Source of the DNA: a virus
Lineage: Duplodnaviria; Caudoviricetes
IMG/VR virus record: IMGVR_UViG_3300033148_004729
Coordinates: 1 to 60,437 of that record
Strand: one strand, 5' to 3'
DNA length: 60,437 nucleotides
Shown: piece by piece, positions 1 to 60,437 of the stretch
Numbering within the stretch: position 1 is the stretch's first letter
How the letters are laid out: each line of letters begins with the position of its first letter
Made by a program: the position numbers and the translations under genes
The notes under the pieces: generated by a model
Database searches by the model: none
What the model was told of the DNA's origin: nothing
Seen by the model: the letters and a program-made list of their open reading frames with translations, nothing else

Positions 1-3000
1 TTCAGCACGAGGGCTGTAAGTGCCCCGGCCGGCGTGGCCCTTCGGAATCGCTTCGGCAAGGAGCCCGTCAAGTACGTTCCCCTGTCGCAGTTTTTCACTT
101 CCAGGCAGCGCAAGGACGGCGAGGACGATGATGCCATTTATGGCAGGCGTGCTCGACCACGTAAAAAGAAGAAGGGCGCCAAGGCGTCTGAGGGCCCCCA
201 GGGGCCCAAGCAGCCGGACACGGACGATGAGACCCGCAGGACGAAGAAGAGTCCCACAGAGGCCGTAGAGGCTCAGGATGGGGTATTCCTGACCGAGCCG
301 CTCGTTGAGGGGAAGATTTGCTGGATGAAGGGATGTTCCAGCCCGGCCACGAAGCAGATTGTGTGGGCTGATGGTCGCGCCATCTTTCCCGTCTGCGATG
401 CCTGCGTCGAGGCCGGCAAGAAGTACCTCAAGAAGAAGAACGGAAAGTGGGCCGAGATCGTTGCTGTCCAGTCCATCAAGGAGGCTGGAAGTGGGCAACC
501 TGTTGCCCACCTCGACGAGTCGGCGGCGCACGTCAAGTCCATCGCCTTGATGCGGTGGCTCTCCAGAGCGGCCAAGGAGCTTCGAGCCGACCAGCATATC
601 TACGTCGTCGGCGGTGCGGTCAGAAACTTCGTCATCGACAAGCCCATCAAGGACGTCGATGTGGTGCTCGACGCCGTGGCCCTCGGGCGCGGGCGCGACT
701 CGGCGTGGTTCGCCAAGCAGCTTCAGAAGCGCATCGGCGCCAGGTCGAAACTGGCAACCAACCAGTACGGGGTGGCCATCCTGACCGTCTCGGGCGACTG
801 GGAGGTCGATGGTCACAACCTCAAGGGCGAGGTCATCGAGATCGCCAACGCCAGGAGCGAGAGCTACGGCGGCGAGGTCGGCAAGGGGTACAAGCCCTCG
901 GACGTGCAGGTGGCGCCCATCGAGAAGGACGTCAAGCGGCGGGAGTTCACGTTCAACTGCATGGGCGGTGACACCCTCATCCCGACCGAGATGGGTATCC
1001 TCCGGATTGACAAGATCGCCGACCGGACCGATGGGGATCGACAATCCATCGAACTTCGGGTCGCCGGGCAGGACGGTCCGGCTGTTGCCGCCGGGTGGCA
1101 GTATAGTGGTCATACCGACACGCTTCGGGTCAAGACTGAGTGGGGGCACACATTCACCTGTACCTATCATCACCCGGTCTTGGTGCTGCGGGGTCACGAG
1201 CACGAATGGGTTCAGGCTGATCAACTCGAAGATAGTGACTTGCTCTGTGTCCCAGTGCGTCAGATGGTGCGCCAGGCCCCGTTGACACTTGACTTGTCCG
1301 ATCCGGTGCCGCCGAAACATGGTCGCCTCAAGGAGATCCGGAAGCCAGAGGTGATGACCCCGGAGCTTGCCTACGTCCTCGGATGTCTTGTGGCCGAAGG
1401 GTCCAACACGGCGAAGAGGGTGTCGTTCAGTAATTCGGACAACGCTTTCATCGCTCGCTACGCCGAGTGCTTTCAGGCTACGTTTGGGTTTGCGCCATCG
1501 CGAAATCAAGTGGTTGCAGAGGGCGACGTCCGGGTGCTGGATGGTGTCGAGTTTCGAGCGACTCGTGACGGGTTCGACATTTACGCGGACAGTCGGACCC
1601 TGGTGGGTTGGTTCGATGAGCTTGGGTTGTACTGTGGTGGCGCATGGGGCGGGAAGTCAGCCTCTCATCACAAGATAGTGCCGTGGTCGATTCTGGAGGC
1701 TGACGAGAAGAGTCAGGCTGCGTTCCTGGCCGCTTACCTGGAGGGTGACGGGTCGATCAGGCCGGACTCGGGGCGCATCACTTACTGTTCCGTTTCGCCG
1801 CATATCCGTCAGCAATTACAGGTACTCCTGGGTGCCCATGGGATACTGAGCAAGGTCAAGGGTCGATTCGTCTACGTCAATGCCGTGGATTCGGCGAAGC
1901 TGTGGTCGAAGATCGAAGCGTGGATGGTTACCAAGCGGTTCGACTACGACGGCGTGAGCTTCAAGTCGCGCAATCGTTACGGCGTCCAAAATGAGCATCT
2001 GGCGGGGTGGTTGAAGGGGCGGCGCGTCAGCGTGGGAAACAACACCGGGGCATCCATCTTTCGAACCGACGATGGTGACGAGGTGTCGCTGGCCGGGATG
2101 ACCGAAGCTCTTCGGCGTCCAAAGCGAATCCTTCACGATTCCGTGGCTCGTGGGGACTACGACACGTTCATGGTGGGGCTCAAGATGGTCAGCCCGACCG
2201 AGTACGCCAAAGTTCAACGGCTCCTTGATCTGGAATACCAGTATGTCGAGGTGGCCTCCGTGGAGAACGCAGGACAGCAGGACGTGTACGACTTGTCCAT
2301 GCACGAGGGAGTCGAGCCAGCTTTTGTAGCCAACGGGGTAATCGTCCACAATACGCTCATGTGGCGGCTGGCCGACCTGGCCAAGGGCCCCGACAAGGCC
2401 GAGATCATCGATCTGGCCGGCTGCGGCCTGAAAGACCTCAAGGCCAGGACCATGAGGTGTCCGTCGGACCCGGACAAGACCTTCTCGGACGACCCCACAA
2501 GGATGCTTCGGGCTATCAAGTTCATGAACAAGTACGGGTTCAAGATCAGCCCGGACACCGAGGCGTCCATCCGGCGCAACGCCAGCAAGCTTCGTAACGC
2601 CCCCTCGGCGGCCATCGCGAAGCTTCTCGTCGACGTCATCTTGAAGGAGCCGCGGACAGCGAAGAAGGCTCTCGGCGAGATGAAGCGGCTCGGGCTCCTC
2701 GACGTGGTGGCGCAGATGGCCCAGGACGACGCATCGTTTCGGGCGACCTTGAGCGGCTGGGCCAACGACCAGCGGGTGGCGCTCCTCTTCCACCTGCTCG
2801 ACCTGGGGCTCCCTCTCAAGACGAAGCTCGGGGCCTTCGAGCCAGCCGAGCAGAAGCGTATCCGGGTCGTGACGGCCACGATGCCGGATGCCGAGGCCTC
2901 AGAATACCTGGCTGCGCTCAAACAGCCTGGTCGGGCGTGGAAGGACAAGCTCTTCTTCGCGGCCATGGCGGCCGACTTGGGCGCAACGGGGAAGGGCATC

Positions 3001-3702
3001 GGTAAATTGGCGCAGCGCGTCAATGGCATTGCCAGGGACGCCATGCTGTCGGACCCCAAGCTCGTGGGCTCGCCAGAGAAGCTCAAGCGCATCATCCGGG
3101 ACGCCATCAAGGACTCGGGAGCCCGTTTTGAGGCCAAGACCCGCAAGTGCGAGTTCTGCCAGAGCCCGGCGACCCACGCCGTGCGAGCCCAGCCGACCGG
3201 CCTTGACGTGTGCGACGAGCACCTGAAGAGGGCTAAGGCACGACTTCGTAAGATGGGGTTCAGGGACTCGCGGATCTCGTCGCATAGGATGGCCACGGTC
3301 TACGGCGAGAGTCGCGAGAGGAGCAACTGCGACTTTGGCAGTAGCGCCTACTACGAATTCGTCAAGAAGAACCAATGCTTTAGGACCAGGGAGTTCGAGG
3401 AGTTCGTCACCGACCACAACAAGGCCGGTCGAGACAGCGGTGAGCTTCAGGACATCGCCATGCACGAGGTCGAACGCCTGGCGCGGGAGTTTGCGAAGAA
3501 GGTCGAGGGCATGACGACCACGGCGAACATCGCCACAACGCCGGTTCCGGTCGGCGCCGGGGATGGCCGCAAGTTCCTCGACTTCGGTCCTGGTCATCCA
3601 TTCCATGGGCGCGATTTCGGTGAGCCGAAGAAGAAGCGGAAGCGGAAGAAGAAGCGCCAGGGCTTGTCGCAACGGCTCTCTTACCTGCTTACCATCCCGT
3701 AG
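1..3702 (+). CDS. cca: CCA-adding tRNA nucleotidyltransferase (class II, PolyA_pol family) with an intein and N-/C-terminal Zn-finger-like extensions; frame open to the window edge, so the true start may lie upstream
   Basis: YVVGGAVRNF...PIKDVD (motif A), IEIANARSESY, DVKRREFTFN (RRDFTxN-like), GLKDL, FSDDPTRMLRAIKF; no stop codon in frame between positions 1 and 34. Confidence 0.9.
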   Translation, partial: FSTRAVSAPAGVALRNRFGKEPVKYVPLSQFFTSRQRKDGEDDDAIYGRRARPRKKKKGAKASEGPQGPKQPDTDDETRRTKKSPTEAVEAQDGVFLTEPLVEGKICWMKGCSSPATKQIVWADGRAIFPVCDACVEAGKKYLKKKNGKWAEIVAVQSIKEAGSGQPVAHLDESAAHVKSIALMRWLSRAAKELRADQHIYVVGGAVRNFVIDKPIKDVDVVLDAVALGRGRDSAWFAKQLQKRIGARSKLATNQYGVAILTVSGDWEVDGHNLKGEVIEIANARSESYGGEVGKGYKPSDVQVAPIEKDVKRREFTFNCMGGDTLIPTEMGILRIDKIADRTDGDRQSIELRVAGQDGPAVAAGWQYSGHTDTLRVKTEWGHTFTCTYHHPVLVLRGHEHEWVQADQLEDSDLLCVPVRQMVRQAPLTLDLSDPVPPKHGRLKEIRKPEVMTPELAYVLGCLVAEGSNTAKRVSFSNSDNAFIARYAECFQATFGFAPSRNQVVAEGDVRVLDGVEFRATRDGFDIYADSRTLVGWFDELGLYCGGAWGGKSASHHKIVPWSILEADEKSQAAFLAAYLEGDGSIRPDSGRITYCSVSPHIRQQLQVLLGAHGILSKVKGRFVYVNAVDSAKLWSKIEAWMVTKRFDYDGVSFKSRNRYGVQNEHLAGWLKGRRVSVGNNTGASIFRTDDGDEVSLAGMTEALRRPKRILHDSVARGDYDTFMVGLKMVSPTEYAKVQRLLDLEYQYVEVASVENAGQQDVYDLSMHEGVEPAFVANGVIVHNTLMWRLADLAKGPDKAEIIDLAGCGLKDLKARTMRCPSDPDKTFSDDPTRMLRAIKFMNKYGFKISPDTEASIRRNASKLRNAPSAAIAKLLVDVILKEPRTAKKALGEMKRLGLLDVVAQMAQDDASFRATLSGWANDQRVALLFHLLDLGLPLKTKLGAFEPAEQKRIRVVTATMPDAEASEYLAALKQPGRAWKDKLFFAAMAADLGATGKGIGKLAQRVNGIARDAMLSDPKLVGSPEKLKRIIRDAIKDSGARFEAKTRKCEFCQSPATHAVRAQPTGLDVCDEHLKRAKARLRKMGFRDSRISSHRMATVYGESRERSNCDFGSSAYYEFVKKNQCFRTREFEEFVTDHNKAGRDSGELQDIAMHEVERLAREFAKKVEGMTTTANIATTPVPVGAGDGRKFLDFGPGHPFHGRDFGEPKKKRKRKKKRQGLSQRLSYLLTIP
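958..2352 (+). mobile_element. Intein (465 aa) with LAGLIDADG homing endonuclease
   Basis: Starts CMGGDTLI, block B FTCTYHHPVL, LAYVLGCLVAEG and FLAAYLEGDG motifs, VYDLS, ends VANGVIVHN followed by T(+1); removal restores RREFTFN-TLM. Confidence 0.95.
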
Positions 3703-3803
3703 CAACTGCCAGATGTGAGTGGTAGTATTGCCTCCAACCTCGTGGTGAGGAGTGGTGCTCTTGTATTGTCAGGGGCATCGTAGAAGGAGGAGGAGAAGGA
3801 GAG

Positions 3804-4795
3804 ATGGACCAAATTACCCCTGAAGCTACCACCAGCACGGATGCTCCCACGCAAGCCCTTGGAACGTCGACGACAAGGCCAGGTCGTCACAGCAAGGCGG
3901 AATCCTCGATACGTCGGATGAGAGCTACAAGCCGGTCACCGAGGCTTCACCAGAGCGTGGAATCTATGGAATTGTTGGCGGGTACGTCGACGACAACGGC
4001 GTTCTGCACAACGAGGTCGAGCTTGAGGCCATGGGTGGTGACGAGGAAGACCTCCTCGGCAACGAGTCTGTTCCGTTCATGAAGCGGATGGATTCAATCA
4101 TGGCCTCCTGCACGAAGAGGATTGGCACCATCACGGACGCGGCCGGGATCCACCGGGCCATCCGGGAGATGCCATCGGGTTCGAAGACTCATCTCTTCAT
4201 ATGTCTGCGGATCACTTCTCATCACAAGACTCAGAAGGACGTGTACGAGATGGAAGTCCGCTGCCCGGACAAGATCCAGTGCGGCAAGATCGGGTACTAC
4301 AAGGTCAGCCTGCTCGACCTCGACCTCTTTCAGCCTGAGGATCCGACGGAGTTGGTCCACGAAATCGAGCTTCCGTACGCCGAGTGCAAGGCGAAGTGGA
4401 AGACGCTCACGGGCAAGGAGGACCACATCCTCACGCTCCTGACAGAAGCGAGCCAGCCCGAGCAGTTGAGTTTCGCCATCCTTGTGCGTCTGGTTGAGCT
4501 TGATGGTGAGCACGTCGAGCTTGCGATGACTGAATGCCTGTCCGGCGACGGCAAAAAGGTGAAGCTCAACAAAAAAGCCACCAACTTGCTGAGGAAGGTC
4601 AAGGCAATGAAGGCCGGAGACCGCGACTTGTTCCGTGGCGACTTCATGGACAAAGAGGCTGGAATCGAGACGGATATTGACGTGACGTGCTCCCATTGCA
4701 ACATGGACTTCATGGCACGGCTCAACGTGGCTCAGGAGGCGTTCTTTTTCCCTCAGGTAACCTCGCGGCGCTCGAAGAGGAGACGCTCTACTTGA
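3804..4795 (+). CDS. Tail assembly chaperone / T4 gp26-like baseplate hub assembly protein; apparent frameshift near 3860
   Basis: Strong SD and ATG at 3804; the frame of ORF 4031 is open from 3824 and reads GGYVDDNGVLHNEVELEAMGGDEEDLL; CPD..C and CSHC pairs; ends in FFFP; lies upstream of the tape measure gene. Confidence 0.75.
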
Positions 4796-4917
4796 TGGAT
4801 CGTCTTCACCTTGGCTATCGGGACGTCATGGAGATGCCCATCGGTCGGCGAAAGAGGTTCTGCGAGGAAATCGAGCACATAGATCGCGTGAGGTCGAAGA
4901 AGAAGCCTAAGAAGTAG
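4747..4917 (+). CDS. -1 frameshift extension of the tail chaperone (G/GT-like; T4 gp51-like segment)
   Basis: Slippery heptamer T TTC CCT at 4747-4753; -1 frame reads LEEETLYLMDRLHLGYRDVMEMPIGRRKRF. Confidence 0.7.
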   Translation, partial: FPSGNLAALEEETLYLMDRLHLGYRDVMEMPIGRRKRFCEEIEHIDRVRSKKKPKK

Positions 4918-4954
4918 GTACGGCGGCATAGTGGGTGGCGGGGAGGTCGGGTAG

Positions 4955-5809
4955 ATGCCTGGCGGCGGGATGGGAAGGATGGGGGAGGTCGAGACGGGGG
5001 CCACGTTCGGGTCGTGGACCGTCCTTGACGTTTCCGGCGTCCAGCGCCGTGAAGCCTATTACGACTGCCGGTGCTCCTGCGGGACCGAAAAGCCTGTCGC
5101 TAAGTCGTCTCTCCTAAGTGGTGCGAGCACTCGATGCCGGCAGTGCTCCAACGCCAGCAACCAGAAGGCCACGGAAGCTCGTCGGCGGTCCATCAATCCG
5201 GGTGCGACCATCGGCTTGTGGACGGTCCTCGAAGAGGCCGAGGCACGGAGCGGCAACCTCTACATGCGGTGCCGGTGTGAGTGCGGGGCCGAGCACGAGG
5301 TGATGGCCTCGACACTGCGACGCGGAAAGTCGAAGAGTTGCGCGGCCTGCTCTCGGAAGATGAGCCGGAAGAAGAATCGCGAGATGACCTCGAAGCACGG
5401 CGGGGTCCAGGCTGAGTACCGAGCTTGGAGCCGAATGCGAGAGCGGTGCAGGAATCCCAACGAGAGGAGCTTCGAGCGGTACGGTGGCCGGGGCATCAAG
5501 GTCTGTGAGGAGTGGCAGGGCGAGGGTGGCTTCGAGCGGTTCATGGAACACATCGGACCTCGGCCGTCGGTCAAACACTCCCTGGAGCGCATCGACAACG
5601 ATGGCAACTACGAGTCCGGCAATGTGAAGTGGGCGACGAAGAAGGAGCAGCAGAGGAACACGAGACGAAATAGGCAGGTGACCATAGACGGGGTGACGAA
5701 GTGCGTGGCTGAATGGGCTGGAGAGTCCCAGGTTCCAGCCTCCATCATCTACAAAAGGTTGTATCGAGGATGGCCTCCTGAGAGGGCCGTATTCGAAGGG
5801 AGGATGTAG
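4955..5809 (+). CDS. HNH homing endonuclease
   Basis: Two G.WTV...CRC.CG repeats, YGGRGIKVCEEW, SLERIDNDGNYESGNVKWAT..EQQRN, C-terminal HTH-like segment. Confidence 0.9.
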   Translation: MPGGGMGRMGEVETGATFGSWTVLDVSGVQRREAYYDCRCSCGTEKPVAKSSLLSGASTRCRQCSNASNQKATEARRRSINPGATIGLWTVLEEAEARSGNLYMRCRCECGAEHEVMASTLRRGKSKSCAACSRKMSRKKNREMTSKHGGVQAEYRAWSRMRERCRNPNERSFERYGGRGIKVCEEWQGEGGFERFMEHIGPRPSVKHSLERIDNDGNYESGNVKWATKKEQQRNTRRNRQVTIDGVTKCVAEWAGESQVPASIIYKRLYRGWPPERAVFEGRM

Positions 5810-8800
5810 ATGCCAGGGGGAGGAATGGGGCGCATGATGGGCTTTGGCTTCCTCTTTGGAGCCAAAGACGATGGTGCGGTCCGTATGACCGAGGACATCT
5901 CGGGCGGCATGGGTCGCATGGTCGATGCCACTGAGCGTGTTGGTCGTGAGTCTGCTGGCATTGGTCGTCTCGGCAACTTCATCAACGCCCTCAACCTTCG
6001 GCAGTTGTCTCGTGTTGGCGATGCCATGGAGAACCTCGCCAGCAGGGCTGGAGCCTTGGCAGGCGAGGTTTCTTCGACCTCGATGGAGTCCTTTGGGGCT
6101 GAGTACGCACAAACCTTCAGGGCGGCTACTGCGGGCATGGGTGAGTACGGGGCCGAGGTCGAGTCTGTCAGGGGTGAGATCGGGAGCCTCGCGTTCAACC
6201 TCGGCATCGGAGCCGACGAGATGTTGAGCTACGCCACCACGGTGGCGCGGAGCGGCATGAGCCTCGACGACTTCGGCATTGACATGAGGTCGGTCGCCGG
6301 TTCCATCCAGGCCAACATTCTCTCCGGCGAGCAGCTTGCCGGAGTCCTGACAGGTCTTGCGCGCGGGTATGATCTCGGGGCTGAAGGGGCTACGAGGATT
6401 CTCGACACCATCACGGCAGTCGGTGAGCAATTCGGTGTTGGGGCAGACGCGGCCAGGGCCCTTCCAGAGGTCATGCAGGCCGTTGACGCTGCTGCGGCAC
6501 GCTTCCCGTCCATCGGCGAGAATGTCGATGTTGCCGTTGAGTCCATCACACGACTCGGAATCGCCCAGCAGCGACGCCTTGGGGGCACCTTCCAGGAAGG
6601 CATTTCGTCGGCCATCAACGTCTTCAACGAGCTTGCCGGTACGCGGCGGGAGATGGAGGGCCTGTTCACGGGCTTGAATGATCAGTTCCCGGAGCTTGCT
6701 TCCGAGATTGCGAGGGCCACCGGCAACGTCAGCTTGAGTTTTGACGCCATCATGCAGGACCCGGCCAGGTTCGCTGGGACCATCGCCAGCATGTTCCGGA
6801 GCATGGACCAGGGGAGTCCGGCGGCGTCCAGGCTTCGGGCCGTCCTCGAACAGATGGGGCCTGAGTTCATGTTCCTCGTGCAGGGTGGCGAGGAGTCGGC
6901 TCAAGCTCTCGAAGCTGCCATGGGTTCTGTTGAGGGGGTCGAGGGGGCTTTCAACAGTATGAGTCGGTCTGCGGGTGGGGCGACTCGTACCTTCGCCGAG
7001 TCCATGGAGCTTGTTGAGGAGAGCTTCCGACACCGGCTCGACCGGATGGCGAGGCGCCACTACCCAAACTTCGAGCGTGACGTCCTTCAGCGACAACGGC
7101 GTGCCTACCAGATGATCGGCGATACCATCGCCAGCGTGGCCGGCAGGAGCGGTCCGGTAGGGATGCTCACGAGGTCGATGATTGCATTCCGCCGCGGTGG
7201 TTTCACCGGTCTCGTCGAGGGGTTGTCCAGGGAGACCCGTGGGATGGGGCGGCGATTCGTCGAGGCCGCTGGTGAGGCGAGTCCTGCTCTCGGGGCTATT
7301 GCTCAGGGGTTTGTCGGGCTTGGGGAGAGGGCTCGGGACGCCATGCCGTTCTTGGACGGCGCGGGTGAGATGATCTTTGACATGGCCGGGCAGGCGCTTC
7401 CGACTGCAACTGCGATGGGTGCCCTTGGCCTAAATTTCGAGACCGTTGGACGGGGAGCCCGTGGCGCCGCAAGTGGTATCGGCAGGGTTGTGATGGCCCT
7501 TGGTCCGCTTGCCATCGTTGTCGCTATCGCGGCAGGTGTCTACTTGCTGGTCAGGAATTTTGACCGGGTTCGGGCGTCGCTGTTGAGCGCCGGTGAGAGC
7601 ATCAGGGACTTCGGTGCCAACTTCCTCGATTGGGCAACCAACATTGACTGGGCGACCCTCGGTCAGCGCATTGTTGCTGGTATCGTGTCGATCTTCACGG
7701 GTGCTGGGTCGAGGCTCACAGGGATGGCCGAGGATGCCACCGGGGCCGTCTTGGACCCCGTGTGGGTGCAGATGGGCAGGAACATCCGAGACGGCATCAG
7801 AGACGTCTTCCTTGGCATCATGCACGCCGTTCCAGGGTTGGCCAGAGGCATCTGGACTGGCATCCAAAATCTGTTCTCGGACCCCGAGGCGTTGCGCCAG
7901 GCCATCACGGACAACATCGCATCCATAGGCGAGTTCCTCGGGCCGGCGTTTGAGAGTGCTTTCAGCACACTCGGTGACATCGGTGGGAGGATCTGGGGGT
8001 TCCTCTTCGAGAGGTTCAACATCGGGCCCATCACTGAGGCCATCCAGCAGGGAGACTGGGGTCGAGCCATCTTCGAAGGCATCATCGGCGCGACCGGCGC
8101 TGGTTTTGTCAGGCGGATCTGGGCGCATCTCTTCGGCGAGGAGGCTGTCTCCGAGGGTCTCAGCGGCATTGCAGGGGTCTTCGGCGAGATAGGCACTGGC
8201 ATCTGGGACTCCATGACGACTTGGGTGGAGCTTGCGAGGCCCATCTGGAACGAGTTCATGGGTGCCTTCAGCGAAATCCAAGGTGTCTTCGAGGAGTTGT
8301 GGAGAGACACCATTCAACCGTTGTTTGGCGAGATTTACAACGAGATCGTGCCGTTCATCGAGGAGCTTTTCGGTATTCAGATTGCCGTTGGTGGCGTTGG
8401 TGAAGGGTTCGAGGGTGTACAGGGTGCGGTGAGGGGCTTCTTCGAGAACGTCCAGCGAGGGTGGCGGGTCATGCAGCCCTTCATTATGGAGTTCGTCCGG
8501 AGGATGTTGCCGCGAATCGTTGAAGGTGTAAGGAACTGGGCACGAGGTGTCAGGGTCGTCATCGGGGTGATGCGGAGGGTCTGGCGTGTGGTGGGACCTG
8601 TTTTGCTCAACATCGTGCGCGGGTTCCGCGTGATGATTGAAACTGCTTGGGAGTTTTGGCAGGAGACCTTGAGGCCTGTCCTTCAGCGTATTTTCCGTAC
8701 ATTCCGGCGTGTCTTTGTGCGGTATATTCTTCCGACGGTTCGTCGGGTGTTTACGACTCTCGGTAGAGTCATCAGAGTGTGGTGGCGCCGTCGGGTGAGG

Positions 8801-9784
8801 CCGATCCTTAGTGCGTTGTGGGATCGGTTCAGCAGGACGTTCAGTTTTATCGTTCGGACAGGCCGGACTGTCTTCAACTACCTCCAGCGGCACATCACCA
8901 ACCGCATTCGTCAGGCGGCGATGGTCTTCCAGGTGCTCGGGGAGAGGTGGAGGGCCACGAAGGAAGTGCTCAGGGCTGGGTTCCGTGTCATTGCTGCTGA
9001 GGTCAACAGGTGGCTGGTCGTGCCGTTTTTGCGGCTTCAGGGCACCTTGGTTGGCATGGCCGACATCATCAGGCTTGCTTTCCTGAGGGTCAAGATGGGC
9101 GTCATGGATATGATGCTCAGTATCGTACAGGGCTTTCAGACGTTTTTGCGGAACATCACTGGAGTCGGACCGACCTTGGCCAGAGCCTTGGACCCTGCTG
9201 TGACGGCGATTCAACAGCGCATCACGACAATCGGAGGCGCGACCGGAGAAGGCGGCGAGATTGGCCAATTCATGGCCAGGACTGAACGAGAAAGATTGTC
9301 GCGTCAGGGTCAAATTGACGAGGCCAACACGAGGGCTGACAGCGCCAGGGAGGCGGCGGCGGCGGCCGAGGTCACGAGGCAACAGGTCGAGCGAGAGGCT
9401 CGTGTCAGGATGGCTCACGCGGAGCGTATGGCAAGCGCAGCCCCGGAGCCACCGACGAGAGCCACGGGTGCGCCCACGCGCGCAAGAGGGGTTGCGGCAC
9501 CTGCTGCTGTGGCTGCTGCTGGCGTTCCAGAGGTCATGGCAGGCCCAAGGAGGGGGGAGGAGTCGGAGCCCGGAGTGGCAACTTCTAGGCGCAGAGAGGC
9601 CGAGGAGGAGCGAAGGACGAGGGAAACAGAGGATCTTGCTGATGCCATTGCCATCAGTGAGTTCGGCAGCCAGGCCATCGGGCAGATGCGGGATGCGGTG
9701 CAGGAGGCTATTCAGAGGTCCAGGCGAACGACGCCACCACCTCGACGGCGAGGCGGGGAAAGGGTCCTGACGACAGACCCGTAG
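5810..9784 (+). CDS. Tail tape measure protein
   Basis: 1324 aa, Ala/Gly-rich helical sequence with W/F-spaced repeats and a hydrophobic segment; lies between the chaperone and LysM genes. Confidence 0.88.
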   Translation: MPGGGMGRMMGFGFLFGAKDDGAVRMTEDISGGMGRMVDATERVGRESAGIGRLGNFINALNLRQLSRVGDAMENLASRAGALAGEVSSTSMESFGAEYAQTFRAATAGMGEYGAEVESVRGEIGSLAFNLGIGADEMLSYATTVARSGMSLDDFGIDMRSVAGSIQANILSGEQLAGVLTGLARGYDLGAEGATRILDTITAVGEQFGVGADAARALPEVMQAVDAAAARFPSIGENVDVAVESITRLGIAQQRRLGGTFQEGISSAINVFNELAGTRREMEGLFTGLNDQFPELASEIARATGNVSLSFDAIMQDPARFAGTIASMFRSMDQGSPAASRLRAVLEQMGPEFMFLVQGGEESAQALEAAMGSVEGVEGAFNSMSRSAGGATRTFAESMELVEESFRHRLDRMARRHYPNFERDVLQRQRRAYQMIGDTIASVAGRSGPVGMLTRSMIAFRRGGFTGLVEGLSRETRGMGRRFVEAAGEASPALGAIAQGFVGLGERARDAMPFLDGAGEMIFDMAGQALPTATAMGALGLNFETVGRGARGAASGIGRVVMALGPLAIVVAIAAGVYLLVRNFDRVRASLLSAGESIRDFGANFLDWATNIDWATLGQRIVAGIVSIFTGAGSRLTGMAEDATGAVLDPVWVQMGRNIRDGIRDVFLGIMHAVPGLARGIWTGIQNLFSDPEALRQAITDNIASIGEFLGPAFESAFSTLGDIGGRIWGFLFERFNIGPITEAIQQGDWGRAIFEGIIGATGAGFVRRIWAHLFGEEAVSEGLSGIAGVFGEIGTGIWDSMTTWVELARPIWNEFMGAFSEIQGVFEELWRDTIQPLFGEIYNEIVPFIEELFGIQIAVGGVGEGFEGVQGAVRGFFENVQRGWRVMQPFIMEFVRRMLPRIVEGVRNWARGVRVVIGVMRRVWRVVGPVLLNIVRGFRVMIETAWEFWQETLRPVLQRIFRTFRRVFVRYILPTVRRVFTTLGRVIRVWWRRRVRPILSALWDRFSRTFSFIVRTGRTVFNYLQRHITNRIRQAAMVFQVLGERWRATKEVLRAGFRVIAAEVNRWLVVPFLRLQGTLVGMADIIRLAFLRVKMGVMDMMLSIVQGFQTFLRNITGVGPTLARALDPAVTAIQQRITTIGGATGEGGEIGQFMARTERERLSRQGQIDEANTRADSAREAAAAAEVTRQQVEREARVRMAHAERMASAAPEPPTRATGAPTRARGVAAPAAVAAAGVPEVMAGPRRGEESEPGVATSRRREAEEERRTRETEDLADAIAISEFGSQAIGQMRDAVQEAIQRSRRTTPPPRRRGGERVLTTDP

Positions 9785-9796
9785 GAGTAGAAGTGA

Positions 9797-10129
9797 ATGG
9801 GTGAAGTCAGCATCAGAAGCACGTCGAGGCTCAGGTTTGCTCGGTACGTCACGACCGGTGGCGTCGACTACTGGGAGCTTCCAGAGTACCCTGAGGTGCC
9901 ACCGGCTCCGGACGACATCCTCTACACGGTCACCCGGAAAGACCGCATCGACTCGCTTGCTCAGAGGTTCTACGGCGACTCGACCCTCTGGTACATCATC
10001 GCCCTGGCCAATGACTTTCGGCTTGTGCCGACGGACATGCGGGAGAACATGCAGCTTCGCATCCCGAACGGCAAGCGTGTCTTCACTGAGATCCTGAGGA
10101 GTGCCAATCGGGGCGAGGAAGGGAAGTAG
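9797..10129 (+). CDS. LysM / gpX-like baseplate wedge protein
   Basis: YTVTRKDRIDSLAQRFYGDSTLWYIIALAN...LRIP. Confidence 0.88.
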   Translation: MGEVSIRSTSRLRFARYVTTGGVDYWELPEYPEVPPAPDDILYTVTRKDRIDSLAQRFYGDSTLWYIIALANDFRLVPTDMRENMQLRIPNGKRVFTEILRSANRGEEGK

Positions 10130-10130
10130 C

Positions 10131-11576
10131 TTGCCTGTCCTCGATCCCTCTGGTTTCCAGATCGCCGTCATCGTCAAGCGGAACGACGTGCGGTTCCCGT
10201 TGTGGATCGGCGGGGCCAGACGAGATGACTCCAGCATCTTCTTCGATCCATCAATTGAGTTTCCGGACATCCCCATCGTTGAAAGCATCAATATCGAGAT
10301 TGGGATGGGCCTCATGGGGAAGATCGGCATCGAGATCTCGGCGCCGTATGACCTCGGGCTCGCATTGCTTCAGAGTCGGCTTTTCACCATCGGCAGCATC
10401 ATCGAGGTACAGATCGGTTACCCGAAAATTTCCAGATTCATCCCGTGGTTCTCGGCCATGCAGTCGAAGCCAACTATCAACCTGAGCCAGGAGGAGGGTC
10501 TCAGCGCGACATTGAACGGTGAAGCTGGGGCTTTCGCCTCGATGCGGGTTAGTTCTTCTGAGACGTACGACGGCTCGTACGCGGACATCATCACCGAAAT
10601 CGCGAATCAGGATTCCAACCAGTGGACCTTGAGCTTGCCGGCGCGGATCGGGACTGATGATGCCCTCTACACGTCTAGGCAGGGTGTCAGCCAGGGTAAC
10701 TCGCCGGACTGGCCTTTCATCATGCGGCTGTGTCGGTTGGCGAACTGCGATGCCTACATCGCCCAGGACCCACAGCAGGCAGGACGGAATCGCATCGTGG
10801 TCCTTCGGCGCTCGGAGTCGATGGCGGGCACACCGAGGTTCACCTTTGTGAGTCGTGGTAGGTCAGATTTCGTCAACACCTTCCCTTTGCTTGAGTTCGA
10901 GTCGACGGCCGAGCAGGTGTGGCTGCCTTCCAATTATGGTGAGGTCACGGCTGCTGCCATTGATCCGAGGACTGGAGCAATCATCTCGACCACGGCGACA
11001 CCTGAGCAGAGCGGGACGCCGAGGGGTCCTGGGGACAGCGGTGCGGGCGGAAGCCCGACAAGAGTCGATGGCACCACGGTGGCGCTGGCGTCGACCAGAA
11101 GGGATGAACGCGGAACAGGAGAGCGGTTGTCTCCGTCGCCGAGGGCTTCGGCGACTCCACAGGAGGTTGTGGCGTCGAGGTCAGAGGAGGGGCAACAGGG
11201 TGGCGGTTTGAACGCCAACATGACGAGCTTTGGGTTGCCGGAGCTTCTTCCAGGCGAGGTGATTCGTATTGCAGGGGCCGGGATCTTCGATGGCAACTAC
11301 GGCGTCGAGACGGTCCAGCATGCTGCAAACGCCGAAGAGTGGACCATGAACGTGAAGCTCTTGAGCAACTCCCTCTTCAATGGTGAGAATCTCATGACGG
11401 GGATGAGCTTGCCGTGGAGAGCCTTCGGTGGGCGCGTCAACGACCAGCCGGCAGTGGAGGTTCCGGAGGCGGCGAGTGGAGCAACTGATACGGTGGATGC
11501 CCTTCTTTCTGACCTCGAAGCGGAGCCATCTCCGTTGCCAGACCTGACAGGGCTTGGCGGTGGCGGTGACATCTGA
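10131..11576 (+). CDS. Baseplate hub protein (late control D / Mu gp44 / T4 gp27-like)
   Basis: IEVQIGY, SQ...DWPFIMRL, G.PELLPGEVIRIAGAG.FDGNY.V..VQH; position after LysM; TTG start assumed. Confidence 0.8.
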   Translation: MPVLDPSGFQIAVIVKRNDVRFPLWIGGARRDDSSIFFDPSIEFPDIPIVESINIEIGMGLMGKIGIEISAPYDLGLALLQSRLFTIGSIIEVQIGYPKISRFIPWFSAMQSKPTINLSQEEGLSATLNGEAGAFASMRVSSSETYDGSYADIITEIANQDSNQWTLSLPARIGTDDALYTSRQGVSQGNSPDWPFIMRLCRLANCDAYIAQDPQQAGRNRIVVLRRSESMAGTPRFTFVSRGRSDFVNTFPLLEFESTAEQVWLPSNYGEVTAAAIDPRTGAIISTTATPEQSGTPRGPGDSGAGGSPTRVDGTTVALASTRRDERGTGERLSPSPRASATPQEVVASRSEEGQQGGGLNANMTSFGLPELLPGEVIRIAGAGIFDGNYGVETVQHAANAEEWTMNVKLLSNSLFNGENLMTGMSLPWRAFGGRVNDQPAVEVPEAASGATDTVDALLSDLEAEPSPLPDLTGLGGGGDI

Positions 11577-12318
11577 TGGCCATTCCTCGCATGAGAGGCT
11601 CTCCTCAGTACAGTGCGACAGGGTTCCGCCGGTTCCTCGACGACATCCTCATGCACGGGCTCGAAGTCATCGGGCTCTACTATGGGTGCTACAGAGCGAA
11701 GGTCATTGGGGGCGTCTCACGGTTCAGATACCGGCCGTGGATGGGACTTCAGTGCGGGCAACCAGGCTTGCCTATCCCATCACCGCCATCGCAGGTCCGC
11801 AGTACGGTTTCAAGAGTTTGCCTCCTGTCCACACCGACGCGGTGCCGAGCATGGTCTACGTCATCTTCGAGCGCGGCAAGGTGGAGGCCCCATTGTGGTT
11901 CGGGGGGTGGTGGCGAGACGGTGATCTCCCGACCGACCTCCAGCCGGCCGACGCTCACGGGTGGTTCACGCCGGGCGGCCATCAGATTCTTCTTGACGAC
12001 CAAGACGGCCAGGAAGTCATCAGGTTCAAGCACAAGGACGGCGAGACCCGCATCGAGTTCAACGCCCAGGGCCGGATCTTCATCGTCAACAAGTCCGGGC
12101 AGAAGGTCTACATCGGTGACGGAGCGGACACCGCCAACGAGCCGGCGGTGCTTGGGGAGACCCTCAAGGGGTTGCTTGAGAGCCTCATTGATCAGATCGT
12201 GTTGATCAAAGTACCAACGCCAACGGGGTCGTCACAGGTTCCGATCAATGCGGCTCAGTTCCAGCAGATTCGTGGGCGTTTGAACACGGTTCTCAGCCAG
12301 ACCGTGGGCTTGAAGTGA
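11576..12318 (+). CDS. Baseplate central spike (gpV/gp5/VgrG OB-fold), split by a frameshift near 11705
   Basis: One frame gives YYGCYRAKVI; the -1 frame gives GRLTVQIPAV...AGPQYGF..LP...VYVIFERG...PLWFGGWW...TPGGH.ILLDD...VLGETL...TPTGSS..PIN. Confidence 0.8.
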
Positions 12319-12327
12319 GGGGCGAGG

Positions 12328-12813
12328 ATGTCACTGATTTCAGCCACGCTTGTCTCTTCGCTGACGACCATCCTGGGGGCTCCATCGACGAGTGGCGCCG
12401 AGAAGGCCCAGCAGCTTGGAACGGCGTACCAGGCGTACGCCTTGACGGCTACGGCAGGAGTTTTGCTGCCAATCTTTGTTGGGATCGAGGGTCGCGTCAT
12501 GGCGGCCAGGCTGACGCCTGTGCTGAGTGCAACGCATTCGACGGCGTACGATTTCGCGAATGCTCTAGCAGGCGGCGTCGAGGCATTTTGGCTTCTCCCT
12601 CCTGTTCCTTTCACGGGTGGGGTGGCAGCCGGTTTGGTTTCTGCCTTCATCGGAAAGAGTGCCTTGGTAGCAGCGGTGGCGGGTATCTTGGCAACACCAA
12701 CGTCTTTGCACGGACCAGTGGCGATCCAGTTGGCGAGTGCGCTCGATGTGGCGACGAGGACGGTCACGGTGACCTTCGCGCCGCCTCCGGGGTCCACGGT
12801 GACCCTGCTGTGA
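12328..12813 (+). CDS. Hypothetical baseplate-associated protein
   Basis: SD and ATG; lies between spike and gp25 genes; Ala-rich. Confidence 0.6.
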   Translation: MSLISATLVSSLTTILGAPSTSGAEKAQQLGTAYQAYALTATAGVLLPIFVGIEGRVMAARLTPVLSATHSTAYDFANALAGGVEAFWLLPPVPFTGGVAAGLVSAFIGKSALVAAVAGILATPTSLHGPVAIQLASALDVATRTVTVTFAPPPGSTVTLL

Positions 12814-12830
12814 GGTAGGATAGGTCGGCC

Positions 12831-13220
12831 ATGGGTATTATCGGCATCAGCTTCCCCTTCCAGAAAGGGGTGACATCGTTCCCGAGGTCGTCGACCGATA
12901 ACGATGTCATTGCCGAGAACATTCAGCATATTCTCACGACTCGGAGGGGCGAGCGCGTCATGCGGCCTGATGCTGGGAGTGGTGTTTGGGAGTTTGTCTT
13001 CGAGAACACCGGGGCAGTCCTGAATGCCCGTATAGACAACGACGTTCGACAGGCTCTTGCTGAAGGGGAGCCCAGGGTTGATGTCATACAGGTGAATGTC
13101 ACCGAGGAGAAACGGACGGACGGCGACAAGGATGTTGTCGTTGAGGTGGTCTACTCGGTCAACCTCGACGTCCAGCAGACGACCGTGACACTCGCTGTGC
13201 CGTCGAGCATCGGAGGCTGA
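12831..13220 (+). CDS. Baseplate wedge subunit, gp25/GPW family
   Basis: GISFPF...I.ENI..IL.TRRGERVMRPD.GS....VFE...EPRVDV. Confidence 0.92.
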   Translation: MGIIGISFPFQKGVTSFPRSSTDNDVIAENIQHILTTRRGERVMRPDAGSGVWEFVFENTGAVLNARIDNDVRQALAEGEPRVDVIQVNVTEEKRTDGDKDVVVEVVYSVNLDVQQTTVTLAVPSSIGG

Positions 13221-13221
13221 A

Positions 13222-15351
13222 GTGACGGAGCCGCTACAGACAGAATCACCTCAGGCCAGCATCAATAGGGCGAGGTTCGCAAGTAAAGATTTTTTCACGT
13301 TCGTCGACGACCTCATCAGCCGCATCCAGCTTCTTTTCGTCACGGAGTTCAACGACTTCGTGTCCAGCGGCACCGGGCAGATGCTCATCGACATCGTGTC
13401 ATGGGCTTGCGAGACGCTTTCTTTCTACATCGACCGGCAGGCTTCGGAGAGCTACCTGGCCACGGCGCGGCTCAGGCGCTCTGTCAACCGTCTTGTCCGC
13501 CAGGTCGGCTACAAGATGGCCCCTGCGACGGCGGCGTCCGTGGACCTCGAAATCACGCTCACACAGGTTCGTGCTTTCGACGTGCCCATCAACATTGGCT
13601 TTCAGTGTAAGGGGCCGAATAATCTCATTTTCGAGGCCACCGAGACGATCACCTTCCCGGCTGGCGAGGGACCCCTGAGCACTCCGAGGATGTTGAGTGT
13701 TCGTGAGGGGACTACGAAGATCGAGCGATTTACGTCGGATGGAACCAAGAATCAGGCCTTCCGGCTTCAGCCAGGAACCAACCGCTACGTGGCTGAAGGA
13801 ACCGTGTCTGTCAAGGTGGATGGCGCTCCGTGGACCGAGAGCGAGTTCATCACCTTCGACGAGACCGACCAGTACGAGATCGACTACAACATGGTGCCAC
13901 CGTTGGTTCGGTTCGGTGACGTCCTGGCTGGCAACGTCCCGGCCAATACGGCCGACATTGAGGTTACTTACGTGACCACCGGCGGCAAGGAAGGGCTTGT
14001 CCTCGCCGATACCATCGACGACGTGGTGACTCCCCTCGTGGTAGCCTTCACGGACATTGGACTCAACATCACGAACCCAGACCCGACGAGTGGTGGTGCG
14101 CCCCCCGAGACATTGGAGTCGGCCAAGGCCAATGCGCCACTGTGGTTTGCAGCTCGCAATGTTGCAGTTGTCCAGGCCGACTACGTGTCCTTGTCGGAGA
14201 ACTATACGGACCCCACGGCTGGGTCGGTGGCGGTAGCTCAGGCCTTTGTCGCGCTCGGGGCGAGCGACGACCTCACTTTGCAGAGGCTCCTCGACAACAT
14301 CAGGTCCATCACCGCTCCTCTGACGACGACCATCAACGGTTACGTCGCACAGGCCGAGTCGGACCTGTTGGACCTGTCCGATGAGCGAGACAGTGCTGAG
14401 GTCGCGAACGGCACGGTGGCCACCAAGCTCGTTGGCATCGCTTCCGACTCTGCTTCGGCGCGGTCCTCGGTGCAGAGCGTCAAGGGTGATGCCGTTCAGC
14501 TACAGGCTCAGGTTTCGGCTGGCCAGGCGTTTGTGTCGGCGCTGCCGACGAATGCACCGAGCCAATTGACCATTGCTGACCGGGATACCATCAATGGCTA
14601 CTTCACGACCATTGGGTCCGAGGGGAGCAGCATCAGCGGGGATGCCGACTCTGCCGAGGGGGATCTCGATGACCTCGACGACAAGGTAGACGACGCTCAG
14701 ACGGCCCAGGCTCAGGTGGCCTCGGACCTGACGGCGATGACGCCGCTCATTACGAGCATCCAGGCCCAGCTCGACAACATCGAGGCGGGCATGACCACGA
14801 GTTTCGAGACCTCCATCGAGACGGAGCTTCAGGCCATCTACGACCATGTGGATGCGTTCCTCGCGTACGACTGCAAGAGCAACCTCGTGCAGGTGCCCAT
14901 CTTGACCACGGACGTCGATGGTTTCTTCCAGTCCCCATCGACGGCCTTGATGCGGTCGCTGGAGAACTACCTGAGAGCCCGTAATGAGGTCACGCAGGTA
15001 GTCGAGGTAGTCGATGGTGGGGCGTGGCTCGTCGAGGCCATCATCACTGGGACTCTTGGAATTACTGAGGGGTATGTTCAGGCCACGGTGCTCTCGAACG
15101 TGGCCAAGGCGCTCGACGACCTTCTCCGGGAGCGACGTTTTGGTGACAGTCTTCGGCTCTCGGACCTCTACACGTCCATTCAGCCGGATCCGTTGACCGG
15201 GGTGGGTGGTGTCGACGGCGTGGAGTACGCGGTCTTCGCGATTACAGGGCCAACGGCATTCTTGAATATCAATGGAAATCTAGTGATAACGGAAAAGTAC
15301 GTCATCTCCAAGGGGAGCGTGACGCTGACGGCAGAGACGGCCATCGACTGA
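13222..15351 (+). CDS. Baseplate J / T4 gp6-like wedge protein
   Basis: SKDF, LSFYIDRQASESYLATA..R.SV..L...GY, FTSDG..NQ.F.L, VRFGD..G.VP, GG..ET.E.AK.NAP, AV...DY. Confidence 0.9.
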   Translation: MTEPLQTESPQASINRARFASKDFFTFVDDLISRIQLLFVTEFNDFVSSGTGQMLIDIVSWACETLSFYIDRQASESYLATARLRRSVNRLVRQVGYKMAPATAASVDLEITLTQVRAFDVPINIGFQCKGPNNLIFEATETITFPAGEGPLSTPRMLSVREGTTKIERFTSDGTKNQAFRLQPGTNRYVAEGTVSVKVDGAPWTESEFITFDETDQYEIDYNMVPPLVRFGDVLAGNVPANTADIEVTYVTTGGKEGLVLADTIDDVVTPLVVAFTDIGLNITNPDPTSGGAPPETLESAKANAPLWFAARNVAVVQADYVSLSENYTDPTAGSVAVAQAFVALGASDDLTLQRLLDNIRSITAPLTTTINGYVAQAESDLLDLSDERDSAEVANGTVATKLVGIASDSASARSSVQSVKGDAVQLQAQVSAGQAFVSALPTNAPSQLTIADRDTINGYFTTIGSEGSSISGDADSAEGDLDDLDDKVDDAQTAQAQVASDLTAMTPLITSIQAQLDNIEAGMTTSFETSIETELQAIYDHVDAFLAYDCKSNLVQVPILTTDVDGFFQSPSTALMRSLENYLRARNEVTQVVEVVDGGAWLVEAIITGTLGITEGYVQATVLSNVAKALDDLLRERRFGDSLRLSDLYTSIQPDPLTGVGGVDGVEYAVFAITGPTAFLNINGNLVITEKYVISKGSVTLTAETAID

Positions 15352-15360
15352 GGTGACGCG

Positions 15361-15966
15361 ATGCGTTGGACGCACTGGATATTGTACGGAATTTGTTTGC
15401 CTTGGGACCTGTTGGTCGCGTGGCCTGTGGTGCTGTTCGTTCGGCTCTTCTGGGGGAAGAACCTCCACTGGGAGAAGCCTCCCGCGTACACGCGCGAGAA
15501 GGGTGGCGGCGGCGGTCCATGCCTCGTCTGTCAGATACGAGACGGCTCTTTTCCGGTCACTCCTGGTCGGTTCCCAAAGGGGTGGTACCTGCGGGACAAG
15601 GACCCTGACAACCCGAGGCCATGGGGAGGCACAAGCCTCGGCCACGGCATCTTTTACGGGCCTACGGTGAGGATTGAGACGCAGGAGTGGACGCGGACGC
15701 AGGCGCACGAGAACATCCACACCGAGCAGGACGAAGTTGCCATGCTCAGGAGCTTCATCGTTGGCCTGGCAGCCGGAGTGGTCCTGCTGGCCCTGGGGCA
15801 CCCGCTGGCGGCCTTGTTGCTCTTTTGGGGCATCTGGTTCTCGGGTTACCTGATGATGGGCGTGGCGGGCTGGCTGACGGCCGTGCTGCGTGGTGAGCCG
15901 GCCTACTGGGGGTCGACCCACGAGGAGAGCGCCAGGGCCCAGGATGATGGCTTGGCGGTGAGGTAG
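15361..15966 (+). CDS. Membrane protein with a HExxH zinc-peptidase-like motif
   Basis: Several hydrophobic segments; GGTSLGHGIFY...AHENIHTEQ...HEESA. Confidence 0.6.
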   Translation: MRWTHWILYGICLPWDLLVAWPVVLFVRLFWGKNLHWEKPPAYTREKGGGGGPCLVCQIRDGSFPVTPGRFPKGWYLRDKDPDNPRPWGGTSLGHGIFYGPTVRIETQEWTRTQAHENIHTEQDEVAMLRSFIVGLAAGVVLLALGHPLAALLLFWGIWFSGYLMMGVAGWLTAVLRGEPAYWGSTHEESARAQDDGLAVR

Positions 15967-15971
15967 GAGCG

Positions 15972-17381
15972 ATGGCTGCGACGTCTCCCAGGATGGCATG
16001 GGCCTATCCCTCGCGGGATGCAGACCCGTGGTATGACGAGTTCGACGACTTCGTGGTGGCGGCCGATGCTTCAGGGTTCGCTTCCAGGGAGGACCGGAGC
16101 CTCATTTTTGCCGGAGGCGGAACTATCGCTTGGACCCTTGGTTCCGAGACGCTCTCGTGGTCCGGCGTCATGTACGTCTTGTCCCCAATCACGGGCCGGC
16201 TCATTCAGGTGGCTTCGGGCTCCGAGACCCTCGAAGAGGGGGAGGTGCTCTACCTGTCTCTGACTCGGCAGGCGCTCTCAACTGTCTCTGTGTCGCTCCA
16301 GAAGGCCTCTTCAGTTCCGTCCAACGACCAGGACATCATTCTGTGCTTCCGCCGCGACAACCGTGTGTATTTTCGCACAGGCTTCAGTCTTGGCAACGGT
16401 GATACAGCGGACAGTCTCGCCCCGACTCCTGGAAGTAGTGGTGGGGCGCCCCTCGTGGTTGAGGACGAGGGCATCGGCATCGAGCCAGACACTCGCCTCG
16501 TGGATTTCGTAGGCGATGGTGTCACGGTCACGAGCACCGGGCCAAACGACGTACAGGTTGCCATCCCGGGGATGGAGGTGGAGAAGGACGGTGGCTCCAT
16601 CGAGACGGCCGTTGACACCATCGACTTCCGTGGGCCTCTGACAGTCGTCAATGTGGCTCCAGAAGAGGTCAGGGTCACCGTCAACGGCCTCGACGTGCAG
16701 GACGAGGGCGGACCCATCGAGCCAGACGTCACGACCATGGATTTCATTGGTGCGGGCGTCACGGCGGCGAAGACCGGAGCAGGCGCGGTGTCGGTCACCA
16801 TTCCCGGTGGTGGTGGTGTGGACCCGAATGCCATCCATGACAACGTAGCGGCAGAAATCTCGGCCGTCGCCCTGAAGGGTGTGCCGACAGTTTCGGACTT
16901 TTTGCTCATCGAGGATGCGGCGGCCGGTGATGCCAAGAAGCACATCACCATCGGTTCTCTTCCTGGGGGTGGCGGCACCAATCTCACCGAGTATGACTGG
17001 GCCTCGGGCTACCTCTACACGCAGCTTGCAGTGCCGGTCGAAGAGACGATGGGTAACGGGCGGCTGGATGGTTCGCAGATTCAGGCCACGGCGTATTTCA
17101 GGGCGACGTGGGACCCGCAGTTCGGTGCTGTTGGAAATGCCTACATCAGGCTCTACGACCTCGGGCCTGCCGCTGGTCCTCCGGCAGCCCCGGTTCTCAT
17201 TGCGACCCTGACCACGGCGTCGAGCGGTCTCAGGTATGACCAGCAGGCTCTCGCGGTTGGAGGGGCTCCCGGGGCGAATCAGATCGCCAACACGCCGAGG
17301 ATGTACGAGGTCACGGTGGACCAAGGCTCTCAGGTCGGAGACACGGTTGACGTCGGGTCGGCCGGGATTTCGGATAGGTAG
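15972..17381 (+). CDS. Tail fibre base/adaptor protein A (three internal ~39-aa repeats)
   Basis: Paralog of 18906-19793 (SPRM.W.YP.R..DPWYD.F); repeats of V.DEG..IE.D....DF.G.GVT. Confidence 0.7.
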   Translation: MAATSPRMAWAYPSRDADPWYDEFDDFVVAADASGFASREDRSLIFAGGGTIAWTLGSETLSWSGVMYVLSPITGRLIQVASGSETLEEGEVLYLSLTRQALSTVSVSLQKASSVPSNDQDIILCFRRDNRVYFRTGFSLGNGDTADSLAPTPGSSGGAPLVVEDEGIGIEPDTRLVDFVGDGVTVTSTGPNDVQVAIPGMEVEKDGGSIETAVDTIDFRGPLTVVNVAPEEVRVTVNGLDVQDEGGPIEPDVTTMDFIGAGVTAAKTGAGAVSVTIPGGGGVDPNAIHDNVAAEISAVALKGVPTVSDFLLIEDAAAGDAKKHITIGSLPGGGGTNLTEYDWASGYLYTQLAVPVEETMGNGRLDGSQIQATAYFRATWDPQFGAVGNAYIRLYDLGPAAGPPAAPVLIATLTTASSGLRYDQQALAVGGAPGANQIANTPRMYEVTVDQGSQVGDTVDVGSAGISDR

Positions 17382-17392
17382 GAGGAGGCGGG

Positions 17393-18604
17393 ATGTCGTT
17401 CTATGTCAGCCGAAACATGGGGCCCTACGGAACGGTTGCCCTCGGGCTCTATGATTGGAAAGAGTTCTTGAAGAACACGGGTGGCACGAAGGACTGGAAC
17501 GTCGTTGCCAGCGGGGATGGATTGGCCGCCTTCTCGGCCTCTGGAGACATCATTGCGAGCGGGGCCATCGGGGCTACCGGCTTGGACAACACCAACGCCT
17601 GGATTGTACTCGAAGACCCAGACGGCAATCGTCAGATCAAGCTCTACAGATCGACGAATGGTTATCGGTGGTATTGGAGGTACTCGAAGGGCAAGAAGTT
17701 TGCGCTCCACGGAGTTGGAGATGGTATTGCGCTTACGATTGATGCCACTGGGACGCCAAACATTGTCCTGACAGATTCGGCCGGTGAGTTCACCTCGGAT
17801 GTGGTCGGCAAGAACATCACGATCATTGGAGCAATCAATCCGGCGAACGACGGCACGTATCCTATCACGGCTCAGACGGCCACGACGGTCACGTACACCA
17901 ATGCAGGAGGAGTTACCGAGAATTTCGCCGGGACGTGGCACATCACCGACGGGACTGCGGTGACATCTCCTTCAGCGGACGACGACAAGTCATTTTCGCT
18001 CAACAGATCAGTGTCATTTGTTGGCTATCCGTCCAGTGGTTCGTACTACATGCACATCGTTGCGGAGGGAGACACGCCGGACGGTAACGTTTATCCGTTC
18101 TGGACGGCCATGAGGTACACCGCTACCGGGAATCCCTGGGGCTTCATCATGATGGATTGTATTGATGATTCGTTGTCTCCGGCTGCCGATAGCGATAAGG
18201 CTCTTTTGGCGAGTTCTGCGAATCAGGCTCTTGGATACAACTCCGGCACCTATTTTGGTTACGGCAGTCCGAATTCTTACCTCAGTGGGTTCATGCGGTA
18301 TGGTGAAGCAAACGAGGAGTGGAACGCTTTTGGGTATTTGAACTATTATTTGACTGGTGCCGTGGTTTGTCCGAATGCCCTTGGGTCGAACCCAGAGGAT
18401 ACCAAGTACGCCGTGCTTCCTAACTTCGTGGCGAGGACCGGCGGTATCGTAAATGGCATGAAGGGTCAGTCGAATCTGACGAGGTGGAAGCCGATCAACA
18501 CATTCGGGTATGGCGACGTCGTCTATGACGGGACAGATTATTTTCTTGTCATTGATGAGACGATGTTACGGGGCTGGCCGGATTCGACGGGGCCGACGAT
18601 TTAG
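17393..18604 (+). CDS. Putative receptor-binding/tail appendage protein, family copy 1
   Basis: W.VVASGDG, W.VLEDPDG.RQ, C-terminal LRGWP; aromatic/Gly-rich; related to the three genes at 19796-22805. Confidence 0.6.
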   Translation: MSFYVSRNMGPYGTVALGLYDWKEFLKNTGGTKDWNVVASGDGLAAFSASGDIIASGAIGATGLDNTNAWIVLEDPDGNRQIKLYRSTNGYRWYWRYSKGKKFALHGVGDGIALTIDATGTPNIVLTDSAGEFTSDVVGKNITIIGAINPANDGTYPITAQTATTVTYTNAGGVTENFAGTWHITDGTAVTSPSADDDKSFSLNRSVSFVGYPSSGSYYMHIVAEGDTPDGNVYPFWTAMRYTATGNPWGFIMMDCIDDSLSPAADSDKALLASSANQALGYNSGTYFGYGSPNSYLSGFMRYGEANEEWNAFGYLNYYLTGAVVCPNALGSNPEDTKYAVLPNFVARTGGIVNGMKGQSNLTRWKPINTFGYGDVVYDGTDYFLVIDETMLRGWPDSTGPTI

Positions 18605-18613
18605 GGACTGGCG

Positions 18614-18895
18614 ATGGCCTTCTACACGGCGGATCAGAGTTACTATGACTACGTGACCCCGGATACTTGGGGCGCGAAGTACGGCTTGAAGCCTGGGTAC
18701 GTTTATGTTGGTGCAGGTGGTGGCGGCGTGACCGAGTATTGGATGAACAAGTGCTGGGACCCGGGTGGTCCTGCGTGGGTGTTCTGGGAGACACCGAACG
18801 CACCGGACCCGGCCGGGGCCTCGTACCCAGACCCGTACGCCACGGGCTTCGGGGGTTGCTCCGACTACCGGGTGGCGTTCAAGCGGTATCAGTAG
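18614..18895 (+). CDS. Small fibre-associated protein, copy 1
   Basis: EYWMNKCWDPGGPAWVFWET...GASYPDP..TGFGG shared with 22815-23090. Confidence 0.7.
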   Translation: MAFYTADQSYYDYVTPDTWGAKYGLKPGYVYVGAGGGGVTEYWMNKCWDPGGPAWVFWETPNAPDPAGASYPDPYATGFGGCSDYRVAFKRYQ

Positions 18896-18905
18896 GAGGG
18901 GCAGG

Positions 18906-19793
18906 ATGACAGCGAACAGCCCCAGGATGGGATGGCCCTACCCCGCACGGGAAGATGACCCGTGGTACGACGGGTTCGAGGACTTCGTTCAGGCTGACGA
19001 TGCTTCTGGCTTCGCCCACAGGGAAGACAGGAACCTCTTCATCACCGGGGGTGGTACCTTGTCGTGGGATGCCGGAACGGGCGTCCTGACGTGGACTGAG
19101 GCCATCCAGCTCGTTTCTCCGACGACAGGGTTCCTCCTTGGTATCGCGGCTGACTCCGTGACCATCGAGAACGGCGAGGTGCTCTACGCCGTATTGGTCC
19201 GTCAGGCGCTCGAAGCCAGGACCCTCACCAAGGCCATCGCGAATTCGGTGCCGTCGAACGACAACGCCTTCATGCTGTGTGTCAGGATCGGCAACAACCT
19301 CCACTGGCGCAACGGCCTTGTGATGTCGAGTGGCTCGTCGGTGAGTGGAGTCGGTTTTTCGGGTTCTGGCATCTCTCTCAGCATCGAGACGGGACGTGCA
19401 GACTACGTGCAGGTGAATCCCACGGTCGAGGAGGTCGTGGGACAGTGGATGCTCGACGGTGCTGTTGTTGCTGGCGGTGTGAGGTTCAGGTGCATGATGC
19501 GGCCGACCTTCAACGCGGCCGGGTGGGCGCGCGTGCGCGTGTACGATCTCGGAGCCGTCGGGACCCCCGCGGCGGCTGTCGAGATCACGGATGACGCGAC
19601 GGCGGCCTATCGAATGCAGGCAACGACTTCTGGCCTTGTCTACCTGGAAACGTCGGTGATGACGATAGGGGTCTCCCCGGGCGTTGGGCAGATTGTCAAC
19701 GCCAGGAGGATGTACGAGGCGACCTTGGAGCAAAGCTCCTTGGCAGGTGACACGGTAGATTTCGGCTTCGCTGGCGTCTACGTGGGGGTGTAG
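18906..19793 (+). CDS. Tail fibre base/adaptor protein B
   Basis: Paralog of 15972-17381 without the internal repeats; SD before ATG 18906. Confidence 0.7.
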   Translation: MTANSPRMGWPYPAREDDPWYDGFEDFVQADDASGFAHREDRNLFITGGGTLSWDAGTGVLTWTEAIQLVSPTTGFLLGIAADSVTIENGEVLYAVLVRQALEARTLTKAIANSVPSNDNAFMLCVRIGNNLHWRNGLVMSSGSSVSGVGFSGSGISLSIETGRADYVQVNPTVEEVVGQWMLDGAVVAGGVRFRCMMRPTFNAAGWARVRVYDLGAVGTPAAAVEITDDATAAYRMQATTSGLVYLETSVMTIGVSPGVGQIVNARRMYEATLEQSSLAGDTVDFGFAGVYVGV

Positions 19794-19795
19794 CC

Positions 19796-20725
19796 GTGGC
19801 CATCGTCAGAGACCTCAACCGGGCTTTCGATAGCGGAAATTTTTTGACCTGGCAGGTGAAGTTGTTCCTGGAGGGTCTTGGGTGGACGACCGTTTCTACA
19901 GGGTCGGGTGGCGGCGGGCTGTATTCAGCAGTTGGCGAGGTCTGCACGGTCCCACAGTACGGTAATTTTTGTACCCTCGGAACCGAGTGGGGGTGGAACT
20001 ATTGCTGGAGGGTCTTGGAGAGCCCTGGACCACGTCATGAGCAATGGTTGTTCAAGCATGGAATTTACTACGGCGACGACAACTCATGGACGATCTCGTA
20101 CTCACCGGACGGGAACTTCACGAGGACTCCGACGAATGCGCCGTCGGCGACTGTTGCGCCGACGTGTGCTGACGAGCATCAGTTGTACTCAGGGCTTTAC
20201 GGGACGGACAAAGGGAACCTCGCGCTGTATCATTTCATCGGCATTGATGCGCCTATAGGAGCCGGGGCGTACGGGTTTGTTGTCGCCACGCTTGAAAGTC
20301 ACTCTGGTTACAGCCCGAGGCCAGGGGTGTCGTTGGTTCAAGATCCATTCATGAATGGTGATCCTTCAGATCCTCATGCGTGGGCTGTTGGTGTTCCACT
20401 GAATTTCGATTGGGATTTGAAGCTCGCGTCACTCGTCCACGCCGGGACAGGGACGGAGTTTTGGGCGACGATTTACGGAGGGTCTTGGAGTGGTGGAGGG
20501 TTCTTGAATGCCGTTCATGGTGTTGGAGTTGACCTGAAAGAACGGCCTCTTCCTGTACCGTATGTGAGTGAAAATCCGAAGTGGGTTCCTGGGGTGTCCT
20601 ACTTCTTTTTCGGTCCCGGGGTTCAGCGTCACTATCCACAGCGAGTTGACGGGGAGGACTTCGTTTACATCGGAGAGTTTTTGTTGCGTGGGTGGGACAA
20701 GACAGTTTTTCCGAGGACGGTCTGA
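19796..20725 (+). CDS. Putative receptor-binding protein, family copy 2
   Basis: GWTTVSTGSG, YSPDGNFTRTPTN.PSA, KERPLPVPY, YP...DGED..Y....LRGW. Confidence 0.6.
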   Translation: MAIVRDLNRAFDSGNFLTWQVKLFLEGLGWTTVSTGSGGGGLYSAVGEVCTVPQYGNFCTLGTEWGWNYCWRVLESPGPRHEQWLFKHGIYYGDDNSWTISYSPDGNFTRTPTNAPSATVAPTCADEHQLYSGLYGTDKGNLALYHFIGIDAPIGAGAYGFVVATLESHSGYSPRPGVSLVQDPFMNGDPSDPHAWAVGVPLNFDWDLKLASLVHAGTGTEFWATIYGGSWSGGGFLNAVHGVGVDLKERPLPVPYVSENPKWVPGVSYFFFGPGVQRHYPQRVDGEDFVYIGEFLLRGWDKTVFPRTV

Positions 20726-20731
20726 GTTGAA

Positions 20732-21784
20732 ATGGCCATCGTAGCTGCCGTGAACAACGATTACCGTGGAGGGACAGAGTGCCTGTGGAGGCTCAAGTCC
20801 GTCTTGAAAGCAGCGGGTTGGACTGTTCCATTTTCGGGTTCAGGTTCGGACATTGATTGTGGTGCTGGTCTTATATTGCCGGGCTCGTATTTTGGTGGGG
20901 ACTTGCCAGCATGGGGTGTTGGCAACACAAGATTTTGGGGGTGTCCAGGACTTGGAGCTTTAGGGATAGGCACGGCAGCGGGGACGTCTCTTGGTCGTCC
21001 AAGGTCGTGGTTCTGCATCGTGGACCCGAATGGTCGAGGATGGTTCTTCGGGCGCAGCAAGTATGAAAATTCGGACAACGGGTGGTGTGTGGCCTACAGT
21101 CCGGACGGGTGGGTGTCGCACGGAGATGCCGCGTGGGACGATGGGACCCTTTATGGGCATCCTGTTTCTCCGACGGGTAGAGAGCAGGTGATCGTTGGGT
21201 GGAATCTCGGGTGGGAGGTGGATCAGTTTTTGTTGAACACGAATGCTGGATTCCCGGTAAATTCAAAATTCCACTGTTGGGCTGACTCCGCTCCGTCTGC
21301 GTCTGGTGAGTATTCGCTCATCATGCTCAATGTCTACGGTACAAATCAGACCCAAGAATTTCTTGCTCAAGACCCATTTGAGGATAGCTACGATCCGTTG
21401 AATCCGCATCCATTGGCTGTTGTTCGTAGCAGAAGCCTCCATGGTGGGCTCAATAAGTGGTTCGGGCAGACGTACATGCACTACGGGCTGGAGTCCGAAC
21501 TGTGGAAGGTTTTGTGGGGAAGTGAGTGGAGGGATACCGGAGGGTTCTTGACGCCGGGCGGCGGTGGAACCGGAGCCGACGGAAAGGAGCGTCCCCTTCC
21601 TGTTCCGTATTTGTGCGAGCTTCCAAACGAGCACCCAGGCATGTCGTCAATGTTTTGGTGGAATCCGAATGGTTCTGCTGTTCATGCTTACCCAGATCAA
21701 GCAGATGGCGAGGACTATTTGTACGTGCAGGATGTGATGTTGTACGGCTGGCCCAACGCAGTGGTGCCGCAGTCGTACCCGTAG
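20732..21784 (+). CDS. Putative receptor-binding protein, family copy 3
   Basis: AGWTVPFSGSG, YSPDG, DGKERPLPVPY, YPDQADGEDYLY...LYGW. Confidence 0.6.
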   Translation: MAIVAAVNNDYRGGTECLWRLKSVLKAAGWTVPFSGSGSDIDCGAGLILPGSYFGGDLPAWGVGNTRFWGCPGLGALGIGTAAGTSLGRPRSWFCIVDPNGRGWFFGRSKYENSDNGWCVAYSPDGWVSHGDAAWDDGTLYGHPVSPTGREQVIVGWNLGWEVDQFLLNTNAGFPVNSKFHCWADSAPSASGEYSLIMLNVYGTNQTQEFLAQDPFEDSYDPLNPHPLAVVRSRSLHGGLNKWFGQTYMHYGLESELWKVLWGSEWRDTGGFLTPGGGGTGADGKERPLPVPYLCELPNEHPGMSSMFWWNPNGSAVHAYPDQADGEDYLYVQDVMLYGWPNAVVPQSYP

Positions 21785-21791
21785 GAGAGTC

Positions 21792-22805
21792 ATGGCGCTT
21801 CATCGAAATCTGAATCAGCCGGGTTATAGTTACAACCACTTGACGTGGTACATCCAGACCGAGCTTCTTGCTGCCGGGTGGATTGTTGCGGCTTCAGGGT
21901 CAGGCACGGGTGGTCTTTATAGCGCGGCCGGTGATGTTTTCGATAGGGGTGGCAAGAATCCTGTTCAAGGTAGCGATGTTACTGACATCGGTGTTGGGAT
22001 TGGGCAGGAACATTGGGGTAATACGCTTTGCTGGGCCATCATGGAGTACCCGACTGCCGCGACGAAGAAGCGTCAGCTCCTCATGTATCGGGATGGTCTT
22101 TTCGGGACGGCGAGTGATCGGAACTGGAGGTTCTATTACTCGCACAACGGAGATTTCACTCGGAACCCGACGAATGTGCCGAGTGCGAACGTCTTCCCGA
22201 CGTGTGCTAATGGCTACCTGATTCGCGATGCAACGATGTTCAACGTCGATGCCAGCATCATTCATGTCGTGGCGAACGATGTGCCCATCAATGGAGAGTA
22301 TGGATTCTGGGGGCTTCGTGTTGTTTCTGCGAACGCCTTTGGAGGGATGATCTTCTTTGACCCGCTTCATTCAAACGAGGGTGCGCTTGCACCTCATCCG
22401 TTGGCTGTTGCTGGATCGGAAGGGAATCTGTCACTCGCAGGTATAATAGCTACACGCGGAACCACAGTGAACGCCAAGTGGGTAGCTGATGCTGGGCTTC
22501 CCTCTGAAGAGTGGAACACCATGGTGTACCCGACGCTGTACGGGCGTCAGTCGGGGCCTTCGGTTTATCCGGGGTCGGCGGGGGTGTCACCGTGGGATGG
22601 GAAGTCCAGGCCGATGATCATTCCGTGTCATGGGCTTCCGTTGGGCCCGAAGGGTGGGTACGTCGGGGTGTCGACGTGGTTCTCGTGGAAAGCTGTCGGG
22701 TTGAGGGACTATCCTGATCAGGCTGATGGTGAGGACTACCTCTACATGGGTGATTTGCTCTTGTACGGATGGGACAACACTGTCATTCCAACGGCAGTGC
22801 CGTAG
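21792..22805 (+). CDS. Putative receptor-binding protein, family copy 4
   Basis: AGWIVAASGSG, FTRNPTNVPSA, YPDQADGEDYLY...LYGW. Confidence 0.6.
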   Translation: MALHRNLNQPGYSYNHLTWYIQTELLAAGWIVAASGSGTGGLYSAAGDVFDRGGKNPVQGSDVTDIGVGIGQEHWGNTLCWAIMEYPTAATKKRQLLMYRDGLFGTASDRNWRFYYSHNGDFTRNPTNVPSANVFPTCANGYLIRDATMFNVDASIIHVVANDVPINGEYGFWGLRVVSANAFGGMIFFDPLHSNEGALAPHPLAVAGSEGNLSLAGIIATRGTTVNAKWVADAGLPSEEWNTMVYPTLYGRQSGPSVYPGSAGVSPWDGKSRPMIIPCHGLPLGPKGGYVGVSTWFSWKAVGLRDYPDQADGEDYLYMGDLLLYGWDNTVIPTAVP

Positions 22806-22814
22806 GAGGCTGGT

Positions 22815-23090
22815 GTGGCCAAGGTCCAGGTAGAGATAGAAAACTACGGGATTCCTGTCTTTGCTGGCGGTGTTCCTCCGGTGCCGATTGACACCGAAAC
22901 GATGGAGTTCGGGGTTGGTGGTCTTTTGGAATATTGGGTCAACAAGACGTGGGACCCAGGTGGTCCAGAATGGGTCTACTGGGAGACGAATCCTGATCCT
23001 GACGTAGGAGGAGCGTCGTATCCGGATCCACACGGGACTGGCTTCGGGGGCACCGAGGGCTATAGAATCGCTGCGAGACGGTATCGGTAG
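22815..23090 (+). CDS. Small fibre-associated protein, copy 2
   Basis: EYWVNKTWDPGGPEWVYWET...GASYPDPHGTGFGG. Confidence 0.7.
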   Translation: MAKVQVEIENYGIPVFAGGVPPVPIDTETMEFGVGGLLEYWVNKTWDPGGPEWVYWETNPDPDVGGASYPDPHGTGFGGTEGYRIAARRYR

Positions 23091-23102
23091 AAGGAGTAGG
23101 AG

Positions 23103-23507
23103 ATGGTGAAGTCGGGGCAGAAGTCGCCGAAAAGAAGGCGAGACGGGGGCAACGGGGTGGTGAAGGTCACGGCCTCCTCGGTCATGGTTCCGGAGGACTT
23201 GAGACCCACCGTCAGAGAGGCGTGCGGGGAGGTCATCAAGTTCCAGGCCGCCGGGATGAACATCCGGGAGCAGTACCTCAAGAGGGAAGCTAGTGTCTTG
23301 GCTCAAATCAGAGCGGCTACCCATCGGCGTGATGTTCTCATCAGGAAGGTGCGCGATGGACTCGGTGTCCCTGACGACTGGACCTTGGTCGTTGAGACGA
23401 TGGGTTTCCGGCCGACTGGGATGCCTCCTGTAGCCTTGCAACGGCGAGCGTCCGAGGACACCCCTGAAGAGCCTGAAGCTCCACAGACGCCGACAGAGGA
23501 CGAGTAG
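23103..23507 (+). CDS. Hypothetical protein (possible fibre chaperone)
   Basis: SD and ATG; coiled-coil-like centre. Confidence 0.55.
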   Translation: MVKSGQKSPKRRRDGGNGVVKVTASSVMVPEDLRPTVREACGEVIKFQAAGMNIREQYLKREASVLAQIRAATHRRDVLIRKVRDGLGVPDDWTLVVETMGFRPTGMPPVALQRRASEDTPEEPEAPQTPTEDE

Positions 23508-23518
23508 GAGGGGTGTGA

Positions 23519-25276
23519 GTGTCGGGATTTGGACATTGGCCGTTCGGTGAGGGCCCGTTTGGCTCGTTCGACTGGGCGAAGCAAGTCCTTTTCCGGGACC
23601 TTCCGGAGATCGACCGGCGGCTTGATGCCGAGAATCCTGATGCCCCGCTGGAGACATGGGCTGACTCCTGCAAGCCTCTTTTTGATGAGCTTCTGACCTT
23701 CGCCCGTGAGTTCGAGACGCTCCGGGACCCGGATTATGTTCGGACCCAGTTCCAAGACCGTCTTTCGGTGACTTTGCTGTCTGCTGCGGTCGAGAAGAGT
23801 GGGCGGACCGTGCGGGTGACGGTGGATGACCCGGACCCGAACGATCCTTTCGTTCCGCTTGGGCGCACCTCTGTGGGGTGGATTCTCACCGATGCCGACG
23901 GTCGAGAGTTCACGGTCAATCAGGTCCACAAGCTCTCGAACGCCATCATCATAACCGGCAACATCTTGCCAACGACCGGGGTTTCTCCGGCTGGTGACGC
24001 TATCCTTCAGCCGCCGTCGCTCATCGGTTTCCTCGGAGGAGACTACGGCGTCAAGATTGACCAGCACGACCCCGAGGTCTTCCAACGTTCGATGGTCAGG
24101 AACGCCTGGCAGCTCTTCGGGATGAAGGGGTCGCAGAAGAGCTACGAGGTGGTCGGCAAGATGGCCGGCTACGATGTGGTGGCTTTGGCGCTCTGGAGGG
24201 TCAACCCGGTTCCGTCGGCGATTCCGGCTGGAAGCGTCTACGAGATACCACCTGGAAGCGGCAAGTATTACACCGACGTGGCCCCTGCGAGGCCAAATTT
24301 TGACATGGTGGCGGCCGACGTTATCCCACTCGACAAGTTCTGCTGGGAGGAGCCTGACTGGACCACGGACGGCATCACGCCGCCTCCTGGCCCTCTTCCG
24401 GACGGAACGTCTGTGCAGGATGCCATTGGCTCCTACACCCAGGGACTCTCCATCACGGGCTCGGTGAGCCTCGGGGGTGGTCTCTGGCGCATCATCGTCA
24501 ACGGGGGTGCTGATCTTTGGCCCATCGCGTCACAAGGGCAGTGGCATGCGACCTTCACGGACGTCGGGGCTGACACCGGGCAGTTTTGGTTGGAGAGCAC
24601 TCCTGTGGACATCGGTGGGGGTTCGTGGACCTTCGTCGTGATGGCTAGTGCGACCCCGACCTTCGGCACGACGGTCAACCTCGACTATGAGTGCCAAGAG
24701 GAGACGTCCTGCGACTACTGCCGGGCGAGCCTCATTCGTATCGAGGTCCGACCGACCGAGATCCTCAACGAGCCGGACGCGCTGCTCAACGGTATCCTCG
24801 AACGGTTGCGGGATCGCATCCTGGCCATCGTGCCAATTCACGTAAGAATTGCCGATATCGTTCACATTATCGGTCCCGTGCCGGTGGATGTCGGGGTGGC
24901 GGGGCAGCATCTCATTGTGACAGGTACCCAGCAACGGGCTCTCTTCGCGTACGCGCCCATTGGGTACTACTTCGACCACATGGCTGCTGACATGTTCAAG
25001 GTGGACCCGGCCCACATGGTCGTCACGCCATCGTTGACGGTCAGTGGAACCGGGGACACCATCGGTGGAGCACCTCCGGCTATGACCTTGACGGATGCGG
25101 CAGGTGGTTTCATGCCGTGGATGGTTGGCAAGACGGTCACTTTGGCTGGCGCCACAACCCCAGCAAACAATGGGCCTTTCACCATTACGAGCTATATCAG
25201 CCCAATACAGATCGGGTATACCAATGGGGCTGGATTTGCGGAGCCGTTCCCAGGAACGTGGTCCGTGTCGACGTAG
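23519..25276 (+). CDS. Baseplate/tail protein (P2 gpI-like, fibre attachment)
   Basis: GFGHWPFGEGPFG, LPEIDRRLD, L.FLG.DYG, R..V.NA......KGS..SY, IVPIHVR. Confidence 0.7.
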   Translation: MSGFGHWPFGEGPFGSFDWAKQVLFRDLPEIDRRLDAENPDAPLETWADSCKPLFDELLTFAREFETLRDPDYVRTQFQDRLSVTLLSAAVEKSGRTVRVTVDDPDPNDPFVPLGRTSVGWILTDADGREFTVNQVHKLSNAIIITGNILPTTGVSPAGDAILQPPSLIGFLGGDYGVKIDQHDPEVFQRSMVRNAWQLFGMKGSQKSYEVVGKMAGYDVVALALWRVNPVPSAIPAGSVYEIPPGSGKYYTDVAPARPNFDMVAADVIPLDKFCWEEPDWTTDGITPPPGPLPDGTSVQDAIGSYTQGLSITGSVSLGGGLWRIIVNGGADLWPIASQGQWHATFTDVGADTGQFWLESTPVDIGGGSWTFVVMASATPTFGTTVNLDYECQEETSCDYCRASLIRIEVRPTEILNEPDALLNGILERLRDRILAIVPIHVRIADIVHIIGPVPVDVGVAGQHLIVTGTQQRALFAYAPIGYYFDHMAADMFKVDPAHMVVTPSLTVSGTGDTIGGAPPAMTLTDAAGGFMPWMVGKTVTLAGATTPANNGPFTITSYISPIQIGYTNGAGFAEPFPGTWSVST

Positions 25277-25294
25277 AAGCGGGAGGAGGACGAG

Positions 25295-26008
25295 GTGGCG
25301 GTTTCAGCAGTCGTAGCGAACGGATGGCGTGAAATCCTTGCGCGCGTGTACGCGAGAGACATCACGCAGGCCTTGTCTGAGATCGTCCGCTTCAAGATCG
25401 GGGAGGGCGGATTCTCTGGAGGCGTTCCCATCACGCCTGATTCGACCTTCACCGACTTGGAGTCCGAGGGGGCTCCGCTTGCTGGTGGTGGGACGGCGAC
25501 TTTCAACAACGGTTCGACGGCAGTCGTCGGTGTCGGAACGAGCTTCCTGGCTGATGTTTCTCCGGGTGACTGGATCAAGCCGGGGCCGACTTTCATTGGT
25601 GTTGGTGCAACGCCTCAGTCGGCAGGTGACCCGGGCTCCGAGTACGACGAGTGGGGCCAGGTTCAGTCAGTCACGGACAACCTCAACATCGTCCTCACGG
25701 TTGGGTACGCGGGCGTGACGACCGTGCCGGTCAGGGAAGTTCGGAAGGCCTTGGAGCCTTTCTTCACCTTCCGAAAGACTCTTGTGGCTGGCGCTCTTGT
25801 CTACACCAGCGGGTTGCCGGCCATCACCGAGGCGACCTCTACCGTCGCAGCAGGCGAGGCGAATCAGGATCAGCTACTCAACAACCCGGTCTTCTACGAG
25901 CTTGCTCTCTTCGACAGCAACGGCGTGATGGTCTGCTACTGTACGTTCGATGCTCAGACGAAAGTGAGCGGAGTGCAGCTTGTGACGATTCTGGATCTGA
26001 CGTTCTAG
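25295..26008 (+). CDS. Tail-collar fibre / baseplate protein
   Basis: AVVANGWREILA, FKIGEGG, FYELALFDSNG.MV.Y.TF...TK. Confidence 0.7.
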   Translation: MAVSAVVANGWREILARVYARDITQALSEIVRFKIGEGGFSGGVPITPDSTFTDLESEGAPLAGGGTATFNNGSTAVVGVGTSFLADVSPGDWIKPGPTFIGVGATPQSAGDPGSEYDEWGQVQSVTDNLNIVLTVGYAGVTTVPVREVRKALEPFFTFRKTLVAGALVYTSGLPAITEATSTVAAGEANQDQLLNNPVFYELALFDSNGVMVCYCTFDAQTKVSGVQLVTILDLTF

Positions 26009-26039
26009 GGGCTAGCGACGACGGAGAGGGAGAAGAAGC

Positions 26040-28160
26040 ATGTCCACGACATTGGCAACCCCATCGAACACTCAGGTCAAGGTCCGTTGGGAGGAGCAGT
26101 ACGTCTCCGAGGGGCTCAACAAGAAGCTCACCGGGGTCATACCTGAGGGCGTTATCCGAGGTGGCAGGCTCATCGCTCACCCGTCGATCAACATGAACGT
26201 CACCGTCGAGTCTGACACGGGCTCCGGCGACAGTGTGTTTTCGTACGTTGACGCCAACGGGCACCAATTGTCCTTTCGCCAGGTTGGCGACGTCAACCTG
26301 GACCTGACAGCCGAGGCAGGAAACACCGTCTACATCGGCCTTGAAATTGTCTACGTGATCTCGTCGGTCACTCAGGTGTTCTGGCGAGCTTACTCGGCTG
26401 CCGAGGTCGTAGCTGACCCGACGTTGCTCATCATCGGAAGTGTCATCGTGCCTGCCGCTGGACTCGTACCGGCTGGTGACGTTCGAGGAAATGAGCGCAA
26501 GGACGGTGGGCTCGATTTGTCGTCCGGGATGAGGGATTGGCAGCAGACCGTCGAGAACTCGGACTTCCAGCAGGGCAGGAATTTTGCTGCGTCGTCGTAC
26601 TCGCGTGACTTGCCGAATTGGCAGTTGGACCCAGGCGCCCTTGGCACCGTGGGGCGCACGACCTCGCAGGCCAGGACCGGAGATGCAAGCCTCCAGTTCG
26701 TTGGTGCTGGAGGCGGGTCTCACGACCTGAAAGCCAAGCCGATCAAGCTCTTTTCGGTGCTCCCTGGTCAGACCATCAAGGTTTCTGCGTTCATCAAGGG
26801 TGTTTCGGTCGTTCTTGGATCGGGTGCTGGGGCTTCAGTTTCTCTGGCTGTGACTGCTCTCGATGAAGGTGGATCTGCCGTTGTCGCTGGGGATTTCTCC
26901 CTGTTTGGGTCGTGGTTCCACAGTGAGGATGGCACGGTTATCAATGGGTCATTCGACTGGTTCGAGATGGGCGGCAGGACGACCATTCCTGCCGGAGTGG
27001 CGTGGCTTGCCGTCACTATCACAATCGTTGATGGGACTTCGTTCACGGGCGACATCTTCTTCGACGACGTGCAGTTGTGGGTCGAGCCTGGGCCCGTAGC
27101 TGATTCCTACGACCGCAAGGACGAGATGGTCGGCGCGGATACGTACACGCCCGGTCTGGTCGTAACCCCGGCGTGGGGGCAGGACGCGGTAATTACGAGC
27201 TACCAGAAGGTCTTGGACCGGGCCATCAGGTTCCTTTGCAAGGACGCAGGAATCGCTACGCTCGAATACCTGATGGAGACGGGTGATGCGAGCATTTCCG
27301 ACTGGCTCCTGAACATCACGAGGGGGCAACTCAAGCTGGGAGAGGGTCTCATCTCGGGCGTCGCCAGTGCGGCCAAGCCGAGGGGAATTTTGCCATTCCC
27401 CTTGGATGCGACGGCTCCGTACACCCTGCTATGGGAGATGCCGCATCCGACGACCGGCAAGAGCATTCGCATCTACGTTGCCGAGTCGCCTGTGGTTTCG
27501 ACGTCAGAGCGGCTTGTTATCACCATCAATGCTCTGTGGACGGGCACGCAGTGGCAGCGTGACGAGAACGCCAACAACGCCATAAGGTTTGATTTCAGTT
27601 CGTCCGGAGGCATTACCATTTTCGCAAGGGATGCGACGGCTTCGGCAACGTGGATCGACACGGATTGGGATGATGGTGGCGTCAACAGCGAGAGAACGTG
27701 TTCGCTTGGCTTGGGTTTTTTGGGGTCGCCGATTGGCGGAAACCTGACCCTCGCAGACGGAATCCTCATCATGTCTCCGGCGGGCACTGTCACGAACCCT
27801 TCGGCAGGCAGCCTTTTGGCGTTGCCGAACGCGCTCTACGGGAAGAACATCGTCAAGTCGTGGGGCATGTTCCAGGTGGCCGCTGGGGTGCCAACGCTTT
27901 TGGGCGGTGAGGGGTTCAATATCAGTGGTTTGGCGGTGACGATTGGTGGTGAGCTTGACATTACCTTCCAAGTTCCAATGGCCAACGCAAACTACGCGAC
28001 TCCATTGTCCATTTTCTCGGCGATAACCGACGAGTTCGTAGTGTGGAACCAGACGACGAACGTGTTGACGTTGGCTTTGGTGAACCACACATTGGGTAGC
28101 AAGTTGGACCTGAACATCGACAACGGCATAGGCGCATTCACTACGTGTGCGCAGCAGTAG
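26040..28160 (+). CDS. Tail fibre protein with a carbohydrate-binding-module-like domain
   Basis: VENSDF...NW...ARTGDASL...V.PGQTIKVSAFIK...DW...IPAG...IFFDDVQL (CBM4/9-like jelly-roll pattern). Confidence 0.7.
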   Translation: MSTTLATPSNTQVKVRWEEQYVSEGLNKKLTGVIPEGVIRGGRLIAHPSINMNVTVESDTGSGDSVFSYVDANGHQLSFRQVGDVNLDLTAEAGNTVYIGLEIVYVISSVTQVFWRAYSAAEVVADPTLLIIGSVIVPAAGLVPAGDVRGNERKDGGLDLSSGMRDWQQTVENSDFQQGRNFAASSYSRDLPNWQLDPGALGTVGRTTSQARTGDASLQFVGAGGGSHDLKAKPIKLFSVLPGQTIKVSAFIKGVSVVLGSGAGASVSLAVTALDEGGSAVVAGDFSLFGSWFHSEDGTVINGSFDWFEMGGRTTIPAGVAWLAVTITIVDGTSFTGDIFFDDVQLWVEPGPVADSYDRKDEMVGADTYTPGLVVTPAWGQDAVITSYQKVLDRAIRFLCKDAGIATLEYLMETGDASISDWLLNITRGQLKLGEGLISGVASAAKPRGILPFPLDATAPYTLLWEMPHPTTGKSIRIYVAESPVVSTSERLVITINALWTGTQWQRDENANNAIRFDFSSSGGITIFARDATASATWIDTDWDDGGVNSERTCSLGLGFLGSPIGGNLTLADGILIMSPAGTVTNPSAGSLLALPNALYGKNIVKSWGMFQVAAGVPTLLGGEGFNISGLAVTIGGELDITFQVPMANANYATPLSIFSAITDEFVVWNQTTNVLTLALVNHTLGSKLDLNIDNGIGAFTTCAQQ

Positions 28161-28174
28161 GAGACGGTGACGCC

Positions 28175-28576
28175 ATGGCAGTTGAAATAGTGACGCAGAA
28201 TGGCCTGGAGGGCTTCACCGAGGTGGACCTTGGGGTGGAGGTCTCCGGGATGACCATCACGGTCAAGGCCGGAGAGGCCAAGTGGTGCGGGAGGGATGTG
28301 TCGCTTGCTGAGGACAAGACCTATGTGGTCGATGACGATCCTGATGGCAGGTCGGTCATGGGCCATCTCGTCGAGGAAGAGTCCGGTGGCATCAACGTCC
28401 TCGTGGACGAGGTTGGCCAGGACGACACTCCCTACTACTTCTTCGGGAGTCCGTATGTCTCGGTGATGCTGCTGTTCCGGTGCGATGTTCCAGGCGGGGC
28501 TTCGAGCATCGAGGACGCTTCCATGAAGACGTACAGGGTCGTGCAGCCACCCGGCCCAGAAGAAGGAGATGAGTGA
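28175..28576 (+). CDS. Hypothetical virion-associated protein
   Basis: ORF directly after the fibre gene; acidic and beta-rich. Confidence 0.55.
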   Translation: MAVEIVTQNGLEGFTEVDLGVEVSGMTITVKAGEAKWCGRDVSLAEDKTYVVDDDPDGRSVMGHLVEEESGGINVLVDEVGQDDTPYYFFGSPYVSVMLLFRCDVPGGASSIEDASMKTYRVVQPPGPEEGDE

Positions 28577-28767
28577 TGGGAAAGGCAATCTCAGGGAAGG
28601 CGATCAAGGCGTCGGACTCGAAGTACGTTGACCGCAAGGCTGCAAAGGTCGCCAAGAAGGGTTTCGTCGCGGCCTTCGATGGGAAGGTGTTCGCTGATCT
28701 CACAGGAGGAGAGAAGGACGACCTTCTGAAGGTCTTGGCCATCGCTGCTGGTATCATCAGCGAGTAG
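28576..28767 (+). CDS. Hypothetical small protein
   Basis: SD; start overlaps the upstream stop. Confidence 0.55.
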   Translation: MGKAISGKAIKASDSKYVDRKAAKVAKKGFVAAFDGKVFADLTGGEKDDLLKVLAIAAGIISE

Positions 28768-28770
28768 ACG

Positions 28771-29562
28771 ATGGTATCGCCTCCCGGCAACATTCTCTCG
28801 GCCATCACCCAGTTCCCTCAAGAGGAGCATCTGGCGAGGGCCTACCTCCAGCCGGTTGACATGGCTCCGGGTGAGGTTCCGCCATGGAGTAGCCACCGAG
28901 AGGGCAGTGCCATCGCTTTCCAGTATTGGCCCGAGACGATTCAGGACACACGGCCGGTCGAGTGGAGCCCACGTTCGATTCCTGGGGGGTCGCATCCGAT
29001 CTACCAGTGGACCCATGGTGGCGAGCGGCGCATTTCCTTCACAGCAGTCTTCATGACGGACACCGCCCCCGATGAGCACCTGTTGGAGGTTGCAGACAAC
29101 GCCATCGACGCCGTGACTTTCGGGGCTGGTTCACTCCTGGCTAGCAGTTCGTACTCCAGTCCATATGAGGCCCAGGCTGATGTGCCTCTCAGCGGTCTGG
29201 AGCTTGGAAAACGGGATCTCGATCTCAGGTCTGTCATCTCGTGGCTCCGGTGGTTCACCTATCCGACCTACGGTACTGGGAACGACTTGAGGGCTTTCGA
29301 ACCGGCCAAGTGTCTTTTGGTCCTCCCGCACACGAAGCTCGGGCACAGTGGCTCCGACTACATCATCACCGTGATGACGCAGTGTGACGTCACGTACGAG
29401 GCCTGGTTCCCGACCGGATTCCCTCGTATCATCGAGGTCAGTTTGGAGTTCGCCGAAGTGGTTCAGACCCAGCGGCGTGTTCGCTTCCATGACCGCAAGG
29501 ACATGCGTCCTGCTCAGGCTGTCCGATCCTTCCTCTACACGCGCGGAACACCCACCGGATAG
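28771..29562 (+). CDS. Tail tube initiator (CIS_tube / Afp7-like)
   Basis: FQYWPETIQD....W....IPGGSHPIYQW..GGER.ISF.AVF...CDVTYEAWFP.G.PR..EVSL.F.E. Confidence 0.8.
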   Translation: MVSPPGNILSAITQFPQEEHLARAYLQPVDMAPGEVPPWSSHREGSAIAFQYWPETIQDTRPVEWSPRSIPGGSHPIYQWTHGGERRISFTAVFMTDTAPDEHLLEVADNAIDAVTFGAGSLLASSSYSSPYEAQADVPLSGLELGKRDLDLRSVISWLRWFTYPTYGTGNDLRAFEPAKCLLVLPHTKLGHSGSDYIITVMTQCDVTYEAWFPTGFPRIIEVSLEFAEVVQTQRRVRFHDRKDMRPAQAVRSFLYTRGTPTG

Positions 29563-29612
29563 ACGGGTTCGCATTGATCTTGTAGAGTCGGGAGGGGTTG
29601 CGTGGGAAACCC

Positions 29613-29867
29613 ATGCGAGCAGAATCCATCAATACACCAGAGACGAAGGTCGAGGAGGCCTCGGGGGTCATGCTTTTGATGATCTCCACGAAGGTGTGGG
29701 AGATCCTTATCGCTCAGGGTCGCGACGAGGGCACGTCTCCGGGGGATGTACTCGCAACTGCTCTCATGGCGTACATCGAGGAGCATGGCCACGAGGAGGC
29801 CAGGGCCTTGATGGATGGGTTTGGTGGGCAACCTGTTGCCCAGATGGTTGATGGGGCGCGGAGGTAG
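29613..29867 (+). CDS. Hypothetical protein, possible ribbon-helix-helix fold
   Basis: LMISTKVWEIL...GTSPGDVLATALMAYIE; start uncertain. Confidence 0.45.
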   Translation: MRAESINTPETKVEEASGVMLLMISTKVWEILIAQGRDEGTSPGDVLATALMAYIEEHGHEEARALMDGFGGQPVAQMVDGARR

Positions 29868-29870
29868 AGG

Positions 29871-31940
29871 ATGCCGCTGAACAAAAGATGTGACAAGGAG
29901 GCGGTCAGTGACAACATTCGTCTGTGGCTCGACGAGAAGGCCGACGAGGCGAAGGCCGCAGGCAGGAGTCGTGAGGAGCTTCATCAGCAGGCCATCGCTG
30001 TGGCTCTGAGCACCCTCAAGAAGTCGTGCGGCGTTGACTACAAGGCCAAGATGACCCCGAAGGAGATCGTGGCCGCAGGGCGCAAGGAGGAGGCGTTGAC
30101 GACGAAGCCTCCGCACACCGACGTCAGCAAGTACAGCCTCAGGGTTCACGGCTTCGGCAGCGAAGACCTCTCGAAGAAAATTGAACAAGGCATCCAGAAG
30201 TCGGCCGACCTGTGCAAGATTTCGCCGCCTGTCTGTGTTGGCAACCTCGGCGTTCCGCGTTCGAAGATGCCACAGCTAGAGCCCCAGCCGGTTGTGCTGC
30301 AATTCCTTCGTGATCTCAAGAAGGAGGGCGTCAAGGTCAGCAAGGGCAAGATGCACGTCGGCAAGCTCAAGGCGACGCAGCGTGGCATCGACGTCCGTAA
30401 GGCCCTCCAGATGGCCAAGGAGTACCAGCAGGGCAAGTTCCCTCGCATCAAGGACCAGATCGTCGTTTCCAGTGATAACCATGTGCTTGATGGGCATCAT
30501 CGTTGGGCGGCGCTGGTCATTACCGACCCCAACGAGACCATGAACGTGCTGAGGGTTGGGATGCCAATGCAGGCGCTCCTTGCCAAGGCGAATTCCTACA
30601 AGGGGGCCGCTCGCAAAGGGTTTGGGGAGGAGGCTTTCGGGCTTGCTGGGCCTCCGAAGATTTTCAGTCTTGTGAGGGTCAAGCCGGCGACGGCGCAACC
30701 GAAGCGGCCGGTTCACCGCAAGGCCAGGAGTGGCTATGAGCAGCCATTCATCGACCCCGAGGACTTCACCGTTCGCGCGGTCGCGCGGTCGGGAACGGGT
30801 GTGAAGGAGGATGGGATGGGCGGGTTCTCGGACCTCATGTGTGCGATCCGCGAGGACAAGAATAAGGACCGTGATGGCGCGGTACGTCGGACTGAGTTCG
30901 ATGTTGGTGTTCCAGCAGCGGAACTGGAAGATGATGGCCGCGTTCGTCTTCGGGCCTTCATCCTCGCCAACACATCCGTGGGCCACAAGTACATGATGGC
31001 CAGTGGTGGTCAGGGTATCGTCTATGCCGACAATCGCGGCCGGGCGGTCAAGTGTGCCATCAAAGACCTCGGTGATGGTGAGCTACTTTGGTTGGCCAGG
31101 CAGAAGGGCTGGGAGCCAGAGGTGCGTGAGCCCACCGCCGACCCGGGCTATCGGAAGCCTGTCACGGAAGAGGTCGAGGAGGACTCCGAAGCCCCTTTTG
31201 ACCGTGGTGTTGAGTCTCTGGACGAGCGTCGGAAGCTCCTCAAGCCAGGAGACCGGAAGAACCTGGAGCAGAGCATTTGGAGGCGCATCGGGCACCTTCG
31301 GACACAGGGTGTTCTCGTGGTCAAACTGACGGACAAGCTTGCTGCGGTCGCAGGAATTGGTCGCAAGGGCAAGAATGTTGACCTCAAGGACGTTGCCGAC
31401 GCCATGATCATCAGACTCGCGAAGCATATGGGGGTTGGTGGGATGGTTCCGGATTTGTCCGAGGACACGGATGAGGTCTTTGACTTCATTATCGAGAATG
31501 GCATTGCTGTGCTCGATGAGCGAACGAGTCACTTTCTCGCCAGGGATTTGTCCTCGGGGATCCAGCAAGTTGTTTACGCATACGCTCAGAACGCCACCAA
31601 AGCTGACGGGGTGGATGCCAGGAAAGCTTCCGACGCTGCGACGACCATGACGCCGGTCATCATCTCCTACCTCGTGAAGTTTCTCGGGAAGAAGCCGGTG
31701 GACGACCACATCCACCTCGTGTCCATTATTTTGAGGGCGGCTCAAGAGGCAGCGAAGGACGTTCTTGGAATTTCGGGTAGGCCTGACCGTGGTGGTGCGG
31801 ATATCGTCGATATGGCCACCAGGAGGCTTGTGGACTACTCCGGTGGCAGGGCGGCCAGGATGTCCAAGCTAGCTCTCAAGAAGCTCAAGAAGGCCAGGAC
31901 GCTCAACGATGTGGGAGAGGCCTTCCAGTCTTCGGCGTAG
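29871..31940 (+). CDS. Multi-domain protein with a ParB/Srx-like domain; probable capsid-internal protein
   Basis: LKATQ..ID..K...IVVSSDNHVLDGHHRWAA; acidic linkers ending in LDE/LSE. Confidence 0.7.
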   Translation: MPLNKRCDKEAVSDNIRLWLDEKADEAKAAGRSREELHQQAIAVALSTLKKSCGVDYKAKMTPKEIVAAGRKEEALTTKPPHTDVSKYSLRVHGFGSEDLSKKIEQGIQKSADLCKISPPVCVGNLGVPRSKMPQLEPQPVVLQFLRDLKKEGVKVSKGKMHVGKLKATQRGIDVRKALQMAKEYQQGKFPRIKDQIVVSSDNHVLDGHHRWAALVITDPNETMNVLRVGMPMQALLAKANSYKGAARKGFGEEAFGLAGPPKIFSLVRVKPATAQPKRPVHRKARSGYEQPFIDPEDFTVRAVARSGTGVKEDGMGGFSDLMCAIREDKNKDRDGAVRRTEFDVGVPAAELEDDGRVRLRAFILANTSVGHKYMMASGGQGIVYADNRGRAVKCAIKDLGDGELLWLARQKGWEPEVREPTADPGYRKPVTEEVEEDSEAPFDRGVESLDERRKLLKPGDRKNLEQSIWRRIGHLRTQGVLVVKLTDKLAAVAGIGRKGKNVDLKDVADAMIIRLAKHMGVGGMVPDLSEDTDEVFDFIIENGIAVLDERTSHFLARDLSSGIQQVVYAYAQNATKADGVDARKASDAATTMTPVIISYLVKFLGKKPVDDHIHLVSIILRAAQEAAKDVLGISGRPDRGGADIVDMATRRLVDYSGGRAARMSKLALKKLKKARTLNDVGEAFQSSA

Positions 31941-31975
31941 AATGGAATGGCAGGTTCTTTTCTGGTGGTGGGGGA

Positions 31976-32854
31976 GTGGGAGATGAACCTCGGGTGCCTG
32001 ACGATAAAAAAAAGCGGAGCAGAGGTGTTGCTGTCAGGTCGACAATCTCCGACATGGATGCTGGGACAGGCGAGCGCGAGGCTTTGTTGCAAGATCCCGT
32101 TGCCAGTCCACCGCCGCAAATAGCGTCTGAGTTCACCCCGATCACCGACTTCAGGGAGCTTGGAGAGGCCGTCGGCGAAATCAAGGCTGACATCAAGACC
32201 GTCAAGGTCTCCGTCGACAAAATGGAACCCAAGCTCGACAGGGCCATCGAGGGCATCGTCAATCACCGGGCTCGTATCAAGGTTTCAGAGGCAAGGCTCA
32301 AGCGGGCTGAGGAAAAGGTCTCCTCCATCGCGGAGACCCCGCATTCGTGTTTTCAGTCCGAGACCATCGCTGATCTCAAAGAGGCCGAGAAGGCCGGGCG
32401 CAAGGAGAGGTCCGACATCTCGCAGGTCGTCGTCACGGCCAAGACGACTCTCGGGAACGTCACCGATGACGTCATCACGCTTGAGTCTGACAAACGAATA
32501 GGACGGCGCTGGATCATCGGTCTCGTGGTTGGGGTTGTGCTTGCGCTTGGTGGAGCTGCGTCCGGGATCATCATCGTCGTCTACGTCGTCCAGTCCAATG
32601 TGGATCACATGCAACAGGAGCAGACTAGGCTCCGGAACCAGATGGACGACGTTCGTATCACGGTAGCCAAGGATGGTTCCAGGGTTGAGGCTGCGGCAAG
32701 ACGTGTCGAGACGGCCGCAAAGTCTGTTGCCATGAATGGTCACGCAAAGTTGCTCATCTCTGATGATGTGTGGTGCGATCTTTCTCATCGCGAGCGCAAC
32801 AAGCTGAAGCGGCGTTATCCTTCTGATAGACTCCCCAGCAGGAGGTGCCCATGA
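31976..32854 (+). CDS. Coiled-coil membrane protein (possibly lysis-related)
   Basis: Heptad repeats and one long TM segment WIIGLVVGVVLALGGAASGIIIVVYVV. Confidence 0.6.
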   Translation: MGDEPRVPDDKKKRSRGVAVRSTISDMDAGTGEREALLQDPVASPPPQIASEFTPITDFRELGEAVGEIKADIKTVKVSVDKMEPKLDRAIEGIVNHRARIKVSEARLKRAEEKVSSIAETPHSCFQSETIADLKEAEKAGRKERSDISQVVVTAKTTLGNVTDDVITLESDKRIGRRWIIGLVVGVVLALGGAASGIIIVVYVVQSNVDHMQQEQTRLRNQMDDVRITVAKDGSRVEAAARRVETAAKSVAMNGHAKLLISDDVWCDLSHRERNKLKRRYPSDRLPSRRCP

Positions 32855-33027
32855 AGTGCCCGAAGTGCCAAAGCCAAAATTTGCTGGTTGAAGGCCTTGG
32901 TAACGGGGAGAAGAGGCTGACGTGCCAATCGTGCGGATTCAGCCAGATTACCGACAACGAAGGCCGCAAGCTCCTCACTGAAGTTCCGCAGACCGACCAG
33001 AGGCGGCTTCTGACTGAGGCCAGGTAG
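32851..33027 (+). CDS. Zn-ribbon protein
   Basis: CPKC...CQSCG; SD GGAGG. Confidence 0.7.
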   Translation: MKCPKCQSQNLLVEGLGNGEKRLTCQSCGFSQITDNEGRKLLTEVPQTDQRRLLTEAR

Positions 33028-33036
33028 GGGGTTGTC

Positions 33037-33363
33037 GTGGGGGTCGTCTGGCGTTTCATCAAGCGATGGTGGTGGACCTTCCTCGTAGGGGCTGCTGCTA
33101 TTGGTGGTGTGGTCCTGCTCATCCTGCTGCCGAAGAAGGACGAAACGACGCCGATGCCTGGCGAACCGCCAAGGCGCACCTTCAAGGAGAGGGCCGAGGT
33201 GGAGGTCGAGCGCGTCCGGTTGGAGGGTGAGGTCGAGAAGGCCAAAGCCACGGCCACGGCCGATGTCCAGCGGGTTGAGCTTGATGTCATTGAGGAAGTA
33301 GGCAAAGAAGATCCTGTCGAAGGTCGTCGGCAGATTGCTGCATGGATGGCCAGGAACCTTTGA
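33037..33363 (+). CDS. i-spanin-like protein
   Basis: N-terminal TM segment followed by a charged helical region. Confidence 0.5.
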   Translation: MGVVWRFIKRWWWTFLVGAAAIGGVVLLILLPKKDETTPMPGEPPRRTFKERAEVEVERVRLEGEVEKAKATATADVQRVELDVIEEVGKEDPVEGRRQIAAWMARNL

Positions 33364-34418
33364 TGGCCTTGCCGCTTTCCAAGCAGAACCTCGCGAAGGT
33401 CTTCAAGGAGCTGGATGAGGTCGCGGTAGCCGTGATGGTTGTCGGCACACGGCGGCCGAAGCTCATGCAGCTTGCCCGGATAGTGCTTCCGGTCAGGGAT
33501 GCGCTCGTGGGTACTCGTCCCGAGGTTCGCAAGATTCGTGATGACCTCACCCGGGCTATGCACAACACCCGGCGGTCTCCTCTTCGGCAGCGGCCGGCGT
33601 CGAAGGCCATCAAGGCACTCGCGGCCGAAGTCAAGAAGGTCCGGAAGCTCGTCGATGGAAAGCTTGGGGATGTTCCGTCTTCTTTCAAGGTGTCTAGGCT
33701 GACGGCTATCAATACATGGGGCTACTCGGAGCGAGAGGCCAGGCCATTCCTCGACCGGCTCGACAGGGCCTTGAAAAAAGCCAAGGCCCTTGGTCTCGAC
33801 AAGCAGGTGGTCTATGGGGAGGTCATTCTTGACCCTGACGAGGCCGGAAGCAGGGCTCTCTACTATGATCCTCACGGCGACCGGCTGATTGGCAATCCGT
33901 CGAAGGCGACGAATCGAGACTCTGAGATCGGCGAGGCCCTCGCGGCTCGTGTTTGGTTGGCGACCTTTGGCTCTGAGGAGCACACCGAGTTTGGTGGCAT
34001 CCGGGCTGGATTCGATCCATTCGTTCGATTGTTCACGGACATGCTGAACGGCAAGAAGCTCGACCGTGGTCACGCGACCATCATGGCGACGACGACCGGC
34101 GTGAGGCACGCGGCAATTTCTGAGGACACCATTCCCAAAGAGCCTCGACCGAAGGGTGTGGTGAAGCTCACACCGATCTCCATCGAGAGAGCTATCGAGG
34201 CCATCAGGGAGGGCCGCGGGCGCACGCTTCACGGGTACTACATCAGGGTTGGAAGCATGAGCCACGCCAGTGGGCCTGGCTTCGTCACGCTCAAGCCGAC
34301 TGGGGAGAAGGGGCCCGGGGTCACCTTCTACAGCCTCGGCCACAAGACGGCAGCGAGACGGGCTGCGAGGTTCGTCTACAATGCCGCCAAGCAGAAGGGC
34401 AGGGAGGAGGCAGTATGA
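33363..34418 (+). CDS. Hypothetical basic protein
   Basis: 351-aa ORF with TGATG overlap. Confidence 0.6.
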   Translation: MALPLSKQNLAKVFKELDEVAVAVMVVGTRRPKLMQLARIVLPVRDALVGTRPEVRKIRDDLTRAMHNTRRSPLRQRPASKAIKALAAEVKKVRKLVDGKLGDVPSSFKVSRLTAINTWGYSEREARPFLDRLDRALKKAKALGLDKQVVYGEVILDPDEAGSRALYYDPHGDRLIGNPSKATNRDSEIGEALAARVWLATFGSEEHTEFGGIRAGFDPFVRLFTDMLNGKKLDRGHATIMATTTGVRHAAISEDTIPKEPRPKGVVKLTPISIERAIEAIREGRGRTLHGYYIRVGSMSHASGPGFVTLKPTGEKGPGVTFYSLGHKTAARRAARFVYNAAKQKGREEAV

Positions 34419-34963
34419 AGCGTCTCATGGGGGTTTTGGCTCTTGGGGTAGTGTTCCTGTTTTCGATGGCGGCTCTTGGTGAACCGTGCCCGCCGGTCGA
34501 CATCAATCTCTCCGTCGCGGACCAGGCCCAGGAGTGGTGGATGGTCCTGCTCGACTTCCTGCTTCAGCTTGTCACCCCAATCGCCATTGCTGTGCTGACC
34601 ACCTTGGCTGGCATCGCCGTGCGGAAGTGGGGACACAAGCTGGACCATGAGAAGCAGGAGTCCTTGGTTCGCTTGACGGACAGCCTGATCACTTCTGGCG
34701 TGGCGTTCGCTGAGGAGCAAGGGCGCAAGGCCCTGAGGGTGGACAAGGTGAAGACGGAGGGGGTGGACAAACTCGTGATTGCAACTGATTTTGTTGCACA
34801 ACAGCTCTCCTCGTCTGGTCTGCCCGGGATTGTGGAGTACGAACTGGTGAAGCTCATCGAGGCCAAGCTCCAGACAGAGCGGGCTCGACCAGACGGAGCT
34901 ATCCGGGGCGATGGAGACAGTGAGTTCAAGCTGCCCGATGAAGAGAAGGAATCCAAGGAGTAG
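34415..34963 (+). CDS. Holin, LL-H-like
   Basis: TM segments followed by GVAFAEE...G.DKL..A..FV...L...G......L..LIEA.L. Confidence 0.7.
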   Translation: MKRLMGVLALGVVFLFSMAALGEPCPPVDINLSVADQAQEWWMVLLDFLLQLVTPIAIAVLTTLAGIAVRKWGHKLDHEKQESLVRLTDSLITSGVAFAEEQGRKALRVDKVKTEGVDKLVIATDFVAQQLSSSGLPGIVEYELVKLIEAKLQTERARPDGAIRGDGDSEFKLPDEEKESKE

Positions 34964-35057
34964 ATCGGACCTCTACCTCGCGCGCTTGTGTGTGTGGTAA
35001 GGTAGCGTCGCATCGTTCGGGGAACAGGTCCCGGAGTGTGAAGAGGAGAACGAAGCC

Positions 35058-35312
35058 ATGATCATGACCATCACGGAAACCGCCGGAGTGGCCCTCGACA
35101 TCGAGTTTCGGGGCTGTATTCCCGCAACCACCATCGCCATCGCTGGAAACGCCACGTTCGGTGTCTCCATGGCGGATCTGTTCGCTCAGGCGGACGCTGG
35201 CAACCCGGCGTGGAAGTACCTCGACACGCTGGTGAAGAAGGGCCAGGCAACCATCGCGTTCGCCGCTGACGCCGACGACGTGAACGTCCTCGACGAGGCG
35301 AACGAGGTCTAG
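35058..35312 (+). CDS. Small acidic protein (possible virion decoration protein)
   Basis: Strong SD, biased codon usage, flanked by structured RNA elements. Confidence 0.6.
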   Translation: MIMTITETAGVALDIEFRGCIPATTIAIAGNATFGVSMADLFAQADAGNPAWKYLDTLVKKGQATIAFAADADDVNVLDEANEV

Positions 35313-35403
35313 TCCTCTACCGGCGTCTGAATCTTCCTTCCGCACCGTAGGCGCCGGGGCACTCCTCCGGTGCTCTGCGGTGTGGCGCGTCCGGAGGTGG
35401 CCT

Positions 35404-36420
35404 GTGCCCGAGAGTCTCATCGAAGTCGAGGCAGATCTCATTCTGCATCTTTCAGAGGACGTGCTGTCTTGCGTCTCTGATGGTGAGTTCACCGAGGAGG
35501 CCATCGAAGATGTCTTCGTCGCCATGATGGAGACGTACGAGATTTCTCCAGAGGAACTCGAAGAGGTCATCGAGGAGTTCGTTGATGAGGACGTCGGACC
35601 GGACGCGATTGTCGAGGTCGTTGAGGAGGACATTCTCGATGAGCGGAAAGTTCTCAAAAAGTCCAAGCGCAAGATTCCTGGGGCTGACGACCCAGAACTC
35701 GATGAACCTGTAGAGCCCAAGCCCAAGCCAAAAAAGAAGATCAAGGTCAAGCGGAAGCTCCGTGGGGACGAGCCCGAGCCCGAGCCCGAGCCCGATCCGA
35801 AGCTCAAGGCGGCCGAGAAGGAGCCTGGCGAGGATCCCAAGAAGGAGCCCGAGGACAAGAAGGAAGGCGGCTTGATGCAGATGCTCAAGCATGCCCTCAT
35901 CGGTGCTGTGAAGAAGATGTACAAGCAGCCCGACAAGGCTGGCGAGATCGTCAAACGCGGTCTCAAGCGGGCCGGCAAGAAGGCTGTCAAGCACCTCGCC
36001 CGCAAGGGCATGAAGATGGTCTTCGGCAAGTGGATCAAAACGGGCAAGGGCGGTGCGAAGAAGCCCGAGCCTCCGAAGAAGCCCGTGACCCCTCAGCAGA
36101 AGGCGAAGAAGGAAGAGCCGGGAGCAGACAAGAAGGAGGAGTCGGTTGGTCTCGCCGAGGAGGTCCGCGGCATCCTTGACGAGGGGCGGCGAAGCGCCTC
36201 GGTCCAGGCGAAGAAGGATTTTGTTCGGCAGGCTCAAGAGCGGCAGGGCGTGGTCCGGATGCCGCGCATCAACAAGGACGAGTATCCTACCATCAAGGGG
36301 TTGGAGGGGCCGTTCCAGTTTCGTGGTGGGCGCATCTTGTACTACGATCCTCGCAAGGGTCGGTACTACGACAGGAAGACGGATATGTACCTGTCGCGTG
36401 GTGAGAACCTTGGGAGGTAG
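35404..36420 (+). CDS. Acidic/Lys-rich probable prohead core or internal protein
   Basis: Very acidic N-terminus, Lys/Pro-rich middle, C-terminal GLEGPF.F..GR.LYYDP..G.YYD...D.YL module that I recognise from T4-like phage proteins. Confidence 0.6.
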   Translation: MPESLIEVEADLILHLSEDVLSCVSDGEFTEEAIEDVFVAMMETYEISPEELEEVIEEFVDEDVGPDAIVEVVEEDILDERKVLKKSKRKIPGADDPELDEPVEPKPKPKKKIKVKRKLRGDEPEPEPEPDPKLKAAEKEPGEDPKKEPEDKKEGGLMQMLKHALIGAVKKMYKQPDKAGEIVKRGLKRAGKKAVKHLARKGMKMVFGKWIKTGKGGAKKPEPPKKPVTPQQKAKKEEPGADKKEESVGLAEEVRGILDEGRRSASVQAKKDFVRQAQERQGVVRMPRINKDEYPTIKGLEGPFQFRGGRILYYDPRKGRYYDRKTDMYLSRGENLGR

Positions 36421-36422
36421 AG

Positions 36423-36701
36423 ATGGGACTGTCGCAAGAGCTTCGAGAGTCGATGGGTGATCTGACCGAGAGGGAGGTCATCGGCATGACCTTCCAGGCG
36501 ATAGATGCGGAGTTGCACAACGTCAAGCTCCATGTGGACAGAGCCAGGAAGGCCAATGACAGGATGAAGGCGCGAGACCCCTCGATGCCCAAGACGCACG
36601 CCGAGTATTTGCCGAAGGCCATCCAACGAGACCTCTCGACGGCCGAAACGCACGCCGAGTACCTGCTGAAGACCATCCGGAAGGTCATGAAGTTTAGATG
36701 A
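36423..36701 (+). CDS. Putative capsid-internal protein
   Basis: Leader MGLSQELRESMGDLTE. Confidence 0.55.
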   Translation: MGLSQELRESMGDLTEREVIGMTFQAIDAELHNVKLHVDRARKANDRMKARDPSMPKTHAEYLPKAIQRDLSTAETHAEYLLKTIRKVMKFR

Positions 36702-37207
36702 GGGCTCTCCTCTCCGTCGTGGCTGTCGTTTTCCTCGTGGCTTGTGGGGCTGCGACAGCCGAGGAGAGGGCCGAGCGCACCCTTCCTGACCCTCTGTTCA
36801 CCCAGGAGCTTCCGGACCCACCTGAGGAGGTTCCTCCGGACAAGCGAATGTCAACGCCGGCTGAGGCTTGTGTCGTCGAGGGTTCCGACCCGCCGCAGAA
36901 GCTCCCTCCAGGTATTCTCATCAGCCAGGAGATGGGGCTTCGGGCGGCGAGGACCAAGGTTGCGTACGACGAGATCCGGAGTCTCTACAAGACCGACCTG
37001 GCGACCATGGACCGAGAGCGTGGCGTCTACGAGAAGCACCTCGAAGCGGCCGACACGGAGATCACCGTCTGGCGGGAACGGTCGAGGCGCACCTGGCTGG
37101 AGAGAAACGGTGGTCTTCTTGGTCTTGGCTTGGGTTTCGTTGTTGGGGCAGCGATCACGGTGGCCATCGTTGCGGCTGTAGAAGGCACTACTGAGGGCAT
37201 CCGATGA
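36698..37207 (+). CDS. Lipoprotein, spanin-like
   Basis: Lipobox LVA-C, Pro-rich linker, coiled coil, C-terminal TM segment. Confidence 0.6.
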   Translation: MRALLSVVAVVFLVACGAATAEERAERTLPDPLFTQELPDPPEEVPPDKRMSTPAEACVVEGSDPPQKLPPGILISQEMGLRAARTKVAYDEIRSLYKTDLATMDRERGVYEKHLEAADTEITVWRERSRRTWLERNGGLLGLGLGFVVGAAITVAIVAAVEGTTEGIR

Positions 37208-37524
37208 GGGAAGCAGAGGCGGTTGCTGGTCTCGAAGAGGCTTGCGACTTCGAGGAACAGCTCAAGGAGCGGTTTGATGTTGTGGCCGCTCAGACCGGGC
37301 TTCGCTCTGGTTTTGTTGATGCGCCACTGGCCATTCGGGCGTTGGAGCAGATGATTTTTGGTGCGAAGAAGGAAGAGGCCTATCTCAAGCGGCTCGTCAA
37401 GACCGGCGTTGGTACGGTGTGGGGTGGTCAGGGTGAGAGCAAAGTAACGAAGACATGGGTTATCGCAAGGGACTACCTCCGATCCCTCGAAGACCTGTAT
37501 GCTCTGGCTCAAGCAAAGGTGTGA
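37204..37524 (+). CDS. Hypothetical protein
   Basis: ATGA overlap with the upstream gene. Confidence 0.55.
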   Translation: MREAEAVAGLEEACDFEEQLKERFDVVAAQTGLRSGFVDAPLAIRALEQMIFGAKKEEAYLKRLVKTGVGTVWGGQGESKVTKTWVIARDYLRSLEDLYALAQAKV

Positions 37525-37536
37525 GAGGAGAGGACA

Positions 37537-38124
37537 ATGGGCGGATTGGCGAAGCAGCTTCGTAGCATCCTGAGCGAGGGACAAGAGATTGACGACGATG
37601 AGCTTGTGGAGCGTCTCGCTTCGCTCAACCTCAAGCTGTCTGGTCCGCTCGCCAAGATGCCTTCCTACCTGAAGGTCATCAACGACGAGTTGGGGCAGGC
37701 CGACTACTCTCTTCAGCTTCTTGCCAAGGGCGAGAAGTACGCGCCGCAGAAGGGCAATCTCATCGCGGCCCTCAGGAAGATCCAGCAGACGACGCGCGTG
37801 GCGCTCAGGCGCGTCGAGAAGGTCGAGAGCATCGAGGACGATGGCGACCTACTCGACGAATCAGCCATCGCTGGTTTGACCAACGCGCAGCGTCGTGCGT
37901 TGCCGAATGGGTTCGATCTGGCTGTGTTCATCGAGAACGCAGAGCATGATTTGAACCAGATACGTTCTGGTCTTCAAGGTTTCGTGAAGGTACAGGAGGG
38001 GGATGCTCGTAGTCGTTGGAAGCTCGCCGGACGTGTCATGAGTGGGCTTGCTTCTCTCCAGGGGGAATCGAAGCGGTACTACAACAAGGTGGGTCACAGC
38101 TTCGATAAGATGCCGAAGGAGTAG
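37537..38124 (+). CDS. Putative capsid-internal protein
   Basis: Leader MGGLAKQLRSILSE; internal LLDE. Confidence 0.55.
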   Translation: MGGLAKQLRSILSEGQEIDDDELVERLASLNLKLSGPLAKMPSYLKVINDELGQADYSLQLLAKGEKYAPQKGNLIAALRKIQQTTRVALRRVEKVESIEDDGDLLDESAIAGLTNAQRRALPNGFDLAVFIENAEHDLNQIRSGLQGFVKVQEGDARSRWKLAGRVMSGLASLQGESKRYYNKVGHSFDKMPKE

Positions 38125-38129
38125 AGGTC

Positions 38130-39764
38130 ATGATGGGGATGTTGGCAGAGAGCCTCCGGAGCATTATCGAAGGCCCCCTTGGTGAGCACGGAGTCACCAT
38201 CGGCAAGGTTCGTGAGCGCGTTGCGACCATCCGGCAGAATGAGCGCCGGACGGTTTTTGGTGTTTCCATTTTTCGTGATGGTGACGACCGCTACTTCATC
38301 GGCGAGGAATCTGAGCCTGCATCGAAGAAGGGTGCTGCTGAAGCCGTCAAGGGGGCCCTCCAGCAGCAAGGGAGACTTCTTGATGATGATGGGCATGTTC
38401 TTGACGAGAAGCTCTCCTCGGCTGCTCTGAGGGCCATGCAGGACCAGGAGAAGGCCGCACAGGAGCACGAGGCCAAGATCGGCGCTGCTTTCAAGAAGCT
38501 CGGGAAGCGGTATGCCGAAGCTCTTTCGAAGATGAGCGGCAAGGAGTGGAAGGTCGCCAACGCCAGTGCTGACATCTTCAGCCTCGATTCTGACGACAAG
38601 CCCAAGCGGGCTGTCGACATCTACTGGGAGGCTGATCCTGGAACCAACACGGCCACCATCTACATCGAGGGGCCGAAGGGTAAGCGGGAGGTCTACAAGA
38701 AGCAGCGCCTCGCTGACATCCCGAAGAAGAACTACGTTGCGTGGCTCCAGGGAGTTCTCAAGGAGGAGATGAGGGCTATCCTCGGTATGGCCATGATGGA
38801 GATGGCCGAGCCAGAGGTGATCTTCGAGCACGCTGTCATCATCGAAGAGGTCAAGGGCGTTCTGGCCGAGTTCGAGGTCTACAAGAAGCGAGGTTTCGGG
38901 CACGCACCGAACAAGGGTCGCAAGACTCCATCCGTGGTGGGCTCGCTGACGAAGGTCAACGCTCTGTTCAAGCGGCTGTTGCTCACTCTGAAGCGCGGTG
39001 GTGATTTCGACAACGTGATCTGGCTGCTCCGCAAGGAGAGCGTGCCCGAGAGCGACATCAACTACGCGATTCGCCGGCTCCGGATGCCGATGGCTTACGC
39101 CGAGGAGGTGGACCTCGACGGTGACGCGCTTGACGAGGGTGAGTGGGACGAGGCCGAGGAGGCTGATCTCTTCCCTTTTGAGAGCGAGTTGACTCTGGAC
39201 CGCATCGAGGAGTTGACTGGTGAGGGCGGGCACTGGGAGGGTGGAAGCGAAGGCTATCAAGCCTGGTTCAACCGGACCAAGGGCTACGACCTCAAGACCA
39301 TGCGGAAGATGGCCATCAAGCAGGGGTACGCGGACCTGTCCGGAGCTTCCAAGCACTCCGATTACCAGGGCGTTGGCGAAATCATTGGCTATATGCTCAG
39401 GAAGGGTCGCCCGGTTTTTGTCCTCGACGACCAGATCACCCTCAGGCAGAAAAGCAACATCGACTCTTTCACTCTTGGACTGCACATCGGCCTCGGTGAG
39501 GGTCCGGCGCTGGAGCCCAAGGACAAGACGAAGTGGAAGATGAAGCAAATCTCTTCGGCAAAGACCAGACGCAAGGGTTGGCGCGTTTGGGTCACGAAGG
39601 TTGGAGCAAGAGAGCTTCCGAGCAAGGTCGTTCAGCCGAAGGGTTTCGGCAAGAAGTCCGTGGGGTCAGAGCGACGTGCGGTCAACAGGTTGGCTGCCGA
39701 GCCTGACCATGATTTCACCAAGACGAAGATCGTACCGAAGCGCCGGGTCCGAGCCGCTTCCTGA
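38130..39764 (+). CDS. Putative capsid-internal multi-domain protein
   Basis: Leader MMGMLAESLRSIIE; domains separated by acidic linkers (VLDE, ALDE). Confidence 0.6.
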   Translation: MMGMLAESLRSIIEGPLGEHGVTIGKVRERVATIRQNERRTVFGVSIFRDGDDRYFIGEESEPASKKGAAEAVKGALQQQGRLLDDDGHVLDEKLSSAALRAMQDQEKAAQEHEAKIGAAFKKLGKRYAEALSKMSGKEWKVANASADIFSLDSDDKPKRAVDIYWEADPGTNTATIYIEGPKGKREVYKKQRLADIPKKNYVAWLQGVLKEEMRAILGMAMMEMAEPEVIFEHAVIIEEVKGVLAEFEVYKKRGFGHAPNKGRKTPSVVGSLTKVNALFKRLLLTLKRGGDFDNVIWLLRKESVPESDINYAIRRLRMPMAYAEEVDLDGDALDEGEWDEAEEADLFPFESELTLDRIEELTGEGGHWEGGSEGYQAWFNRTKGYDLKTMRKMAIKQGYADLSGASKHSDYQGVGEIIGYMLRKGRPVFVLDDQITLRQKSNIDSFTLGLHIGLGEGPALEPKDKTKWKMKQISSAKTRRKGWRVWVTKVGARELPSKVVQPKGFGKKSVGSERRAVNRLAAEPDHDFTKTKIVPKRRVRAAS

Positions 39765-39769
39765 ACAGC

Positions 39770-39797
39770 TTGACAATCGCCGGTTGTGATATAACCT
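39770..39797 (+). promoter_or_regulatory. Sigma70-like promoter at the start of the accessory region
   Basis: TTGACA-16-TAACCT (overlapping TGaTATAAC); ATG 39805 follows 7 nt later. Confidence 0.6.
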
Positions 39798-39804
39798 CCC
39801 TGGT

Positions 39805-40101
39805 ATGACCGAGGGGGAACCGAGGGTGCCCGAAGAAGGAGAACGTTCTCTTCGGGATGAGCTTGCGGCCGAGCGTGACCGTGCTGATCGTTTCGAAATA
39901 GAGTCCATCATCATGTTGGAGATGGCCTGTCGAACCCGCGAAATTGCTGTCGCGTCCGGTTTTCAGGTCGTGGCGCAGTGCAAGCGATATGTCGAGGAGG
40001 TCAAGCCTCTGTTGGAGGATCGGATAGCTCTGCGCGAAGAGGTCGAACGTCGTCTTGTGAACAAGAGGAATCGTGGGCAAAAACAAGAGAATGAACCTTG
40101 A
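39805..40101 (+). CDS. Hypothetical protein (probably leaderless)
   Basis: ORF begins at the predicted transcription start. Confidence 0.55.
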   Translation: MTEGEPRVPEEGERSLRDELAAERDRADRFEIESIIMLEMACRTREIAVASGFQVVAQCKRYVEEVKPLLEDRIALREEVERRLVNKRNRGQKQENEP

Positions 40102-40465
40102 TGTTTCACATGGAACAACAGTTTTTCCACATGGTATTTGCTCAAGGTGCAAGCAGCGTCCATCCCGTCCCTCTCATCGGTGGTGCAGGGAATGTCACGC
40201 CAAGAACATGAAGGAACGAAGGGCCACGGGAAAGGGCAAGCTGCGGATCCCGGATCTTTGTACCGATGAGGCCATTGTGGAGGCCATTGACGAGATGAAG
40301 CATCGGCTCAGGTCAGGTGCCCCGCTTGGGAAGTGGTCATCCATCAGATCTTCGCTCGATGCCAAGCTCAGGTTCTTCATCATCGACAACGAACTCGACG
40401 GCGACCCCCATATGCACGCCAGCTTGCCGAAGGACCGTGAGGACCCTTCCAAACCGGTGGGGTGA
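40091..40465 (+). CDS. Zn-finger protein
   Basis: CSRC...CRECH. Confidence 0.55.
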   Translation: MNLDVSHGTTVFPHGICSRCKQRPSRPSHRWCRECHAKNMKERRATGKGKLRIPDLCTDEAIVEAIDEMKHRLRSGAPLGKWSSIRSSLDAKLRFFIIDNELDGDPHMHASLPKDREDPSKPVG

Positions 40466-40916
40466 GCTTTCCCCGTGCGCGGGCGCGTGCGGGCGTGTGA
40501 GCTTGCCTGGAAACCTCCTGTGCGCCGAGTGTCATGAGGCCGATGGGGTCGAGCCCCCAGTGGTGGAGCGCGACCTCGACATCCACATTGAGGTGATGGA
40601 GGAGCAGTTCCGTGGCGAGCATCGTTGGCAGGACCGTATCGAGGAGGAGGGCACCCACCCTTGTGGGCTTTGTGAGCGACCCGCACTTCCAGGCCGTATT
40701 TACTGCTCGCCAAGGTGTCGTGGTCGGGCTCCGCGCATCGGAGGGCAGGTTTTCCTCCTTGATGGCATCGAGGCCTCTCTGGTCGAGCATGCTCGTCGGT
40801 TAGGCCTCAAGAAGGACACCGTGATCAAGCGTGTCTCGCGGGGTGTTGATCCCATCGAGGCACTCATGACCCCGCTTGATGACCGACCCCTTTGGGAACG
40901 CCGCCAATCATCTTGA
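40317..40916 (+). CDS. Zn-finger protein with an HNH-type C-terminal HTH; start uncertain
   Basis: CGLC..YCSPRC; LDGIEASLVEHARRLGL...TV.KR..RG.DP.EALMTP. Confidence 0.5.
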   Translation: MPRLGSGHPSDLRSMPSSGSSSSTTNSTATPICTPACRRTVRTLPNRWGELSPCAGACGRVSLPGNLLCAECHEADGVEPPVVERDLDIHIEVMEEQFRGEHRWQDRIEEEGTHPCGLCERPALPGRIYCSPRCRGRAPRIGGQVFLLDGIEASLVEHARRLGLKKDTVIKRVSRGVDPIEALMTPLDDRPLWERRQSS

Positions 40917-40940
40917 CAGACGCAAGTTGTGCGTTATGTT
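40913..40940 (+). promoter_or_regulatory. Promoter of the TTGACAGACG class
   Basis: TTGACAGACGC...TATGTT, 16-nt spacer. Confidence 0.7.
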
Positions 40941-40960
40941 ATGGGTGGAAGGGAGGCGTC

Positions 40961-41248
40961 ATGAACGTGTCTTTTGATCTTGGACCCGTCGTCGCTACTC
41001 CGGCAGCACTCGCCCTGTGCGAGAAGCTCGGAAGGGACCCGAGGGCTCTGATAGCTCGTCACGCCAGGGGGGACTGGGGCGACATCGACCCCGGTGATCA
41101 GGGTGCCAATGAGGAGGCGCTGGAGTGCGGATCTCGCATCTTCTCCGTCTACAAGGTGAAGGGGGAGACGCTGTGGGTGATCACGGATGCTGAGGTTGCC
41201 CCAGGGAAGCGGCAGGCCACGACTCTGCTGCGGCCAGAGGACTACTGA
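40961..41248 (+). CDS. Conserved phage/plasmid hypothetical protein (GDWG...PEDY family)
   Basis: LG.VVATPAA, RH.RGDWG, NE.AL..G.RIFSVY, LWVIT, TTLL.PEDY. Confidence 0.75.
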   Translation: MNVSFDLGPVVATPAALALCEKLGRDPRALIARHARGDWGDIDPGDQGANEEALECGSRIFSVYKVKGETLWVITDAEVAPGKRQATTLLRPEDY

Positions 41249-41262
41249 AGAAGGAGGGTGTC

Positions 41263-41616
41263 GTGACACAAGCCAGGGTGTTTCACGCTGACGAAGGGGT
41301 CGTTCGGGCAAGAGGCGCAAGTGCCTTCGACGGTGAGGCCATCTGGCCAGACGAGTACCGGCTTGTGGCTCGTGTTGACGTACCCGACAGCACCGACGTG
41401 TTGCCACAAGACCAGGCAAATCTGGCATTCCAGAAAACCAACCACATCGAGGAGCCGTGGTGGGAGAACGAGGGCGTCGAGAGGGTCGGTCCAGAAACGC
41501 GCTCAACTTCAGTTGGTGACGTGGTGGTGGTCGGTGAGGTCGGGTTCGTCTGTGATCGCTGTGGTTGGTTGGAGTTCTCCGTTGTTCGACCAAAGCTGAC
41601 CAGCGATCTGTACTGA
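41263..41616 (+). CDS. YodL-like domain protein
   Basis: AF..TNH...RSTSVGDVVV. Confidence 0.6.
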   Translation: MTQARVFHADEGVVRARGASAFDGEAIWPDEYRLVARVDVPDSTDVLPQDQANLAFQKTNHIEEPWWENEGVERVGPETRSTSVGDVVVVGEVGFVCDRCGWLEFSVVRPKLTSDLY

Positions 41617-41630
41617 GAAGGGAGGGCGTC

Positions 41631-42089
41631 ATGGGTATCTACATCTACACGATGCTGCGAAACAAACCGGTCCGGACGGATTTTGGTCCGGTCTATTTAC
41701 AGAAGTACCTCTGCAAGGCTGCGGACCTCGATGATCTCTTCACCGAGGGACGTGGGCTGCTTCAAGCTCGTATCGACCAAGCCCGAGAGACGTGGCTCGT
41801 CGACGAGGACATCTACTTCGTGTTGCCGACTGGTGGCGACTGTGACGTCGCACAGGCTGGTGACAAGGTGTTCCGTGGGACCGCCAACGATGCGTGTGTG
41901 TGGTGCGACTATGATGGTGTGCCCGGTACGTTGCTTGGAGTTCTCGTCGAGCAGGATGGTTGTTGGATGGTCAAGCCACACTGTCGTTTTTGCCGAGGAG
42001 AGGGTCAAGAGGCCGACGATTCCAAAGATGGCGGTTGGGCTCTGTGCCGTGAATGTGAGGGCACCGGAGTTCGTCAGGAGGCGGTGTGA
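41631..42089 (+). CDS. Hypothetical protein with a DnaJ-type CxxCxGxG pair
   Basis: CRFCRGEG...CRECEGTG. Confidence 0.6.
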   Translation: MGIYIYTMLRNKPVRTDFGPVYLQKYLCKAADLDDLFTEGRGLLQARIDQARETWLVDEDIYFVLPTGGDCDVAQAGDKVFRGTANDACVWCDYDGVPGTLLGVLVEQDGCWMVKPHCRFCRGEGQEADDSKDGGWALCRECEGTGVRQEAV

Positions 42090-42442
42090 AGAACTTCACT
42101 TTCTCTCTGTGTTCCGATGCTGAGGCAGGACCGCTCACGGAAGACGGCGAGCCCATTATGCTACTTCGGTGGTTCATCCTTGCCGAGGATGAGAAGGGGT
42201 GCCGTTGGACCTACGATGGTCCAGGGGGGCAGTGGGACCCGACCGTCGACGATAGTCCACCGGATGGAGCCGAGGGCTTGCGTGGTGAGTTCGAGTCGAA
42301 GAAGATCGATCCGTCGAAGAACACACGAGCTTGGGCAGAAGATCTCCCGAGGTACGGTTCTGAGGCGTGGGACGATAACGCCGAGTACGGGTTGGCCTGT
42401 GAAGAGGCTGATGCTCTTGGAACCACGCGGCCCGAGTGGTAG
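42086..42442 (+). CDS. Hypothetical protein
   Basis: SD GGAGG, GTGA overlap. Confidence 0.55.
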   Translation: MKNFTFSLCSDAEAGPLTEDGEPIMLLRWFILAEDEKGCRWTYDGPGGQWDPTVDDSPPDGAEGLRGEFESKKIDPSKNTRAWAEDLPRYGSEAWDDNAEYGLACEEADALGTTRPEW

Positions 42443-42571
42443 GAGGTGCATGGCCAGGATCACACTGAAGAAGTTCGTTCTGATGGGGGCAACGATGCTT
42501 GTTGCCATTGGGTGCAGGGCGGTAGGGTTCGTCCGGGACATCATTGCCGGAGATCGAAAAAGGAGCAGGAG

Positions 42572-42766
42572 ATGTGGGAGTTCGCAGCACAGCACCCGAT
42601 CTGGTTCTTCTTTTACCTCGTGACGGTTTGCCTGAGTATCATGGTGATCGCGGCGAGCTTGTTTTCTACTGTCAGGTTTGTCTTTGTCGATCTTCTTCGT
42701 GACAAGGGCGGGGATGATGGTGGTCCTGATGGTGGAGTTGAGTCGGATCCAGAGACTTCCGACTGA
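42572..42766 (+). CDS. Small membrane protein
   Basis: SD AGGAG; one TM segment. Confidence 0.45.
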   Translation: MWEFAAQHPIWFFFYLVTVCLSIMVIAASLFSTVRFVFVDLLRDKGGDDGGPDGGVESDPETSD

Positions 42767-42848
42767 GGTTGGGCTCGATACCAACAAGAAAGTGGCCTCC
42801 TCAAGGCATTTGCGGCCACTGCACTGACCTCGTGCTATCATCCTGGCG

Positions 42849-43076
42849 ATGGAGATAGGTGACCGCTTCGGCAAGTGGGAGGTCATCTCCTTCGATGCCA
42901 AGAGATACCGGGGCCATATCCAGGTTGTAGTCAGGTGTGAGTGCGGGGGCGTCCGTGCCATACCTCGAAGCTACCTCACCCGGAACGAGAGGCCGAGTCG
43001 TCAATGTCAGGTGTGTGCCAGAAAAGCATGCGCTGCACTCCGCTTTGGGACACGAAAACCTCCGCTTGACGCTTGA
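42849..43076 (+). CDS. Stand-alone HNH-associated N-terminal Zn module
   Basis: IGDRFGKWEVI...VRCECG...CQVC, like the repeats in the HNH at 4955. Confidence 0.6.
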   Translation: MEIGDRFGKWEVISFDAKRYRGHIQVVVRCECGGVRAIPRSYLTRNERPSRQCQVCARKACAALRFGTRKPPLDA

Positions 43077-43101
43077 CAAACCCCTCTTGTGGGCCAATGA
43101 T
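43073..43101 (+). promoter_or_regulatory. Sigma70-like promoter (leaderless for 43108)
   Basis: TTGACA-17-AATGAT; ATG follows closely with no SD. Confidence 0.5.
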
Positions 43102-43107
43102 TGAATT

Positions 43108-43425
43108 ATGACGGTTGAGGTGCAGGTACACCTTGCCAAGTACATCCCAAACGCGCGACGCAACGAGCCAAAGAATTTTGGCCTGTGCGTTCTGGCGGGG
43201 ACTGGGGAGTTCAGCTTCAGGTTTCGGTCTGACCCTCATGAAGGGGGCAACCGTGGTGAGTACAAGGAGCTTGTGAGGAAGTGGACCGAGGTCTTGGACA
43301 AGTACGGACCGAAGGCCCTCTCGTGGGTGGGGAAACGGAGGGGGACCTACTACATCGAGTCTGCATACGGAGAGATGGTGCAGGGTTTCGACTTCGAGAA
43401 GTTGTACGAGGAGCTTGTGCTATGA
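43108..43425 (+). CDS. DUF3037-like protein
   Basis: KYIPNARRNEPKNFGLCV...FEKLYEELV. Confidence 0.5.
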   Translation: MTVEVQVHLAKYIPNARRNEPKNFGLCVLAGTGEFSFRFRSDPHEGGNRGEYKELVRKWTEVLDKYGPKALSWVGKRRGTYYIESAYGEMVQGFDFEKLYEELVL

Positions 43426-43664
43426 ACAGCATGGCTACAGCGGACCAGTCGAGCAGGTACGAGATCGTCGATACCGTGATCGTTGAAGGTTGCCCGGGAT
43501 GCCTCCTGCAAGAGGCCTGCTCAGGCGAATTCGTGGTATCGGTCGACATCGACGACGAGCACGTTTGCACTGTGCGCGGCAGGGACCGTGATCAGGTGCT
43601 TCGTGGCGTCCGAGATGCCGTGAGGAAGATCGTCGGATTCGTACCGAGAACGGCAGCGGCTTGA
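43422..43664 (+). CDS. Hypothetical protein
   Basis: ATGA overlap with the upstream gene. Confidence 0.5.
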   Translation: MNSMATADQSSRYEIVDTVIVEGCPGCLLQEACSGEFVVSVDIDDEHVCTVRGRDRDQVLRGVRDAVRKIVGFVPRTAAA

Positions 43665-43915
43665 CCATGGCAGGTAACGGGACCGTGGAGTTCGTGAGTG
43701 TTGCCCGATTGCGGGCCATTCATGACCTTCACCCACCGTTGTCATGGGATCAGGTCTGGTCTTCACATCTCGCACCAACGGAACCTCGGGAGCCCCGAGG
43801 CGAGATGGAGATGCTCGTCCTGAAGAGTCGAGTTCGTGACCTTATAGAGGAGGGCTGCACGTCGGTGTAGACCTTCGTTTTTTGCCCCCGCAGCAGGAGC
43901 AGCCGGAGAGGGAGC

Positions 43916-44284
43916 ATGGGGCCCCATTGTTGCCACGCCAATGGATGTGAGGACCCGGATATTCATCCGGACATTCCTTTTTGCAAATACCACTTCGAGA
44001 TGCTGCCGGTTGGCCACCGGAACAAACTCTGGCAGCTCAGGCCAGCTCAGGGGTGTGGTGTCTGCAATCCGAGGTCGGCGATGCCCGAGTGGCTTAGTCT
44101 CGCCAACCTTGGCATCGTGCTCCTCTGCCGCATCGAGTACGGGCGCCATGGTTGCCCCAAGCACCTGTTGGATCACAAGGGCTTCTGTTGGGGCTGTGGT
44201 TGCAATGACGTGCCGCGCGCCTACGAGGTGGCAGAGGCCGTTATCAGGAAGTACAACTTGCCCGTGATGGAGGACCCGGTATGA
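43916..44284 (+). CDS. Cys/His-rich hypothetical protein
   Basis: CHANGC, FCKYH, CGVC, CWGC. Confidence 0.6.
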   Translation: MGPHCCHANGCEDPDIHPDIPFCKYHFEMLPVGHRNKLWQLRPAQGCGVCNPRSAMPEWLSLANLGIVLLCRIEYGRHGCPKHLLDHKGFCWGCGCNDVPRAYEVAEAVIRKYNLPVMEDPV

Positions 44285-45132
44285 GCGACGAAAAGTGGAC
44301 GGACCCAATCATTGTCGACGAGGATACGCCGCATCCCATCTGGTTCGCGAAGGCCGCGTTTCAGCTTGGTCACGACTCCATCGTCCGTAAGGTCGAGGAC
44401 GGTAGCTACGAGATCCGTCTTCCGAGGGAGCCGACGGAAGCACAAGACGAGATCACCGAACGCGCCATCTGGCTCAAGGAGAGGGATGCCAAGGGGCTTC
44501 CGGTGGATCCACTTCCGAGTGGCCGGTTTCCAGATGACCTTGAAGAGTTCGGCGACCAGATTCCGGTGGTCATCGTCGCTGACACAGAGCGCGTCGAGGT
44601 CTACATCGACTTCGCGCGACCTATCAAGGCACTCGGTGTCAGTCCGGCCATGGCGCGAACCATCGCGTTGAAGCTCAATCAGGTGGCTGACCTCATCGAC
44701 CCCGACGGGTCCCTCGGGATGCAGAACCCAGCTTCAGTCACCATCGGGCACATCAGGGTTCCGGGTTCCGTCGTTATCAAGGAGGGCAACGTCATCGTTC
44801 CGGGGCTCATGGATGACCTCAGGGTGCATGGTGATCCCATGGAAGAGGTTGAGGCGCGTGAAGAGACCTTGCAGGAGTTCCCCGTCGTCGGCATTTGTGG
44901 TGCGGACGCTTGCAATGAAGCACAGTATGGGACTCCGAGCGGCCCGGTTTGCAGGTGGGGTCACGGTGGCGCCAAGACATTCAAGCCGTGTTGGGCCTGC
45001 ACGTACGACGAGCTTGAAAAGGATGCCGAGCACTGCAAGTGTGGGCGTTCGATCAAGGACAACGCCGAGGCACTCGATTGTGATGCTTGGACGGTTGACC
45101 CGTTCGCCATCAAGAGCGTTGGAGGAGGTTGA
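44281..45132 (+). CDS. Hypothetical multi-domain protein
   Basis: Contains IDFARPI..L...P..A, related to 45134-45373; Cys-rich C-terminus. Confidence 0.6.
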   Translation: MSDEKWTDPIIVDEDTPHPIWFAKAAFQLGHDSIVRKVEDGSYEIRLPREPTEAQDEITERAIWLKERDAKGLPVDPLPSGRFPDDLEEFGDQIPVVIVADTERVEVYIDFARPIKALGVSPAMARTIALKLNQVADLIDPDGSLGMQNPASVTIGHIRVPGSVVIKEGNVIVPGLMDDLRVHGDPMEEVEAREETLQEFPVVGICGADACNEAQYGTPSGPVCRWGHGGAKTFKPCWACTYDELEKDAEHCKCGRSIKDNAEALDCDAWTVDPFAIKSVGGG

Positions 45133-45133
45133 C

Positions 45134-45373
45134 GTGGACGAGGAGAAGACGGAATCAACAGAAGCCCAAACTGAGGGCAAGCTTGGTCTTGAAGTGTCGT
45201 GCGGAGCGGGTGTTGTGAAGCTTGATTTTGGAAGGCCGATCCGATGGATTGCTCTTCCGCCTGACCAGGCCTTTGCGCTTTCCGTCATTCTTGCCCAGCA
45301 CGCGGGGACTGCTCAGGCAGCTCTCGAAGAGAAGACTCCGACAATTGTTGGGCCTGATGGCAAGCCGTCGTGA
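45134..45373 (+). CDS. Hypothetical protein
   Basis: EG.L...V....GVV.LDFG.PI.WI.L.P.QA. Confidence 0.55.
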   Translation: MDEEKTESTEAQTEGKLGLEVSCGAGVVKLDFGRPIRWIALPPDQAFALSVILAQHAGTAQAALEEKTPTIVGPDGKPS

Positions 45374-45588
45374 GTAGGCCATTGCTGGCCACTGAGGAGC
45401 CCCAGGAGTGCTCGTCTTGTGGCATCAAGGTCATTGGTAGGTTTGGTGACACACGGGGCTGGCGTGGCATCCAGACGTGCCCAGACGACGCCGAGAGCTT
45501 CAAGTGGTACTGCAACAATCCGTTGTGTCAGGAGAAGTTCGATGAGGTCTACGTCGGGGCCGAGAAGGCCTGGTCTGATGGATCGTAG
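45370..45588 (+). CDS. Zn-finger small protein
   Basis: CSSCG...CNNPLC. Confidence 0.5.
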   Translation: MSRPLLATEEPQECSSCGIKVIGRFGDTRGWRGIQTCPDDAESFKWYCNNPLCQEKFDEVYVGAEKAWSDGS

Positions 45589-45803
45589 AATGGGCAACGT
45601 GTTGCCCATTTTGGGAAGCGTGACGATGCCCATCAGGATGCCAGCGACGACAATCGACGTGAAGGTCGAGGCCCGAGCCACTGGAAGCTACATCATCTTC
45701 GAGACGCCGGACGGACCCATCGAGGTCAGTATCGGAAGCGACATGATGCGAGCCCTTCGGATCATGCAACGGTGCAAGCAGCTTCTAGCGATAAGGGAGA
45801 AGC

Positions 45804-46301
45804 GTGGGTAGACCCAAGAAGACCAGCAAGGCGGTTGAGTGGAAGACCCTGGCGACGCTGACTCAGATGTACGACGAGGCTGGAAAACCGAACCCTGGGC
45901 CAGCTATTCGGACGACCTACTCGAACATCGGTGATCGCACGGTGTACTCGCATACGCCAGGCATCGTTATGGACGATGGGAGCTTCCGGCCGGTGCAGCA
46001 TCTCCATGACCGGCATGGCGAGGTCTACATGCTTCTGTTGATGGATGCGCTTGCGGGGGTCTATGCGGCCAAGAAGACTGGCATTGAGGTCATCGAGGCC
46101 AGCTATGGCCTTTTCGAAAAGTCTCTCAGGAGGTCTCAGGAGACGGACAGCATGCTCAAGAAGGTCGACAGGGCGGCCAAGTCCATCATCGAAGAAGGCC
46201 GCTCCACGTGCCATGCACGGCCCAGGAAGAGGGTTTCGGAGCAGTCCGGACTCAAGGCTTCGCTTGGGGATATGCTGAAGGCAAAGGGGCAAGGAGCATG
46301 A
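45804..46301 (+). CDS. Hypothetical protein
   Basis: Operonic ORF. Confidence 0.55.
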   Translation: MGRPKKTSKAVEWKTLATLTQMYDEAGKPNPGPAIRTTYSNIGDRTVYSHTPGIVMDDGSFRPVQHLHDRHGEVYMLLLMDALAGVYAAKKTGIEVIEASYGLFEKSLRRSQETDSMLKKVDRAAKSIIEEGRSTCHARPRKRVSEQSGLKASLGDMLKAKGQGA

Positions 46302-46750
46302 AGCCTCCATTCCCGTGGCCACCGCCACCACCGAGGCCACCATTCGACCCCAGCAAAATTGTGGTCTACGTGGCTTGTACCAAAGAGCGATTGGACCTCG
46401 CCAGGGAGGCGATGCGATGTGTTGAGGAGGCCGGACATGTCTTGGCCTTCGACTGGACCGAGGCTATTCAGCGCGAAGACAAAATGAGTGACGAGGAGCT
46501 TTCGCTCAGGGCTGCTACCGCCATCGAACATGTCGTTTCGGCCCGTCACCTCATTCTCATCACGGCCGCGGAGATGCGTTCGGTGGGGAGCATCATCGAA
46601 GTGGGGGCTCTCCTCGGGTCCGGTGGCAACGTTATCGTGGTCGAGGAGCACGGTGAATTCGACCACTTCTTCTGCCACCATCCTCGGGTGAAGAAGGTCG
46701 CCACGCTCAACGAGGCCATCGAGTGCATCAGGGACCTTTATGGTGATTGA
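46298..46750 (+). CDS. Nucleoside 2-deoxyribosyltransferase-like protein
   Basis: VYVA, GH....DWT, G...EVGA. Confidence 0.65.
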   Translation: MKPPFPWPPPPPRPPFDPSKIVVYVACTKERLDLAREAMRCVEEAGHVLAFDWTEAIQREDKMSDEELSLRAATAIEHVVSARHLILITAAEMRSVGSIIEVGALLGSGGNVIVVEEHGEFDHFFCHHPRVKKVATLNEAIECIRDLYGD

Positions 46751-46775
46751 CAAACCAACGATGTGACACCATCTT
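46747..46775 (+). promoter_or_regulatory. Sigma70-like promoter
   Basis: TTGACA-17-CATCTT. Confidence 0.45.
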
Positions 46776-46811
46776 GGGTTGATGCGCGCATGAGTGCGCC
46801 GGAGACCTGCG

Positions 46812-47435
46812 ATGACTGTCTGGTTTACGGCTGATCCTCACGTTGGGCACGAGGCCATCATCTCGCATTCGAAGAGGCCCTTCGGGTCCACCGAGGAGAT
46901 GGACAGGGTGATCCTTCGTCATTGGGATGAGCTTTTGAAGCCAGGTGACTACTTCTGCATCCTCGGGGACATCGCGATGAATCGGAGGTGTGTCGAGCCG
47001 ACTCTCGACCGGATCCCGAGGGGGGTCCAGGTTGCGTACATCTTCGGCAACCACGACCATCATCATCGGAGGATTATCGACGCGCACCCGAAGGTTGTGT
47101 GGAGTGGGAGCCTGAAGGAGATCAAGGTCGACGGCCAGCGCATCGTGCTCCTCCACTACGCCATGCGGACGTGGCCATCGTCGCAACATGGCTCGTGGCA
47201 GCTTTTTGGCCATTCCCACGACAAGCTGCATCCGTGGGAGCGCCAGCTTGACGTGGGTGTCGACAGTGCTGCGAAGCTCGTCGGCGAGTATCGGCCGATG
47301 TCCTTCGAGGAGGTCGCACGTTTTATCCACGACGGAGAGAATCCCAAGGTGCTCGCCGGCAAGTTTGGAACCTCGCCAAGTTGGATGGGTGGAGATCATC
47401 ATGAGAGACGGTCCGGATGCCTTGACAGGGGATGA
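46812..47435 (+). CDS. Calcineurin-like metallophosphoesterase
   Basis: WFTADPH.GH, LGD, GNHD, HY, FGHSH, DVGVD. Confidence 0.9.
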   Translation: MTVWFTADPHVGHEAIISHSKRPFGSTEEMDRVILRHWDELLKPGDYFCILGDIAMNRRCVEPTLDRIPRGVQVAYIFGNHDHHHRRIIDAHPKVVWSGSLKEIKVDGQRIVLLHYAMRTWPSSQHGSWQLFGHSHDKLHPWERQLDVGVDSAAKLVGEYRPMSFEEVARFIHDGENPKVLAGKFGTSPSWMGGDHHERRSGCLDRG

Positions 47436-47520
47436 TGGTGGTAGAGTGAGCCACAACCTCAGGACTACCGAGGCACAGGGCGCTGGGCGGGAATGGGTTT
47501 GGCTTCGGGTAGGAGGCTAG

Positions 47521-47559
47521 GGGGCACTCGTTGCCGGCGAGCGAGTGCCCCTGCTTTTT
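47521..47559 (+). terminator. Rho-independent terminator
   Basis: GGGGCACTCG/CGAGTGCCCC stem followed by TGCTTTTT. Confidence 0.8.
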
Positions 47560-47696
47560 GGTGGGTTTGATGATTGGGTTGTTGGTCATTTTTGTCGTGT
47601 TCGTGTTGCTTGTGATGGACCTTTCTGAGGTCAATCACGCTGAGAGGAAGCAGGAGTTGTCGTCAGATTGACCCGCTGATGTAGAATCGCGTGGGT

Positions 47697-47918
47697 ATGA
47701 CCATTCTGCCGGTACCATCGAGGCGGGCCGACAACCTTGTGCTCATCCTTTGTGATCAGTGCAAGAAGGACATACAGGTCTCTGCTGGCGTCAAGCTCCC
47801 GAAGCCCTGGAGAGAGGTCAAGATGAACGGGTGGATCGGAGTCATGCACGCTTGCTCTGATCACTGTGAGATCGGAGTTCGAGTCCGCCACGAGAAGAAG
47901 GAGTCGCCGTGCGAGTGA
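47697..47918 (+). CDS. Zn-binding small protein
   Basis: CDQC...HACSDHC. Confidence 0.55.
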   Translation: MTILPVPSRRADNLVLILCDQCKKDIQVSAGVKLPKPWREVKMNGWIGVMHACSDHCEIGVRVRHEKKESPCE

Positions 47919-48295
47919 GAATTCTGGTCGAGGTCATCGGTGACGATGGTCGGACGGTCCGTAAGCAGAGCGCCATCATCGTCCCGCCAGCCGTGGTCAA
48001 AACCAACAGTGTCGTGTGCGAGTCCCAGGATGACATCCTGAGATTTGTCTTGGACGACGTGGTGTCATCTGCTCTTGGTGCCGTTTCGCGCCCACAGTCC
48101 CCTCAGGTCGCCCTGGAGGAGGCTCTCTTGAAAGGTGGTGGTGCCTCGGGCTCTGGCGAGCCGAACAAGCTAGAGGCGATGCTCGGGCTTGACCTGATTG
48201 ACCACATGGACGGCATCGACTCCAGGAAGGGTGGCGGCAGGCCACAGATGACGCCTAGTGACCTGGCCCTTCCACAAACGGGCACGAGGAGATGA
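47909..48295 (+). CDS. Hypothetical protein
   Basis: SD AGGAG; operonic. Confidence 0.5.
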   Translation: MRVRILVEVIGDDGRTVRKQSAIIVPPAVVKTNSVVCESQDDILRFVLDDVVSSALGAVSRPQSPQVALEEALLKGGGASGSGEPNKLEAMLGLDLIDHMDGIDSRKGGGRPQMTPSDLALPQTGTRR

Positions 48296-48564
48296 TGACC
48301 TCTTCCGAATTGGCAGAGGCACTCGAAGGTAACAACCTCAAGGTCGAGGTCGAGAAAATCATTGCATACTGCCAGGGCCAAGCCGAAACAGCCAAGGGGC
48401 AAGCGCACCGGTATGAGAAGACCGGGGGCCCTCGGGTTCGGACGACTACGATGGTCGAGAAGAGGCTTCAGACGGCTACCAGCAACTACGCTGAAGCCAG
48501 GGGCGAGGCGACTGCCTACCGTGACGTGGTTGCTGTTCTCTCGGGTTTGCTGAGGAAGATGTGA
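48292..48564 (+). CDS. Hypothetical protein
   Basis: Overlapping start/stop. Confidence 0.5.
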   Translation: MMTSSELAEALEGNNLKVEVEKIIAYCQGQAETAKGQAHRYEKTGGPRVRTTTMVEKRLQTATSNYAEARGEATAYRDVVAVLSGLLRKM

Positions 48565-48773
48565 TGGACGAGCCCATCTGGGAGCCGTGGTTCCATGGCG
48601 GCCAGGTCGTCAGGGTCGAGGGCACCGAGGTCGATGGCGTCTTCGTGGTGGACGCCGACATCGTGATGCCGGCGGTGCTACCCGAGAGCATCACACTCAA
48701 GCTCGTGCCGAATCCGCACCCTTGGGATGAGACCGTGCTGGCCATGCGGGCCTCGGCCGGTAAGCTGGTGTGA
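48564..48773 (+). CDS. Hypothetical protein
   Basis: TGATG overlap. Confidence 0.45.
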   Translation: MDEPIWEPWFHGGQVVRVEGTEVDGVFVVDADIVMPAVLPESITLKLVPNPHPWDETVLAMRASAGKLV

Positions 48774-48775
48774 GC

Positions 48776-49102
48776 ATGGCGCTATCGAAGAACTTGGAAG
48801 AAGCAGTCAGGTCCAGATGGAAGCACAAGACGATCACCATTCCGGCTCGCGACAACAAGACGTTGACGTTCAAGGCGTGGGTCCTCGGCTCGTGGGCGGT
48901 TCACGGTCGGCCACCGGCAGCTATCACGCACATCCCGACTGGGAAAATGGTTGCGATGGGTGGTACTCAGGCTGAGACGAAGGTCGCTGTCGAGGAGATG
49001 GTCGACACTGATCCAGTCCTGCTCGATTTGCCGACAGAGGCGGGCGTGATGAAGCATATCCGTTTGCTGGCGAAGTGGTCCCACAAGATTCGAGGGTTCT
49101 AG
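48776..49102 (+). CDS. Hypothetical protein
   Basis: WAVH...ITHIPTG motif. Confidence 0.55.
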   Translation: MALSKNLEEAVRSRWKHKTITIPARDNKTLTFKAWVLGSWAVHGRPPAAITHIPTGKMVAMGGTQAETKVAVEEMVDTDPVLLDLPTEAGVMKHIRLLAKWSHKIRGF

Positions 49103-49226
49103 GCGCTGAGTCTACTTTAGCTCCTACCAGTAGCCCATCATTGTCAAATCATTTTACTTAGAGATTCCCTACAGATATTGCGTAGTATGAGCGTTTTGGA
49201 TCGCGACTGGATCGCCTTTTGAACAC

Positions 49227-49255
49227 TGGGGCTGGCCAGGGAATGACCAGCCCCA
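49227..49255 (-). terminator. Hairpin terminator between convergent genes
   Basis: TGGGGCTGG/CCAGCCCCA stem just after the stop at 49265; weak U-tract. Confidence 0.55.
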
Positions 49256-49264
49256 TTCTCCTTC

Positions 49265-49777
49265 CTAGAAGTTGTAGTCGTAGTGCTCGCCGCGGTGGCC
49301 GAGGCTGATCGTTCCGCCTCGCTGGCGGACTGTGGAGCCGGGGATGCGGTACTTACCGTCCTTGCGGAGCCGGGCGGTCTTGACGGGGGCCTGGAGGTCC
49401 TCCTCGTAGGAGTACCGCTGCGTGCCCTCCCAGTGGGCTGCGAAGCCTCCGGGGTAGACCTTCAGTGCGTCCGTCTTGCCGGACCCGGGACCGTTCAGCA
49501 GGGTCGCCTTGTCGCGGCGGAAGTACACCGTCTTGCCCGAGGGCGAGAACCCGACGATGGTCCCCGCTCGGGAATCGGACCAAGCGTGCTCCGTGCAGCC
49601 GTCGCCGGCCTTGTGGGTGACTTTCTCGACCCGCACGGTGTCCCACTTGGGGGCCACGAGGTCGCGGTGCTTCTCGGCCTCCTTCTTCGTGAAGAAGGTG
49701 AAGGTTCGCCCCTGGGCGAACTCCAGGGTTGCGACCACGATCCACAGGGTCAGGGCCTCTCTTGCCTTCTGCGTCAT
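49265..49777 (-). CDS. Conserved phage hypothetical protein
   Basis: GDG.T...WSD...GTI...SGKTV...LRK.G.YR...HYDYNF; strong SD. Confidence 0.7.
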   Translation of the reverse strand: MTQKAREALTLWIVVATLEFAQGRTFTFFTKKEAEKHRDLVAPKWDTVRVEKVTHKAGDGCTEHAWSDSRAGTIVGFSPSGKTVYFRRDKATLLNGPGSGKTDALKVYPGGFAAHWEGTQRYSYEEDLQAPVKTARLRKDGKYRIPGSTVRQRGGTISLGHRGEHYDYNF

Positions 49778-49810
49778 TTGCGGCCTCCTTCCTTTCTCTC
49801 TCACGCCTAA

Positions 49811-49838
49811 AATATGTGCATGAATGAGCGTCTGTCAG
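49811..49838 (-). promoter_or_regulatory. Promoter of the TTGACAGACG class
   Basis: CTGACAGACGC...CATATT, 16-nt spacer. Confidence 0.6.
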
Positions 49839-49982
49839 TAGCAAAAACGCAGTATTTACGGTGATGTACGAAGTCGCATACGACCTCGCATATGACCTTG
49901 TATGCGACTTCGCATATTGGAGTGGATTGTCTGGATTGAAAGCTGAATGATTACGTTGAGTGCGACGCGCGCGACGGAAAGA

Positions 49983-50261
49983 TCACTTCTTCACGAGGTA
50001 GGTGCCGATTCGGCATGGATCGTTGGGGGATTTTTCGATTTGGCCGTGTGAGTAGCAGGGGGTCTCGGGGTACCAGGGTCGGTCGTGGATGGCGCACGAG
50101 TAGGAGCCAGGCTTGTCGCCTTGGAGGTGTGGGCATCGCTCGGGTTGCCCGAGCTTGAAGCCGATGCCTTTGAGGTTGTTGTCGGCCAGGCCGAGTTCTG
50201 GATCCACAACGATGACGACCATCGAGGTCAGGCAGCAGTGGCCGCATCGAAGGCAGATCAT
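49983..50261 (-). CDS. YkgJ-like CxxCxxCC cysteine-cluster protein
   Basis: CLRCGHCC, CPHL, CAIHD. Confidence 0.7.
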   Translation of the reverse strand: MICLRCGHCCLTSMVVIVVDPELGLADNNLKGIGFKLGQPERCPHLQGDKPGSYSCAIHDRPWYPETPCYSHGQIEKSPNDPCRIGTYLVKK

Positions 50262-50527
50262 CAGTCTGCCCACAGCGGTAGGTCGTCTTTCAAGATGTCG
50301 CAGATGTGCTGGTAGACGGACATGCCACGCTTGTCGTTGCGTTCCTTGCAGGTGAGCATCGCCGCACGGTTCGCTGCGTAGGCACCGAGGACTTCTGTTG
50401 CTGCGACGTACCTGGGTCGTCGCTTCGGGAAGATCTCGCGTGCCGTCTTCACCGGGTGGAAATGGACGCGCGCCCAGAACGCCATCAGGGTCTTGTTGTC
50501 CAGCCTGTCGAGGTCGTAGGTCGTCAT
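50261..50527 (-). CDS. Hypothetical protein
   Basis: SD GAGGAG before MTTY; ends in C..I...LP.WA. Confidence 0.6.
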   Translation of the reverse strand: MTTYDLDRLDNKTLMAFWARVHFHPVKTAREIFPKRRPRYVAATEVLGAYAANRAAMLTCKERNDKRGMSVYQHICDILKDDLPLWAD

Positions 50528-50666
50528 GACTCCTCTTTCCATCATGGCCACCGGGTGATGATGGCCTCGGCGATGACGAACAGGATGATGATGACGCCCA
50601 GGGCGAGCCCCATCGGCACGAGGTCGAGCATCAAGTCGAAAGGTTTCTCATCGTCGGGTTTTCGGC

Positions 50667-50885
50667 CTAGTGTGGGCATGGCCACCTGGCTTCTTGCTTT
50701 CGGCTGACGTAGTAGCCGTCCTCCTTGTAGGCGGCGTGCTCCCCGATACCGGGAACGTCGTCGTCGGCGAAAGCGATGGCAGCTCTGGTGGCGTCGTCGT
50801 ATGCCTCGGGGCTGTCGACGGCTTTGTCGAGCATCCTTGGGGCGCCGACTGTGACGAAGATGCTCTCCTCGTCGGGTGCCTTCAC
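50667..50885 (-). CDS. Hypothetical protein; frame open further upstream, start unclear
   Basis: AVDSPEAYDD..RAAI.F. Confidence 0.5.
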   Translation of the reverse strand: MKAPDEESIFVTVGAPRMLDKAVDSPEAYDDATRAAIAFADDDVPGIGEHAAYKEDGYYVSRKQEARWPCPH

Positions 50886-51017
50886 CCTGGCAGCGTACTG
50901 CTGTGTTTCGTCGACCCACAGGATACGAATGCTGATTTTTCCGCTGTCTCGTTGTGCCCTTTTCGCTGCTCCTCTCAGGTGATTTTTCGGTGACGGCCGG
51001 GAGCCTGACCTTCCTCA

Positions 51018-51680
51018 TCAGTCCTCTTCGCCGAACGACGCCAGGAGGGTGTTGTAGGCCTCAAGGAACGCCGGGACCTCTTCCAGCTTGACGTACACGT
51101 CGTCAATTTGGATTCGAAGCATTGGGCCTTCTCCGTCCGTGGCGATCTCGGCGCTAAGTTTTTGGTTTCCAGTCTTGATGCTCAGGTGCTTGTTGTCGCT
51201 GTAGAAGCTGGATGCCACTCCGGCTTTTTCAAGGGAATGCTGCACGTTCCTGGCACGGATAATCTTTCGCTGTCTCTTTTCCTTGGCCATTTTGACGGAC
51301 TCGCGGATAAGGTCGAGACGCTTCAAGATGCACTCGTGGATACCTTTGAGGTTGGTCGAGCCATTCTCGTTGACCTTGAAGCGACGTCCCATCTTGCTGA
51401 TACTGCGATTGTGGATGTCGGAGGCCTCGACCTTCAAGCCAGCGATGTCGCCATAGAACGTATAGTTCGCAGCGACGATGGCGATGCTCACTATGTCGTA
51501 GTGCGCTTCTGTACCGGCTGTCGCATCAATACGGCAACCGTAGTCCCAGCTCTTGAAGACGTATTTGACGTGTCCGTGTTGCCCCTTGCCAGGAGATGTT
51601 TTTTGGAGTTGGGCTTGGAGCTTCTTCAGCCACGACTTCTCGGATTCATTATTCTTTAGTTTGTATCCGTAGTTTATCAT
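51018..51680 (-). CDS. Hypothetical protein (lower GC)
   Basis: 220-aa ORF with SD GAGGA. Confidence 0.65.
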   Translation of the reverse strand: MINYGYKLKNNESEKSWLKKLQAQLQKTSPGKGQHGHVKYVFKSWDYGCRIDATAGTEAHYDIVSIAIVAANYTFYGDIAGLKVEASDIHNRSISKMGRRFKVNENGSTNLKGIHECILKRLDLIRESVKMAKEKRQRKIIRARNVQHSLEKAGVASSFYSDNKHLSIKTGNQKLSAEIATDGEGPMLRIQIDDVYVKLEEVPAFLEAYNTLLASFGEED

Positions 51681-51689
51681 GACGTCCTC

Positions 51690-52283
51690 TTAGCTCTTCG
51701 GCCCGGAGCAGACGAAGATCTTCTCCTTGGAGTCTGGGACTGGTTGAAGCTCGACGGACCAGAAGTGCTCCACAAGGACAGCCTCAAGCTCGTCGCGGCC
51801 CTTCGCTCCTGGGGGCAGGTAGGGCCTCGGATCGGAGGCCAGGTTCGCAACCAAACGGCCACCTTCGGCGAGAGCCCCTTGCAATTGTTGGAGGGTGCCG
51901 AGGAGAGCCGTGAGTGATGGCTGGACGTTCATGACGTTCGAAGCGAGGACCGTCTCGTACTGCTTCGAGAGCGCATCAGGAGAGAGCAGACCAGCTTGGA
52001 AGGCTTCGTAGAACTTCGAGGCCCTTCCGCTTGCTTCGCCTTCTTCTGGCGCCCACTCGTAGCCGACGACCTCGTACCCCTCGTTGCGAAGCTCCTCGAC
52101 CTGAACAGCGTCGACCCCGCACCCGAAGTCGAGCATCGAGCCAGCTTTCTCGGGCGGTAGGTTTTCCCGTAGCCATCTCGGCACGAGAGGACCGGGGCCG
52201 CCACCGACGCGCCGTCGGCATGTGGCGCCCATCCTTTTGTACTCGTTCTTTGTTGGTTCGTGTTTCATGGCGTGACTTCTCAC
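51690..52283 (-). CDS. Class I SAM-dependent methyltransferase
   Basis: MLDFGCG, V.GYE, YE.VLASNVMNVQ; start at GTG 52283 or ATG 52268. Confidence 0.8.
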   Translation of the reverse strand: MRSHAMKHEPTKNEYKRMGATCRRRVGGGPGPLVPRWLRENLPPEKAGSMLDFGCGVDAVQVEELRNEGYEVVGYEWAPEEGEASGRASKFYEAFQAGLLSPDALSKQYETVLASNVMNVQPSLTALLGTLQQLQGALAEGGRLVANLASDPRPYLPPGAKGRDELEAVLVEHFWSVELQPVPDSKEKIFVCSGPKS

Positions 52284-52289
52284 GTCACT

Positions 52290-52317
52290 AACATAAACCA
52301 TAATGAGCATCTGTCAA
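52290..52317 (-). promoter_or_regulatory. Promoter of the TTGACAGACG class
   Basis: TTGACAGATGC...TATGTT, 16-nt spacer. Confidence 0.7.
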
Positions 52318-52379
52318 GAGGTGGTGCTTTCGATGGTGGTGATCTGGTGTCGGTAGGTAAGAAGCTTTGATTTCGTTCG

Positions 52380-53333
52380 TTACGCTGCTTTCTTCTGGGG
52401 CTCTTCGTTGGCCACGTAGCCGCCTCTTTCGGCGGCCTTCCGGAGCCACGTCACGGCCTTCTTTGCCTTGCTGGCGGCCTTGTAGAAGTACCGTTGGTCG
52501 TCTTCGAGGGCTCCCAGCCAGTGGCCGAGGTACTCAGCGTGCTGGCAGCGTCCATCAAGCTGGAACTCGGCCCCGAGGAACGCGGCCGTCAACTCGGCGA
52601 CAAGCTCCTCTTCGGCGTAGGCCTCCTTGCCGACGATGGTTCGGGCGCCGATGCCTCGTGCGAGTCGACTTTTGTGGCCGGTTGCGTGCCCGTACTCGTG
52701 CAGGTGCGTCAAGTAGAACTCCTCGATGGCTCTGTAGAGCTTCGCGGGTGGGATCCGAACTTCATCGATCAGGGGCACGTAGCACGCCTTGTCGCCGCCG
52801 TACTTGAGCCCGAAGCTGCTGCCCTCTTGTGCGCATGCGAGGAACCGCTCGACCCTGGCGTCACGTTCGTGCTCGGGAAGCTCTTCGGGGAGGTGTTTGA
52901 TGTACCTTGTGGGTTCCACTGTCGTTTGCTCGACGTTGTAGACGACCTGGGCACCGGACATCCAGAAGCGCACCACCTTGGGGTCGCCGTTGTTGTCGAG
53001 GACCGCCTGACCGTCCTTGTCGGTCTTGAGTCGCTCATCGGGGCGGAACCAGATTACGGCTCGACCGTTGTCCCACTCGTCTTGTTTGACATGGCCACCA
53101 AGGGCCTGGGCTTGCTTCCACGTCAGCCAGAGGGGATAGCTGTATTCCTTCACCGACTGGAGCGCGCCCAGGTACAGCGCGTTGACGCCGTTGTAGACGC
53201 GGCCTGTCTTTGCGTTCCGTTGGGCCCCGAGGGTCTGCCAGGGCTTCGCCCATGGCGCTACGCCTGCCTTGATGCTCTCCAGCAGGGTTTCCGCCTGGGC
53301 CTCGTAAGCATCCTGTGTTTTTGCCTTCATCAT
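52380..53333 (-). CDS. ardC: ArdC-family antirestriction protein (ssDNA-binding domain plus zincin-like domain)
   Basis: PW.KPW, N..TGR.Y.GVN.L.L, WLTWKQA..LGG.V, VYNVEQ, A.Y.P..D.V..P, HEYGHATGH.SRL.R, YA.EELVAEL.AAFL. Confidence 0.92.
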   Translation of the reverse strand: MMKAKTQDAYEAQAETLLESIKAGVAPWAKPWQTLGAQRNAKTGRVYNGVNALYLGALQSVKEYSYPLWLTWKQAQALGGHVKQDEWDNGRAVIWFRPDERLKTDKDGQAVLDNNGDPKVVRFWMSGAQVVYNVEQTTVEPTRYIKHLPEELPEHERDARVERFLACAQEGSSFGLKYGGDKACYVPLIDEVRIPPAKLYRAIEEFYLTHLHEYGHATGHKSRLARGIGARTIVGKEAYAEEELVAELTAAFLGAEFQLDGRCQHAEYLGHWLGALEDDQRYFYKAASKAKKAVTWLRKAAERGGYVANEEPQKKAA

Positions 53334-53357
53334 AACGCCCTCCCTGGTTGCATTACC

Positions 53358-53386
53358 AGTGTGGTCACATGGGATGCGTCTGTCAA
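53358..53386 (-). promoter_or_regulatory. Promoter of the TTGACAGACG class
   Basis: TTGACAGACGC...CACACT, 17-nt spacer. Confidence 0.6.
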
Positions 53387-53548
53387 GGCTTGCTCTGGTC
53401 AATCCGGTGCTTATGTTGAAGGTAATGGAGGTCGAGGATGCCTCCCTCAGCATCTACAAACTCGGTGAGGGTTGAGGAGGTGCTTGGGGGCTGAGAGAGC
53501 CGTGTGATAGATTCATATTTCGTAGGCGGCTCAAGATGGGAGCATGGG

Positions 53549-54799
53549 ATGAGTCTATCCAGTCAGCTTGATGATGCCCTTGCCGAATGGGCAATGGCGA
53601 AGCCCGGAGAGAAGCGTGAGCGTAAGGACGGGTACATCTGGCAGAAGCAGCGAAGCGGAGCGTGGAAGCGCCTCCACAAAGCCGCTGGCCGCAAAGCTGG
53701 GGCCGAGGAGGGTGCCGCCGTCGAGGCTGCCAGCAAGGCCATGAACGCCAAGGACGCGCCGGTGCCGAAGGGGCGCATCTGGATTGACCATGTTCCGGGG
53801 CTTCCGAACGACACCCAGAAGGCTCACATCGACACGGAGACCGGCGACTACAAGCCGGAGCGCAAGGCTCTCCACAGGAAGATCATCGAGGGCTTCCTGG
53901 CTGGGAATATGGTCAAGGGGGAGTTCGTTCCTGCTCAGGTTGTACCTGAAGGTCATCAGCCTGAGACACTGTTCATGATGGGCACTACGGCTTCGGGTAA
54001 GAGCAGCGCACGCAGAGAGGTCGATCCGGACCCGTTCAAGAAGTTCGGTGTTGTCGAGGTCGATCCGGATGCCATCAAAGCGATGCTTCCGGAGTACCAA
54101 AAGTCGATTTCCATGTCGGCTCGGGACGCTGCGAAGATCACTCATGAGGAGTCCTCTGACATCGCCGATCAGATCCGGAAGCTCGCCCTGGAGCAGAACA
54201 AGAACATCCTCGTTGACGGGACCGGCAAGACACTCGATACGGTCGAGAAGAAGATCAAAGAGGCGAAGGCCCGAGGTCATCACATTTCTGCGCTTATGCC
54301 GCACGTCCCGCTGGATCAGTGCAAGGAACGGGCGGACGACCGTGCTGAGAAGAAGGGGCGGTACGTGCCTCACTTCGTCATCGAAAAGTGCGCCGAGAAG
54401 GTGGGCAAGAACTTCATGGCGCTGAAGGACACGTTCGACACCTTCACTCTGTTCGACAACAGGACATTGGAAGGTGGCAAGAGGAAGCCACCAACACCAA
54501 TCATGAAGAAGCCGCCGGAGCCGCCGAAAGTCATTGATTCGGACTACTTCAAGCTGTTCTTGAGGGAGTCTGGCATCACGATGGAGTGGATCCGGTCCAA
54601 GGGGAATCTGATGACCGAACAAGATCAAGAGAAGATGGACTCACGAGAAGGTCCACCGCCGAAGAAGAAGCGCGCCGTCGACCCGGAAGCGTACGATGCG
54701 TGGTTCATCAATACCATCGAGGCCGAGAATGCGGCCAACGACGCGGAGCCCGCGGACTACAAGGTCGGCGAAGGTGTCGAGGAAGTCCTCGGTGACTAG
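53549..54799 (+). CDS. Zeta-toxin-family P-loop kinase
   Basis: MG..ASGKSS, VDPDAIK..LPEY, HEESS.IA, LVDGT, R...R....GRYVP, LFDN. Confidence 0.88.
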   Translation: MSLSSQLDDALAEWAMAKPGEKRERKDGYIWQKQRSGAWKRLHKAAGRKAGAEEGAAVEAASKAMNAKDAPVPKGRIWIDHVPGLPNDTQKAHIDTETGDYKPERKALHRKIIEGFLAGNMVKGEFVPAQVVPEGHQPETLFMMGTTASGKSSARREVDPDPFKKFGVVEVDPDAIKAMLPEYQKSISMSARDAAKITHEESSDIADQIRKLALEQNKNILVDGTGKTLDTVEKKIKEAKARGHHISALMPHVPLDQCKERADDRAEKKGRYVPHFVIEKCAEKVGKNFMALKDTFDTFTLFDNRTLEGGKRKPPTPIMKKPPEPPKVIDSDYFKLFLRESGITMEWIRSKGNLMTEQDQEKMDSREGPPPKKKRAVDPEAYDAWFINTIEAENAANDAEPADYKVGEGVEEVLGD

Positions 54800-54992
54800 C
54801 TCTTAGGGTTGCGAGGGCATGGTAGGATCAGGACATGATGAAGCGTCGCTATGAGAGGCCGACCTTCAAGCGCGTCAAGGGGCTCGATTTCGTGACGCGC
54901 TACCTCCCCCCGTGTACGGTCTGCGGGGTCCAGAGGACGTGTCAGCGTTGTGGTTCGTGTACTGCCTGTCACGGCTGCCGTTGACGACGATT

Positions 54993-55280
54993 TCAACTGA
55001 CCTTATCCATGAAGGCGCGGAGGGCCTCGGCGCAGAGCCGAGAGTAGTGCGAGGTCATCCCGTGGCGGTTTCCCAGGGAGCGCCTCTTGCCGTCTTCGAC
55101 GACGTAACAGCGATCCCACACGTCGGGACTCTCACCCTTCTGCTCGACGAAGAACTCGACCCATACGCCCGGGAGCGCGCCCATGCGTATCTGGCCACTG
55201 TCGGTCGCGAGGTGGCTGGCGTGGCCTGCCACATTGCCGACGAAGGTGTCGAATAGCTCGGCGGGGGTCTTGTCGGTCAT
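54993..55280 (-). CDS. Hypothetical protein
   Basis: SD AGGAGG. Confidence 0.6.
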   Translation of the reverse strand: MTDKTPAELFDTFVGNVAGHASHLATDSGQIRMGALPGVWVEFFVEQKGESPDVWDRCYVVEDGKRRSLGNRHGMTSHYSRLCAEALRAFMDKVS

Positions 55281-55636
55281 GATTGGACCTCCTTATCGAG
55301 GCATTCCGGGTGGACGTGCCATGCTCCATGTTCGTCTGTCACGACGGCGTAGCCGTGGGGTTTGGTGAAGCGGTCGAAGGTGAAGCTCCGGCCGAGTAGC
55401 TCACGTTCCATTTCGGAGATTGGCCGGGCTACGGTGACGGGCTCATCCTTGCGGAGGGTTCGCCACTCCTCGGCGGCGGCCTTTTCGCTCCTGGCTTCGG
55501 CGAGGGCCTCAACCCTGTACTGCGCGACGCAGCAGACGTTCAGGCCATTGGCGTGGTCGAGGCATTCCTGGCAGCATGGACGGCCACATTCGGGACACTC
55601 CGTGGTGGTGGATTCGTAGCAGGACGCACATTTCAT
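55277..55636 (-). CDS. Zn-finger protein
   Basis: CASC, CPEC, CQEC. Confidence 0.6.
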   Translation of the reverse strand: MKCASCYESTTTECPECGRPCCQECLDHANGLNVCCVAQYRVEALAEARSEKAAAEEWRTLRKDEPVTVARPISEMERELLGRSFTFDRFTKPHGYAVVTDEHGAWHVHPECLDKEVQS

Positions 55637-55902
55637 GACGCCTCTTCACGCAGGAACCACGGAGCTTCGCTGACGGTGCCGTCGGGCTCGATGCGGAATC
55701 CTCCAGAGCGCCAGCACGTTTTGTCGTCAACGCTCTTGAACACGTCACCGATGACGGAGCCGTCGTCCTGCTCGTCGCCTACCTCGAAGAAGTATTCGGC
55801 GAATAGCACGGTCCACGCATTCGAGGAGCCGGTGCTCTCGCGGCACACGGCCTCCCACTTCCTGAGCGTGTCGTCTGCTGCTGCTGTGCATGACCATCCC
55901 AT
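55633..55902 (-). CDS. Hypothetical protein
   Basis: SD; YFFE.G.EQ.DG...G.V...F.I.PDG. Confidence 0.65.
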   Translation of the reverse strand: MGWSCTAAADDTLRKWEAVCRESTGSSNAWTVLFAEYFFEVGDEQDDGSVIGDVFKSVDDKTCWRSGGFRIEPDGTVSEAPWFLREEAS

Positions 55903-55920
55903 GACGCTCTCCTTCCTCGT

Positions 55921-56157
55921 TCACGATGAACTATTCAATCTCTCCTTGACCGTCTTCTCGTGGTAGCGGCGGTCAAGCTCATCGCGGCACGTTGTGCCGC
56001 AGGTGCCTTCGAGCTTGTCGAAGTTCTTTCCGCTCCAGAAGTGGAGCACGCAGTTCCAGCAAGCGACTTTGCCGCACACGCGACAGGTCCAGGGTTGGCC
56101 GCTGTGACCTTGTGAGGTCTGCGCCCTGCACCCAGCCTGTCTAGCGGATTTCGACAC
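55921..56157 (-). CDS. Cys-rich small protein
   Basis: CRVCG, CWNC, CGTTC; SD GGGAG before GTG. Confidence 0.55.
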   Translation of the reverse strand: MSKSARQAGCRAQTSQGHSGQPWTCRVCGKVACWNCVLHFWSGKNFDKLEGTCGTTCRDELDRRYHEKTVKERLNSSS

Positions 56158-56176
56158 GTTATCTCCCTGCACTTGG

Positions 56177-56237
56177 AATATAATCATGCAAAAAGCGTCT
56201 GTCAACCGCTTGACAGTGCGCCATTGGTGGATAAGTT
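56177..56237. promoter_or_regulatory. Back-to-back divergent promoters
   Basis: Minus strand: TTGACAGACGC with TATATT (17-nt spacer, 56177-56205). Plus strand: TTGACA-16-TAAGTT (56210-56237). Confidence 0.7.
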
Positions 56238-56242
56238 TGAGT

Positions 56243-56585
56243 TGGAGGCGGGAGCCTCTGGGAAGGAAAGTGGTTCTAGTTCGAGTCTGGGTCGCGGTTT
56301 CTGACCCTTCGTAAGTCGGGCGACGGCTCGCAGTGAGGTCAGAGCGGTGGTGGCGCCGCCATCGTGTCAGAGGCCGCAGACCTGGGTTCGAGCTTCGAAA
56401 AGGATAGACGGTTCCCTTTCCCCTCGCCCGGCTGTAGACCGGGTGGCACAAAACCGAGGGGTGCGTTGCCGGGAGGTTCAATTCCTTGGGGGACCACTGA
56501 TTGGCTTCAAATTGTTGACTGTGGATAGGCGACAGGACTGGCTCCTGTTCGCCTTATCGTCGCATGGCAGTTGACATCAGAGGCC
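56243..56585 (+). ncRNA. Candidate large structured non-coding RNA
   Basis: GNRA hairpin at 56244-56259; 28-bp rod 56278-56305/56366-56394 with 7 G-U pairs; tRNA-like domain; 3' rod at 56513-56576. Confidence 0.65.
56410..56496 (+). tRNA. Atypical tRNA-Tyr(GTA)-like element lacking a canonical D arm; CCA not encoded
   Basis: Acceptor GGTTCCC/GGGGACC plus A73; anticodon arm CCCGG-CTGTAGA-CCGGG; T arm GAGG-TTCAATT-CCTT; long variable region. Confidence 0.6.
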
Positions 56586-56612
56586 GGTGTGGTCGGAAAG
56601 AACAGGGGCGTC

Positions 56613-58100
56613 ATGCCAACGACACCGAGGAAGAAGAAGGGCTCTGCTTTGCCCGCCTTCGTGGTGGACAAGAAGGGGCTAGAGAAGATCATGGCGAGGC
56701 GCGGAAAGCACTTCGCTGTCATCGAGCTTGTACAAAACTCGCTCGACGAGGATGTGACCAAGGTCGATGTCGTTTTGGAGTCCCACGGTAAGCGCGGTCG
56801 ACACACCCTCCGAGTGACTGACGATTCGCCTGAGGGGTTCGCTGACATCCGGCACGCCTATACCCTCTTCGCCGAGTCCAACAAGAAGGCGGACCCGACG
56901 AAAATGGGCAGGTTCAACCTTGGGGAGAAGCTCGTGGTGGCAGCCTGTGACAAGGCAACAATCACGACCACCTCGGGGTGCGTCAAGTTCGATGGCGATG
57001 GGCGCGTGAACGGTCGGAAGAAGACCAAGGTCGGTTCCGTCTTCGAGGGCGTCATCAGGATGACTCGTGAGGAGGCGAAGAAGACGTCCGAGGTCTCTAA
57101 ACAGGTGCTCGTACCCGAAGGGGTCACGTTGACCTTCAACGGTGAGGTCATCGTTTCCAGGCAACCTGTTGCCCGGTTTGAGGCAATTCTCCCAACGGAG
57201 ATTGCTGATGACGAGGGTTACCTGCGACCGACCAAGCGCAAGACGACCGTCAGTGTCTATGAGCCTTGCGATGGAGAGGTCCCGGCCCTGTATGAGGTGG
57301 CGCTTCCAGTCGTTGAGACGGGCGACCAGTGGCACATCAGCATTGGCCAGAAAGTGCCGCTGAACATGGACCGGGACAATGTGACCCCGGCGTTTCTTCG
57401 GCGCGTGCGAACTCTGGTTCTCAACGAGATGGTCGACAAGCTGCCAGAGGACGACGCTGCGGCCTCCTGGGTCGGGGAGGCCCTCGGGGACCCCGGCGTA
57501 TCCAACGAGGCCGTGGGTGCTGTTCTGACGAAACGACATGGGGAGAAGCGGGTCATCAGGGATCCGTCGGACCCCGAGGCCAACAACCTGGCAGTGAGCG
57601 AGGGCTATTCCATCATCGAATCCCGCAGCTACACGAAGGGGCAGTGGGAGACCATCAGGCGTTCTGGTGCAGCGAAGCCTGCCGGACAGGTGACACCGAG
57701 CCCGAAGCCATACGGACCTGACGGTCGTGAGCCCAAGGAGATCCCGCAGGAGGAGTGGACCAATGGCATGAATGAGTCGGTTGGCTACGTCAAGGCGCTC
57801 GCCAAGGTTCTCCTCGGGTGCTCCATTTCTGTTCGGATCGTTGATGACACGGAGTGGAGGTTCTCGGCCACGTACGGCAAGGGTCGTCTGACTCTGAACA
57901 AGGGGTGTCTCGGCGGCGGGTGGTTCGAACGCGGGCCGTCCGTGATCGTCCACGAGCTTCTCATCCACGAGTTCGCGCACCACTTCGAAAACAACCACTT
58001 GAGCAGCGGGTACCATGACGCCTGCTGCTCGCTCGGGGCGAAGCTCGTCCAGTTGGCGATGGATGATCCGGCCTTTTTCTTGAAGTGGTGGAAGTCATGA
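56613..58100 (+). CDS. GHKL (HSP90-like) ATPase fused to a C-terminal HExxH zincin-like domain
   Basis: ELVQNSLD, V.DDSPEGF, GRFNLGEK, GS.F; LLIHEFAHH....H. Confidence 0.8.
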   Translation: MPTTPRKKKGSALPAFVVDKKGLEKIMARRGKHFAVIELVQNSLDEDVTKVDVVLESHGKRGRHTLRVTDDSPEGFADIRHAYTLFAESNKKADPTKMGRFNLGEKLVVAACDKATITTTSGCVKFDGDGRVNGRKKTKVGSVFEGVIRMTREEAKKTSEVSKQVLVPEGVTLTFNGEVIVSRQPVARFEAILPTEIADDEGYLRPTKRKTTVSVYEPCDGEVPALYEVALPVVETGDQWHISIGQKVPLNMDRDNVTPAFLRRVRTLVLNEMVDKLPEDDAAASWVGEALGDPGVSNEAVGAVLTKRHGEKRVIRDPSDPEANNLAVSEGYSIIESRSYTKGQWETIRRSGAAKPAGQVTPSPKPYGPDGREPKEIPQEEWTNGMNESVGYVKALAKVLLGCSISVRIVDDTEWRFSATYGKGRLTLNKGCLGGGWFERGPSVIVHELLIHEFAHHFENNHLSSGYHDACCSLGAKLVQLAMDDPAFFLKWWKS

Positions 58101-58161
58101 GACGGCCCAGACGAGGAGGGGTGGTTCTCTGGTCCGTTGGCTCCATTTCCAGGAGGTGATC

Positions 58162-58371
58162 ATGAGACAACGTGGGGATACGCCGAAATGTTGCGAGAAA
58201 GGAGAAAACTTCATTGAGTGGCACGAGGTGAGAGAATTGGTCGGTGTTGAGGATGATGGGTGGACCATGCTCGTCGCCGACAACATCAATCACCCGTCAT
58301 TCACTGGAGAGAACCACCAAGAGGTGATCCGGTTCTGTCCCTTCTGCGGGGAGCGCCTGCCGGAACCTTGA
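58162..58371 (+). CDS. Small Zn-ribbon protein
   Basis: KCCE...FCPFCGERL. Confidence 0.6.
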   Translation: MRQRGDTPKCCEKGENFIEWHEVRELVGVEDDGWTMLVADNINHPSFTGENHQEVIRFCPFCGERLPEP

Positions 58372-58395
58372 CAGACGGCCATTGTTGGTTATCCT
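58368..58395 (+). promoter_or_regulatory. Promoter of the TTGACAGACG class
   Basis: TTGACAGACGG...TATCCT, 16-nt spacer. Confidence 0.65.
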
Positions 58396-58419
58396 GATGT
58401 GAAGCAGCGGGAGGTAGGA

Positions 58420-59088
58420 GTGGCGGAAGAAGCCGAAGCATCTGTGGTTGTAGAGTCGAACGTCGCCATCATGGCGGTGCAGCACCTTGCGGAACAGGGG
58501 CGTAGCAAAGGCCAGTCGGCGAGGCTCATTGCCTCCAAAATACAGAGTGTTGTCGAAAACAGGTGGGGCACTTCCAAGGTACCTCGTTTCGAGGATGCCG
58601 AGGGTGGCGGTTGGCTCATCGACGTGAGTCCGGCGTTCGATGACGAGGCCATGTACGCCGTGGTCCGTTCGAAGGATGGTGTCCGGACGGTGACCCATAT
58701 CACCGAGGAGGAGGAGGCCATCAGGATGGCCATGCCAGAGGCACCTCCTGGGTCAGACGGCAAATCTCATCTTGGTGAGATGCCCTTGGCAACCGAGGTC
58801 GGCCTGGACCCGGCGAATCCCTCGGGGCCGTCGCTTGGTCAGCAGAACGTCATCCTCACCGAACAGCTTCGCGAGGCCGTCGAGGTCGTCGAGAAGCTCA
58901 CGCCGAAGGCCGACAGTCCGGCGCTTGTCCGCGTGAAGGAGGGTGAGGACAAGTGGCAGACGTTTTCGGTCATGTACAACACTGTAGGTGCGCTCGTGCA
59001 GGAGCTTTTGTCCAAGGGAACTACCCCCGACGACATCGAGGTCTGGATCAGCCGGCGGAAGCCGAAAGTCAAGGTGGAGCTGGAGTAG
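58420..59088 (+). CDS. Hypothetical protein
   Basis: SD before GTG 58420. Confidence 0.6.
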   Translation: MAEEAEASVVVESNVAIMAVQHLAEQGRSKGQSARLIASKIQSVVENRWGTSKVPRFEDAEGGGWLIDVSPAFDDEAMYAVVRSKDGVRTVTHITEEEEAIRMAMPEAPPGSDGKSHLGEMPLATEVGLDPANPSGPSLGQQNVILTEQLREAVEVVEKLTPKADSPALVRVKEGEDKWQTFSVMYNTVGALVQELLSKGTTPDDIEVWISRRKPKVKVELE

Positions 59089-59837
59089 TGGATCACGCCG
59101 CTCCACCACGGGGGCCCGACGGGCTTGACCTTGATATTCCGAGGAACGAAGAGGGGCTCCTCCAACCGATTTCGTGGGTGCAGCTATATGCGCTCTGGCT
59201 TGGCATGGCAACGAAGACGATCCCCGTGGAGGCGGCCTTCGACCTGTCCAAGTTGCCAGAGGTGCTCAAGGCTGACGACATCGTGGCGGTTCAGCCCATG
59301 ACGGCGCCGTGTGGGAAGTGGTGGAAGGAGGCAAAGACGAAGACGGCGATTGCGCTCAAGGTACCAGAGAGGCACCTCTTCCCAAACGTCGATGAGGAGA
59401 GTCGGCGCCAGTTCGTCGATGCGATTTTCAAACACAATTCTTCGTCGCGAGGGGTGTGCGACGAGTGTCCAGGCGTGGGCGAGTGCGACGACGACACTGA
59501 GCCCAAGGAGTGCGGGCCCAAGCTCTGTGAGCACGGCAGTGTCGAGGGGCAGTGTCCGTGGCCCGTAGGCGAGTGTGAGCACGCCGCGCCTGAGGACTAC
59601 ATATACGTCGATTACAAGGAATCCGGAGTAAAGGAATACGGAGTAGATGCCTTTCAAGCTCGGGTCGAGTATCCGAAGGTGAAGATGAAGCGTTCTCCGA
59701 AGCCTTTCTTCGAGGGTGGGCGTTTCATCGAGTACGGGTGGGGGTGGTCTGTCTATTGCCTTGCCAAGCCGAAGATGGACCCCGTCACCGGTGAGGTCAC
59801 CTGGGAGGACGACCCTGACACTATGGCGAGGTGGTGA
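59088..59837 (+). CDS. Hypothetical protein carrying a T4 gp23 capsid-like peptide
   Basis: ADDIVAVQPMTAPCG. Confidence 0.55.
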   Translation: MDHAAPPRGPDGLDLDIPRNEEGLLQPISWVQLYALWLGMATKTIPVEAAFDLSKLPEVLKADDIVAVQPMTAPCGKWWKEAKTKTAIALKVPERHLFPNVDEESRRQFVDAIFKHNSSSRGVCDECPGVGECDDDTEPKECGPKLCEHGSVEGQCPWPVGECEHAAPEDYIYVDYKESGVKEYGVDAFQARVEYPKVKMKRSPKPFFEGGRFIEYGWGWSVYCLAKPKMDPVTGEVTWEDDPDTMARW

Positions 59838-60067
59838 TGGACACGGTGCGGTGGTTCAAGGCGCAAGCGAAGAAGCTCCTCAAGGCGCACAGGGCCGGAG
59901 ACAACGAGGCCACGAAGCGCATCCGGAGGAAGGTTCGGAACATGAATCACGTTCACCTCCAAAAGGTGCAGCACGTCGTTGCCGTCGAGGCTGGCTTTGC
60001 CAATTGGAAAGCCCTCGTCGACGCCGACGACAAACAGCGACAGGCCTGTATCGAGACCTTGGGATGA
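59837..60067 (+). CDS. Small helical protein (K.QAKKLLK...Q..VA.E.GF..W..L family)
   Basis: Motif I recognise as an N-terminal module of some ankyrin/glyoxalase-related proteins. Confidence 0.55.
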   Translation: MDTVRWFKAQAKKLLKAHRAGDNEATKRIRRKVRNMNHVHLQKVQHVVAVEAGFANWKALVDADDKQRQACIETLG

Positions 60068-60339
60068 CTAGAGTGGTTTCCATTCGTGAGCCGAGTCTCG
60101 TGAAGGTGTTTGCCGAGGTGTTCCGAGAGAAGCTGAAGAAGATGAAGGAGGAGGAGATGTCGAAGGATACGATGGAGTATGTGGTCAAGAAGCCGGTCAC
60201 CAAAGTCGTCTTGATTGACGCTTTGATTCGCTGTACGAGCTGCGGCGGCTACAAGCCGGCCTCCGAGGTTGGGTTCCGTCGCATGAAAGATGGCGTGCTC
60301 CGGAACCAGCCTCAGTGCAAAGCCTGTCGGGCTGGGTGA
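60064..60339 (+). CDS. Zn-finger small protein
   Basis: CTSC...QPQCKAC. Confidence 0.55.
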   Translation: MTRVVSIREPSLVKVFAEVFREKLKKMKEEEMSKDTMEYVVKKPVTKVVLIDALIRCTSCGGYKPASEVGFRRMKDGVLRNQPQCKACRAG

Positions 60340-60437
60340 TGTCCCGCGATATCGACTGGGTGAGCTACATTGGGCGGCTCGTCTTTTGCTATGGGTGTGG
60401 TCGATTCGGGGTGCCCGCGAAGAACGGTCGTCCTCCT

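What the first reader, a model, noticed from the sequence alone, without database searches (positions are those of the whole stretch)
4952..5845. HNH gene and tape measure gene start with the same nine residues, synonymously recoded
Seen: both begin TAG-ATG and encode MPGGGMGRM. HNH: atg cct ggc ggc ggg atg gga agg atg. Tape measure: atg cca ggg gga gga atg ggg cgc atg. All six degenerate codons differ. Inference: an intron-less homing cassette inserted into the 5' end of the essential tape measure gene, took over the resident start, and supplied a replacement N-terminus resistant to its own nuclease.
Basis: partly seen in the sequence, partly recalled or inferred. Interest (0 to 1): 0.75.

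Follow-up and report, generated by a model that had tools for sequence, protein, structure and literature searches.

The report
Homing nuclease gene duplicating tape-measure start
A selfish nuclease gene sits at the very start of a large uncultured phage's essential tail-length gene, and each of the two genes carries its own differently spelled copy of that gene's first nine codons, an arrangement previously described at the other end of genes in fungal mitochondria.

Summary
ORF 4955-5809 (a 284-aa PHROG "HNH endonuclease") and ORF 5810-9784 (a 1324-aa tape measure protein, TMP) both start TAG-ATG and encode MPGGGMGRM. They differ at 7 of 27 nt, all silent, and all 6 degenerate codons differ.

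The peptide is the native Gly-rich N-terminus of this TMP family. Of 29 related loci, 21 have the chaperone-like gene directly followed by the TMP gene. Six, including the window, carry an HNH gene in between, and in each of these the HNH ORF or its remnant opens with a TMP-type leader while the TMP keeps its own. No intron or intein signs were found. HNH and TMP histories disagree: the nearest relative has a 97% identical TMP start but a 70% identical HNH.

My reading is an intron-less homing endonuclease gene lodged in the TMP leader. It is translated from a TMP-type start, and the TMP restarts at the HNH stop codon.

Three points are not shown:
- Which copy is resident. The evidence conflicts.
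- Where the nuclease cuts.
- Whether the recoding is an adaptation. Independent codon choice gives 6 of 6 different 16% of the time. The strong signal is zero amino-acid changes.

The closest analogue is the fungal mitochondrial mORF elements, which carry a duplicated gene end. I class this as a new variant of a known kind.

The parts
4031..4917 (+). Upstream conserved tail gene in two overlapping frames (4031-4795 and 4687-4917). It is tail-assembly-chaperone-like and is the left flank of the insertion site.
   Evidence: ORFs, translations. The only family hit is a weak PHROG match, phrog_150 'baseplate hub', E 3.4e-5. Its C-terminal part is found immediately upstream of the TMP gene in relatives (29 of 31 distinct loci have a hit). 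The chaperone label is an inference from position, the overlapping frames and the T-rich FFFP site.
4918..4954 (+). 37-nt spacer carrying GGAGG 8 nt before the HNH ATG and ending in an in-frame TAG.
   Evidence: It is similar to the 37-nt spacer of L087 (24 of 1000 shuffles as high).
4955..4981 (+). Leader copy 1: the first nine codons of the HNH ORF, encoding MPGGGMGRM.
   Evidence: The PHROG HNH homology only begins at residue 11. Residues 1-6 have pLDDT < 50 in the model.
4955..5809 (+). Free-standing HNH-family endonuclease gene (284 aa). It has two Zn-ribbon/beta-barrel repeats, a nuclease core and a C-terminal helical domain.
   Evidence: phrog_374 'HNH endonuclease' E 1.8e-66, plus four further PHROG nuclease families. 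Internal 204-nt repeats (D2/D6). AF2 mean pLDDT 89.5. The best structural match is the HNH restriction enzyme PacI, Z 5.7, rmsd 2.1, 71 residues, model 150-237. There are no Pfam or NCBIfam hits.
5795..5809 (+). The last HNH codons, which hold the GGAGG for the TMP start and the TAG stop that abuts the TMP ATG. I infer translational coupling.
   Evidence: In the other HNH-bearing loci the HNH stop overlaps or lies within 8 nt of the TMP start (TAATG in L087 and L065). In HNH-less L075 and L078 the upstream gene's TAG abuts the TMP ATG in the same way.
5810..5836 (+). Leader copy 2: the first nine codons of the TMP gene. It encodes the same peptide, and all six degenerate codons differ from copy 1.
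   Evidence: It is 24/27 nt identical to the chaperone-proximal leader of L086.
5837..5872 (+). The most conserved N-terminal block of the TMP (MGFGFLFGAKDD), immediately right of the duplicated leader. It is a candidate recognition region for the nuclease (inference only).
   Evidence: Alignment A1 of 29 TMPs has invariant G13, G17, A18 and D20, and nearly invariant G11, F14, G22 and A23.
5810..9784 (+). Tape measure protein gene (1324 aa).
   Evidence: phrog_58 'tail length tape measure protein' E 3.5e-32, plus 4 further TMP PHROGs. Baseplate genes lie downstream. The public gene call for this protein starts at codon 9 (P0005, 1316 aa).

Best explanation
An intron-less (free-standing) HNH homing endonuclease gene is lodged in the short, Gly-rich, length-variable N-terminal leader of the tape measure gene of an uncultured large myovirus-like phage.

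How it works, with shown and inferred steps marked:
1. The HNH body is fused in frame to one copy of the TMP translation start region (GGAGG, ATG and nine leader codons). It is therefore made from the late tail operon without a promoter or start of its own. The anatomy is shown; the expression is inferred.
2. The TMP keeps a second copy of the same start region. Its GGAGG lies in the last HNH codons and its ATG abuts the HNH stop codon, so TMP synthesis stays coupled to the upstream ORF, as it is in HNH-less relatives. The anatomy is shown; the coupling is inferred.
3. The two copies are not a fresh duplication. They are as different at silent sites as unrelated codon choices, yet have no amino-acid change. 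This is what one expects if each spent most of its history as a working TMP N-terminus in a different phage lineage, and the two were brought together by nuclease-driven recombination between diverged phages, as with the 'foreign' gene ends carried by fungal mitochondrial mORFs. This step is inferred.
4. In mixed infections the nuclease presumably cuts HNH-less TMP alleles near the leader/GFGFLFGAKD junction, and repair copies the gene in. The low DNA identity of the copies (longest shared run 9 nt) incidentally prevents repeat-mediated loss and would keep the restored junction from being an exact target. This step is inferred and untested.
For: - The peptide is native to the TMP. The listed TMP homologues and the locus read-outs show Gly-rich leaders ending in GR[LM][LM]G[FL]GF, and three homologues begin MPGGGG.
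- The insert is optional. Of 29 distinct loci with both flanking genes, 21 have a chaperone-to-TMP distance of 26-165 nt, 6 hold an HNH gene there (549-993 nt), and 2 hold other ORFs. Nine duplicate loci were dropped.
- In all 6 HNH-bearing loci the HNH ORF or its remnant begins with a TMP-like leader and the TMP has its own start. The same holds for the N-termini of P0034-40, P0044 and P0079.
- These HNHs form one group in a quick tree: 12 of them plus P0088, SH-aLRT 99. In 42 loci of the wider HNH family that have a downstream ORF, I saw no shared N-terminus (judged by eye).
- The insertion lies within or after the leader. L086 keeps a leader right after the chaperone-like gene, then 60 nt, then a second leader + HNH, then a third at the TMP. 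In L058 the TMP restarts at the leader's internal Met.
- There is decay consistent with a homing-gene life cycle. L065 has a stop after 12 leader codons and a truncated HNH. P0079 is an internally deleted 166-aa form.
- HNH turnover is independent of the TMP. Window versus the P0006 contig: TMP 102/105 identical, HNH parts 70%. Window versus L086: TMP 86%, HNH 71-74%.
- Selection acts on the peptide. None of 200,000 simulations with 7 random substitutions kept it unchanged.
- Silent-site divergence. 0 of 6 codons are shared, against 0.41-0.44 shared between orthologous TMPs at 83-84% identity.
- There is no intron: no Rfam match at E<=1 in 4000-7000.
- There is no promoter-like site in 3600-6400.
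- A published analogue exists. mORF endonuclease genes in fungal mitochondria carry a duplicated gene end with 63.5% nt but 91% aa identity (PMC3630166, passages read).
Against: - No cleavage activity, cleavage site or transfer event is shown. Everything about homing is inferred from distribution and anatomy.
- The 'HNH' name rests on PHROG labels and a modest fold match (Z 5.7). Pfam, NCBIfam, PDB sequence search and Foldseek gave nothing.
- HNH and TMP identities fall together over large distances (L058, L092, L065). Long vertical co-inheritance with losses therefore explains much of the pattern, and mobility may be rare.
- The 'two lineages' origin of the copies needs an exact 9/9 peptide match between donor and recipient, which the nearest known leaders do not quite give (MPAGGMGRM, MPGGGGMGRL).
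- DNA of the closest apparently HNH-less relatives (P0007-P0009) could not be obtained, so the key comparison is missing.
- The tree is the quick one. The careful search did not finish.
Confidence: 0.65

Rival explanations
1. The cassette took over the resident start (copy 1 = resident) and brought copy 2 as a replacement. Copy 2's silent recoding was selected because it makes the restored TMP 5' end resistant to the element's own nuclease.
For: - The chaperone-proximal leaders track the TMP background. The window has MPGGGMGRM, the nearest relative's HNH (P0079) has MPGGGMGRI, and L086's first leader is MPAGGMGRM, although the HNH bodies are only 70-74% identical.
- L065's first leader uses a GTG start 3 nt after the upstream stop, as HNH-less L059, L077 and L089 do, whereas its TMP copy uses a new ATG overlapping the HNH stop.
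- The mirror-image fungal mORFs carry the foreign copy next to the host gene body (PMC3630166).
- 0 of 6 shared codons is lower than the 41-44% seen between orthologues.
Against: - The window's copy 2, together with its GGATGTAG upstream, is the copy closest to the leader that directly follows the chaperone-like gene in L086 (24/27 nt versus 21/27 by my count from the codons).
- The TMP-proximal leaders of L086 and L087 resemble each other although their HNHs are the most different pair (59-60%). The TMP-side copy therefore follows the TMP, not the nuclease.
- 6/6 differing codons has P = 0.16 under independent codon choice.
- A comparison of both leaders with the nearest HNH-less leader gave no consistent direction in 7 comparisons from the 6 HNH-bearing loci (L086 counted twice, once with its first leader).
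- The cleavage site is unknown.
Confidence: 0.3
2. The HNH gene is a long-resident, vertically inherited and possibly domesticated gene of this phage group. The leader duplication is an old scar of one ancient insertion, kept because it supplies start signals, and there is no ongoing homing.
For: - The TMP-linked HNHs form one group (SH-aLRT 99, quick tree).
- HNH and TMP identities to the window decline together (L086 74/83, L087 62/82, L065 52/54, L058 50/44, L092 47/39).
- The leader-to-HNH junction is similar across loci (leader followed by VE/EV).
Against: - 21 of 29 loci lack the gene.
- There are decayed copies (L065, P0079).
- The TMP is 97% identical to the nearest relative's but the HNH only 70%, and P0079 is a chimera whose N part is like the window's and whose C part is like L087's.
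- An old scar on a nuclease N-terminus should have accumulated amino-acid changes, yet it has none against 7 silent changes.
Confidence: 0.15
3. The nine residues are a functional tag that both proteins need. For example, they might bind the tail chaperone or deliver the nuclease into the tail with the TMP, so the identity is maintained by selection on both proteins.
For: There is perfect amino-acid conservation with saturated silent sites. Every member of the TMP-linked HNH group has a Gly-rich leader.
Against: - In the other five HNH-bearing loci the two leaders differ in sequence and length: 8-10 residues on the HNH, and L058's TMP leader is only MSR.
- The retained piece varies from 3 to 13 residues among HNH relatives.
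- Distant TMPs lack the leader (L062-L064, L093).
- The model leaves residues 1-6 disordered.
Confidence: 0.05
4. The HNH gene lies in a self-splicing intron or is an intein, as in other interrupted tape measure genes, and copy 1 is exon 1.
For: Vibrio phage ICP1's TMP gene is interrupted by an HNH gene and its transcript is spliced (PMC10055350, passages read).
Against: - There is no Rfam match at E<=1 on either strand of 4000-7000.
- The HNH ORF ends in a stop codon.
- The TMP ORF downstream is complete, with its own GGAGG, ATG and full leader, so nothing needs splicing.
- In L086 and L087 the HNH and TMP are in different frames.
Confidence: 0.02

Closest known systems
Mobile endonuclease ORFs (mORFs) of fungal mitochondria that carry a duplicated gene end (Allomyces macrogynus atp6; Glomus atp6, atp9, cox2, nad3). 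Source: PMC3630166, passages read.
   Same: - A free-standing endonuclease gene is inserted inside the end of an essential gene.
- The displaced end and a second copy flank it.
- The copies have low DNA identity but high protein identity (63.5% nt / 91% aa there; 74% nt / 100% aa here).
- The endonuclease ORF can be in phase with the host gene piece.
   Different: - Here the 5' end is involved, with the start codon and ribosome-binding site, rather than the 3' end.
- The duplicated piece is only nine codons.
- The nuclease is HNH rather than LAGLIDADG or GIY-YIG.
- The host is a phage.
- Which copy is foreign could not be determined here.
Free-standing homing endonucleases of T-even phages (Seg and Mob proteins; 'intronless homing'). 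Source: PMC2988022, passages read.
   Same: - An HNH-type gene sits between or within essential phage genes, with no intron.
- Its presence among relatives is sporadic.
- Spread is expected by double-strand-break repair with co-conversion of flanks.
   Different: - The T4 elements sit between genes, and that review has no occurrence of 'duplicat'.
- Here the element is fused to a copy of the target gene's start and leader.
- Activity here is untested.
mobE insertion that splits nrdA of Aeromonas phage Aeh1 into two working pieces ('genes in pieces'). I know this paper only from the reference list of PMC2988022 and from recall.
   Same: A homing endonuclease gene sits inside a coding region, and the downstream piece has acquired its own start.
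   Different: There both pieces are needed and nothing is duplicated. Here the first piece is nine codons, is fused to the nuclease, and the TMP carries a full second copy. L058 is the closest to the split form.
HNH gene inside a spliced interruption of the tape measure gene of Vibrio phage ICP1. Source: PMC10055350, passages read.
   Same: The same host gene class is targeted by an HNH homing gene. That paper also reports that homing genes cluster near essential genes, including TMP genes.
   Different: ICP1 restores the TMP by RNA splicing. Here no intron is detectable and the TMP is restored by its own duplicated start.

Membership tests
HNH-family nuclease | Sequence membership in a family annotated as HNH endonuclease | tested here: met
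   phrog_374 E 1.8e-66 (residues 11-269), phrog_3377 2.2e-49, phrog_2081 and phrog_953. 1093 cultured-phage records hold relatives, and several of the best are annotated HNH endonuclease. The labels are annotators' names, not assays. Pfam and NCBIfam gave no hit.
HNH-family nuclease | Beta-beta-alpha-metal fold of the catalytic core | tested here: inconclusive
   The AF2 model has pLDDT 89.5. The top VIA-align match is the HNH restriction enzyme PacI, Z 5.7, rmsd 2.1, 71 residues, model 150-237. Z is below the level at which the tool's notes allow a firm call. Foldseek found nothing at E<=0.001.
Free-standing homing endonuclease gene | Presence/absence polymorphism at one defined site among related genomes | tested here: met
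   6 of 29 loci have the HNH between the chaperone-like gene and the TMP gene. 21 have nothing there and 2 have other ORFs.
Free-standing homing endonuclease gene | Not carried by an intron or intein | tested here: met
   No Rfam match at E<=1. The ORF ends in TAG. The TMP has its own GGAGG and ATG. The frames differ in L086 and L087.
Free-standing homing endonuclease gene | History independent of the flanking host gene (horizontal spread or turnover) | tested here: inconclusive
   The nearest relative has TMP 102/105 identical but HNH 70%, and P0079 is chimeric. Over larger distances, however, the HNH and TMP diverge together. Only 4 paired taxa could be compared.
Free-standing homing endonuclease gene | Site-specific cleavage of the gene-less allele and biased inheritance | not testable with these tools
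   This needs protein and substrates. The phage group has no cultured member in the phage collection.
mORF-type element with a duplicated gene end | An endonuclease ORF flanked by two copies of the host gene's end, with high protein but low DNA identity | tested here: met
   9/9 aa and 20/27 nt identical. The longest shared run in register is 9 nt. The 5' end is involved instead of the 3' end.
mORF-type element with a duplicated gene end | One copy is native (matches close relatives) and the other foreign | tested here: inconclusive
   Copy 2 is nearest to L086's chaperone-proximal leader (24/27). Copy 1 and its spacer are nearest to L087's. Scoring against the nearest HNH-less leaders gave no direction. 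DNA of the closest relatives was not obtainable.
Intron-encoded homing endonuclease in a TMP gene (ICP1 type) | Ribozyme structure, and an exon 2 that lacks its own start | tested here: not met
   No group I or II intron model matched. The downstream TMP ORF is complete with its own start and full leader.
Intein | In-frame insertion without a stop codon, excised as protein | tested here: not met
   The stop codon TAG at 5807-5809 ends the HNH ORF.

The most novel reading that the evidence does not exclude
This HNH lineage is a specialised parasite of a gene's start. It has persisted in the tape measure genes of a group of large uncultured phages by fusing itself to the gene's ribosome-binding site, start codon and leader, and by handing the gene a respelled copy. 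The respelling is maintained by selection because it both blocks self-cleavage and prevents loss of the element by recombination between the repeats. This would be the first 5'-end, start-codon-capturing counterpart of the fungal mitochondrial mORFs, and a natural example of a homing element carrying a recoded, cleavage-resistant rescue copy of its essential target.
Probability: 0.25. Interest if true: 0.7.

Novelty: new variant of a known kind. Interest (0 to 1): 0.55.

Why it matters
Homing endonuclease genes normally avoid harming their host by hiding in introns, inteins or intergenic gaps. A fourth solution is to insert into a gene and bring along a spare copy of the displaced gene end. 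In the papers I read, that solution is described for the 3' ends of fungal mitochondrial genes.

This locus and its five sister loci show the mirror image in phages. The element captures the start signals of an essential late gene, and the gene restarts from a second, differently spelled copy. If the spelling difference proves to protect against the nuclease, this is a natural version of the 'cleave and rescue with a recoded copy' logic used in engineered gene drives.

There are also practical consequences:
- Automated gene calling missed the leader. The public call for this TMP starts at codon 9.
- Gene ends carried by such elements can mislead phage phylogenies.
- The site marks a recombination hotspot in the tail module of a phage group with no cultured member.

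Tried and rejected
- Close DNA relatives. No match for window 3800-7000 in cultured phages, and no cultured-phage match for the TMP protein. No exact-pattern TMP relatives in viral contigs. None in genome contigs.
- An L086 remnant of TMP codons 10-40 upstream of its HNH. By eye it looked colinear. Local alignment against three TMP 5' regions was no better than shuffles (381, 344 and 704 of 1000 as high; 570-638 of 2000). Rejected.
- The idea that the HNH leader derives from the TMP's internal GGMGRM (residues 32-37) rather than from the N-terminus. The DNA is similar (D10; 149 of 2000 shuffles as high), but only the N-terminal copy shares GTAGATGCC and the upstream GGAGG. Rejected.
- Direction of the duplication from leader similarity to the nearest HNH-less locus. 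There was no consistent direction in 7 comparisons. Inconclusive.
- A general habit of this HNH family of copying its neighbour's N-terminus. I saw none in the 42 of 52 wider-family loci that had a downstream ORF (judged by eye, not scored).
- Structure search. Foldseek against the PDB gave nothing at E<=0.001. PDB sequence search gave only a chance hit at E 0.16.
- Stop-codon read-through fusion of the HNH and TMP, which are in the same frame in the window. This is not conserved, since the frames differ in L086 and L087.
- Literature. Searches (listings), with passages of four papers read, found no description of a phage homing gene with a duplicated 5' gene end. Subscription journals and supplements were not searchable, so this is not proof of absence.
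Full report
**What is there.** The window is a 60,437-bp viral record estimated at about one third of a genome, with about 60% G+C. The region is part of a tail and baseplate module. A conserved chaperone-like gene in two overlapping frames lies at 4031-4917. It is followed by a 284-aa ORF (4955-5809), a 1324-aa ORF (5810-9784), and then baseplate genes.

- The 284-aa protein matches PHROG families labelled HNH endonuclease (phrog_374, E 1.8e-66, residues 11-269).
- The 1324-aa protein matches tape measure families (phrog_58, E 3.5e-32).
- Pfam and NCBIfam give nothing for either.
- An AlphaFold model of the HNH protein is confident (pLDDT 89.5; residues 1-6 disordered). Its best structural match is the HNH restriction enzyme PacI, at a modest Z of 5.7 over residues 150-237. 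Foldseek found nothing.

Both ORFs start TAG-ATG and encode MPGGGMGRM.

- The two 27-nt stretches differ at 7 positions, all silent, and all six degenerate codons differ.
- Both are preceded by GGAGG at a working distance.
- The pair is a 31-nt direct repeat at 77% identity, 855 nt apart.
- The second TAG is the HNH stop codon.
- The first TAG is not a gene's stop. The upstream gene ends 37 nt earlier.

**How unusual it is.** The perfect peptide match with 7 silent changes cannot be neutral. None of 200,000 simulations with 7 random substitutions preserved the peptide. The striking '6 of 6 codons differ', in contrast, is not significant by itself, because two independent draws from the window's codon usage give it with P = 0.16. 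What it does show is that the copies share no more silent-site identity than unrelated sequences. Orthologous TMP segments of relatives at 83-84% protein identity still share 41-44% of such codons.

**What the peptide is.** 29 TMP homologues were found. Their N-termini, and those read from fetched loci, show a Gly-rich, length-variable leader ending in GR[LM][LM]. This is followed by the most conserved block of the protein, G[FL]GF[LVI]FGAKD. The nine residues are therefore the TMP's own N-terminus. The public gene call for this TMP starts at codon 9 and missed the leader (P0005).

**Relatives with and without the HNH.** Scans with a TMP alignment returned 11 viral and 28 metagenome loci. After dropping 9 duplicates there are 31 distinct loci including the window, and 29 have hits to both flanking genes.

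- In 21 loci the chaperone-like gene is followed by the TMP gene within 26-165 nt. In L075 and L078 its TAG directly abuts the TMP ATG.
- In 6 loci (the window, L058, L065, L086, L087, L092) an HNH gene of the same family lies in between.
- In 2 distant low-GC loci about 2.5 kb of other ORFs lies there.
- In every HNH-bearing locus the HNH ORF or its remnant opens with a TMP-like leader and the TMP has its own start.
- The closest HNH proteins known only as proteins (P0034-P0040, P0044, P0079) also open with such leaders, 3 to 13 residues long.
- In a quick tree these HNHs, plus P0088, form one group with SH-aLRT 99. The careful search did not finish.
- In 42 loci of the wider HNH family that have a downstream ORF, I saw no N-terminus shared with the neighbour. 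This was judged by eye.

**The insert lies in the leader, not merely upstream of the gene.**

- L086 has three leaders. One lies directly after the chaperone-like gene. A second lies 60 nt further on at the HNH. A third, aberrant one lies at the TMP.
- In L058 the HNH carries the Gly-rich part and the TMP restarts at the leader's internal Met.
- L065 has a leader, a stop after 12 codons, and a truncated HNH.
- P0079, on the same-length contig as the TMP most like the window's, is an internally deleted 166-aa form.

Intact, truncated and absent states at one site are what a homing-gene life cycle predicts.

**Evidence for movement.** The window's TMP start is 102/105 identical to that of the P0006 contig, yet the HNH parts are only 70% identical. 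P0079 looks chimeric, with its N part nearest the window's HNH and its C part nearest L087's. Against the L086 relative the TMP is 86% and the HNH 71-74% identical. Over larger distances the HNH and TMP diverge together. Much of the history is therefore vertical, with turnover among close relatives.

**Not an intron or intein.** No Rfam family matches at E<=1 in 4000-7000. The HNH ORF ends in a stop, and the TMP ORF is complete with its own start. The frames differ in L086 and L087. This separates the case from the spliced, HNH-interrupted TMP gene of phage ICP1 (PMC10055350, passages).

**Which copy is resident?** This is unresolved.

- The chaperone-proximal leaders follow the TMP background even where the HNH bodies differ.
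- L065's first leader uses the GTG-start, short-spacer layout of HNH-less relatives.

Against it:

- The window's copy 2 and its GGATGTAG upstream are closest to L086's chaperone-proximal leader (24/27 nt; 1 of 2000 shuffles as high).
- The window's copy 1 and its 37-nt spacer resemble those of L087 (24 of 1000 shuffles as high).
- The TMP-side leaders of L086 and L087 resemble each other although their HNHs are the most different pair.

Each leader seems to be inherited with its physical neighbour, and HNH bodies are exchanged between them. After several such rounds the question may have no single answer. A score-based test gave no direction.

**Most likely mechanism.** The HNH gene is a free-standing homing gene that uses a copy of the TMP's start region for its own translation. 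It leaves the TMP a second copy, coupled to its stop codon. The zero-replacement, saturated-silent pattern fits two alleles of one leader that evolved in different phage lineages and were joined by nuclease-driven recombination. Selection for respelling, to avoid self-cleavage or repeat-mediated loss, remains possible but is not required by the data. Cleavage, its site and biased inheritance are all untested.

**Comparison with what is known.** The nearest described system is the mobile endonuclease ORFs of fungal mitochondria. These sit in the 3' end of atp6, atp9, cox2 or nad3 with a duplicated C-terminal piece of low DNA and high protein identity, one copy being foreign (PMC3630166, passages). 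The present case is the 5'-end mirror image in a phage, with start-signal capture. T4 Seg and Mob genes share the intron-less lifestyle but not the duplication. The T4 review has no occurrence of the word stem 'duplicat' (PMC2988022). Five literature searches turned up no phage example. Supplements and subscription journals were not visible.

**Verdict.** I class it as a new variant of a known kind, of moderate interest.

Noticed in passing
window 4031-4917 (overlap 4687-4795; T-rich site near 4738-4750): The gene upstream of the HNH is in two overlapping frames. It has a conserved FFFP / T-run at the switch point, also seen in L062, L083, L086 and L087. This looks like the programmed -1 frameshift of tail assembly chaperones, although the only family hit is PHROG 'baseplate hub' (E 3.4e-5).
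   Followed up: partly
window 5902-5920 (TMP residues 32-37): The TMP contains a second GGMGRM whose DNA is 84% identical to leader copy 2 (D10). Relatives have EGMDRV at this position. It is either chance in G-rich sequence or a small conversion from a leader copy.
   Followed up: partly
protein P0079 (same-length contig as TMP P0006; no DNA held): The nearest relative's HNH is an internally deleted 166-aa form and looks chimeric. Its N part is 51/66 identical to the window's HNH, and its C part is 63/77 identical to L087's.
   Followed up: partly
L062 3363-5983 and L064 (same layout): In two distant low-GC relatives the same chaperone-to-TMP junction holds about 2.5 kb of small ORFs plus a 255-aa ORF (5201-5968) instead of an HNH gene. 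The junction may be a general insertion hotspot.
   Followed up: partly
L083 744-1499: A second member of the same HNH family sits about 3 kb upstream of the TMP gene, between two similar tail-tube-like ORFs (206-796 and 1393-2172). It has no TMP-type leader.
   Followed up: partly
window 4955-9784: The HNH and TMP are in the same reading frame, separated only by TAG, so read-through of that codon would give a fusion protein. The frames differ in L086 and L087, so this is probably incidental.
   Followed up: partly
window 42855-43028: There is a weak second match (E 5.9e-5, 35% identity) to the Zn-ribbon repeat part of the HNH protein elsewhere in the window.
   Followed up: no
window 34-3702: A 1222-aa ORF has a tRNA-nucleotidyltransferase-like segment (phrog_2244, E 1.2e-24, residues 782-863) directly upstream of the tail module.
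   Followed up: no

Follow-up and report, generated by a model that had tools for sequence, protein, structure and literature searches.

The tape measure protein and the baseplate hub of a contractile-tailed phage are depleted of lysine, and this depletion is conserved across a wide range of GC contents, is restricted to these two proteins, and covaries between them. It was studied in a window (the whole stretch of DNA that was analysed) of 60,437 nucleotides and in related loci. Comparison of the sequences points to a purge of lysine from both central tail proteins throughout a clade, with purifying selection keeping it out, and we consider it very probable that lysine itself is selected against in the two proteins.

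Lysine content of the tape measure and the hub

The features of the window on which the analysis draws are as follows (K, R, and C give the numbers of lysine, arginine, and cysteine residues).

3804..4795, + strand: conserved gene upstream of the tape measure gene; weak match to phrog_150 ("baseplate hub"), N-terminus in another frame
4955..5809, + strand: HNH endonuclease between the upstream gene and the tape measure gene (phrog_374, E 1.8e-66; K16/R36), outside the desert
5810..9784, + strand: tape measure protein, 1324 aa, K3/R145/C0; PHROG match and similarly depleted homologues
8390..9199, + strand: Arg/Trp/Val-rich amphipathic segment of the tape measure (residues 861-1130), seen in its composition per 100 residues
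9797..10129, + strand: putative LysM-fold baseplate protein (gp53/gpX-like), 110 aa, K3/R13; predicted fold and family matches
10101..11576, + strand: predicted baseplate hub (gp27/gp44/VgrG fold), 491 aa, K6/R31; AlphaFold and Foldseek
11576..12318, + strand: conserved post-hub gene, a spike candidate by position alone; two-frame tblastn match

The original prediction of a 1324-aa tape measure with only 3 Lys (AKDD, TKEV, VKMG), no Cys, and Arg throughout agreed exactly with the translation, in which the lysines occupy residues 19, 1051, and 1095, 145 residues are Arg, and K/(K+R) is 0.02. The lack of Cys is generic, as Cys is absent from 141 of the 159 members of the family that reach 700 aa. 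The ORF matched the tape measure family phrog_58 with an E value of 3.5e-32, further tape measure families (phrog_4200, 1272, 1535, and 167) with E values of 1e-14 to 6e-13, and phrog_4070 weakly (E 5.2e-4); a Pfam search returned no family at E<=0.01. The gene is the longest of the tail block and immediately precedes the baseplate hub genes, and the order tape measure, LysM protein, hub, gp25-like, J-like was kept in the loci that include the downstream genes (for example L001, L002, L005, L006, L010, L011, and L014).

For the hub, a length of ~480 aa and about 5 Lys had been predicted, which is a fair count because one of its six lysines, K7, lies ahead of the start of the homologues in the alignment. 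In the AlphaFold model (pLDDT 56, with 279 of its 491 residues reaching 50) the ORF has a baseplate hub fold: a Foldseek search against the PDB matched it to the hub of a contractile injection system (7b5h_AJ, E 2.4e-18) and to VgrG, Mu gp44, T4 gp27, and the pyocin R2 hub (E 1e-13 to 3e-9). A lysine desert has been defined as a Lys-free run of at least 150 aa or of at least 50% of the sequence (PMC10665810). By this definition both proteins are deserts, the tape measure with a run of 1031 aa from residue 20 to residue 1050 (78% of its length) and the hub with a run of 295 aa (60%). Among the 34 desert-class members of the tape measure family, the longest Lys-free run covers at least half of the protein in 13.

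The 60 other genes called in the window by codon usage together contain 837 Lys and 961 Arg, corresponding to a K/(K+R) of 0.466. Against this background the binomial probability of at most 3 Lys among the 148 basic residues of the tape measure is 2e-35; with only the tail/baseplate block (0.34) as background it becomes 3e-22. The respective values for the hub are 8e-5 and 0.015. The neighbouring proteins had been described beforehand as Lys-rich and head-type, and of these two attributes only the first was confirmed. The Lys-rich proteins of the window (7.7-10.9% Lys) are a tRNA nucleotidyltransferase with an intein (34-3702), a Zeta/AAA_33 kinase-like protein, and proteins without assigned function. 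Structural proteins of the window contain 1.3-3.2% Lys, compared to 7.7-10.9% in enzymes.

The conserved upstream gene directly precedes the tape measure in all relatives, where, according to the ORF lists, it stops about 100-200 bases short of it. Its K/(K+R) was 0.34-0.58 in desert and intermediate loci and 0.74 in locus L007, and as it is Lys-rich in every locus it serves as an internal control. In the window the post-hub gene occupies two reading frames, which part close to a run of GGGGG (about 11700-11715), and this candidate spike beside the hub is far less depleted (K/(K+R) 0.32-0.54). The LysM protein is Lys-poor across all relatives, including the Lys-rich ones. Pfam Phage_gp53 matched five of seven members of its family (best E 6.3e-5), and for the window protein itself Phage_gp53, Phage_tail_X, and LysM all stayed below the cut-off; its predicted model (pLDDT 73.5) matched the baseplate initiator of cyanophage A-1(L), the P1 baseplate, and LysM domains in Foldseek (best E 9.7e-4). 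Two further ORFs were considered as deserts and rejected: 12315-12818, whose translation looks non-coding by eye, was superseded by the frame 12328-12813 of the codon-usage gene set, and 18765-19793 is over-extended at its 5′ end and gives a 295-aa protein from the Met at 18906.

Conservation of the depletion within the family

Desert tape measures were found in loci with a GC content of 0.454 (K9/R165), 0.519 (K3/R140), 0.583 (K1/R134), 0.587 (K5/R121), and 0.637 (K5/R123 and K9/R109), and in these loci the neighbouring genes had a K/(K+R) of 0.4-0.65. Lys-rich homologues occurred at a GC content of 0.625 (K80/R40) and of 0.55-0.57 (K/(K+R) 0.57-0.82). Over 13 loci, GC content and K/(K+R) of the tape measure were hardly correlated (rho -0.14). 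The desert is thus kept from 0.45 to 0.64 GC, which bears out the original prediction that GC does not explain it. Nor is such depletion typical of tape measures at similar GC, the finding named beforehand as speaking against the prediction, because five tape measures of cultured phages at a GC content of 0.63-0.67 were not depleted (phiCTX 0.31, L5 0.70, TM4 0.62, phiC31 0.70, and BcepMu 0.38). These comparisons support the view that the depletion in the tape measure and the hub is not a GC effect.

Hub and tape measure vary in step. In the Lys-rich sister phage L011 (GC 0.566), K/(K+R) was 0.57 for the tape measure and 0.64 for the hub, compared to 0.04 and 0.12 in seven desert loci, a difference of 0.53 for each of the two proteins. 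The difference was 0.26 for two small baseplate genes and at most 0.10 for the upstream gene, the LysM protein (0.20 versus 0.18), the gp25-like gene, the J-like gene, and two others; the post-hub gene had 0.65 in L011 and 0.39 pooled over the seven desert loci. Across 11 loci the values of tape measure and hub were correlated (rho 0.75, p 0.008, uncorrected for shared ancestry), a set that in effect consists of one full within-clade contrast, L011, and Lys-rich outgroups. This covariation and the comparison with L011, which singles out these two proteins, uphold the earlier claim that the desert lies in both. In a 183-kb relative, the tape measure (0.076) and the hub (0.091) were among the seven lowest of 124 genes, whereas capsid (0.33) and sheath (0.31) were ordinary. 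This relative also carries a 265-aa gene after the sheath with K1/R13, for which tblastn found no homologue in the other loci. The tail tube was rejected as a further depleted protein, since the PHROG tube-like genes in L014 were ordinary (K9/R12 and K8/R18).

A tree of 156 family representatives (115 Lys-rich, 32 desert, and 9 intermediate) was calculated with FastTree from an hmmsearch-derived alignment of the N-terminal domain in which K and R were masked. The main clade (support 100) comprises 47 rows, of which 30 are desert, 5 intermediate, and 12 rich, and two further deserts, P0147 (0.05) and P0110 (0.08), sit within distant Lys-rich clades. Within the main clade, one origin with no later reversal was not rejected by an AU test in which the desert and intermediate rows formed a single clade (p 0.41), and repeated change therefore rests on the two distant FastTree rows and five intermediate rows. 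Viral contigs yielded no loci for P0147 and P0110; a search of metagenome contigs with P0147 and P0130 gave no match, and a search with the P0110 trio returned only four loci, all Lys-rich. Among 50,697 phage records there was no match to the tape measure (megablast, tblastn) or to the Lys-rich sister tape measure (tblastn), and these records thus offer neither a cultured relative nor a host; only the J-like baseplate protein gave remote matches (at most 28% identity), mainly to cyanophage baseplate wedge genes. The clade to which the tape measure and the hub of the window belong is one of uncultured large contractile-tailed phages.

At 32 alignment columns that hold Lys in the nearest Lys-rich subclade, the desert sequences have Arg in 40%, Glu in 12%, Gln in 10%, Ala in 8%, and Ser in 7% of cases. 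Arg stands in for Lys where a charge is needed, and Glu, Gln, Ala, or Ser take its place at other sites. K and R together drop from 11.4% of the N-terminal domain to 8.5% in desert sequences, and the Lys content of the N-terminal 600 residues is 0.36% in desert sequences versus 7.0%. The only lysines retained are at a small number of conserved positions: that of the AKDD motif is conserved, and those of TKxVL and LRVKxxVL belong to the consensus of 16 clade members. To judge from these alignments, the pattern looks like removal of lysine rather than gain of arginine.

Explanations for the loss of lysine

Our leading guess, to which we give not quite an even chance, is that the desert evades a lysine-directed activity of the host, for which a lysine side chain anywhere on the tape measure or the hub would be a liability. 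Such an activity might be a ubiquitin-like (Ubl) defence that covalently tags the tail-initiation complex of hub and tape measure during assembly, or it might strike specifically at lysines of the hub and the extended tape measure as these enter the envelope at injection, a step in which both presumably penetrate it, as had been assumed from the start. Ubl conjugation in particular we regard as rather unlikely. Published work lends the idea some plausibility. The Bil (bacterial ISG15-like) system attaches a Ubl to the central tail fibre of siphophages, according to the accessible part of the report (bioRxiv 10.1101/2023.09.04.556158), and in another report the lambda tape measure was biotinylated during injection by a TurboID fusion on the cytoplasmic side, so that its lysines can be reached by host-side enzymes (bioRxiv 10.1101/2025.11.03.685801). 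Lysine deserts of toxins, ubiquitin-system proteins, and mycobacteriophages have been read as evasion of tagging in the accessible text of PMC10665810 and PMC13696103. Against evasion we count that the candidate spike, the first component into the envelope, is just mildly depleted, and that Bil is known to tag a tail fibre of siphophages rather than a tape measure. Searches with Pfam and/or PHROGs, in which most ORFs were matchless, found no Ubl, E1, E2, deubiquitinase, or lysine-relevant protease among the ~50 ORFs of the window that were scanned. In the bin G001, which is labelled Phycisphaerae, contains a clade member, is incomplete, and may not represent the host, Prok-JAB gave two generic matches and Prok-E2_A none, but the control for the latter matched nowhere either.

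The main rival is a specific role of arginine at the membrane, which we consider possible but somewhat improbable. Compared to the lysine amine, the guanidinium group would be the better ligand for lipid or DNA phosphates, or for acidic side chains in the tube lumen or the hub cavity; a tape measure with an Arg/Trp membrane-active module would then work better all-Arg, and the hub would coevolve with the C-terminus that it holds. Hub and tape measure are in contact in solved baseplates. Residues 901-1000 of the tape measure contain 23 Arg and 6 Trp in amphipathic spacing. Of the 38 family members in which phmmer found the Arg/Trp segment, 37 are desert or intermediate, although a common Arg-rich composition may contribute in part to these matches. 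The nested Lys-rich subclade has shorter tape measures (831-1145 aa) without the segment, and Lys-rich kin, too, are rich in Arg over the final tenth of the protein. We count it against evasion that the module is restricted to desert or intermediate members, as this ties the desert to tape measure architecture and fits an arginine-specific function too. However, the N-terminal 600 residues lack the module and are equally purged, 60% of the former Lys columns are now non-basic, and the total basic content has gone down, contrary to what a need for arginine would predict. A physical cause, by which lysine would be uncharged at high pH while arginine is still charged, or would be disfavoured in adaptation to salt, recalls the replacement of Lys by Arg in alkaline-adapted secreted enzymes, but it does not predict the change of Lys sites to non-basic residues, and other virion proteins and enzymes of these genomes retain lysine; we hold it to be very unlikely.

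A compositional artefact, in which GC-driven or local mutational bias or neutral drift turned AAR codons into CGN or AGR, is close to refuted, and we give it hardly any weight. The window has a GC content of 60%, Lys is generally lower at high GC, and Arg in the tape measure is encoded somewhat more often by AGR (41% versus 32%, p 0.02), as single AAR-to-AGR changes would cause. Yet the desert is retained at 45% and 52% GC next to genes at 0.4-0.65, the A-containing codons for Asn, Glu, and Gln are normal, the five tape measures at 63-67% GC are undepleted, and the other genes of the window put P at about 1e-35. Avoidance of Lys codons in response to a loss of tRNA-Lys to host anticodon nucleases in late infection would agree with the low Lys content of the structural proteins relative to the enzymes and with two gene products that could serve tRNA repair, the tRNA nucleotidyltransferase (a CCA-adding enzyme) and a kinase-like protein, the ORF 53504-54799 matching the polynucleotide kinase family phrog_505. 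There is little chance of this being the cause, as the genes that adjoin the tape measure and are conserved with it are Lys-rich (5.7-8.7% Lys), capsid and sheath of the 183-kb relative are ordinary, and the contrast with L011 singles out tape measure and hub. Evasion of Pup-proteasome tagging in an actinobacterial host, a hypothesis in print for mycobacteriophage lysine deserts in the accessible text of PMC10665810 and PMC13696103, is the least credible: the clade spans 45-64% GC, the mycobacteriophage tape measures that were checked are Lys-rich (L5 0.70, TM4 0.62), and Pup_ligase had no match in the incomplete bin G001, which may not be the host, while the control was matched in Corynebacterium.

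Relation to known systems

Lysine deserts have been debated mostly for eukaryotic ubiquitin-system proteins and for high-GC actinobacteria, in which composition confounds the matter. The present case is free of this confounder, as the same family has all-Arg and Lys-rich members at equal GC. This contrast, together with two interacting partners and neighbour genes as controls, allows selection against lysine to be tested directly in a phage, and it provides a simple sequence statistic for the screening of metagenomic phages. If evasion is the cause, the Lys content of the two proteins would amount to a genomic scar, legible in the sequence, of Ubl-like or other lysine-directed antiphage immunity and could predict which phages meet such systems; if arginine-specific membrane chemistry is the cause, the case would nonetheless shed light on the passage of tape measures across the inner membrane. 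A doubtful extension of the former is that the tail-initiation core of widespread large uncultured myophages is a lysine-free module, which arose as a target-side escape from a host defence that covalently couples something to lysines of the nascent or injected tail core, and which was abandoned again in places.

In the accessible text of PMC10665810 and PMC13696103, the lysine deserts of ubiquitin-system proteins, of ER-routed AB toxin catalytic chains, and of actinobacterial/Mycobacterium phage proteins resemble the present one in their long conserved Lys-free stretches, in the basic role being assumed by Arg, and in being read as avoidance of lysine-directed tagging. Tape measures have no occurrence in that text, and a lysine desert in a tape measure was not found in the literature covered, although single phage proteins, perhaps tape measures among them, may appear in the supplementary tables of the lysine-desert papers. 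The present desert is unlike those known in that no tagging system is linked to it, that it concerns two interacting virion proteins of a contractile tail, and that it is independent of GC (45-64%), with covarying partners, in one clade of a mostly Lys-rich family. In the Bil system, too, as far as the accessible part of its report goes, a host protein attached to the tail-tip/initiation complex spoils tail assembly; in that complex, hub and tape measure come next. The known Bil target, though, is a siphophage fibre, no Bil operon is linked to the desert phages, and in that part of the report (bioRxiv 10.1101/2023.09.04.556158) escape by loss of lysine is unreported, the words "lysine" and "escape" having 0 occurrences each. 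SNIPE, described in the accessible part of bioRxiv 10.1101/2025.11.03.685801 as a membrane nuclease by which the tape measure is recognised while it is being injected, is similar in that a defence at the inner membrane meets the ejected tape measure, whose sequence evolves under this pressure, with escape mutations mapping to it, and different in that recognition occurs through binding rather than lysine chemistry and concerns siphophages only. With ordinary tape measures (the P2 gpT-like proteins of phiCTX and BcepMu, L5 gp26, TM4 gp17, and phiC31 gp43) the present protein shares its length, its richness in Ala and Gly, the absence of Cys, and its place in the tail block, but their K/(K+R) is 0.31-0.70 at a GC content of 0.63-0.67, compared to 0.02 here.

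Tail gene block of the window

The 60.4-kb phage contig has a GC content of ~60% and carries almost all of its genes on the plus strand; gene calling by codon usage gave 61 genes. The tail genes considered here are arranged as follows.

Tail gene block, in gene order
4955-5809: HNH endonuclease, preceded by the conserved upstream tail gene and followed by the tape measure (phrog_374, E 1.8e-66)
5810-9784, plus strand: tape measure, 1324 aa (matches to PHROG tape measure families, phrog_58 with E 3.5e-32 and others)
9797-10129, plus strand: LysM-fold baseplate protein, 110 aa (predicted fold resembling baseplate LysM chains)
10101-11576, plus strand: baseplate hub, 491 aa (Foldseek match to contractile-injection-system hubs, VgrG, Mu gp44, and T4 gp27)
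3′ of the hub: conserved post-hub gene
After the post-hub gene: gp25-like gene (Pfam GPW_gp25, E 4.7e-17)
After the gp25-like gene: Baseplate_J-like gene

The Foldseek matches of the hub had E values of 2e-18 to 1e-9 and were obtained with a model of pLDDT 56. Pfam Phage_gp53 matched five of the seven members of the 110-aa LysM protein family and scored below the cut-off for the window protein. The stop codon of the HNH endonuclease gene directly adjoins the start codon of the tape measure gene, and according to the ORF lists of related loci the gap between the end of the upstream gene and the tape measure is only about 100-200 bases there; the endonuclease gene looks like a homing-endonuclease insertion. 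Frameshift-like breaks were present in two conserved genes, at about 3860-3875, where the ~20 N-terminal residues of the upstream tail gene lie in a different frame, and at about 11700-11715, where the post-hub gene switches frame at a GGGGG run. They may represent assembly errors or real frameshifts, and some assembly error in the contig is therefore possible. The tape measure frame is open over 1324 codons and encodes a product that, along 99% of its length, is identical to a 1316-aa database protein.

Translation confirmed exactly the predicted three lysines (residues 19, 1051, and 1095) and absence of cysteine in the tape measure, which contains 145 arginines. Its longest lysine-free run comprises 1031 residues, that of the hub 295 aa. 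The lysine share of lysine plus arginine, K/(K+R), is 0.466 for the remaining 60 window genes pooled (K 837/R 961; median, 0.43), and the probability of finding at most 3 lysines among 148 basic residues is 2e-35 against this background and 3e-22 against the tail/baseplate block alone (0.34). For the hub (K6/R31, 0.16) the corresponding values are 8e-5 and 0.015. The lack of cysteine is generic in the tape measure superfamily (P0003-P0164), where 141 of 159 proteins have none irrespective of their lysine content, and it also holds for five tape measures of cultured phages. The neighbors that the original prediction had called lysine-rich head-type proteins are indeed lysine-rich (7.7-10.9% Lys); their identity as head proteins was not supported.

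Several other window genes were annotated. The tRNA nucleotidyltransferase gene at 34-3702 (PolyA_pol head domain) is split by an intein (Intein_splicing, E 3e-14, residues 323-773) that contains a LAGLIDADG endonuclease domain. Another lysine-poor tail-region protein without family match (K1) is encoded at 18765-19793; this ORF extends too far in the 5′ direction, with Met 18906 as the likely start, and the orthologue in L011, the locus of a lysine-rich sister phage, has K7/R29. Within the tail-fibre region, a 64-aa ORF at 28573-28767 with 11 lysines and 1 arginine shows the top coding score per codon of the window. On the minus strand, 52380-53453 encodes an ArdC-like anti-restriction N-domain (ArdcN, E 3e-22) fused to a zincin-like metallopeptidase (MPTase-PolyVal, E 1e-32) and shares a short block with a methyltransferase gene (51690-52310). 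The product of 53504-54799 is a Zeta_toxin/AAA_33 kinase-like protein (E 1.3e-26) that also matches a PHROG polynucleotide kinase and contains 10.9% lysine.

Lysine purge of tape measure and hub in related phages

The tape measure family was gathered by word-index and full profile searches, of which the latter gave 1880 proteins at E<=1e-3. Among the best 150 of these 1880, K/(K+R) was bimodal, with values either <0.10 (near-lysine-free "desert" proteins) or 0.45-0.87 and few between.

Tape measures by locus GC content
Desert, GC 0.454: K9/R165
Desert, GC 0.519: K3/R140
Desert, GC 0.583: K1/R134
Desert, GC 0.587: K5/R121
Desert, GC 0.637: K5/R123
Desert, second locus of GC 0.637: K9/R109
Lysine-rich, GC 0.389: K202/R65
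Lysine-rich, GC 0.566: K75/R56
Lysine-rich, GC 0.625: K80/R40

The genes flanking all six desert tape measures have K/(K+R) values of about 0.4-0.65, and further lysine-rich homologues at GC 0.55-0.57 reach 0.76-0.82. As desert tape measures span GC contents of 0.454-0.637 and K/(K+R) hardly follows GC (rho -0.14, n=13), the initial claim that GC content does not explain the depletion was upheld. The outcome that would have refuted the original prediction, depletion being typical of tape measures at similar GC content, was not observed either, since the tape measures of five cultured phages of GC 0.63-0.67 have values of 0.31-0.70 (phiCTX 0.31, L5 0.70, TM4 0.62, phiC31 0.70, BcepMu 0.38) with pooled backgrounds of 0.38-0.44. 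GC is not the cause of the lysine desert, and a compositional cause in general is unlikely.

The depleted proteins were identified by an orthologue-wise comparison of L011 (GC 0.566) with seven desert loci pooled.

K/(K+R) in L011, in the pooled desert loci, and the difference
Tape measure: 0.57, 0.04, 0.53
Hub: 0.64, 0.12, 0.53
Post-hub gene: 0.65, 0.39, 0.26
163-aa gene: 0.73, 0.47, 0.26
Upstream gene, LysM protein, gp25-like, J-like, and two others: differences of -0.03 to 0.10

Four more orthologues, each compared as a single pair, differed by -0.19 to +0.24. An ORF of ~140 aa located two genes past the sheath gene has K0/R12 in the desert-phage locus L014 (4657-5079) and K7/R4 in L011 (745-1170). 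With a difference of 0.64 in this single pair and no family match for the 141-aa product, it may be a third protein of the covarying set. Across loci, the K/(K+R) values of the tape measure correlated with those of the hub (rho 0.75, p 0.008, n=11; uncorrected for ancestry and with some hub starts over-extended).

The same pair was depleted in a larger relative, contig G001:C445 (L022-L031) of 183,466 bases, which has 168 of 188 genes on one strand, including capsid, protease, sheath, tape measure, and baseplate genes, and appears to represent the complete genome of a large phage. With values of 0.076 for the tape measure and 0.091 for the hub, both rank among the 7 lowest of its 124 genes, whereas capsid (0.33) and sheath (0.31) are close to the median of 0.38. 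Instead of a prophage, the contig may represent a phage placed in the wrong bin, and the Phycisphaerae label of its genome bin is thus weak evidence for the host. These results show that the purge of lysine is GC-independent, conserved, and protein-specific, and that it is coupled between two tail-core proteins, tape measure and hub.

Substitution pattern and phylogeny

At 32 alignment positions occupied by lysine in the nearest lysine-rich subclade, the desert sequences contain Arg (40%), Glu (12%), Gln (10%), Ala (8%), or Ser (7%) and almost no Lys, while at arginine columns they keep Arg in 68%. The basic content of the N-terminal domain decreases from 11.4% to 8.5%. Pairwise alignment with the sister phage revealed direct swaps at homologous sites, such as VGRESAG versus VGKQTSG and LVRNFD versus VYKNWD. 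Of the three retained tape measure lysines, that of the AKDD motif is conserved even in lysine-rich kin, and the other two fall in clade consensus motifs. Lysine was therefore lost everywhere, even where the charge was dispensable. Such a pattern would be expected as the signature of a harmful lysine side chain and less so if arginine were specifically needed.

Trees were calculated from the N-terminal domain with all K and R masked, so that the lysine trait could not shape them. FastTree (156 rows) gave a 47-row clade (support 100) of 30 desert, 5 intermediate, and 12 lysine-rich rows, placed the deserts P0147 and P0110 and several intermediates within other, lysine-rich clades, and required at least 8 changes on well-supported branches. 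IQ-TREE (55 rows, lysine-rich outgroup root) again nested an 11-row lysine-rich subclade among desert rows; one clade of desert plus intermediate rows was not rejected by the AU test (p 0.41). One gain of the desert is secure, and a reversal to lysine richness is likely, though unproven; the case for independent gains depends on the two distant rows P0147 and P0110. Megablast and tblastn searches of 50,697 phage records found no cultured relative of the window tape measure.

Possible causes and known lysine deserts

We tentatively favor evasion of a putative lysine-directed host activity as the cause of the purge: the lysines of the tail core would be the target, and their loss would provide escape. 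This reading is plausible because, according to preprints, Bil defences join a ubiquitin-like protein to a tail-tip protein and stop tail assembly (bioRxiv 10.1101/2023.09.04.556158) and the ejected lambda tape measure comes within reach of a lysine-reactive enzyme on the cytoplasmic side (bioRxiv 10.1101/2025.11.03.685801), and because lysine deserts elsewhere have been interpreted as escape from lysine tagging (PMC10665810, PMC13696103). Two observations count against it: no gene relevant to lysine-directed activity was seen among the window proteins scanned, and the post-hub gene product, a spike candidate by position, is depleted only mildly. The main rival, an arginine-specific role, is considered less likely. 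It draws on tape measure residues 861-1130 (window 8390-9199), an amphipathic segment very rich in Arg, Trp, and Val (23 Arg and 6 Trp in residues 901-1000) that resembles membrane-active peptides; of the 38 proteins matched by this segment, 37 are desert or intermediate ones. The N-terminal domain, which is purged just as completely, weakens this rival. Depletion of tRNA-Lys and adaptation to alkaline or saline conditions are both improbable for a purge confined to particular proteins.

Evasion of Pup conjugation is likewise unlikely here; it is the hypothesis attached to phage-proteome lysine deserts in print, which have been published only as a pan-proteome statistic of Mycobacterium phages (PMC10665810, PMC13696103). 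The main text of neither article mentions "tape measure", and their supplementary tables may contain entries. A literature search likewise found no published account of either a tape measure or a hub that lacks lysine, which supplementary tables could include.

Follow-up and report, generated by a model that had tools for sequence, protein, structure and literature searches.

Few folds in biology are as strongly conserved as the cloverleaf of tRNA. In tmRNA, an internal domain is closed by a long-range helix, P2. The class II tRNA-Tyr(GUA) of bacteria and phages combines a G1-C72 first pair, discriminator A73 and a GUA anticodon in a standard anticodon arm with a TTCRATT-type T loop and a stem at the base of its long variable region; a D hairpin follows position 9, and its acceptor and T stems are arranged as 7/5. 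The (8/4) tRNAs or allo-tRNAs of bacteria and their phages, in the text description of Mukai et al. (2017; PMC5389517), have a 12-bp acceptor branch that is divided 8 + 4. Their variable arm is long, and so is the helix in the D-stem position, which belongs to a local D stem-loop made of a long stem and a tetraloop; they have Ser, His, Cys or Sec identity and occur in phage tRNA clusters. Finally, passages of Edelmann et al. (2024; PMC11551756) deal with D-arm-less mitochondrial tRNAs, such as tRNA-Ser(AGY), and with the engineered mini HisT, which lack the D hairpin, have a short connector between acceptor and anticodon stems, put nothing in the place of the D stem and adopt a Y-like shape.

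The element described here occupies 87 nt at positions 56410-56496 (+) of a 60,437-bp virus record in IMG/VR (59% G+C, estimated to be 32% complete); hereafter, this whole stretch of DNA is called the window. The tRNA-Tyr-like features of the element can be read directly from the window sequence, and it is a real, conserved gene for a tyrosine-type tRNA of large phages. Its likeness to class II tRNA-Tyr extends to all the features named above except the D hairpin after position 9, which is missing, and the acceptor/T configuration, which is 8/4. Moreover, its variable-arm loop of 18-20 nt pairs with the 5′ region, and the Rfam model RF00005 scores it below the gathering score or not at all. 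The 8 + 4 acceptor branch, the long variable arm, the long helix in the D-stem position (6-7 bp here) and the occurrence in phage tRNA clusters are shared with the (8/4) tRNAs, but the element has Tyr identity, and the two strands of its helix in the D position lie on either side of the anticodon arm. This sets it apart from the (8/4) tRNAs as described in that text; 'irregular' and five-stem forms in the supplementary figures of PMC5389517 may bear on its novelty. Compared with the D-arm-less types, the element has a covarying helix of 6-7 bp, here called P2, whose partner strand comes from the variable region together with a GG-containing linker. The tRNA-like domain of tmRNA likewise consists of an acceptor, a short connector, a long-range helix closing an internal domain and a T arm, whereas the element has a true anticodon arm and no G3.U70 pair, tag reading frame or pseudoknot series. 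The element is a tRNA with a new core topology, a fold that is undescribed for bacterial or phage tRNAs. No bacterial or phage tRNA of this architecture was found described in the full-text literature outside the subscription journals, and the words 'phage' and 'pseudoknot' do not occur in a 2020 review of non-canonical tRNAs.

Anatomy of the element and its visibility to tRNA finders

The known family consists of three sequences: the window element, G001:299932-300018(-) and G006:45192-45280(-), with lengths of 87, 87 and 89 nt, respectively. G001 is a complete phage record of 572 kb with direct terminal repeats (100% complete), and G006 is a 101-kb (101,415-bp) phage record that is 45% complete. 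An earlier note on the window had read from its sequence an acceptor with G1-C72, a discriminator A, an anticodon arm with a CT-GTA-GA loop, a variable region of 28 nt, 10 nt in place of the D arm, the complementarity of CCCCTCG to CGAGGGG and a CTG after the 3′ end, and all of these are indeed present. The seven acceptor pairs that it listed also form: GGTTCCC (56410-56416) faces GGGGACC (56489-56495) in six Watson-Crick pairs plus T56413.G56492. It missed, however, an eighth pair, T56417-G56488, which is UG, UG and GC in the three sequences. Its covariation in the homologues makes this an 8/4 configuration of acceptor and T stems. Similarly, the T arm of the note was right as to its T loop (TTCAATT, 56477-56483) but not as to its outermost pair: the supposed 49-65 pair, G56472 with G56488, is G against G, and positions 49 and 65 are unpaired in all three copies. 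The T stem GAGG/CCTT thus has just four pairs, one of them G.U.

The anticodon stem of five G-C pairs (56427-56443) closes a 7-nt loop with U33, GTA and G37, and the anticodon and T stems are separated by the 28 nt at 56444-56471. On the 5′ side, just 10 nt (56417-56426) lead from the 7-bp acceptor strand to the anticodon stem. The same holds for all three copies, in none of which was a local D stem-loop found between positions 9 and 26. The exact complementarity noted above is that of CCCCTCG at 56420-56426 to CGAGGGG at 56455-61. CCA is encoded in none of the three copies, and in the window the discriminator A56496 is directly followed by CTG. Besides the 8/4 configuration, our analysis adds to the earlier reading a crossing helix, GGCA/TGCC, here called P3, which would give the element a pseudoknot core. 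The features are listed in Table 1.

Table 1. Features of the element in the window, with the pairing of each helix in the alignment of the three sequences
Feature	Position	Strand	Observation	Helix in the alignment
Acceptor 5′ strand, GGTTCCCT, 8 nt	56410..56417	+	pairs with 56488-56495; 8/8 pairs in 3/3 sequences	acceptor helix: 8 pairs, 7 changed on both sides; G1-C72 invariant
UU linker (equivalent of positions 8-9)	56418..56419	+	invariant in 3/3 sequences	
P2 5′ strand CCCCTCG	56420..56426	+	pairs with 56455-56461; 20/21 cells paired	P2 (CCCCTCG/CGAGGGG): 7 pairs, 2 changed on both sides, one G-A cell
Anticodon arm CCCGG CTGTAGA CCGGG; GTA at 56434-56436	56427..56443	+	5/5 pairs in 3/3 sequences	anticodon stem: 5 pairs, 4 changed on both sides; 15/15 cells paired
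P3 5′ strand GGCA, base of the variable arm	56445..56448	+	pairs with 56467-56470; 12/12 cells paired	P3 (GGCA/TGCC in the window): 4 pairs, 1 changed on both sides
A-rich linker CAAAAC within the variable-arm loop	56449..56454	+	A-rich, 6-8 nt in all three sequences	
P2 3′ strand CGAGGGG; proposed equivalent of the D-stem 5′ strand	56455..56461	+	pairs with 56420-56426	
TGCGT linker after P2; proposed equivalent of the D loop	56462..56466	+	TGGAT in both homologues	
P3 3′ strand TGCC	56467..56470	+	pairs with 56445-56448	
T arm GAGG TTCAATT CCTT, 4-bp stem	56473..56487	+	4/4 pairs in 3/3 sequences	T stem: 4 pairs, 1 changed on both sides (3 types); outer G.U invariant
Acceptor 3′ strand, GGGGGACC	56488..56495	+	from the three-way alignment	
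Discriminator A73, no encoded CCA	56496..56496	+	A invariant in 3/3 sequences	

Standard detectors pass over the element. With default settings ARAGORN found neither a tRNA nor a tmRNA in the window, and it called none of the three copies of the element. Rfam gave no match in the window at gathering score and no tRNA or tmRNA at E≤10 in the region 55900-56900, while RF00005 on its own gave no match at E≤0.01 on the window and G001 copies and 21.2 bits on the G006 copy, which is under its gathering score of 29 bits. The earlier note had proposed a relaxed ARAGORN run as a check. This proved uninformative: at ps80, 67 'genes' were called in the window, and a shifted 'tRNA-Val' fold at 56417-56495 that appeared among them was dismissed as noise, given that number of calls per window. 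The identities of a tmRNA and of a YrlA-type Y RNA were likewise unsupported by ARAGORN and Rfam. Furthermore, three T-loop-like motifs in the region do not represent a decayed tRNA array, since the two upstream GTTCGAG copies are the arms of one G.U-rich hairpin.

Considered singly, the window sequence is not convincing, and it is the two homologues that settle the reality of the element. In the minimum free energy fold of the single sequence the CCCCTCG/CGAGGGG helix is unused, and the z-score of -0.36 is no better than that of shuffles. A loose filter (T arm, adjacent 7-bp acceptor and anticodon arm) matched 3 of 300 simulated windows and gave 2 matches in the real window; this result is suggestive but, for a scan over many windows, not decisive. 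The second of the two matches, at about 37472-37557 (-), was taken as chance: it is rich in G.U pairs, its loop is TTCGAGG, and part of it lies within what seems to be coding sequence (gene 37537-38124). The silence of ARAGORN and Rfam on the window element, a single-sequence fold that equals shuffles and a loose filter that matches 1 in 100 random windows would all fit a decayed tRNA gene, a chance look-alike or a partial tRNA copy at a phage attachment site. However, a copy at an attachment site would come without a matching 5′ acceptor strand and would mirror a normal host tRNA. Here the 5′ acceptor strand is present and covaries, and an attP remnant was therefore set aside. Decay and chance are addressed by the covariation described below.

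Homologues and covariation of the predicted pseudoknot core

A pattern running from loop to loop (CTGTAGA, a gap and GGTTCAATTCC) matched 69 viral loci. Six of these are ordinary tRNA-Tyr genes with the same loop, as called by ARAGORN, and one, L189, has the architecture of the window element and the identical length of 87 nt. A second pattern, derived from the conserved 3′ part of the element, gave 44 loci. When a two-sequence covariance model was run on 83 new loci, L340 scored 76.2 bits and the runner-up 18.8 bits. The two homologues score 106.9 and 76.2 bits (E-values of 1e-32 and 4e-22), and over the three copies the covariance-model E-values range from about 1e-22 to 1e-33. Because two homologues match the family covariance model, the window element is beyond chance. 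The best matches to this model outside the family were normal phage tRNA-Tyr genes, at 24-29 bits. Apart from the element, the host records share little: the ATPase encoded next to it in the window is unmatched in G001 and G006, and a baseplate protein of the window has a match in G001 at 29% identity. Judged from these comparisons, the three host phages are only distantly related.

The family model was searched over the pattern-selected loci and 16 whole records, and it had no match in 13 further whole phage records. Nor did it match any of 123 loci (43 viral, 80 metagenome) that hold relatives of the GHKL-type ATPase at 40-51% identity. In the 43 viral loci among them, ARAGORN found no tRNA upstream of the ATPase gene and a single tRNA, downstream of it, in L013, and blastn found nothing similar to the intergenic region of the window. 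Exact halves of the element had no viral matches, the pattern CTGTAGA..GGC.C.AAAA returned L189 again and nothing new (1 of 79 stretches), and blastn against 50,697 GenBank phage records gave partial T-arm matches only. A pattern scan of prokaryotes matched at least 120 loci, and no family member was among the 120 listed; bacteria may yet carry copies.

When the three sequences are aligned, standard pairs fill all but one of the 84 pair cells (83 of 84), and 15 of the 28 pairs are changed on both sides. None of 500 shuffles reached any of five pairing measures, and a control with slid partners was paired at 40-52%. The lone unpaired cell of P2 is the G-A in the G001 copy, whereas each of its two middle pairs occurs as three different Watson-Crick types; the fourth pair of P3 is AU, UA and CG across the three sequences. 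From the alignment alone, RNAalifold recovered all eight acceptor pairs along with P2 and the anticodon and T arms. The partner strand of P2 lies 28-30 nt downstream, past the anticodon arm, and per sequence the calculated contributions are -9.4 to -11.4 kcal/mol for P2 and -4 to -6.7 kcal/mol for P3. The central claim of the earlier note, that the D region pairs with the variable region, is borne out by these data: the pairing is kept through two-sided changes in two independent homologues, and both homologues are without the local D hairpin that would have spoken for a normal D arm. Since the P2 3′ strand lies inside the loop closed by P3, P2 and P3 together make a pseudoknot; the two helices, each scored separately, are predicted to form at the same time. 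Three diverged copies that retain this degree of pairing, with 15 compensatory pairs, are unattainable by decay or chance. In addition, a strict filter for D-arm-less genes found 5 real matches as opposed to none in 10 simulated copies of 3.77 Mb. A decayed gene, a chance look-alike or an attachment-site fragment is thus extremely improbable.

The residues G1-C72, A73, U33 and G34-U35-A36 are invariant in all three sequences, and with them the tRNA-Tyr identity elements (G1-C72, A73 and GUA) that had been claimed for the window copy. In the tyrosine identity set given by Giege and Eriani (2023; PMC9976931), A73 is shared by all domains, the first pair in bacteria is G1-C72, and the anticodon plays a major part. 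The anticodon loop is CUGUAGA in two copies and CUGUAAA in one, each with U33 and a purine at position 37, and the T loops, TTCAATT or TTCGATT, are of the TTCRA type and lie next to the acceptor 3′ strand. A tRNA-Tyr does not usually have the G37 that two copies show, although six normal phage tRNA-Tyr genes carry the same loop. One normal phage tRNA-Tyr, L128, has an anticodon arm identical to that of the window element and a D arm of GGGG-AAUGGU-CCCC. The linker that follows the G-rich 3′ strand of P2 reads UGGAU in both homologues, much like the D loops with UGG in such normal phage tRNA-Tyr genes, and may by analogy be the equivalent of the D loop, an equivalence that is weakened by the UGCGU of the window in place of the UGGAU of the homologues.

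Proposed fold, decoding role and alternatives

On the strength of these sequence comparisons, we consider it probable that the element is a working tRNA-Tyr(GUA) in which the D-stem 5′ strand and the D loop have been relocated into the loop of the variable arm. It would retain the 8-bp acceptor, the 4-bp T arm with its normal T loop, the standard anticodon arm and P3, on which the variable arm is built. The D stem would be replaced by P2 (6-7 bp), formed when the strand that immediately precedes the anticodon stem pairs inside the variable-arm loop. Like the 3′ strand of a D stem, the 5′ strand of P2 leads without interruption to the anticodon stem; P2 may stack on that stem, and the UGG-containing linker after P2 may act as D loop at the elbow. 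Put differently, the 5′ half of the D arm would now come after the anticodon arm in the chain, and the L-shape could persist with this changed connectivity. The transcript would presumably be trimmed by RNase P and a 3′ exonuclease and receive its CCA from a CCA-adding enzyme. A host TyrRS of the bacterial type could then charge the RNA via G1-C72, A73 and the GUA anticodon, and the charged RNA would decode UAY codons for the phage. Edelmann et al. (2024; PMC11551756) report an engineered D-arm-less tRNA that HisRS and EF-Tu accept, as does the E. coli ribosome. That such a tRNA works with the E. coli translation apparatus makes a decoding role plausible.

The setting of the two homologues supports this idea. 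In G006 the element lies within a tRNA array and on its strand, and ARAGORN on the whole record called 31 tRNAs for 19 amino acids, with Tyr alone missing, although in a record that is 45% complete a normal tRNA-Tyr could sit in the missing part. This gap is the strongest hint that the element simply serves these phages as their tRNA-Tyr. In G001 the element is located 490 nt from a tRNA-Leu(gag), and it shares its strand with all 41 tRNAs found by RF00005. This record also has a tRNA-Tyr(gta) called by ARAGORN, with C1-G72, C33 and a mismatched anticodon stem. With this second tRNA of Tyr anticodon, the element is not demonstrably the sole Tyr tRNA of G001. Another point against the reading as a working tRNA-Tyr is that the window is without any other tRNA gene by ARAGORN.

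Baseplate genes mark the window as a fragment from a large tailed phage. The element occupies an intergenic position there, in a divergent region of roughly 700 bp. No coding signal was found in the frames that overlap it: the overlapping minus-strand frame has a flat GC1/2/3 of 0.56/0.56/0.63, as compared with a GC3 of 0.74 in the adjacent small gene. This left neighbour (55921-56157 (-), 78 aa) encodes a small cysteine-rich, zinc-ribbon-like protein and is preceded by a Shine-Dalgarno sequence and by TTGACA-17-TATATT (56177-56205, -), a promoter close to consensus; no relatives of the protein, P0001, were found in viral or metagenome collections. To the right, 117 nt downstream of the element, lies the gene for the GHKL-type ATPase (56613-58100 (+)). 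A consensus promoter scan of the plus strand gave nothing ahead of the element, which likewise counts against that reading, and a candidate read by eye, TTGACA(56211)-16/17-TAAGTT, fails the criteria of that scan. Elsewhere in the window, at 52380-54799, an ArdC-like anti-restriction protein with ArdcN and zincin peptidase domains (-) is encoded beside a protein with a Zeta-toxin/AAA_33 domain (+).

Conceivably, the RNA could be tRNA-like and yet have a job outside translation, as a primer, a regulatory RNA or a signal for RNase P processing of a longer transcript. Immediately before the element, the window has a strongly structured stretch of 170 nt (56240-56409 (+); minimum free energy of -77.3 kcal/mol, z = -3.57), which forms a long hairpin rich in G.U pairs and hence specific to the plus strand, and the element precedes a protein gene by 117 nt with no tRNA array nearby. 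In addition, Mukai et al. (2017) mention, in the text of PMC5389517, irregular tRNAs that are charged yet unused in translation. However, no counterpart of the structured stretch was found next to the G001 and G006 copies, which sit among protein genes within tRNA arrays, and a strictly conserved anticodon loop together with the Tyr identity set would be unexpected in a processing signal. We therefore regard a non-translational job as quite unlikely.

A second alternative is a tRNA-Tyr look-alike that takes part in an arms race, instead of decoding or in addition to it, either as a decoy for host nucleases that deplete tRNA-Tyr or as a replacement tRNA with a rewired core that escapes them. 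Passages of Azam et al. (2024; PMC11555353) report that PtuAB of retron-Eco7 depletes tRNA-Tyr and that the tRNA-Tyr of phage T5 rescues infection, and they cite phage tRNAs with altered anticodon loops that are predicted to resist anticodon nucleases. The G37 in place of A37 in two of the three copies would agree with such a role, for which the second Tyr-anticodon tRNA of G001 leaves room. On the other hand, we observed no conserved link to a defence or anti-defence gene, none of the 123 loci with relatives of the GHKL-type ATPase carries the element, and in G006 the element fills the single gap of the tRNA set. In a pure decoy, moreover, the invariant G1-C72 and A73 and a fully conserved acceptor/T branch would be needless. 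The decoy or mimic proposed in the earlier note found no direct evidence, and the tRNA-array setting together with the Tyr gap of G006 points to ordinary decoding. Altogether an arms-race role appears unlikely, but its escape-variant form is compatible with a working tRNA-Tyr and is here inseparable from it. In this respect the element bears on the question of whether phages reshape their tRNAs to evade tRNA-targeting immunity.

The earlier note had also linked the element with a CCA enzyme of the phage in a tRNA-repair or decoy system. ORF 34-3702 (+) does encode a class II nucleotidyltransferase, with a PolyA_pol head domain that is split by an intein. The claim of a CCA enzyme thus stands at the level of the family, but all matches to the CCA and PcnB equivalogs are below the curated cut-offs. 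The intein has a LAGLIDADG domain (about residues 309-783), and the frame may run off the window start. The proposed partnership gained no specific support: the nucleotidyltransferase gene is 52 kb from the element, and any tRNA gene without an encoded CCA requires a CCA-adding activity, which we count against a special role for this enzyme. The G006 record, which is 45% complete, yielded no nucleotidyltransferase gene.

If the D stem of a working tRNA-Tyr is built across the anticodon arm, bacterial viruses would have a natural and conserved tRNA that achieves its fold in a new way. Phage tRNA sets would then be undercounted by the standard tRNA finders, and a natural molecule would show which links within the core of a tRNA the synthetase, EF-Tu, RNase P and the ribosome depend on. 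It might possibly also provide orthogonal scaffolds for genetic-code engineering.

Arg-type elements and other tRNA genes of these phages

The strict filter required a 7-bp acceptor and a T arm, with 2-12 nt between the acceptor strand and the start of the anticodon arm and with at least 14 nt in the variable region. Its five distinct matches, in 3.83 Mb of sequence, consist of the three members of the Tyr family and two genes with Arg anticodons inside phage tRNA arrays. These are L170:2534-2608(-), with anticodon UCU, and G006:37075-37151(-) (= L487:2576-2652 (-)), with anticodon UCG. [quoted passage not shown] ARAGORN misses both genes, and RF00005 scores them at 37.4 bits (UCU) and 27.6 bits (UCG); in its alignment of the UCU gene the D arm of the model is deleted and a 16-nt insert is placed in the variable region. 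The anticodons UCU and UCG are absent from the ARAGORN tRNAs of the scanned sequence. A 7-bp helix like P2 has 5 of its 7 positions paired in the Arg-type genes, at different places in each. It is quite possible, though we put this forward tentatively, that large phages carry a class of 'core-permuted' tRNAs (class II for Tyr, class I for Arg), with the D-stem 5′ strand and the D loop placed after the anticodon arm and the L-shape kept by another chain path, that would function in translation and might be selected as invisible to host enzymes that recognise the D arm or the elbow, for example defence nucleases.

Several further tRNA genes in these records were unusual. G001 (L275, L277 and L281) has tRNAs with the anticodons CTA and TCA, which would read stop codons and hint at recoding, and the G006 array contains an ARAGORN tRNA with a four-base anticodon (cagg) at L488:6836-6911 (-). 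A tRNA-Leu usually has a long variable arm. The tRNA-Leu genes (TAG, CAA and TAA) that adjoin the Tyr element in G001 and G006, at L278:5417-5689 (-) and L487:8692-10226 (-), are 75-77 nt by ARAGORN and thus too short for such an arm. Finally, ARAGORN missed a tRNA-like gene of class II at L340:1381-1462 (-), in which the loop CTCGAAA presents the Ser anticodon CGA; this gene scores 30.3 bits with RF00005 and 15 bits with the Tyr family model.

Follow-up and report, generated by a model that had tools for sequence, protein, structure and literature searches.

Irregular phage tRNAs and structured RNAs that are linked to tRNAs are kinds of molecules that are already known. The tRNA genes of huge phages number in the dozens, and tRNAs of phages counter host defences that cleave tRNAs. 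Among the Y RNAs of bacteria, YrlA has a tRNA-like domain, and animal mitochondria contain tRNAs that lack the D arm and have reduced T loops. Allo-tRNAs are irregular tRNAs in which the acceptor branch has an 8/4 or 9/3 form (Mukai et al. 2017, PMC5389517). According to the same source, some irregular tRNAs are charged yet unused in translation, and irregular tRNAs may occur in polycistrons and near toxin-antitoxin genes. In MALAT1-mascRNA (PMC8457004) and in the tRNA-miRNA RNAs of gammaherpesviruses (PMC4337559), a tRNA-like unit is joined to another structured RNA. Phage tRNAs with changes in the anticodon loop have been described (PMC10264068), and the tRNA-Tyr of phage T5, placed on a strong promoter, evades the tRNA-Tyr depletion by retron-Eco7 (PMC11555353).

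The element described here differs from the known families. It is located in one viral contig of IMG/VR (60,437 bp), which was analysed over its whole length (“the window”) and has a CheckV completeness of 32%. Between a candidate promoter and a gene for a GHKL-type ATPase, the plus strand contains a short hairpin, a long rod, and an irregular tRNA-like unit, which are called “the module” below (Table 1).

Table 1. Features of the module and its surroundings; positions refer to the window.
Feature	Position	Strand	Description
Divergent promoter TTGACA-17-TATATT	56177-56205	-	11/12 consensus positions; serves small Cys-rich gene
Small Cys-rich gene	55921-56154	-	behind its own TTGACA-17-TATATT promoter
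Candidate sigma-70-type promoter TTGACA-16-TAAGTT	56210-56237	+	predicted start near G56244; sole such match in the window, 0 expected in shuffles
5′-terminal hairpin GGAGGC-GGGA-GCCTCT	56244-56259	+	6 bp, GGGA (GNRA) loop
Rod domain	56278-56394	+	28-bp helix closing a three-way junction
Alternative long-range helix, 9 bp	56269-56277 / 56490-56498	+	competes with acceptor stem
Irregular tRNA-Tyr(GUA)-derived unit	56410-56496	+	~87 nt; identified by reading, covariance model, and comparison with phage tRNA-Tyr
Acceptor stem GGUUCCC / GGGGACC	56410-56416 / 56489-56495	+	7/7 paired; 8 bp including U56417-G56488
Anticodon arm CCCGG-CUGUAGA-CCGGG	56427-56443	+	GUA anticodon; 5-bp stem and 7-nt loop with U33, as in canonical arms
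T arm GGAGG-UUCAAUU-CCUUG	56472-56488	+	flush with acceptor stem; loop fits UUCRANY
Structured spacer	56503-56627	+	irregular hairpin 56503-56585 and hairpin enclosing ribosome-binding site/start codon; z -1.95, 7/200 shuffles
GHKL-type ATPase gene (HATPase_c_3, HEFAH motif)	56613-58100	+	widespread in huge phages

The module shares with GOLLD/ROOL, YrlA, and tmRNA that a structured RNA adjoins or mimics a tRNA. The initial annotation had gone further and had likened it to large RNAs of phages in which tRNAs are embedded. This kinship was not borne out, since no match to GOLLD, ROOL, or any other Rfam family of this kind, including YrlA, was found at E<=10, and the module comprises ~250 nt, compared to the 500-800 nt of the large phage RNAs. 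As in the mitochondrial tRNAs that lack a D arm, a short connector joins the acceptor/T branch and the anticodon arm of the unit, but its T loop is canonical, and the mitochondrial mode of ARAGORN finds nothing. The similarity to allo-tRNAs consists of a 12-bp branch that can be drawn as 8/4, an anticodon stem of 6 bp, and a long extra arm, and both the unit and the irregular tRNAs are derived from phages/metagenomes (PMC5389517). In addition, a zeta-toxin-like gene lies 1.4 kb upstream of the unit, which can be compared with the toxin-antitoxin proximity mentioned there. In contrast, the D stem of the allo-tRNAs of that source is long and has a tetraloop, and their identity is mostly serine, whereas the unit has no D stem-loop at this place and has Tyr features. 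MALAT1-mascRNA (PMC8457004) and the gammaherpesvirus RNAs (PMC4337559) resemble the module in having one joint transcript with ends that are generated by tRNA-processing enzymes, a processing that is predicted here; however, these systems are eukaryotic or from animal viruses, while the module is from a bacterial virus. Like the T5 tRNA-Tyr, the unit would be a Tyr-specific phage tRNA gene with a promoter of its own, but the T5 tRNA is canonical (PMC11555353).

The window has a G+C content of ~60%, and its plus strand is G-rich throughout. It contains tail genes for a tape-measure protein and a baseplate-J protein. The relatives of the latter, with identities of 50-66%, include complete genomes of 186-198 kb, and the window is therefore taken as a fragment of a ~190-kb phage. 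No cultured relative was found (blastn versus GenBank phages, 0 matches), and tblastn with the ATPase led to one uncultured phage of 485 kb. Two complete relatives, G025 and G027, have 37 and 31 tRNA genes, respectively, which are located elsewhere in the genome; the set of G025 includes a canonical tRNA-Tyr. ORF 34-3702 of the window encodes an intein-containing nucleotidyltransferase of the CCA-adding/PcnB family, and an ArdC-like gene is located ~3 kb from the RNA region.

The promoter motif that had been proposed upstream of the hairpin is present, while the promoter itself remains a candidate. Its -10 hexamer TAAGTT agrees with the consensus at 3/6 positions, which is the reason why the site is missing from the automated promoter scan. 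The predicted start coincides with the first base of the GNRA hairpin. The nearest plus-strand gene upstream ends at 54799 and is followed by minus-strand genes, so that the transcription unit of the ATPase gene must start within the gap from 56167 to 56612. Within this gap, the sole good -35 hexamer with a usable -10 is that at 56210. For a second TTGACA, at 56571, a usable -10 is missing, and the ATPase gene thus probably relies on the upstream promoter. The stretch from the RNA to the ATPase gene contains no called intrinsic terminator on the plus strand. Judging from this arrangement, the 56210 promoter probably also drives the ATPase gene, which is probably co-transcribed with the RNA.

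The 5′-terminal hairpin and the rod were recovered exactly as they had been described in the initial annotation. The rod pairs 56278-56305 with 56366-56394, i.e. 16 + 12 bp around a bulged A56378, with seven G-U pairs and no mismatches. The multibranch cap that had been noted on top of it is a three-way junction with the hairpins 56306-56338 and 56344-56365. No other two-segment helix of the window, on either strand, is as long as the rod with its 28 bp (the runner-up has 22 bp), and this length was reached in 0/40 plus-strand and 0/223 both-strand dinucleotide shuffles of the whole window, the maximum in the latter being 27. Uninterrupted runs of 16 bp are not rare, with three occurrences on the plus strand of the window.

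The claim of strand specificity also held. As a plus-strand RNA, the rod domain (56266-56400) has a folding energy of -66.7 kcal/mol (z -4.25, 0/200 shuffles), compared to -42.3 kcal/mol for the minus strand (z -2.15, 6/200 shuffles), and the plus strand folded as ssDNA yields a z of -1.58 (16/200 shuffles). The rod domain has a strand-specific excess of structure. Ranked solely by GC-corrected folding energy, the region comes only 4th among 6030 windows of 140 nt. The top-ranked folds of the window are nearly all on the plus strand, and the G-richness of this strand favours plus-strand folds in general. The rod departs from a perfect inverted repeat at seven sites, each of them a transition that yields G-U on the plus strand; a sign test of “7 G-U vs 0 A-C” was discarded as independent evidence because the helix search rule permits G-U and forbids A-C. 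A ribozyme core at the three-way junction, hammerhead or other, was rejected (no core motifs, no Rfam match), and so was a 6S-like or SRP-like rod (wrong size, no Rfam match).

For the tRNA-like unit, the acceptor/T branch amounts to 12 bp. In a 7/5 reading it has a G-G mismatch at the base of the T stem (4/5 pairs), while the 8/4 reading, obtained with the canonical T stem-loop enforced, is fully paired; neither reading is more probable than the other. The discriminator is A56496, and CCA is not encoded. The unit does not have a standard D arm: only 10 nt separate the acceptor stem from the anticodon stem, and 28 nt separate the anticodon arm from the T arm. The lowest-energy fold of the isolated 87 nt (-37.2 kcal/mol) combines the acceptor stem, the anticodon arm, a long extra arm, and the T arm. 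However, CCCCUCG (56420-26) is complementary to CGAGGGG (56455-61), and in an alternative fold of -36.3 kcal/mol these segments form a 7-bp D-like stem, which is stacked under the anticodon stem and accompanied by an 11-nt bulge. The strand order of this alternative appears similar to that of the D arm in the G025 tRNA-Tyr, a canonical tRNA, but with the anticodon arm inside the D loop. When the full transcript is folded, the 9-bp long-range helix breaks the acceptor stem in the structure of minimum energy (-121.7 vs -111.8 kcal/mol with the tRNA-like fold enforced). A split tRNA with its 5′ half upstream of the rod was considered and rejected, as no matching acceptor/D strands were found by eye.

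Standard tRNA finders do not recover the unit. ARAGORN reports no tRNA gene with default settings, and nothing in its tmRNA, intron, and mitochondrial modes; relaxed to -ps80, it gives only a cloverleaf of low score that is drawn differently. The tRNA model RF00005, searched alone at E<=10, did not match the unit, while the control was matched in 14/14 genomes. Bacterial tRNA-Tyr is characterized by G1-C72, A73, the GUA anticodon, and a long variable arm, and these features are present in the sequence of the unit.

To compare the module with other genomes, single-sequence covariance models of the tRNA-like unit (R1) and of the rod (R2) were used. In 20 whole records of phages that carry the ATPase, R1 had one match, which ARAGORN calls tRNA-Tyr(GTA). 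This is the first gene of a nine-tRNA array in G007 (equal to L030 1504-1585, minus strand). The anticodon arms of the unit and of this gene are identical at 17/17 positions, GGTTCAATTCC of the unit is identical in the G007 gene, and the T loop is common to both, including an identical GGUUCAAUUCC. A second phage gene, the tRNA-Tyr of L033 (4097-4180), has the identical 17-nt anticodon arm. Searching for this arm as a pattern yielded five loci, i.e. the two tRNA-Tyr genes and three coding-like loci without a tRNA call. The unit has G1-C72 and A73 in common with both tRNA-Tyr genes, and CCA is encoded by neither the unit nor the G007 gene. A count of tRNAs with an encoded CCA was set aside because its loci overlapped. 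In contrast, 5/7 pairs of the acceptor stem differ between the unit and the G007 gene, with pairing kept throughout, the gap between acceptor and anticodon stems is 10 nt instead of 19 nt, and that between anticodon and T arms is 28 nt instead of ~14 nt. The unit stands alone behind its own candidate promoter, whereas the genuine phage tRNA-Tyr genes are located in arrays. By sequence comparison, the tRNA-like domain of the initial annotation is established as a genuine tRNA derivative, i.e. a remodelled tRNA-Tyr(GUA).

The RNA had been described as unannotated, and known families indeed do not account for it. Rfam gave no match at gathering score, only one irrelevant match in the whole window at E<=1, and, at E<=10 for 55900-56700, only two chance matches of 14-15 bits on the minus strand. 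YrlA (RF02553), searched alone at E<=10, did not match, and no Ro/TROVE gene was found in the window, which represents 32% of the genome.

Homologs were also sought, in records from which very close relatives may be missing, and neither the surroundings of 108 ATPase homologs nor 31 records of related phages contained any. A 271-nt region gave nothing in an nhmmer search of 28 ATPase-homolog loci, and R1 and R2 found no homolog of the rod or the unit at 28 viral and 80 metagenomic loci, where the ATPase homologs are all <=53% identical. In the 20 whole records of ATPase phages, there was nothing beyond the one true tRNA-Tyr, and in 11 records of baseplate-J relatives there was nothing at all. 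For R2, no match at E<=0.01 was obtained outside the window in any set, including the loci with tRNA-Tyr genes; within the window it matched its own source with 163 bits and the antisense of this source with 17.2 bits (E 0.033). The R1 matches elsewhere are only true tRNAs, and a weak match in L002/L020 was discarded because it falls within an ORF. An exact-pattern scan of viral contigs with the 25-nt 3′ end and the two rod arms found none, and 185,579 species genomes contained no exact match to the 22-nt 3′ end or to a pattern of anticodon arm plus T loop. In the complete relative G025, the ATPase gene (54% identity) lies a few tens of bases behind a TTGACA-17-TAGAAT promoter, and there is no structured RNA. 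The absence of the element from this relative indicates that it is lineage-specific and not a conserved family; on the genomes compared, it is an acquisition of this lineage between promoter and gene.

The region has no coding signature, in agreement with the earlier statement that no convincing ORF covers it. The GC3 values of the six ORFs that overlap the region are 0.45-0.64, compared to 0.72-0.77 for nine real genes. For a 186-aa ORF on the minus strand over the region, no homolog was found, and the real gene inside it encodes the C-terminal Cys-rich protein of ~77 aa, the relatives of which were likewise sought without success. A 75-aa ORF on the plus strand had four matches, namely itself and three long proteins (696-3741 aa) that matched short stretches of the query only. 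All in all, the observation in the initial annotation is confirmed and stands up statistically, and its interpretation is partly supported.

From these results, we infer a possible route of transcription, processing, and function, which we put forward tentatively and with slightly less than even confidence. Positions 56244-56496 of the plus strand would represent a lineage-specific, promoter-driven RNA module, from which processing by RNase P and CCA addition free a tRNA-like cargo, with the hairpin and the rod as a scaffold. Transcription would start at the candidate promoter near G56244, and the GNRA-capped hairpin at the extreme 5′ end would shield the end of the transcript from decay. Host RNase P would cleave 5′ of G56410, and trimming of the 3′ end at A56496 would be followed by addition of CCA, possibly by the phage enzyme of the CCA-adding/PcnB family that is encoded by ORF 34-3702. 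The products would be the tRNA-like RNA of ~87 nt and an upstream RNA of ~165 nt with the hairpin and the rod, both split from the ATPase mRNA. The function would lie with the tRNA-like unit as the cargo, which would be an irregular tRNA-Tyr or else a mimic of tRNA-Tyr, while hairpin and rod would serve stability and processing.

The processing steps are deduced from the established substrate rules for RNase P (a 12-bp stack) and RNase III (at least two turns of dsRNA). RNase P substrates have a coaxial stack of acceptor and T stems of ~12 bp and a 5′ leader, and the unit has a 12-bp acceptor/T branch that is preceded by the rod. RNase III requires about two turns (at least 20-22 bp) of near-continuous dsRNA; the rod, 28 bp with one bulge, is long enough and may contain a cut site. 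The presence of a gene of the CCA-adding/PcnB family in the window and the 31-37 tRNA genes in complete relatives count in favour of this mechanism, as does the T5 tRNA-Tyr as a precedent with its own strong promoter. Counting against it are the lack of homologs in the records searched, the plain leader in G025, the failure of the unit in ARAGORN and RF00005, the broken acceptor stem in the lowest-energy full-length fold, the weak -10 hexamer, and the rank of only 4th by energy.

A different history would make the locus the relic of a small tRNA array that has decayed and serves at most as a passive leader, the unit being a pseudogene that has lost half of its D arm and the rod arms being former T-arm regions that pair by chance. 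We consider this unlikely, although it has several observations on its side. Three T-loop-like motifs, GTTCGAGTC, GTTCGAGCT, and GTTCAATTC, occupy positions 56279, 56386, and 56476 of the plus strand (a span of 206 nt); their spacing of 107 and 90 nt is similar to that of adjacent tRNA genes, and each arm of the rod contains one of them. A small tRNA array may thus have been the source of the module, although the window as a whole contains 19 such motifs compared to 18.4 expected. With relaxed settings, ARAGORN draws a weak cloverleaf (56218-56298) that uses the first motif, and a short blastn of the rod region versus the tRNA loci of relatives gave many T-loop strings of 9-14 nt among the first 25 of 275 matches listed. 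That the unit fails the tRNA models (ARAGORN, RF00005) and that the element is absent from relatives would also fit decay. However, a relic leaves unexplained that the 28 pairs extend 18 bp past the T-loop motifs, a length reached in 0/223 shuffles, and that the acceptor and anticodon stems are fully paired. The anticodon arm is still identical at 17/17 positions to working phage tRNA-Tyr genes while the remainder has diverged, and the middle unit does not yield a second cloverleaf. The same region could instead act in cis, as a structured 5′ region of ~370 nt that controls the ATPase operon through stability, through cleavage by RNase III, or through alternative pairings in which the ribosome-binding site is hidden, without any separate RNA product. 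Such a leader would agree with the lack of a called plus-strand terminator before the ATPase gene and with the probable dependence of this gene on the upstream promoter, given the TTGACA at 56571 without a usable -10. The spacer is structured as well: a hairpin encloses the ribosome-binding site and the AUG, and 56541-50 has two alternative pairing partners, 56530-39 and the Shine-Dalgarno region (56600-09). Nevertheless, the homologous gene has a short, plain leader in G025 and many relatives, no Rfam cis-regulatory family matches, and a leader has no obvious need for the anticodon arm of a tRNA-Tyr and a full acceptor/T branch, so that we judge a purely cis-acting role to be decidedly unlikely.

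A role at the level of DNA, either as an attP core from a host tRNA-Tyr gene or as an origin or single-strand hairpin signal, appears to be the least probable. The 3′ portions of tRNAs are common phage attachment sites, but neither the 22-nt 3′ end nor the arm-plus-T-loop pattern has an exact match in the 185,579 species genomes, no integrase was present among the neighbours scanned, and the 5′ acceptor strand, which is superfluous for an attP, is present. Two DnaA-box-like 9-mers flank the region, but six such sites versus 5.6 expected are in the range of chance, and a DnaA-box cluster was rejected for this reason; an ArdC-like gene is found 3 kb away, and the ssDNA fold is unremarkable (z -1.58). 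An insertion flanked by direct repeats was also rejected, since only repeats of 9-13 nt of chance quality were found. Only slightly more credit is due to a chance structure that has no biological role, which we regard as very improbable. The G-rich plus strand, the predominance of plus-strand folds at the top of the ranking, and the three 16-bp runs on this strand would be compatible with it, but the 28 bp unmatched in 223 shuffles, the z of -4.25, and the position of the rod next to a unit of demonstrable tRNA origin and to a promoter-like site argue against it.

Within the proposed promoter-driven module, the unit could even be a working tRNA-Tyr with a three-way junction, a more specific model that we regard as improbable. 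In this model, the D stem would be re-formed by CCCCUCG/CGAGGGG, and the unit would have its own promoter, be released by RNase P, and receive a CCA tail from the phage enzyme. It would consist of two arms of ~12 bp as in the normal L shape, with the GG-containing bulge of 11 nt in place of the D loop. Such an RNA would decode Tyr codons or act as a decoy, and host nucleases that deplete tRNA-Tyr by recognition of the normal geometry of D arm and anticodon would miss it. If this were true, it would be a D-arm-less tRNA outside of mitochondria and a new anti-defence design.

More generally, a promoter-driven, D-arm-less derivative of tRNA-Tyr in which all other helices are retained would escape the standard finders. 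If the unit is functional, it would widen the range of accepted tRNA architectures in bacterial systems and offer a route to a tRNA or decoy that defence nucleases do not recognize. A rod with ends that are set by a tRNA-like processing signal would, if this is the case, be a rare example from a bacterial virus. If the module is instead a relic, it would still illustrate the remodelling of tRNA genes in phages and their reuse as leaders.

Two minor observations concern the promoter region and the anticodon arm. The -35 hexamers of the minus-strand and plus-strand promoters lie back to back and form a 7-bp inverted repeat, and the TTGACA-16/17-TAnnnT design recurs at 52317, 58368, and 56205 in a scan of 41000-60437. 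Position 37 is a G in the unit and in the tRNA-Tyr genes of G007 and L033, and an A in that of G025.

The tRNA-Tyr(GUA)-derived unit of the RNA module (56427-56443), the tRNA-Tyr(GUA) of the related huge phage G007 (locus record L030, 1544-1560, minus strand) and a second phage tRNA-Tyr (locus L033, 4124-4140) share the anticodon loop CUGUAGA, in which position 37 is a G. In the complete relative G025, the tRNA-Tyr loop is CUGUAAC and carries A37. The G37 loop of the three phage tRNA-Tyr-type arms may be a phage-specific variant. Within the module, the rod domain's apical hairpin (56314-56326) is 85% complementary, over 13 nt, to the tRNA-like unit on its 5′ side (56421-56433). This complementarity could represent a long-range contact, or it could have arisen by chance.

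Additional features of the window
Feature	Position	Strand	Remarks
Class-II nucleotidyltransferase, CCA-adding/PcnB poly(A) polymerase family	34-3702	+	frame open to base 1
Intrinsic-terminator-like site	47520-47552	+	13-bp stem with 8 G-C pairs, then T run
140-nt windows folding at least as well as the rod region	49361-49520, 52181-52340, 49821-49960, 5821-5960	all +	GC-corrected
ArdC-like anti-restriction N-domain and zincin peptidase	52380-53453	-	divergent from 53504-54799
Zeta-toxin-family kinase	53504-54799	+	divergent from the ArdC-like gene
DnaA-box-like 9-mers GGTGGATAA and TGTGGATAG	56226-56234 and 56520-56528	+	one on each side of the RNA module
GHKL-type ATPase (HATPase_c_3)	56613-58100	+	domain match; sacsin-like N-terminal match weak

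Each of the two DnaA-box-like 9-mers flanking the RNA module is immediately preceded by a TTGAC[AT]GTG motif. Across the whole window, the number of such 9-mers is at chance level (6 observed versus 5.6 expected). The strongest intrinsic-terminator-like site within the scanned part of the window is found at the beginning of a region (47456-49265) that is poor in long ORFs. In L030, the non-coding region of about 300 nt (1586-1860, minus strand) upstream of the G007 tRNA-Tyr, the first tRNA of its array, likewise had a strong predicted fold, with a z value of -3.07 (0/100 shuffles), and its comparison with the window's rod revealed no likeness.

The ATPase encoded downstream of the RNA module contains an HExxH-like motif (HEFAHHFE). 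It matched no family in PHROG or PADLOC. Relatives number 28 in viral and 142 in metagenome contigs. Every one of them has about 43-53% identity, and many are located on contigs of 100-485 kb.

An intein that carries a LAGLIDADG domain splits the reading frame of the nucleotidyltransferase at the window start. CCA-adding and A-adding activities are indistinguishable for this protein, because its NCBIfam equivalog matches are all far below their cut-offs. The zeta-toxin-family kinase is weakly similar to the XopAJ/AvrRxo1 subfamily (34 bits versus a cut-off of 300).
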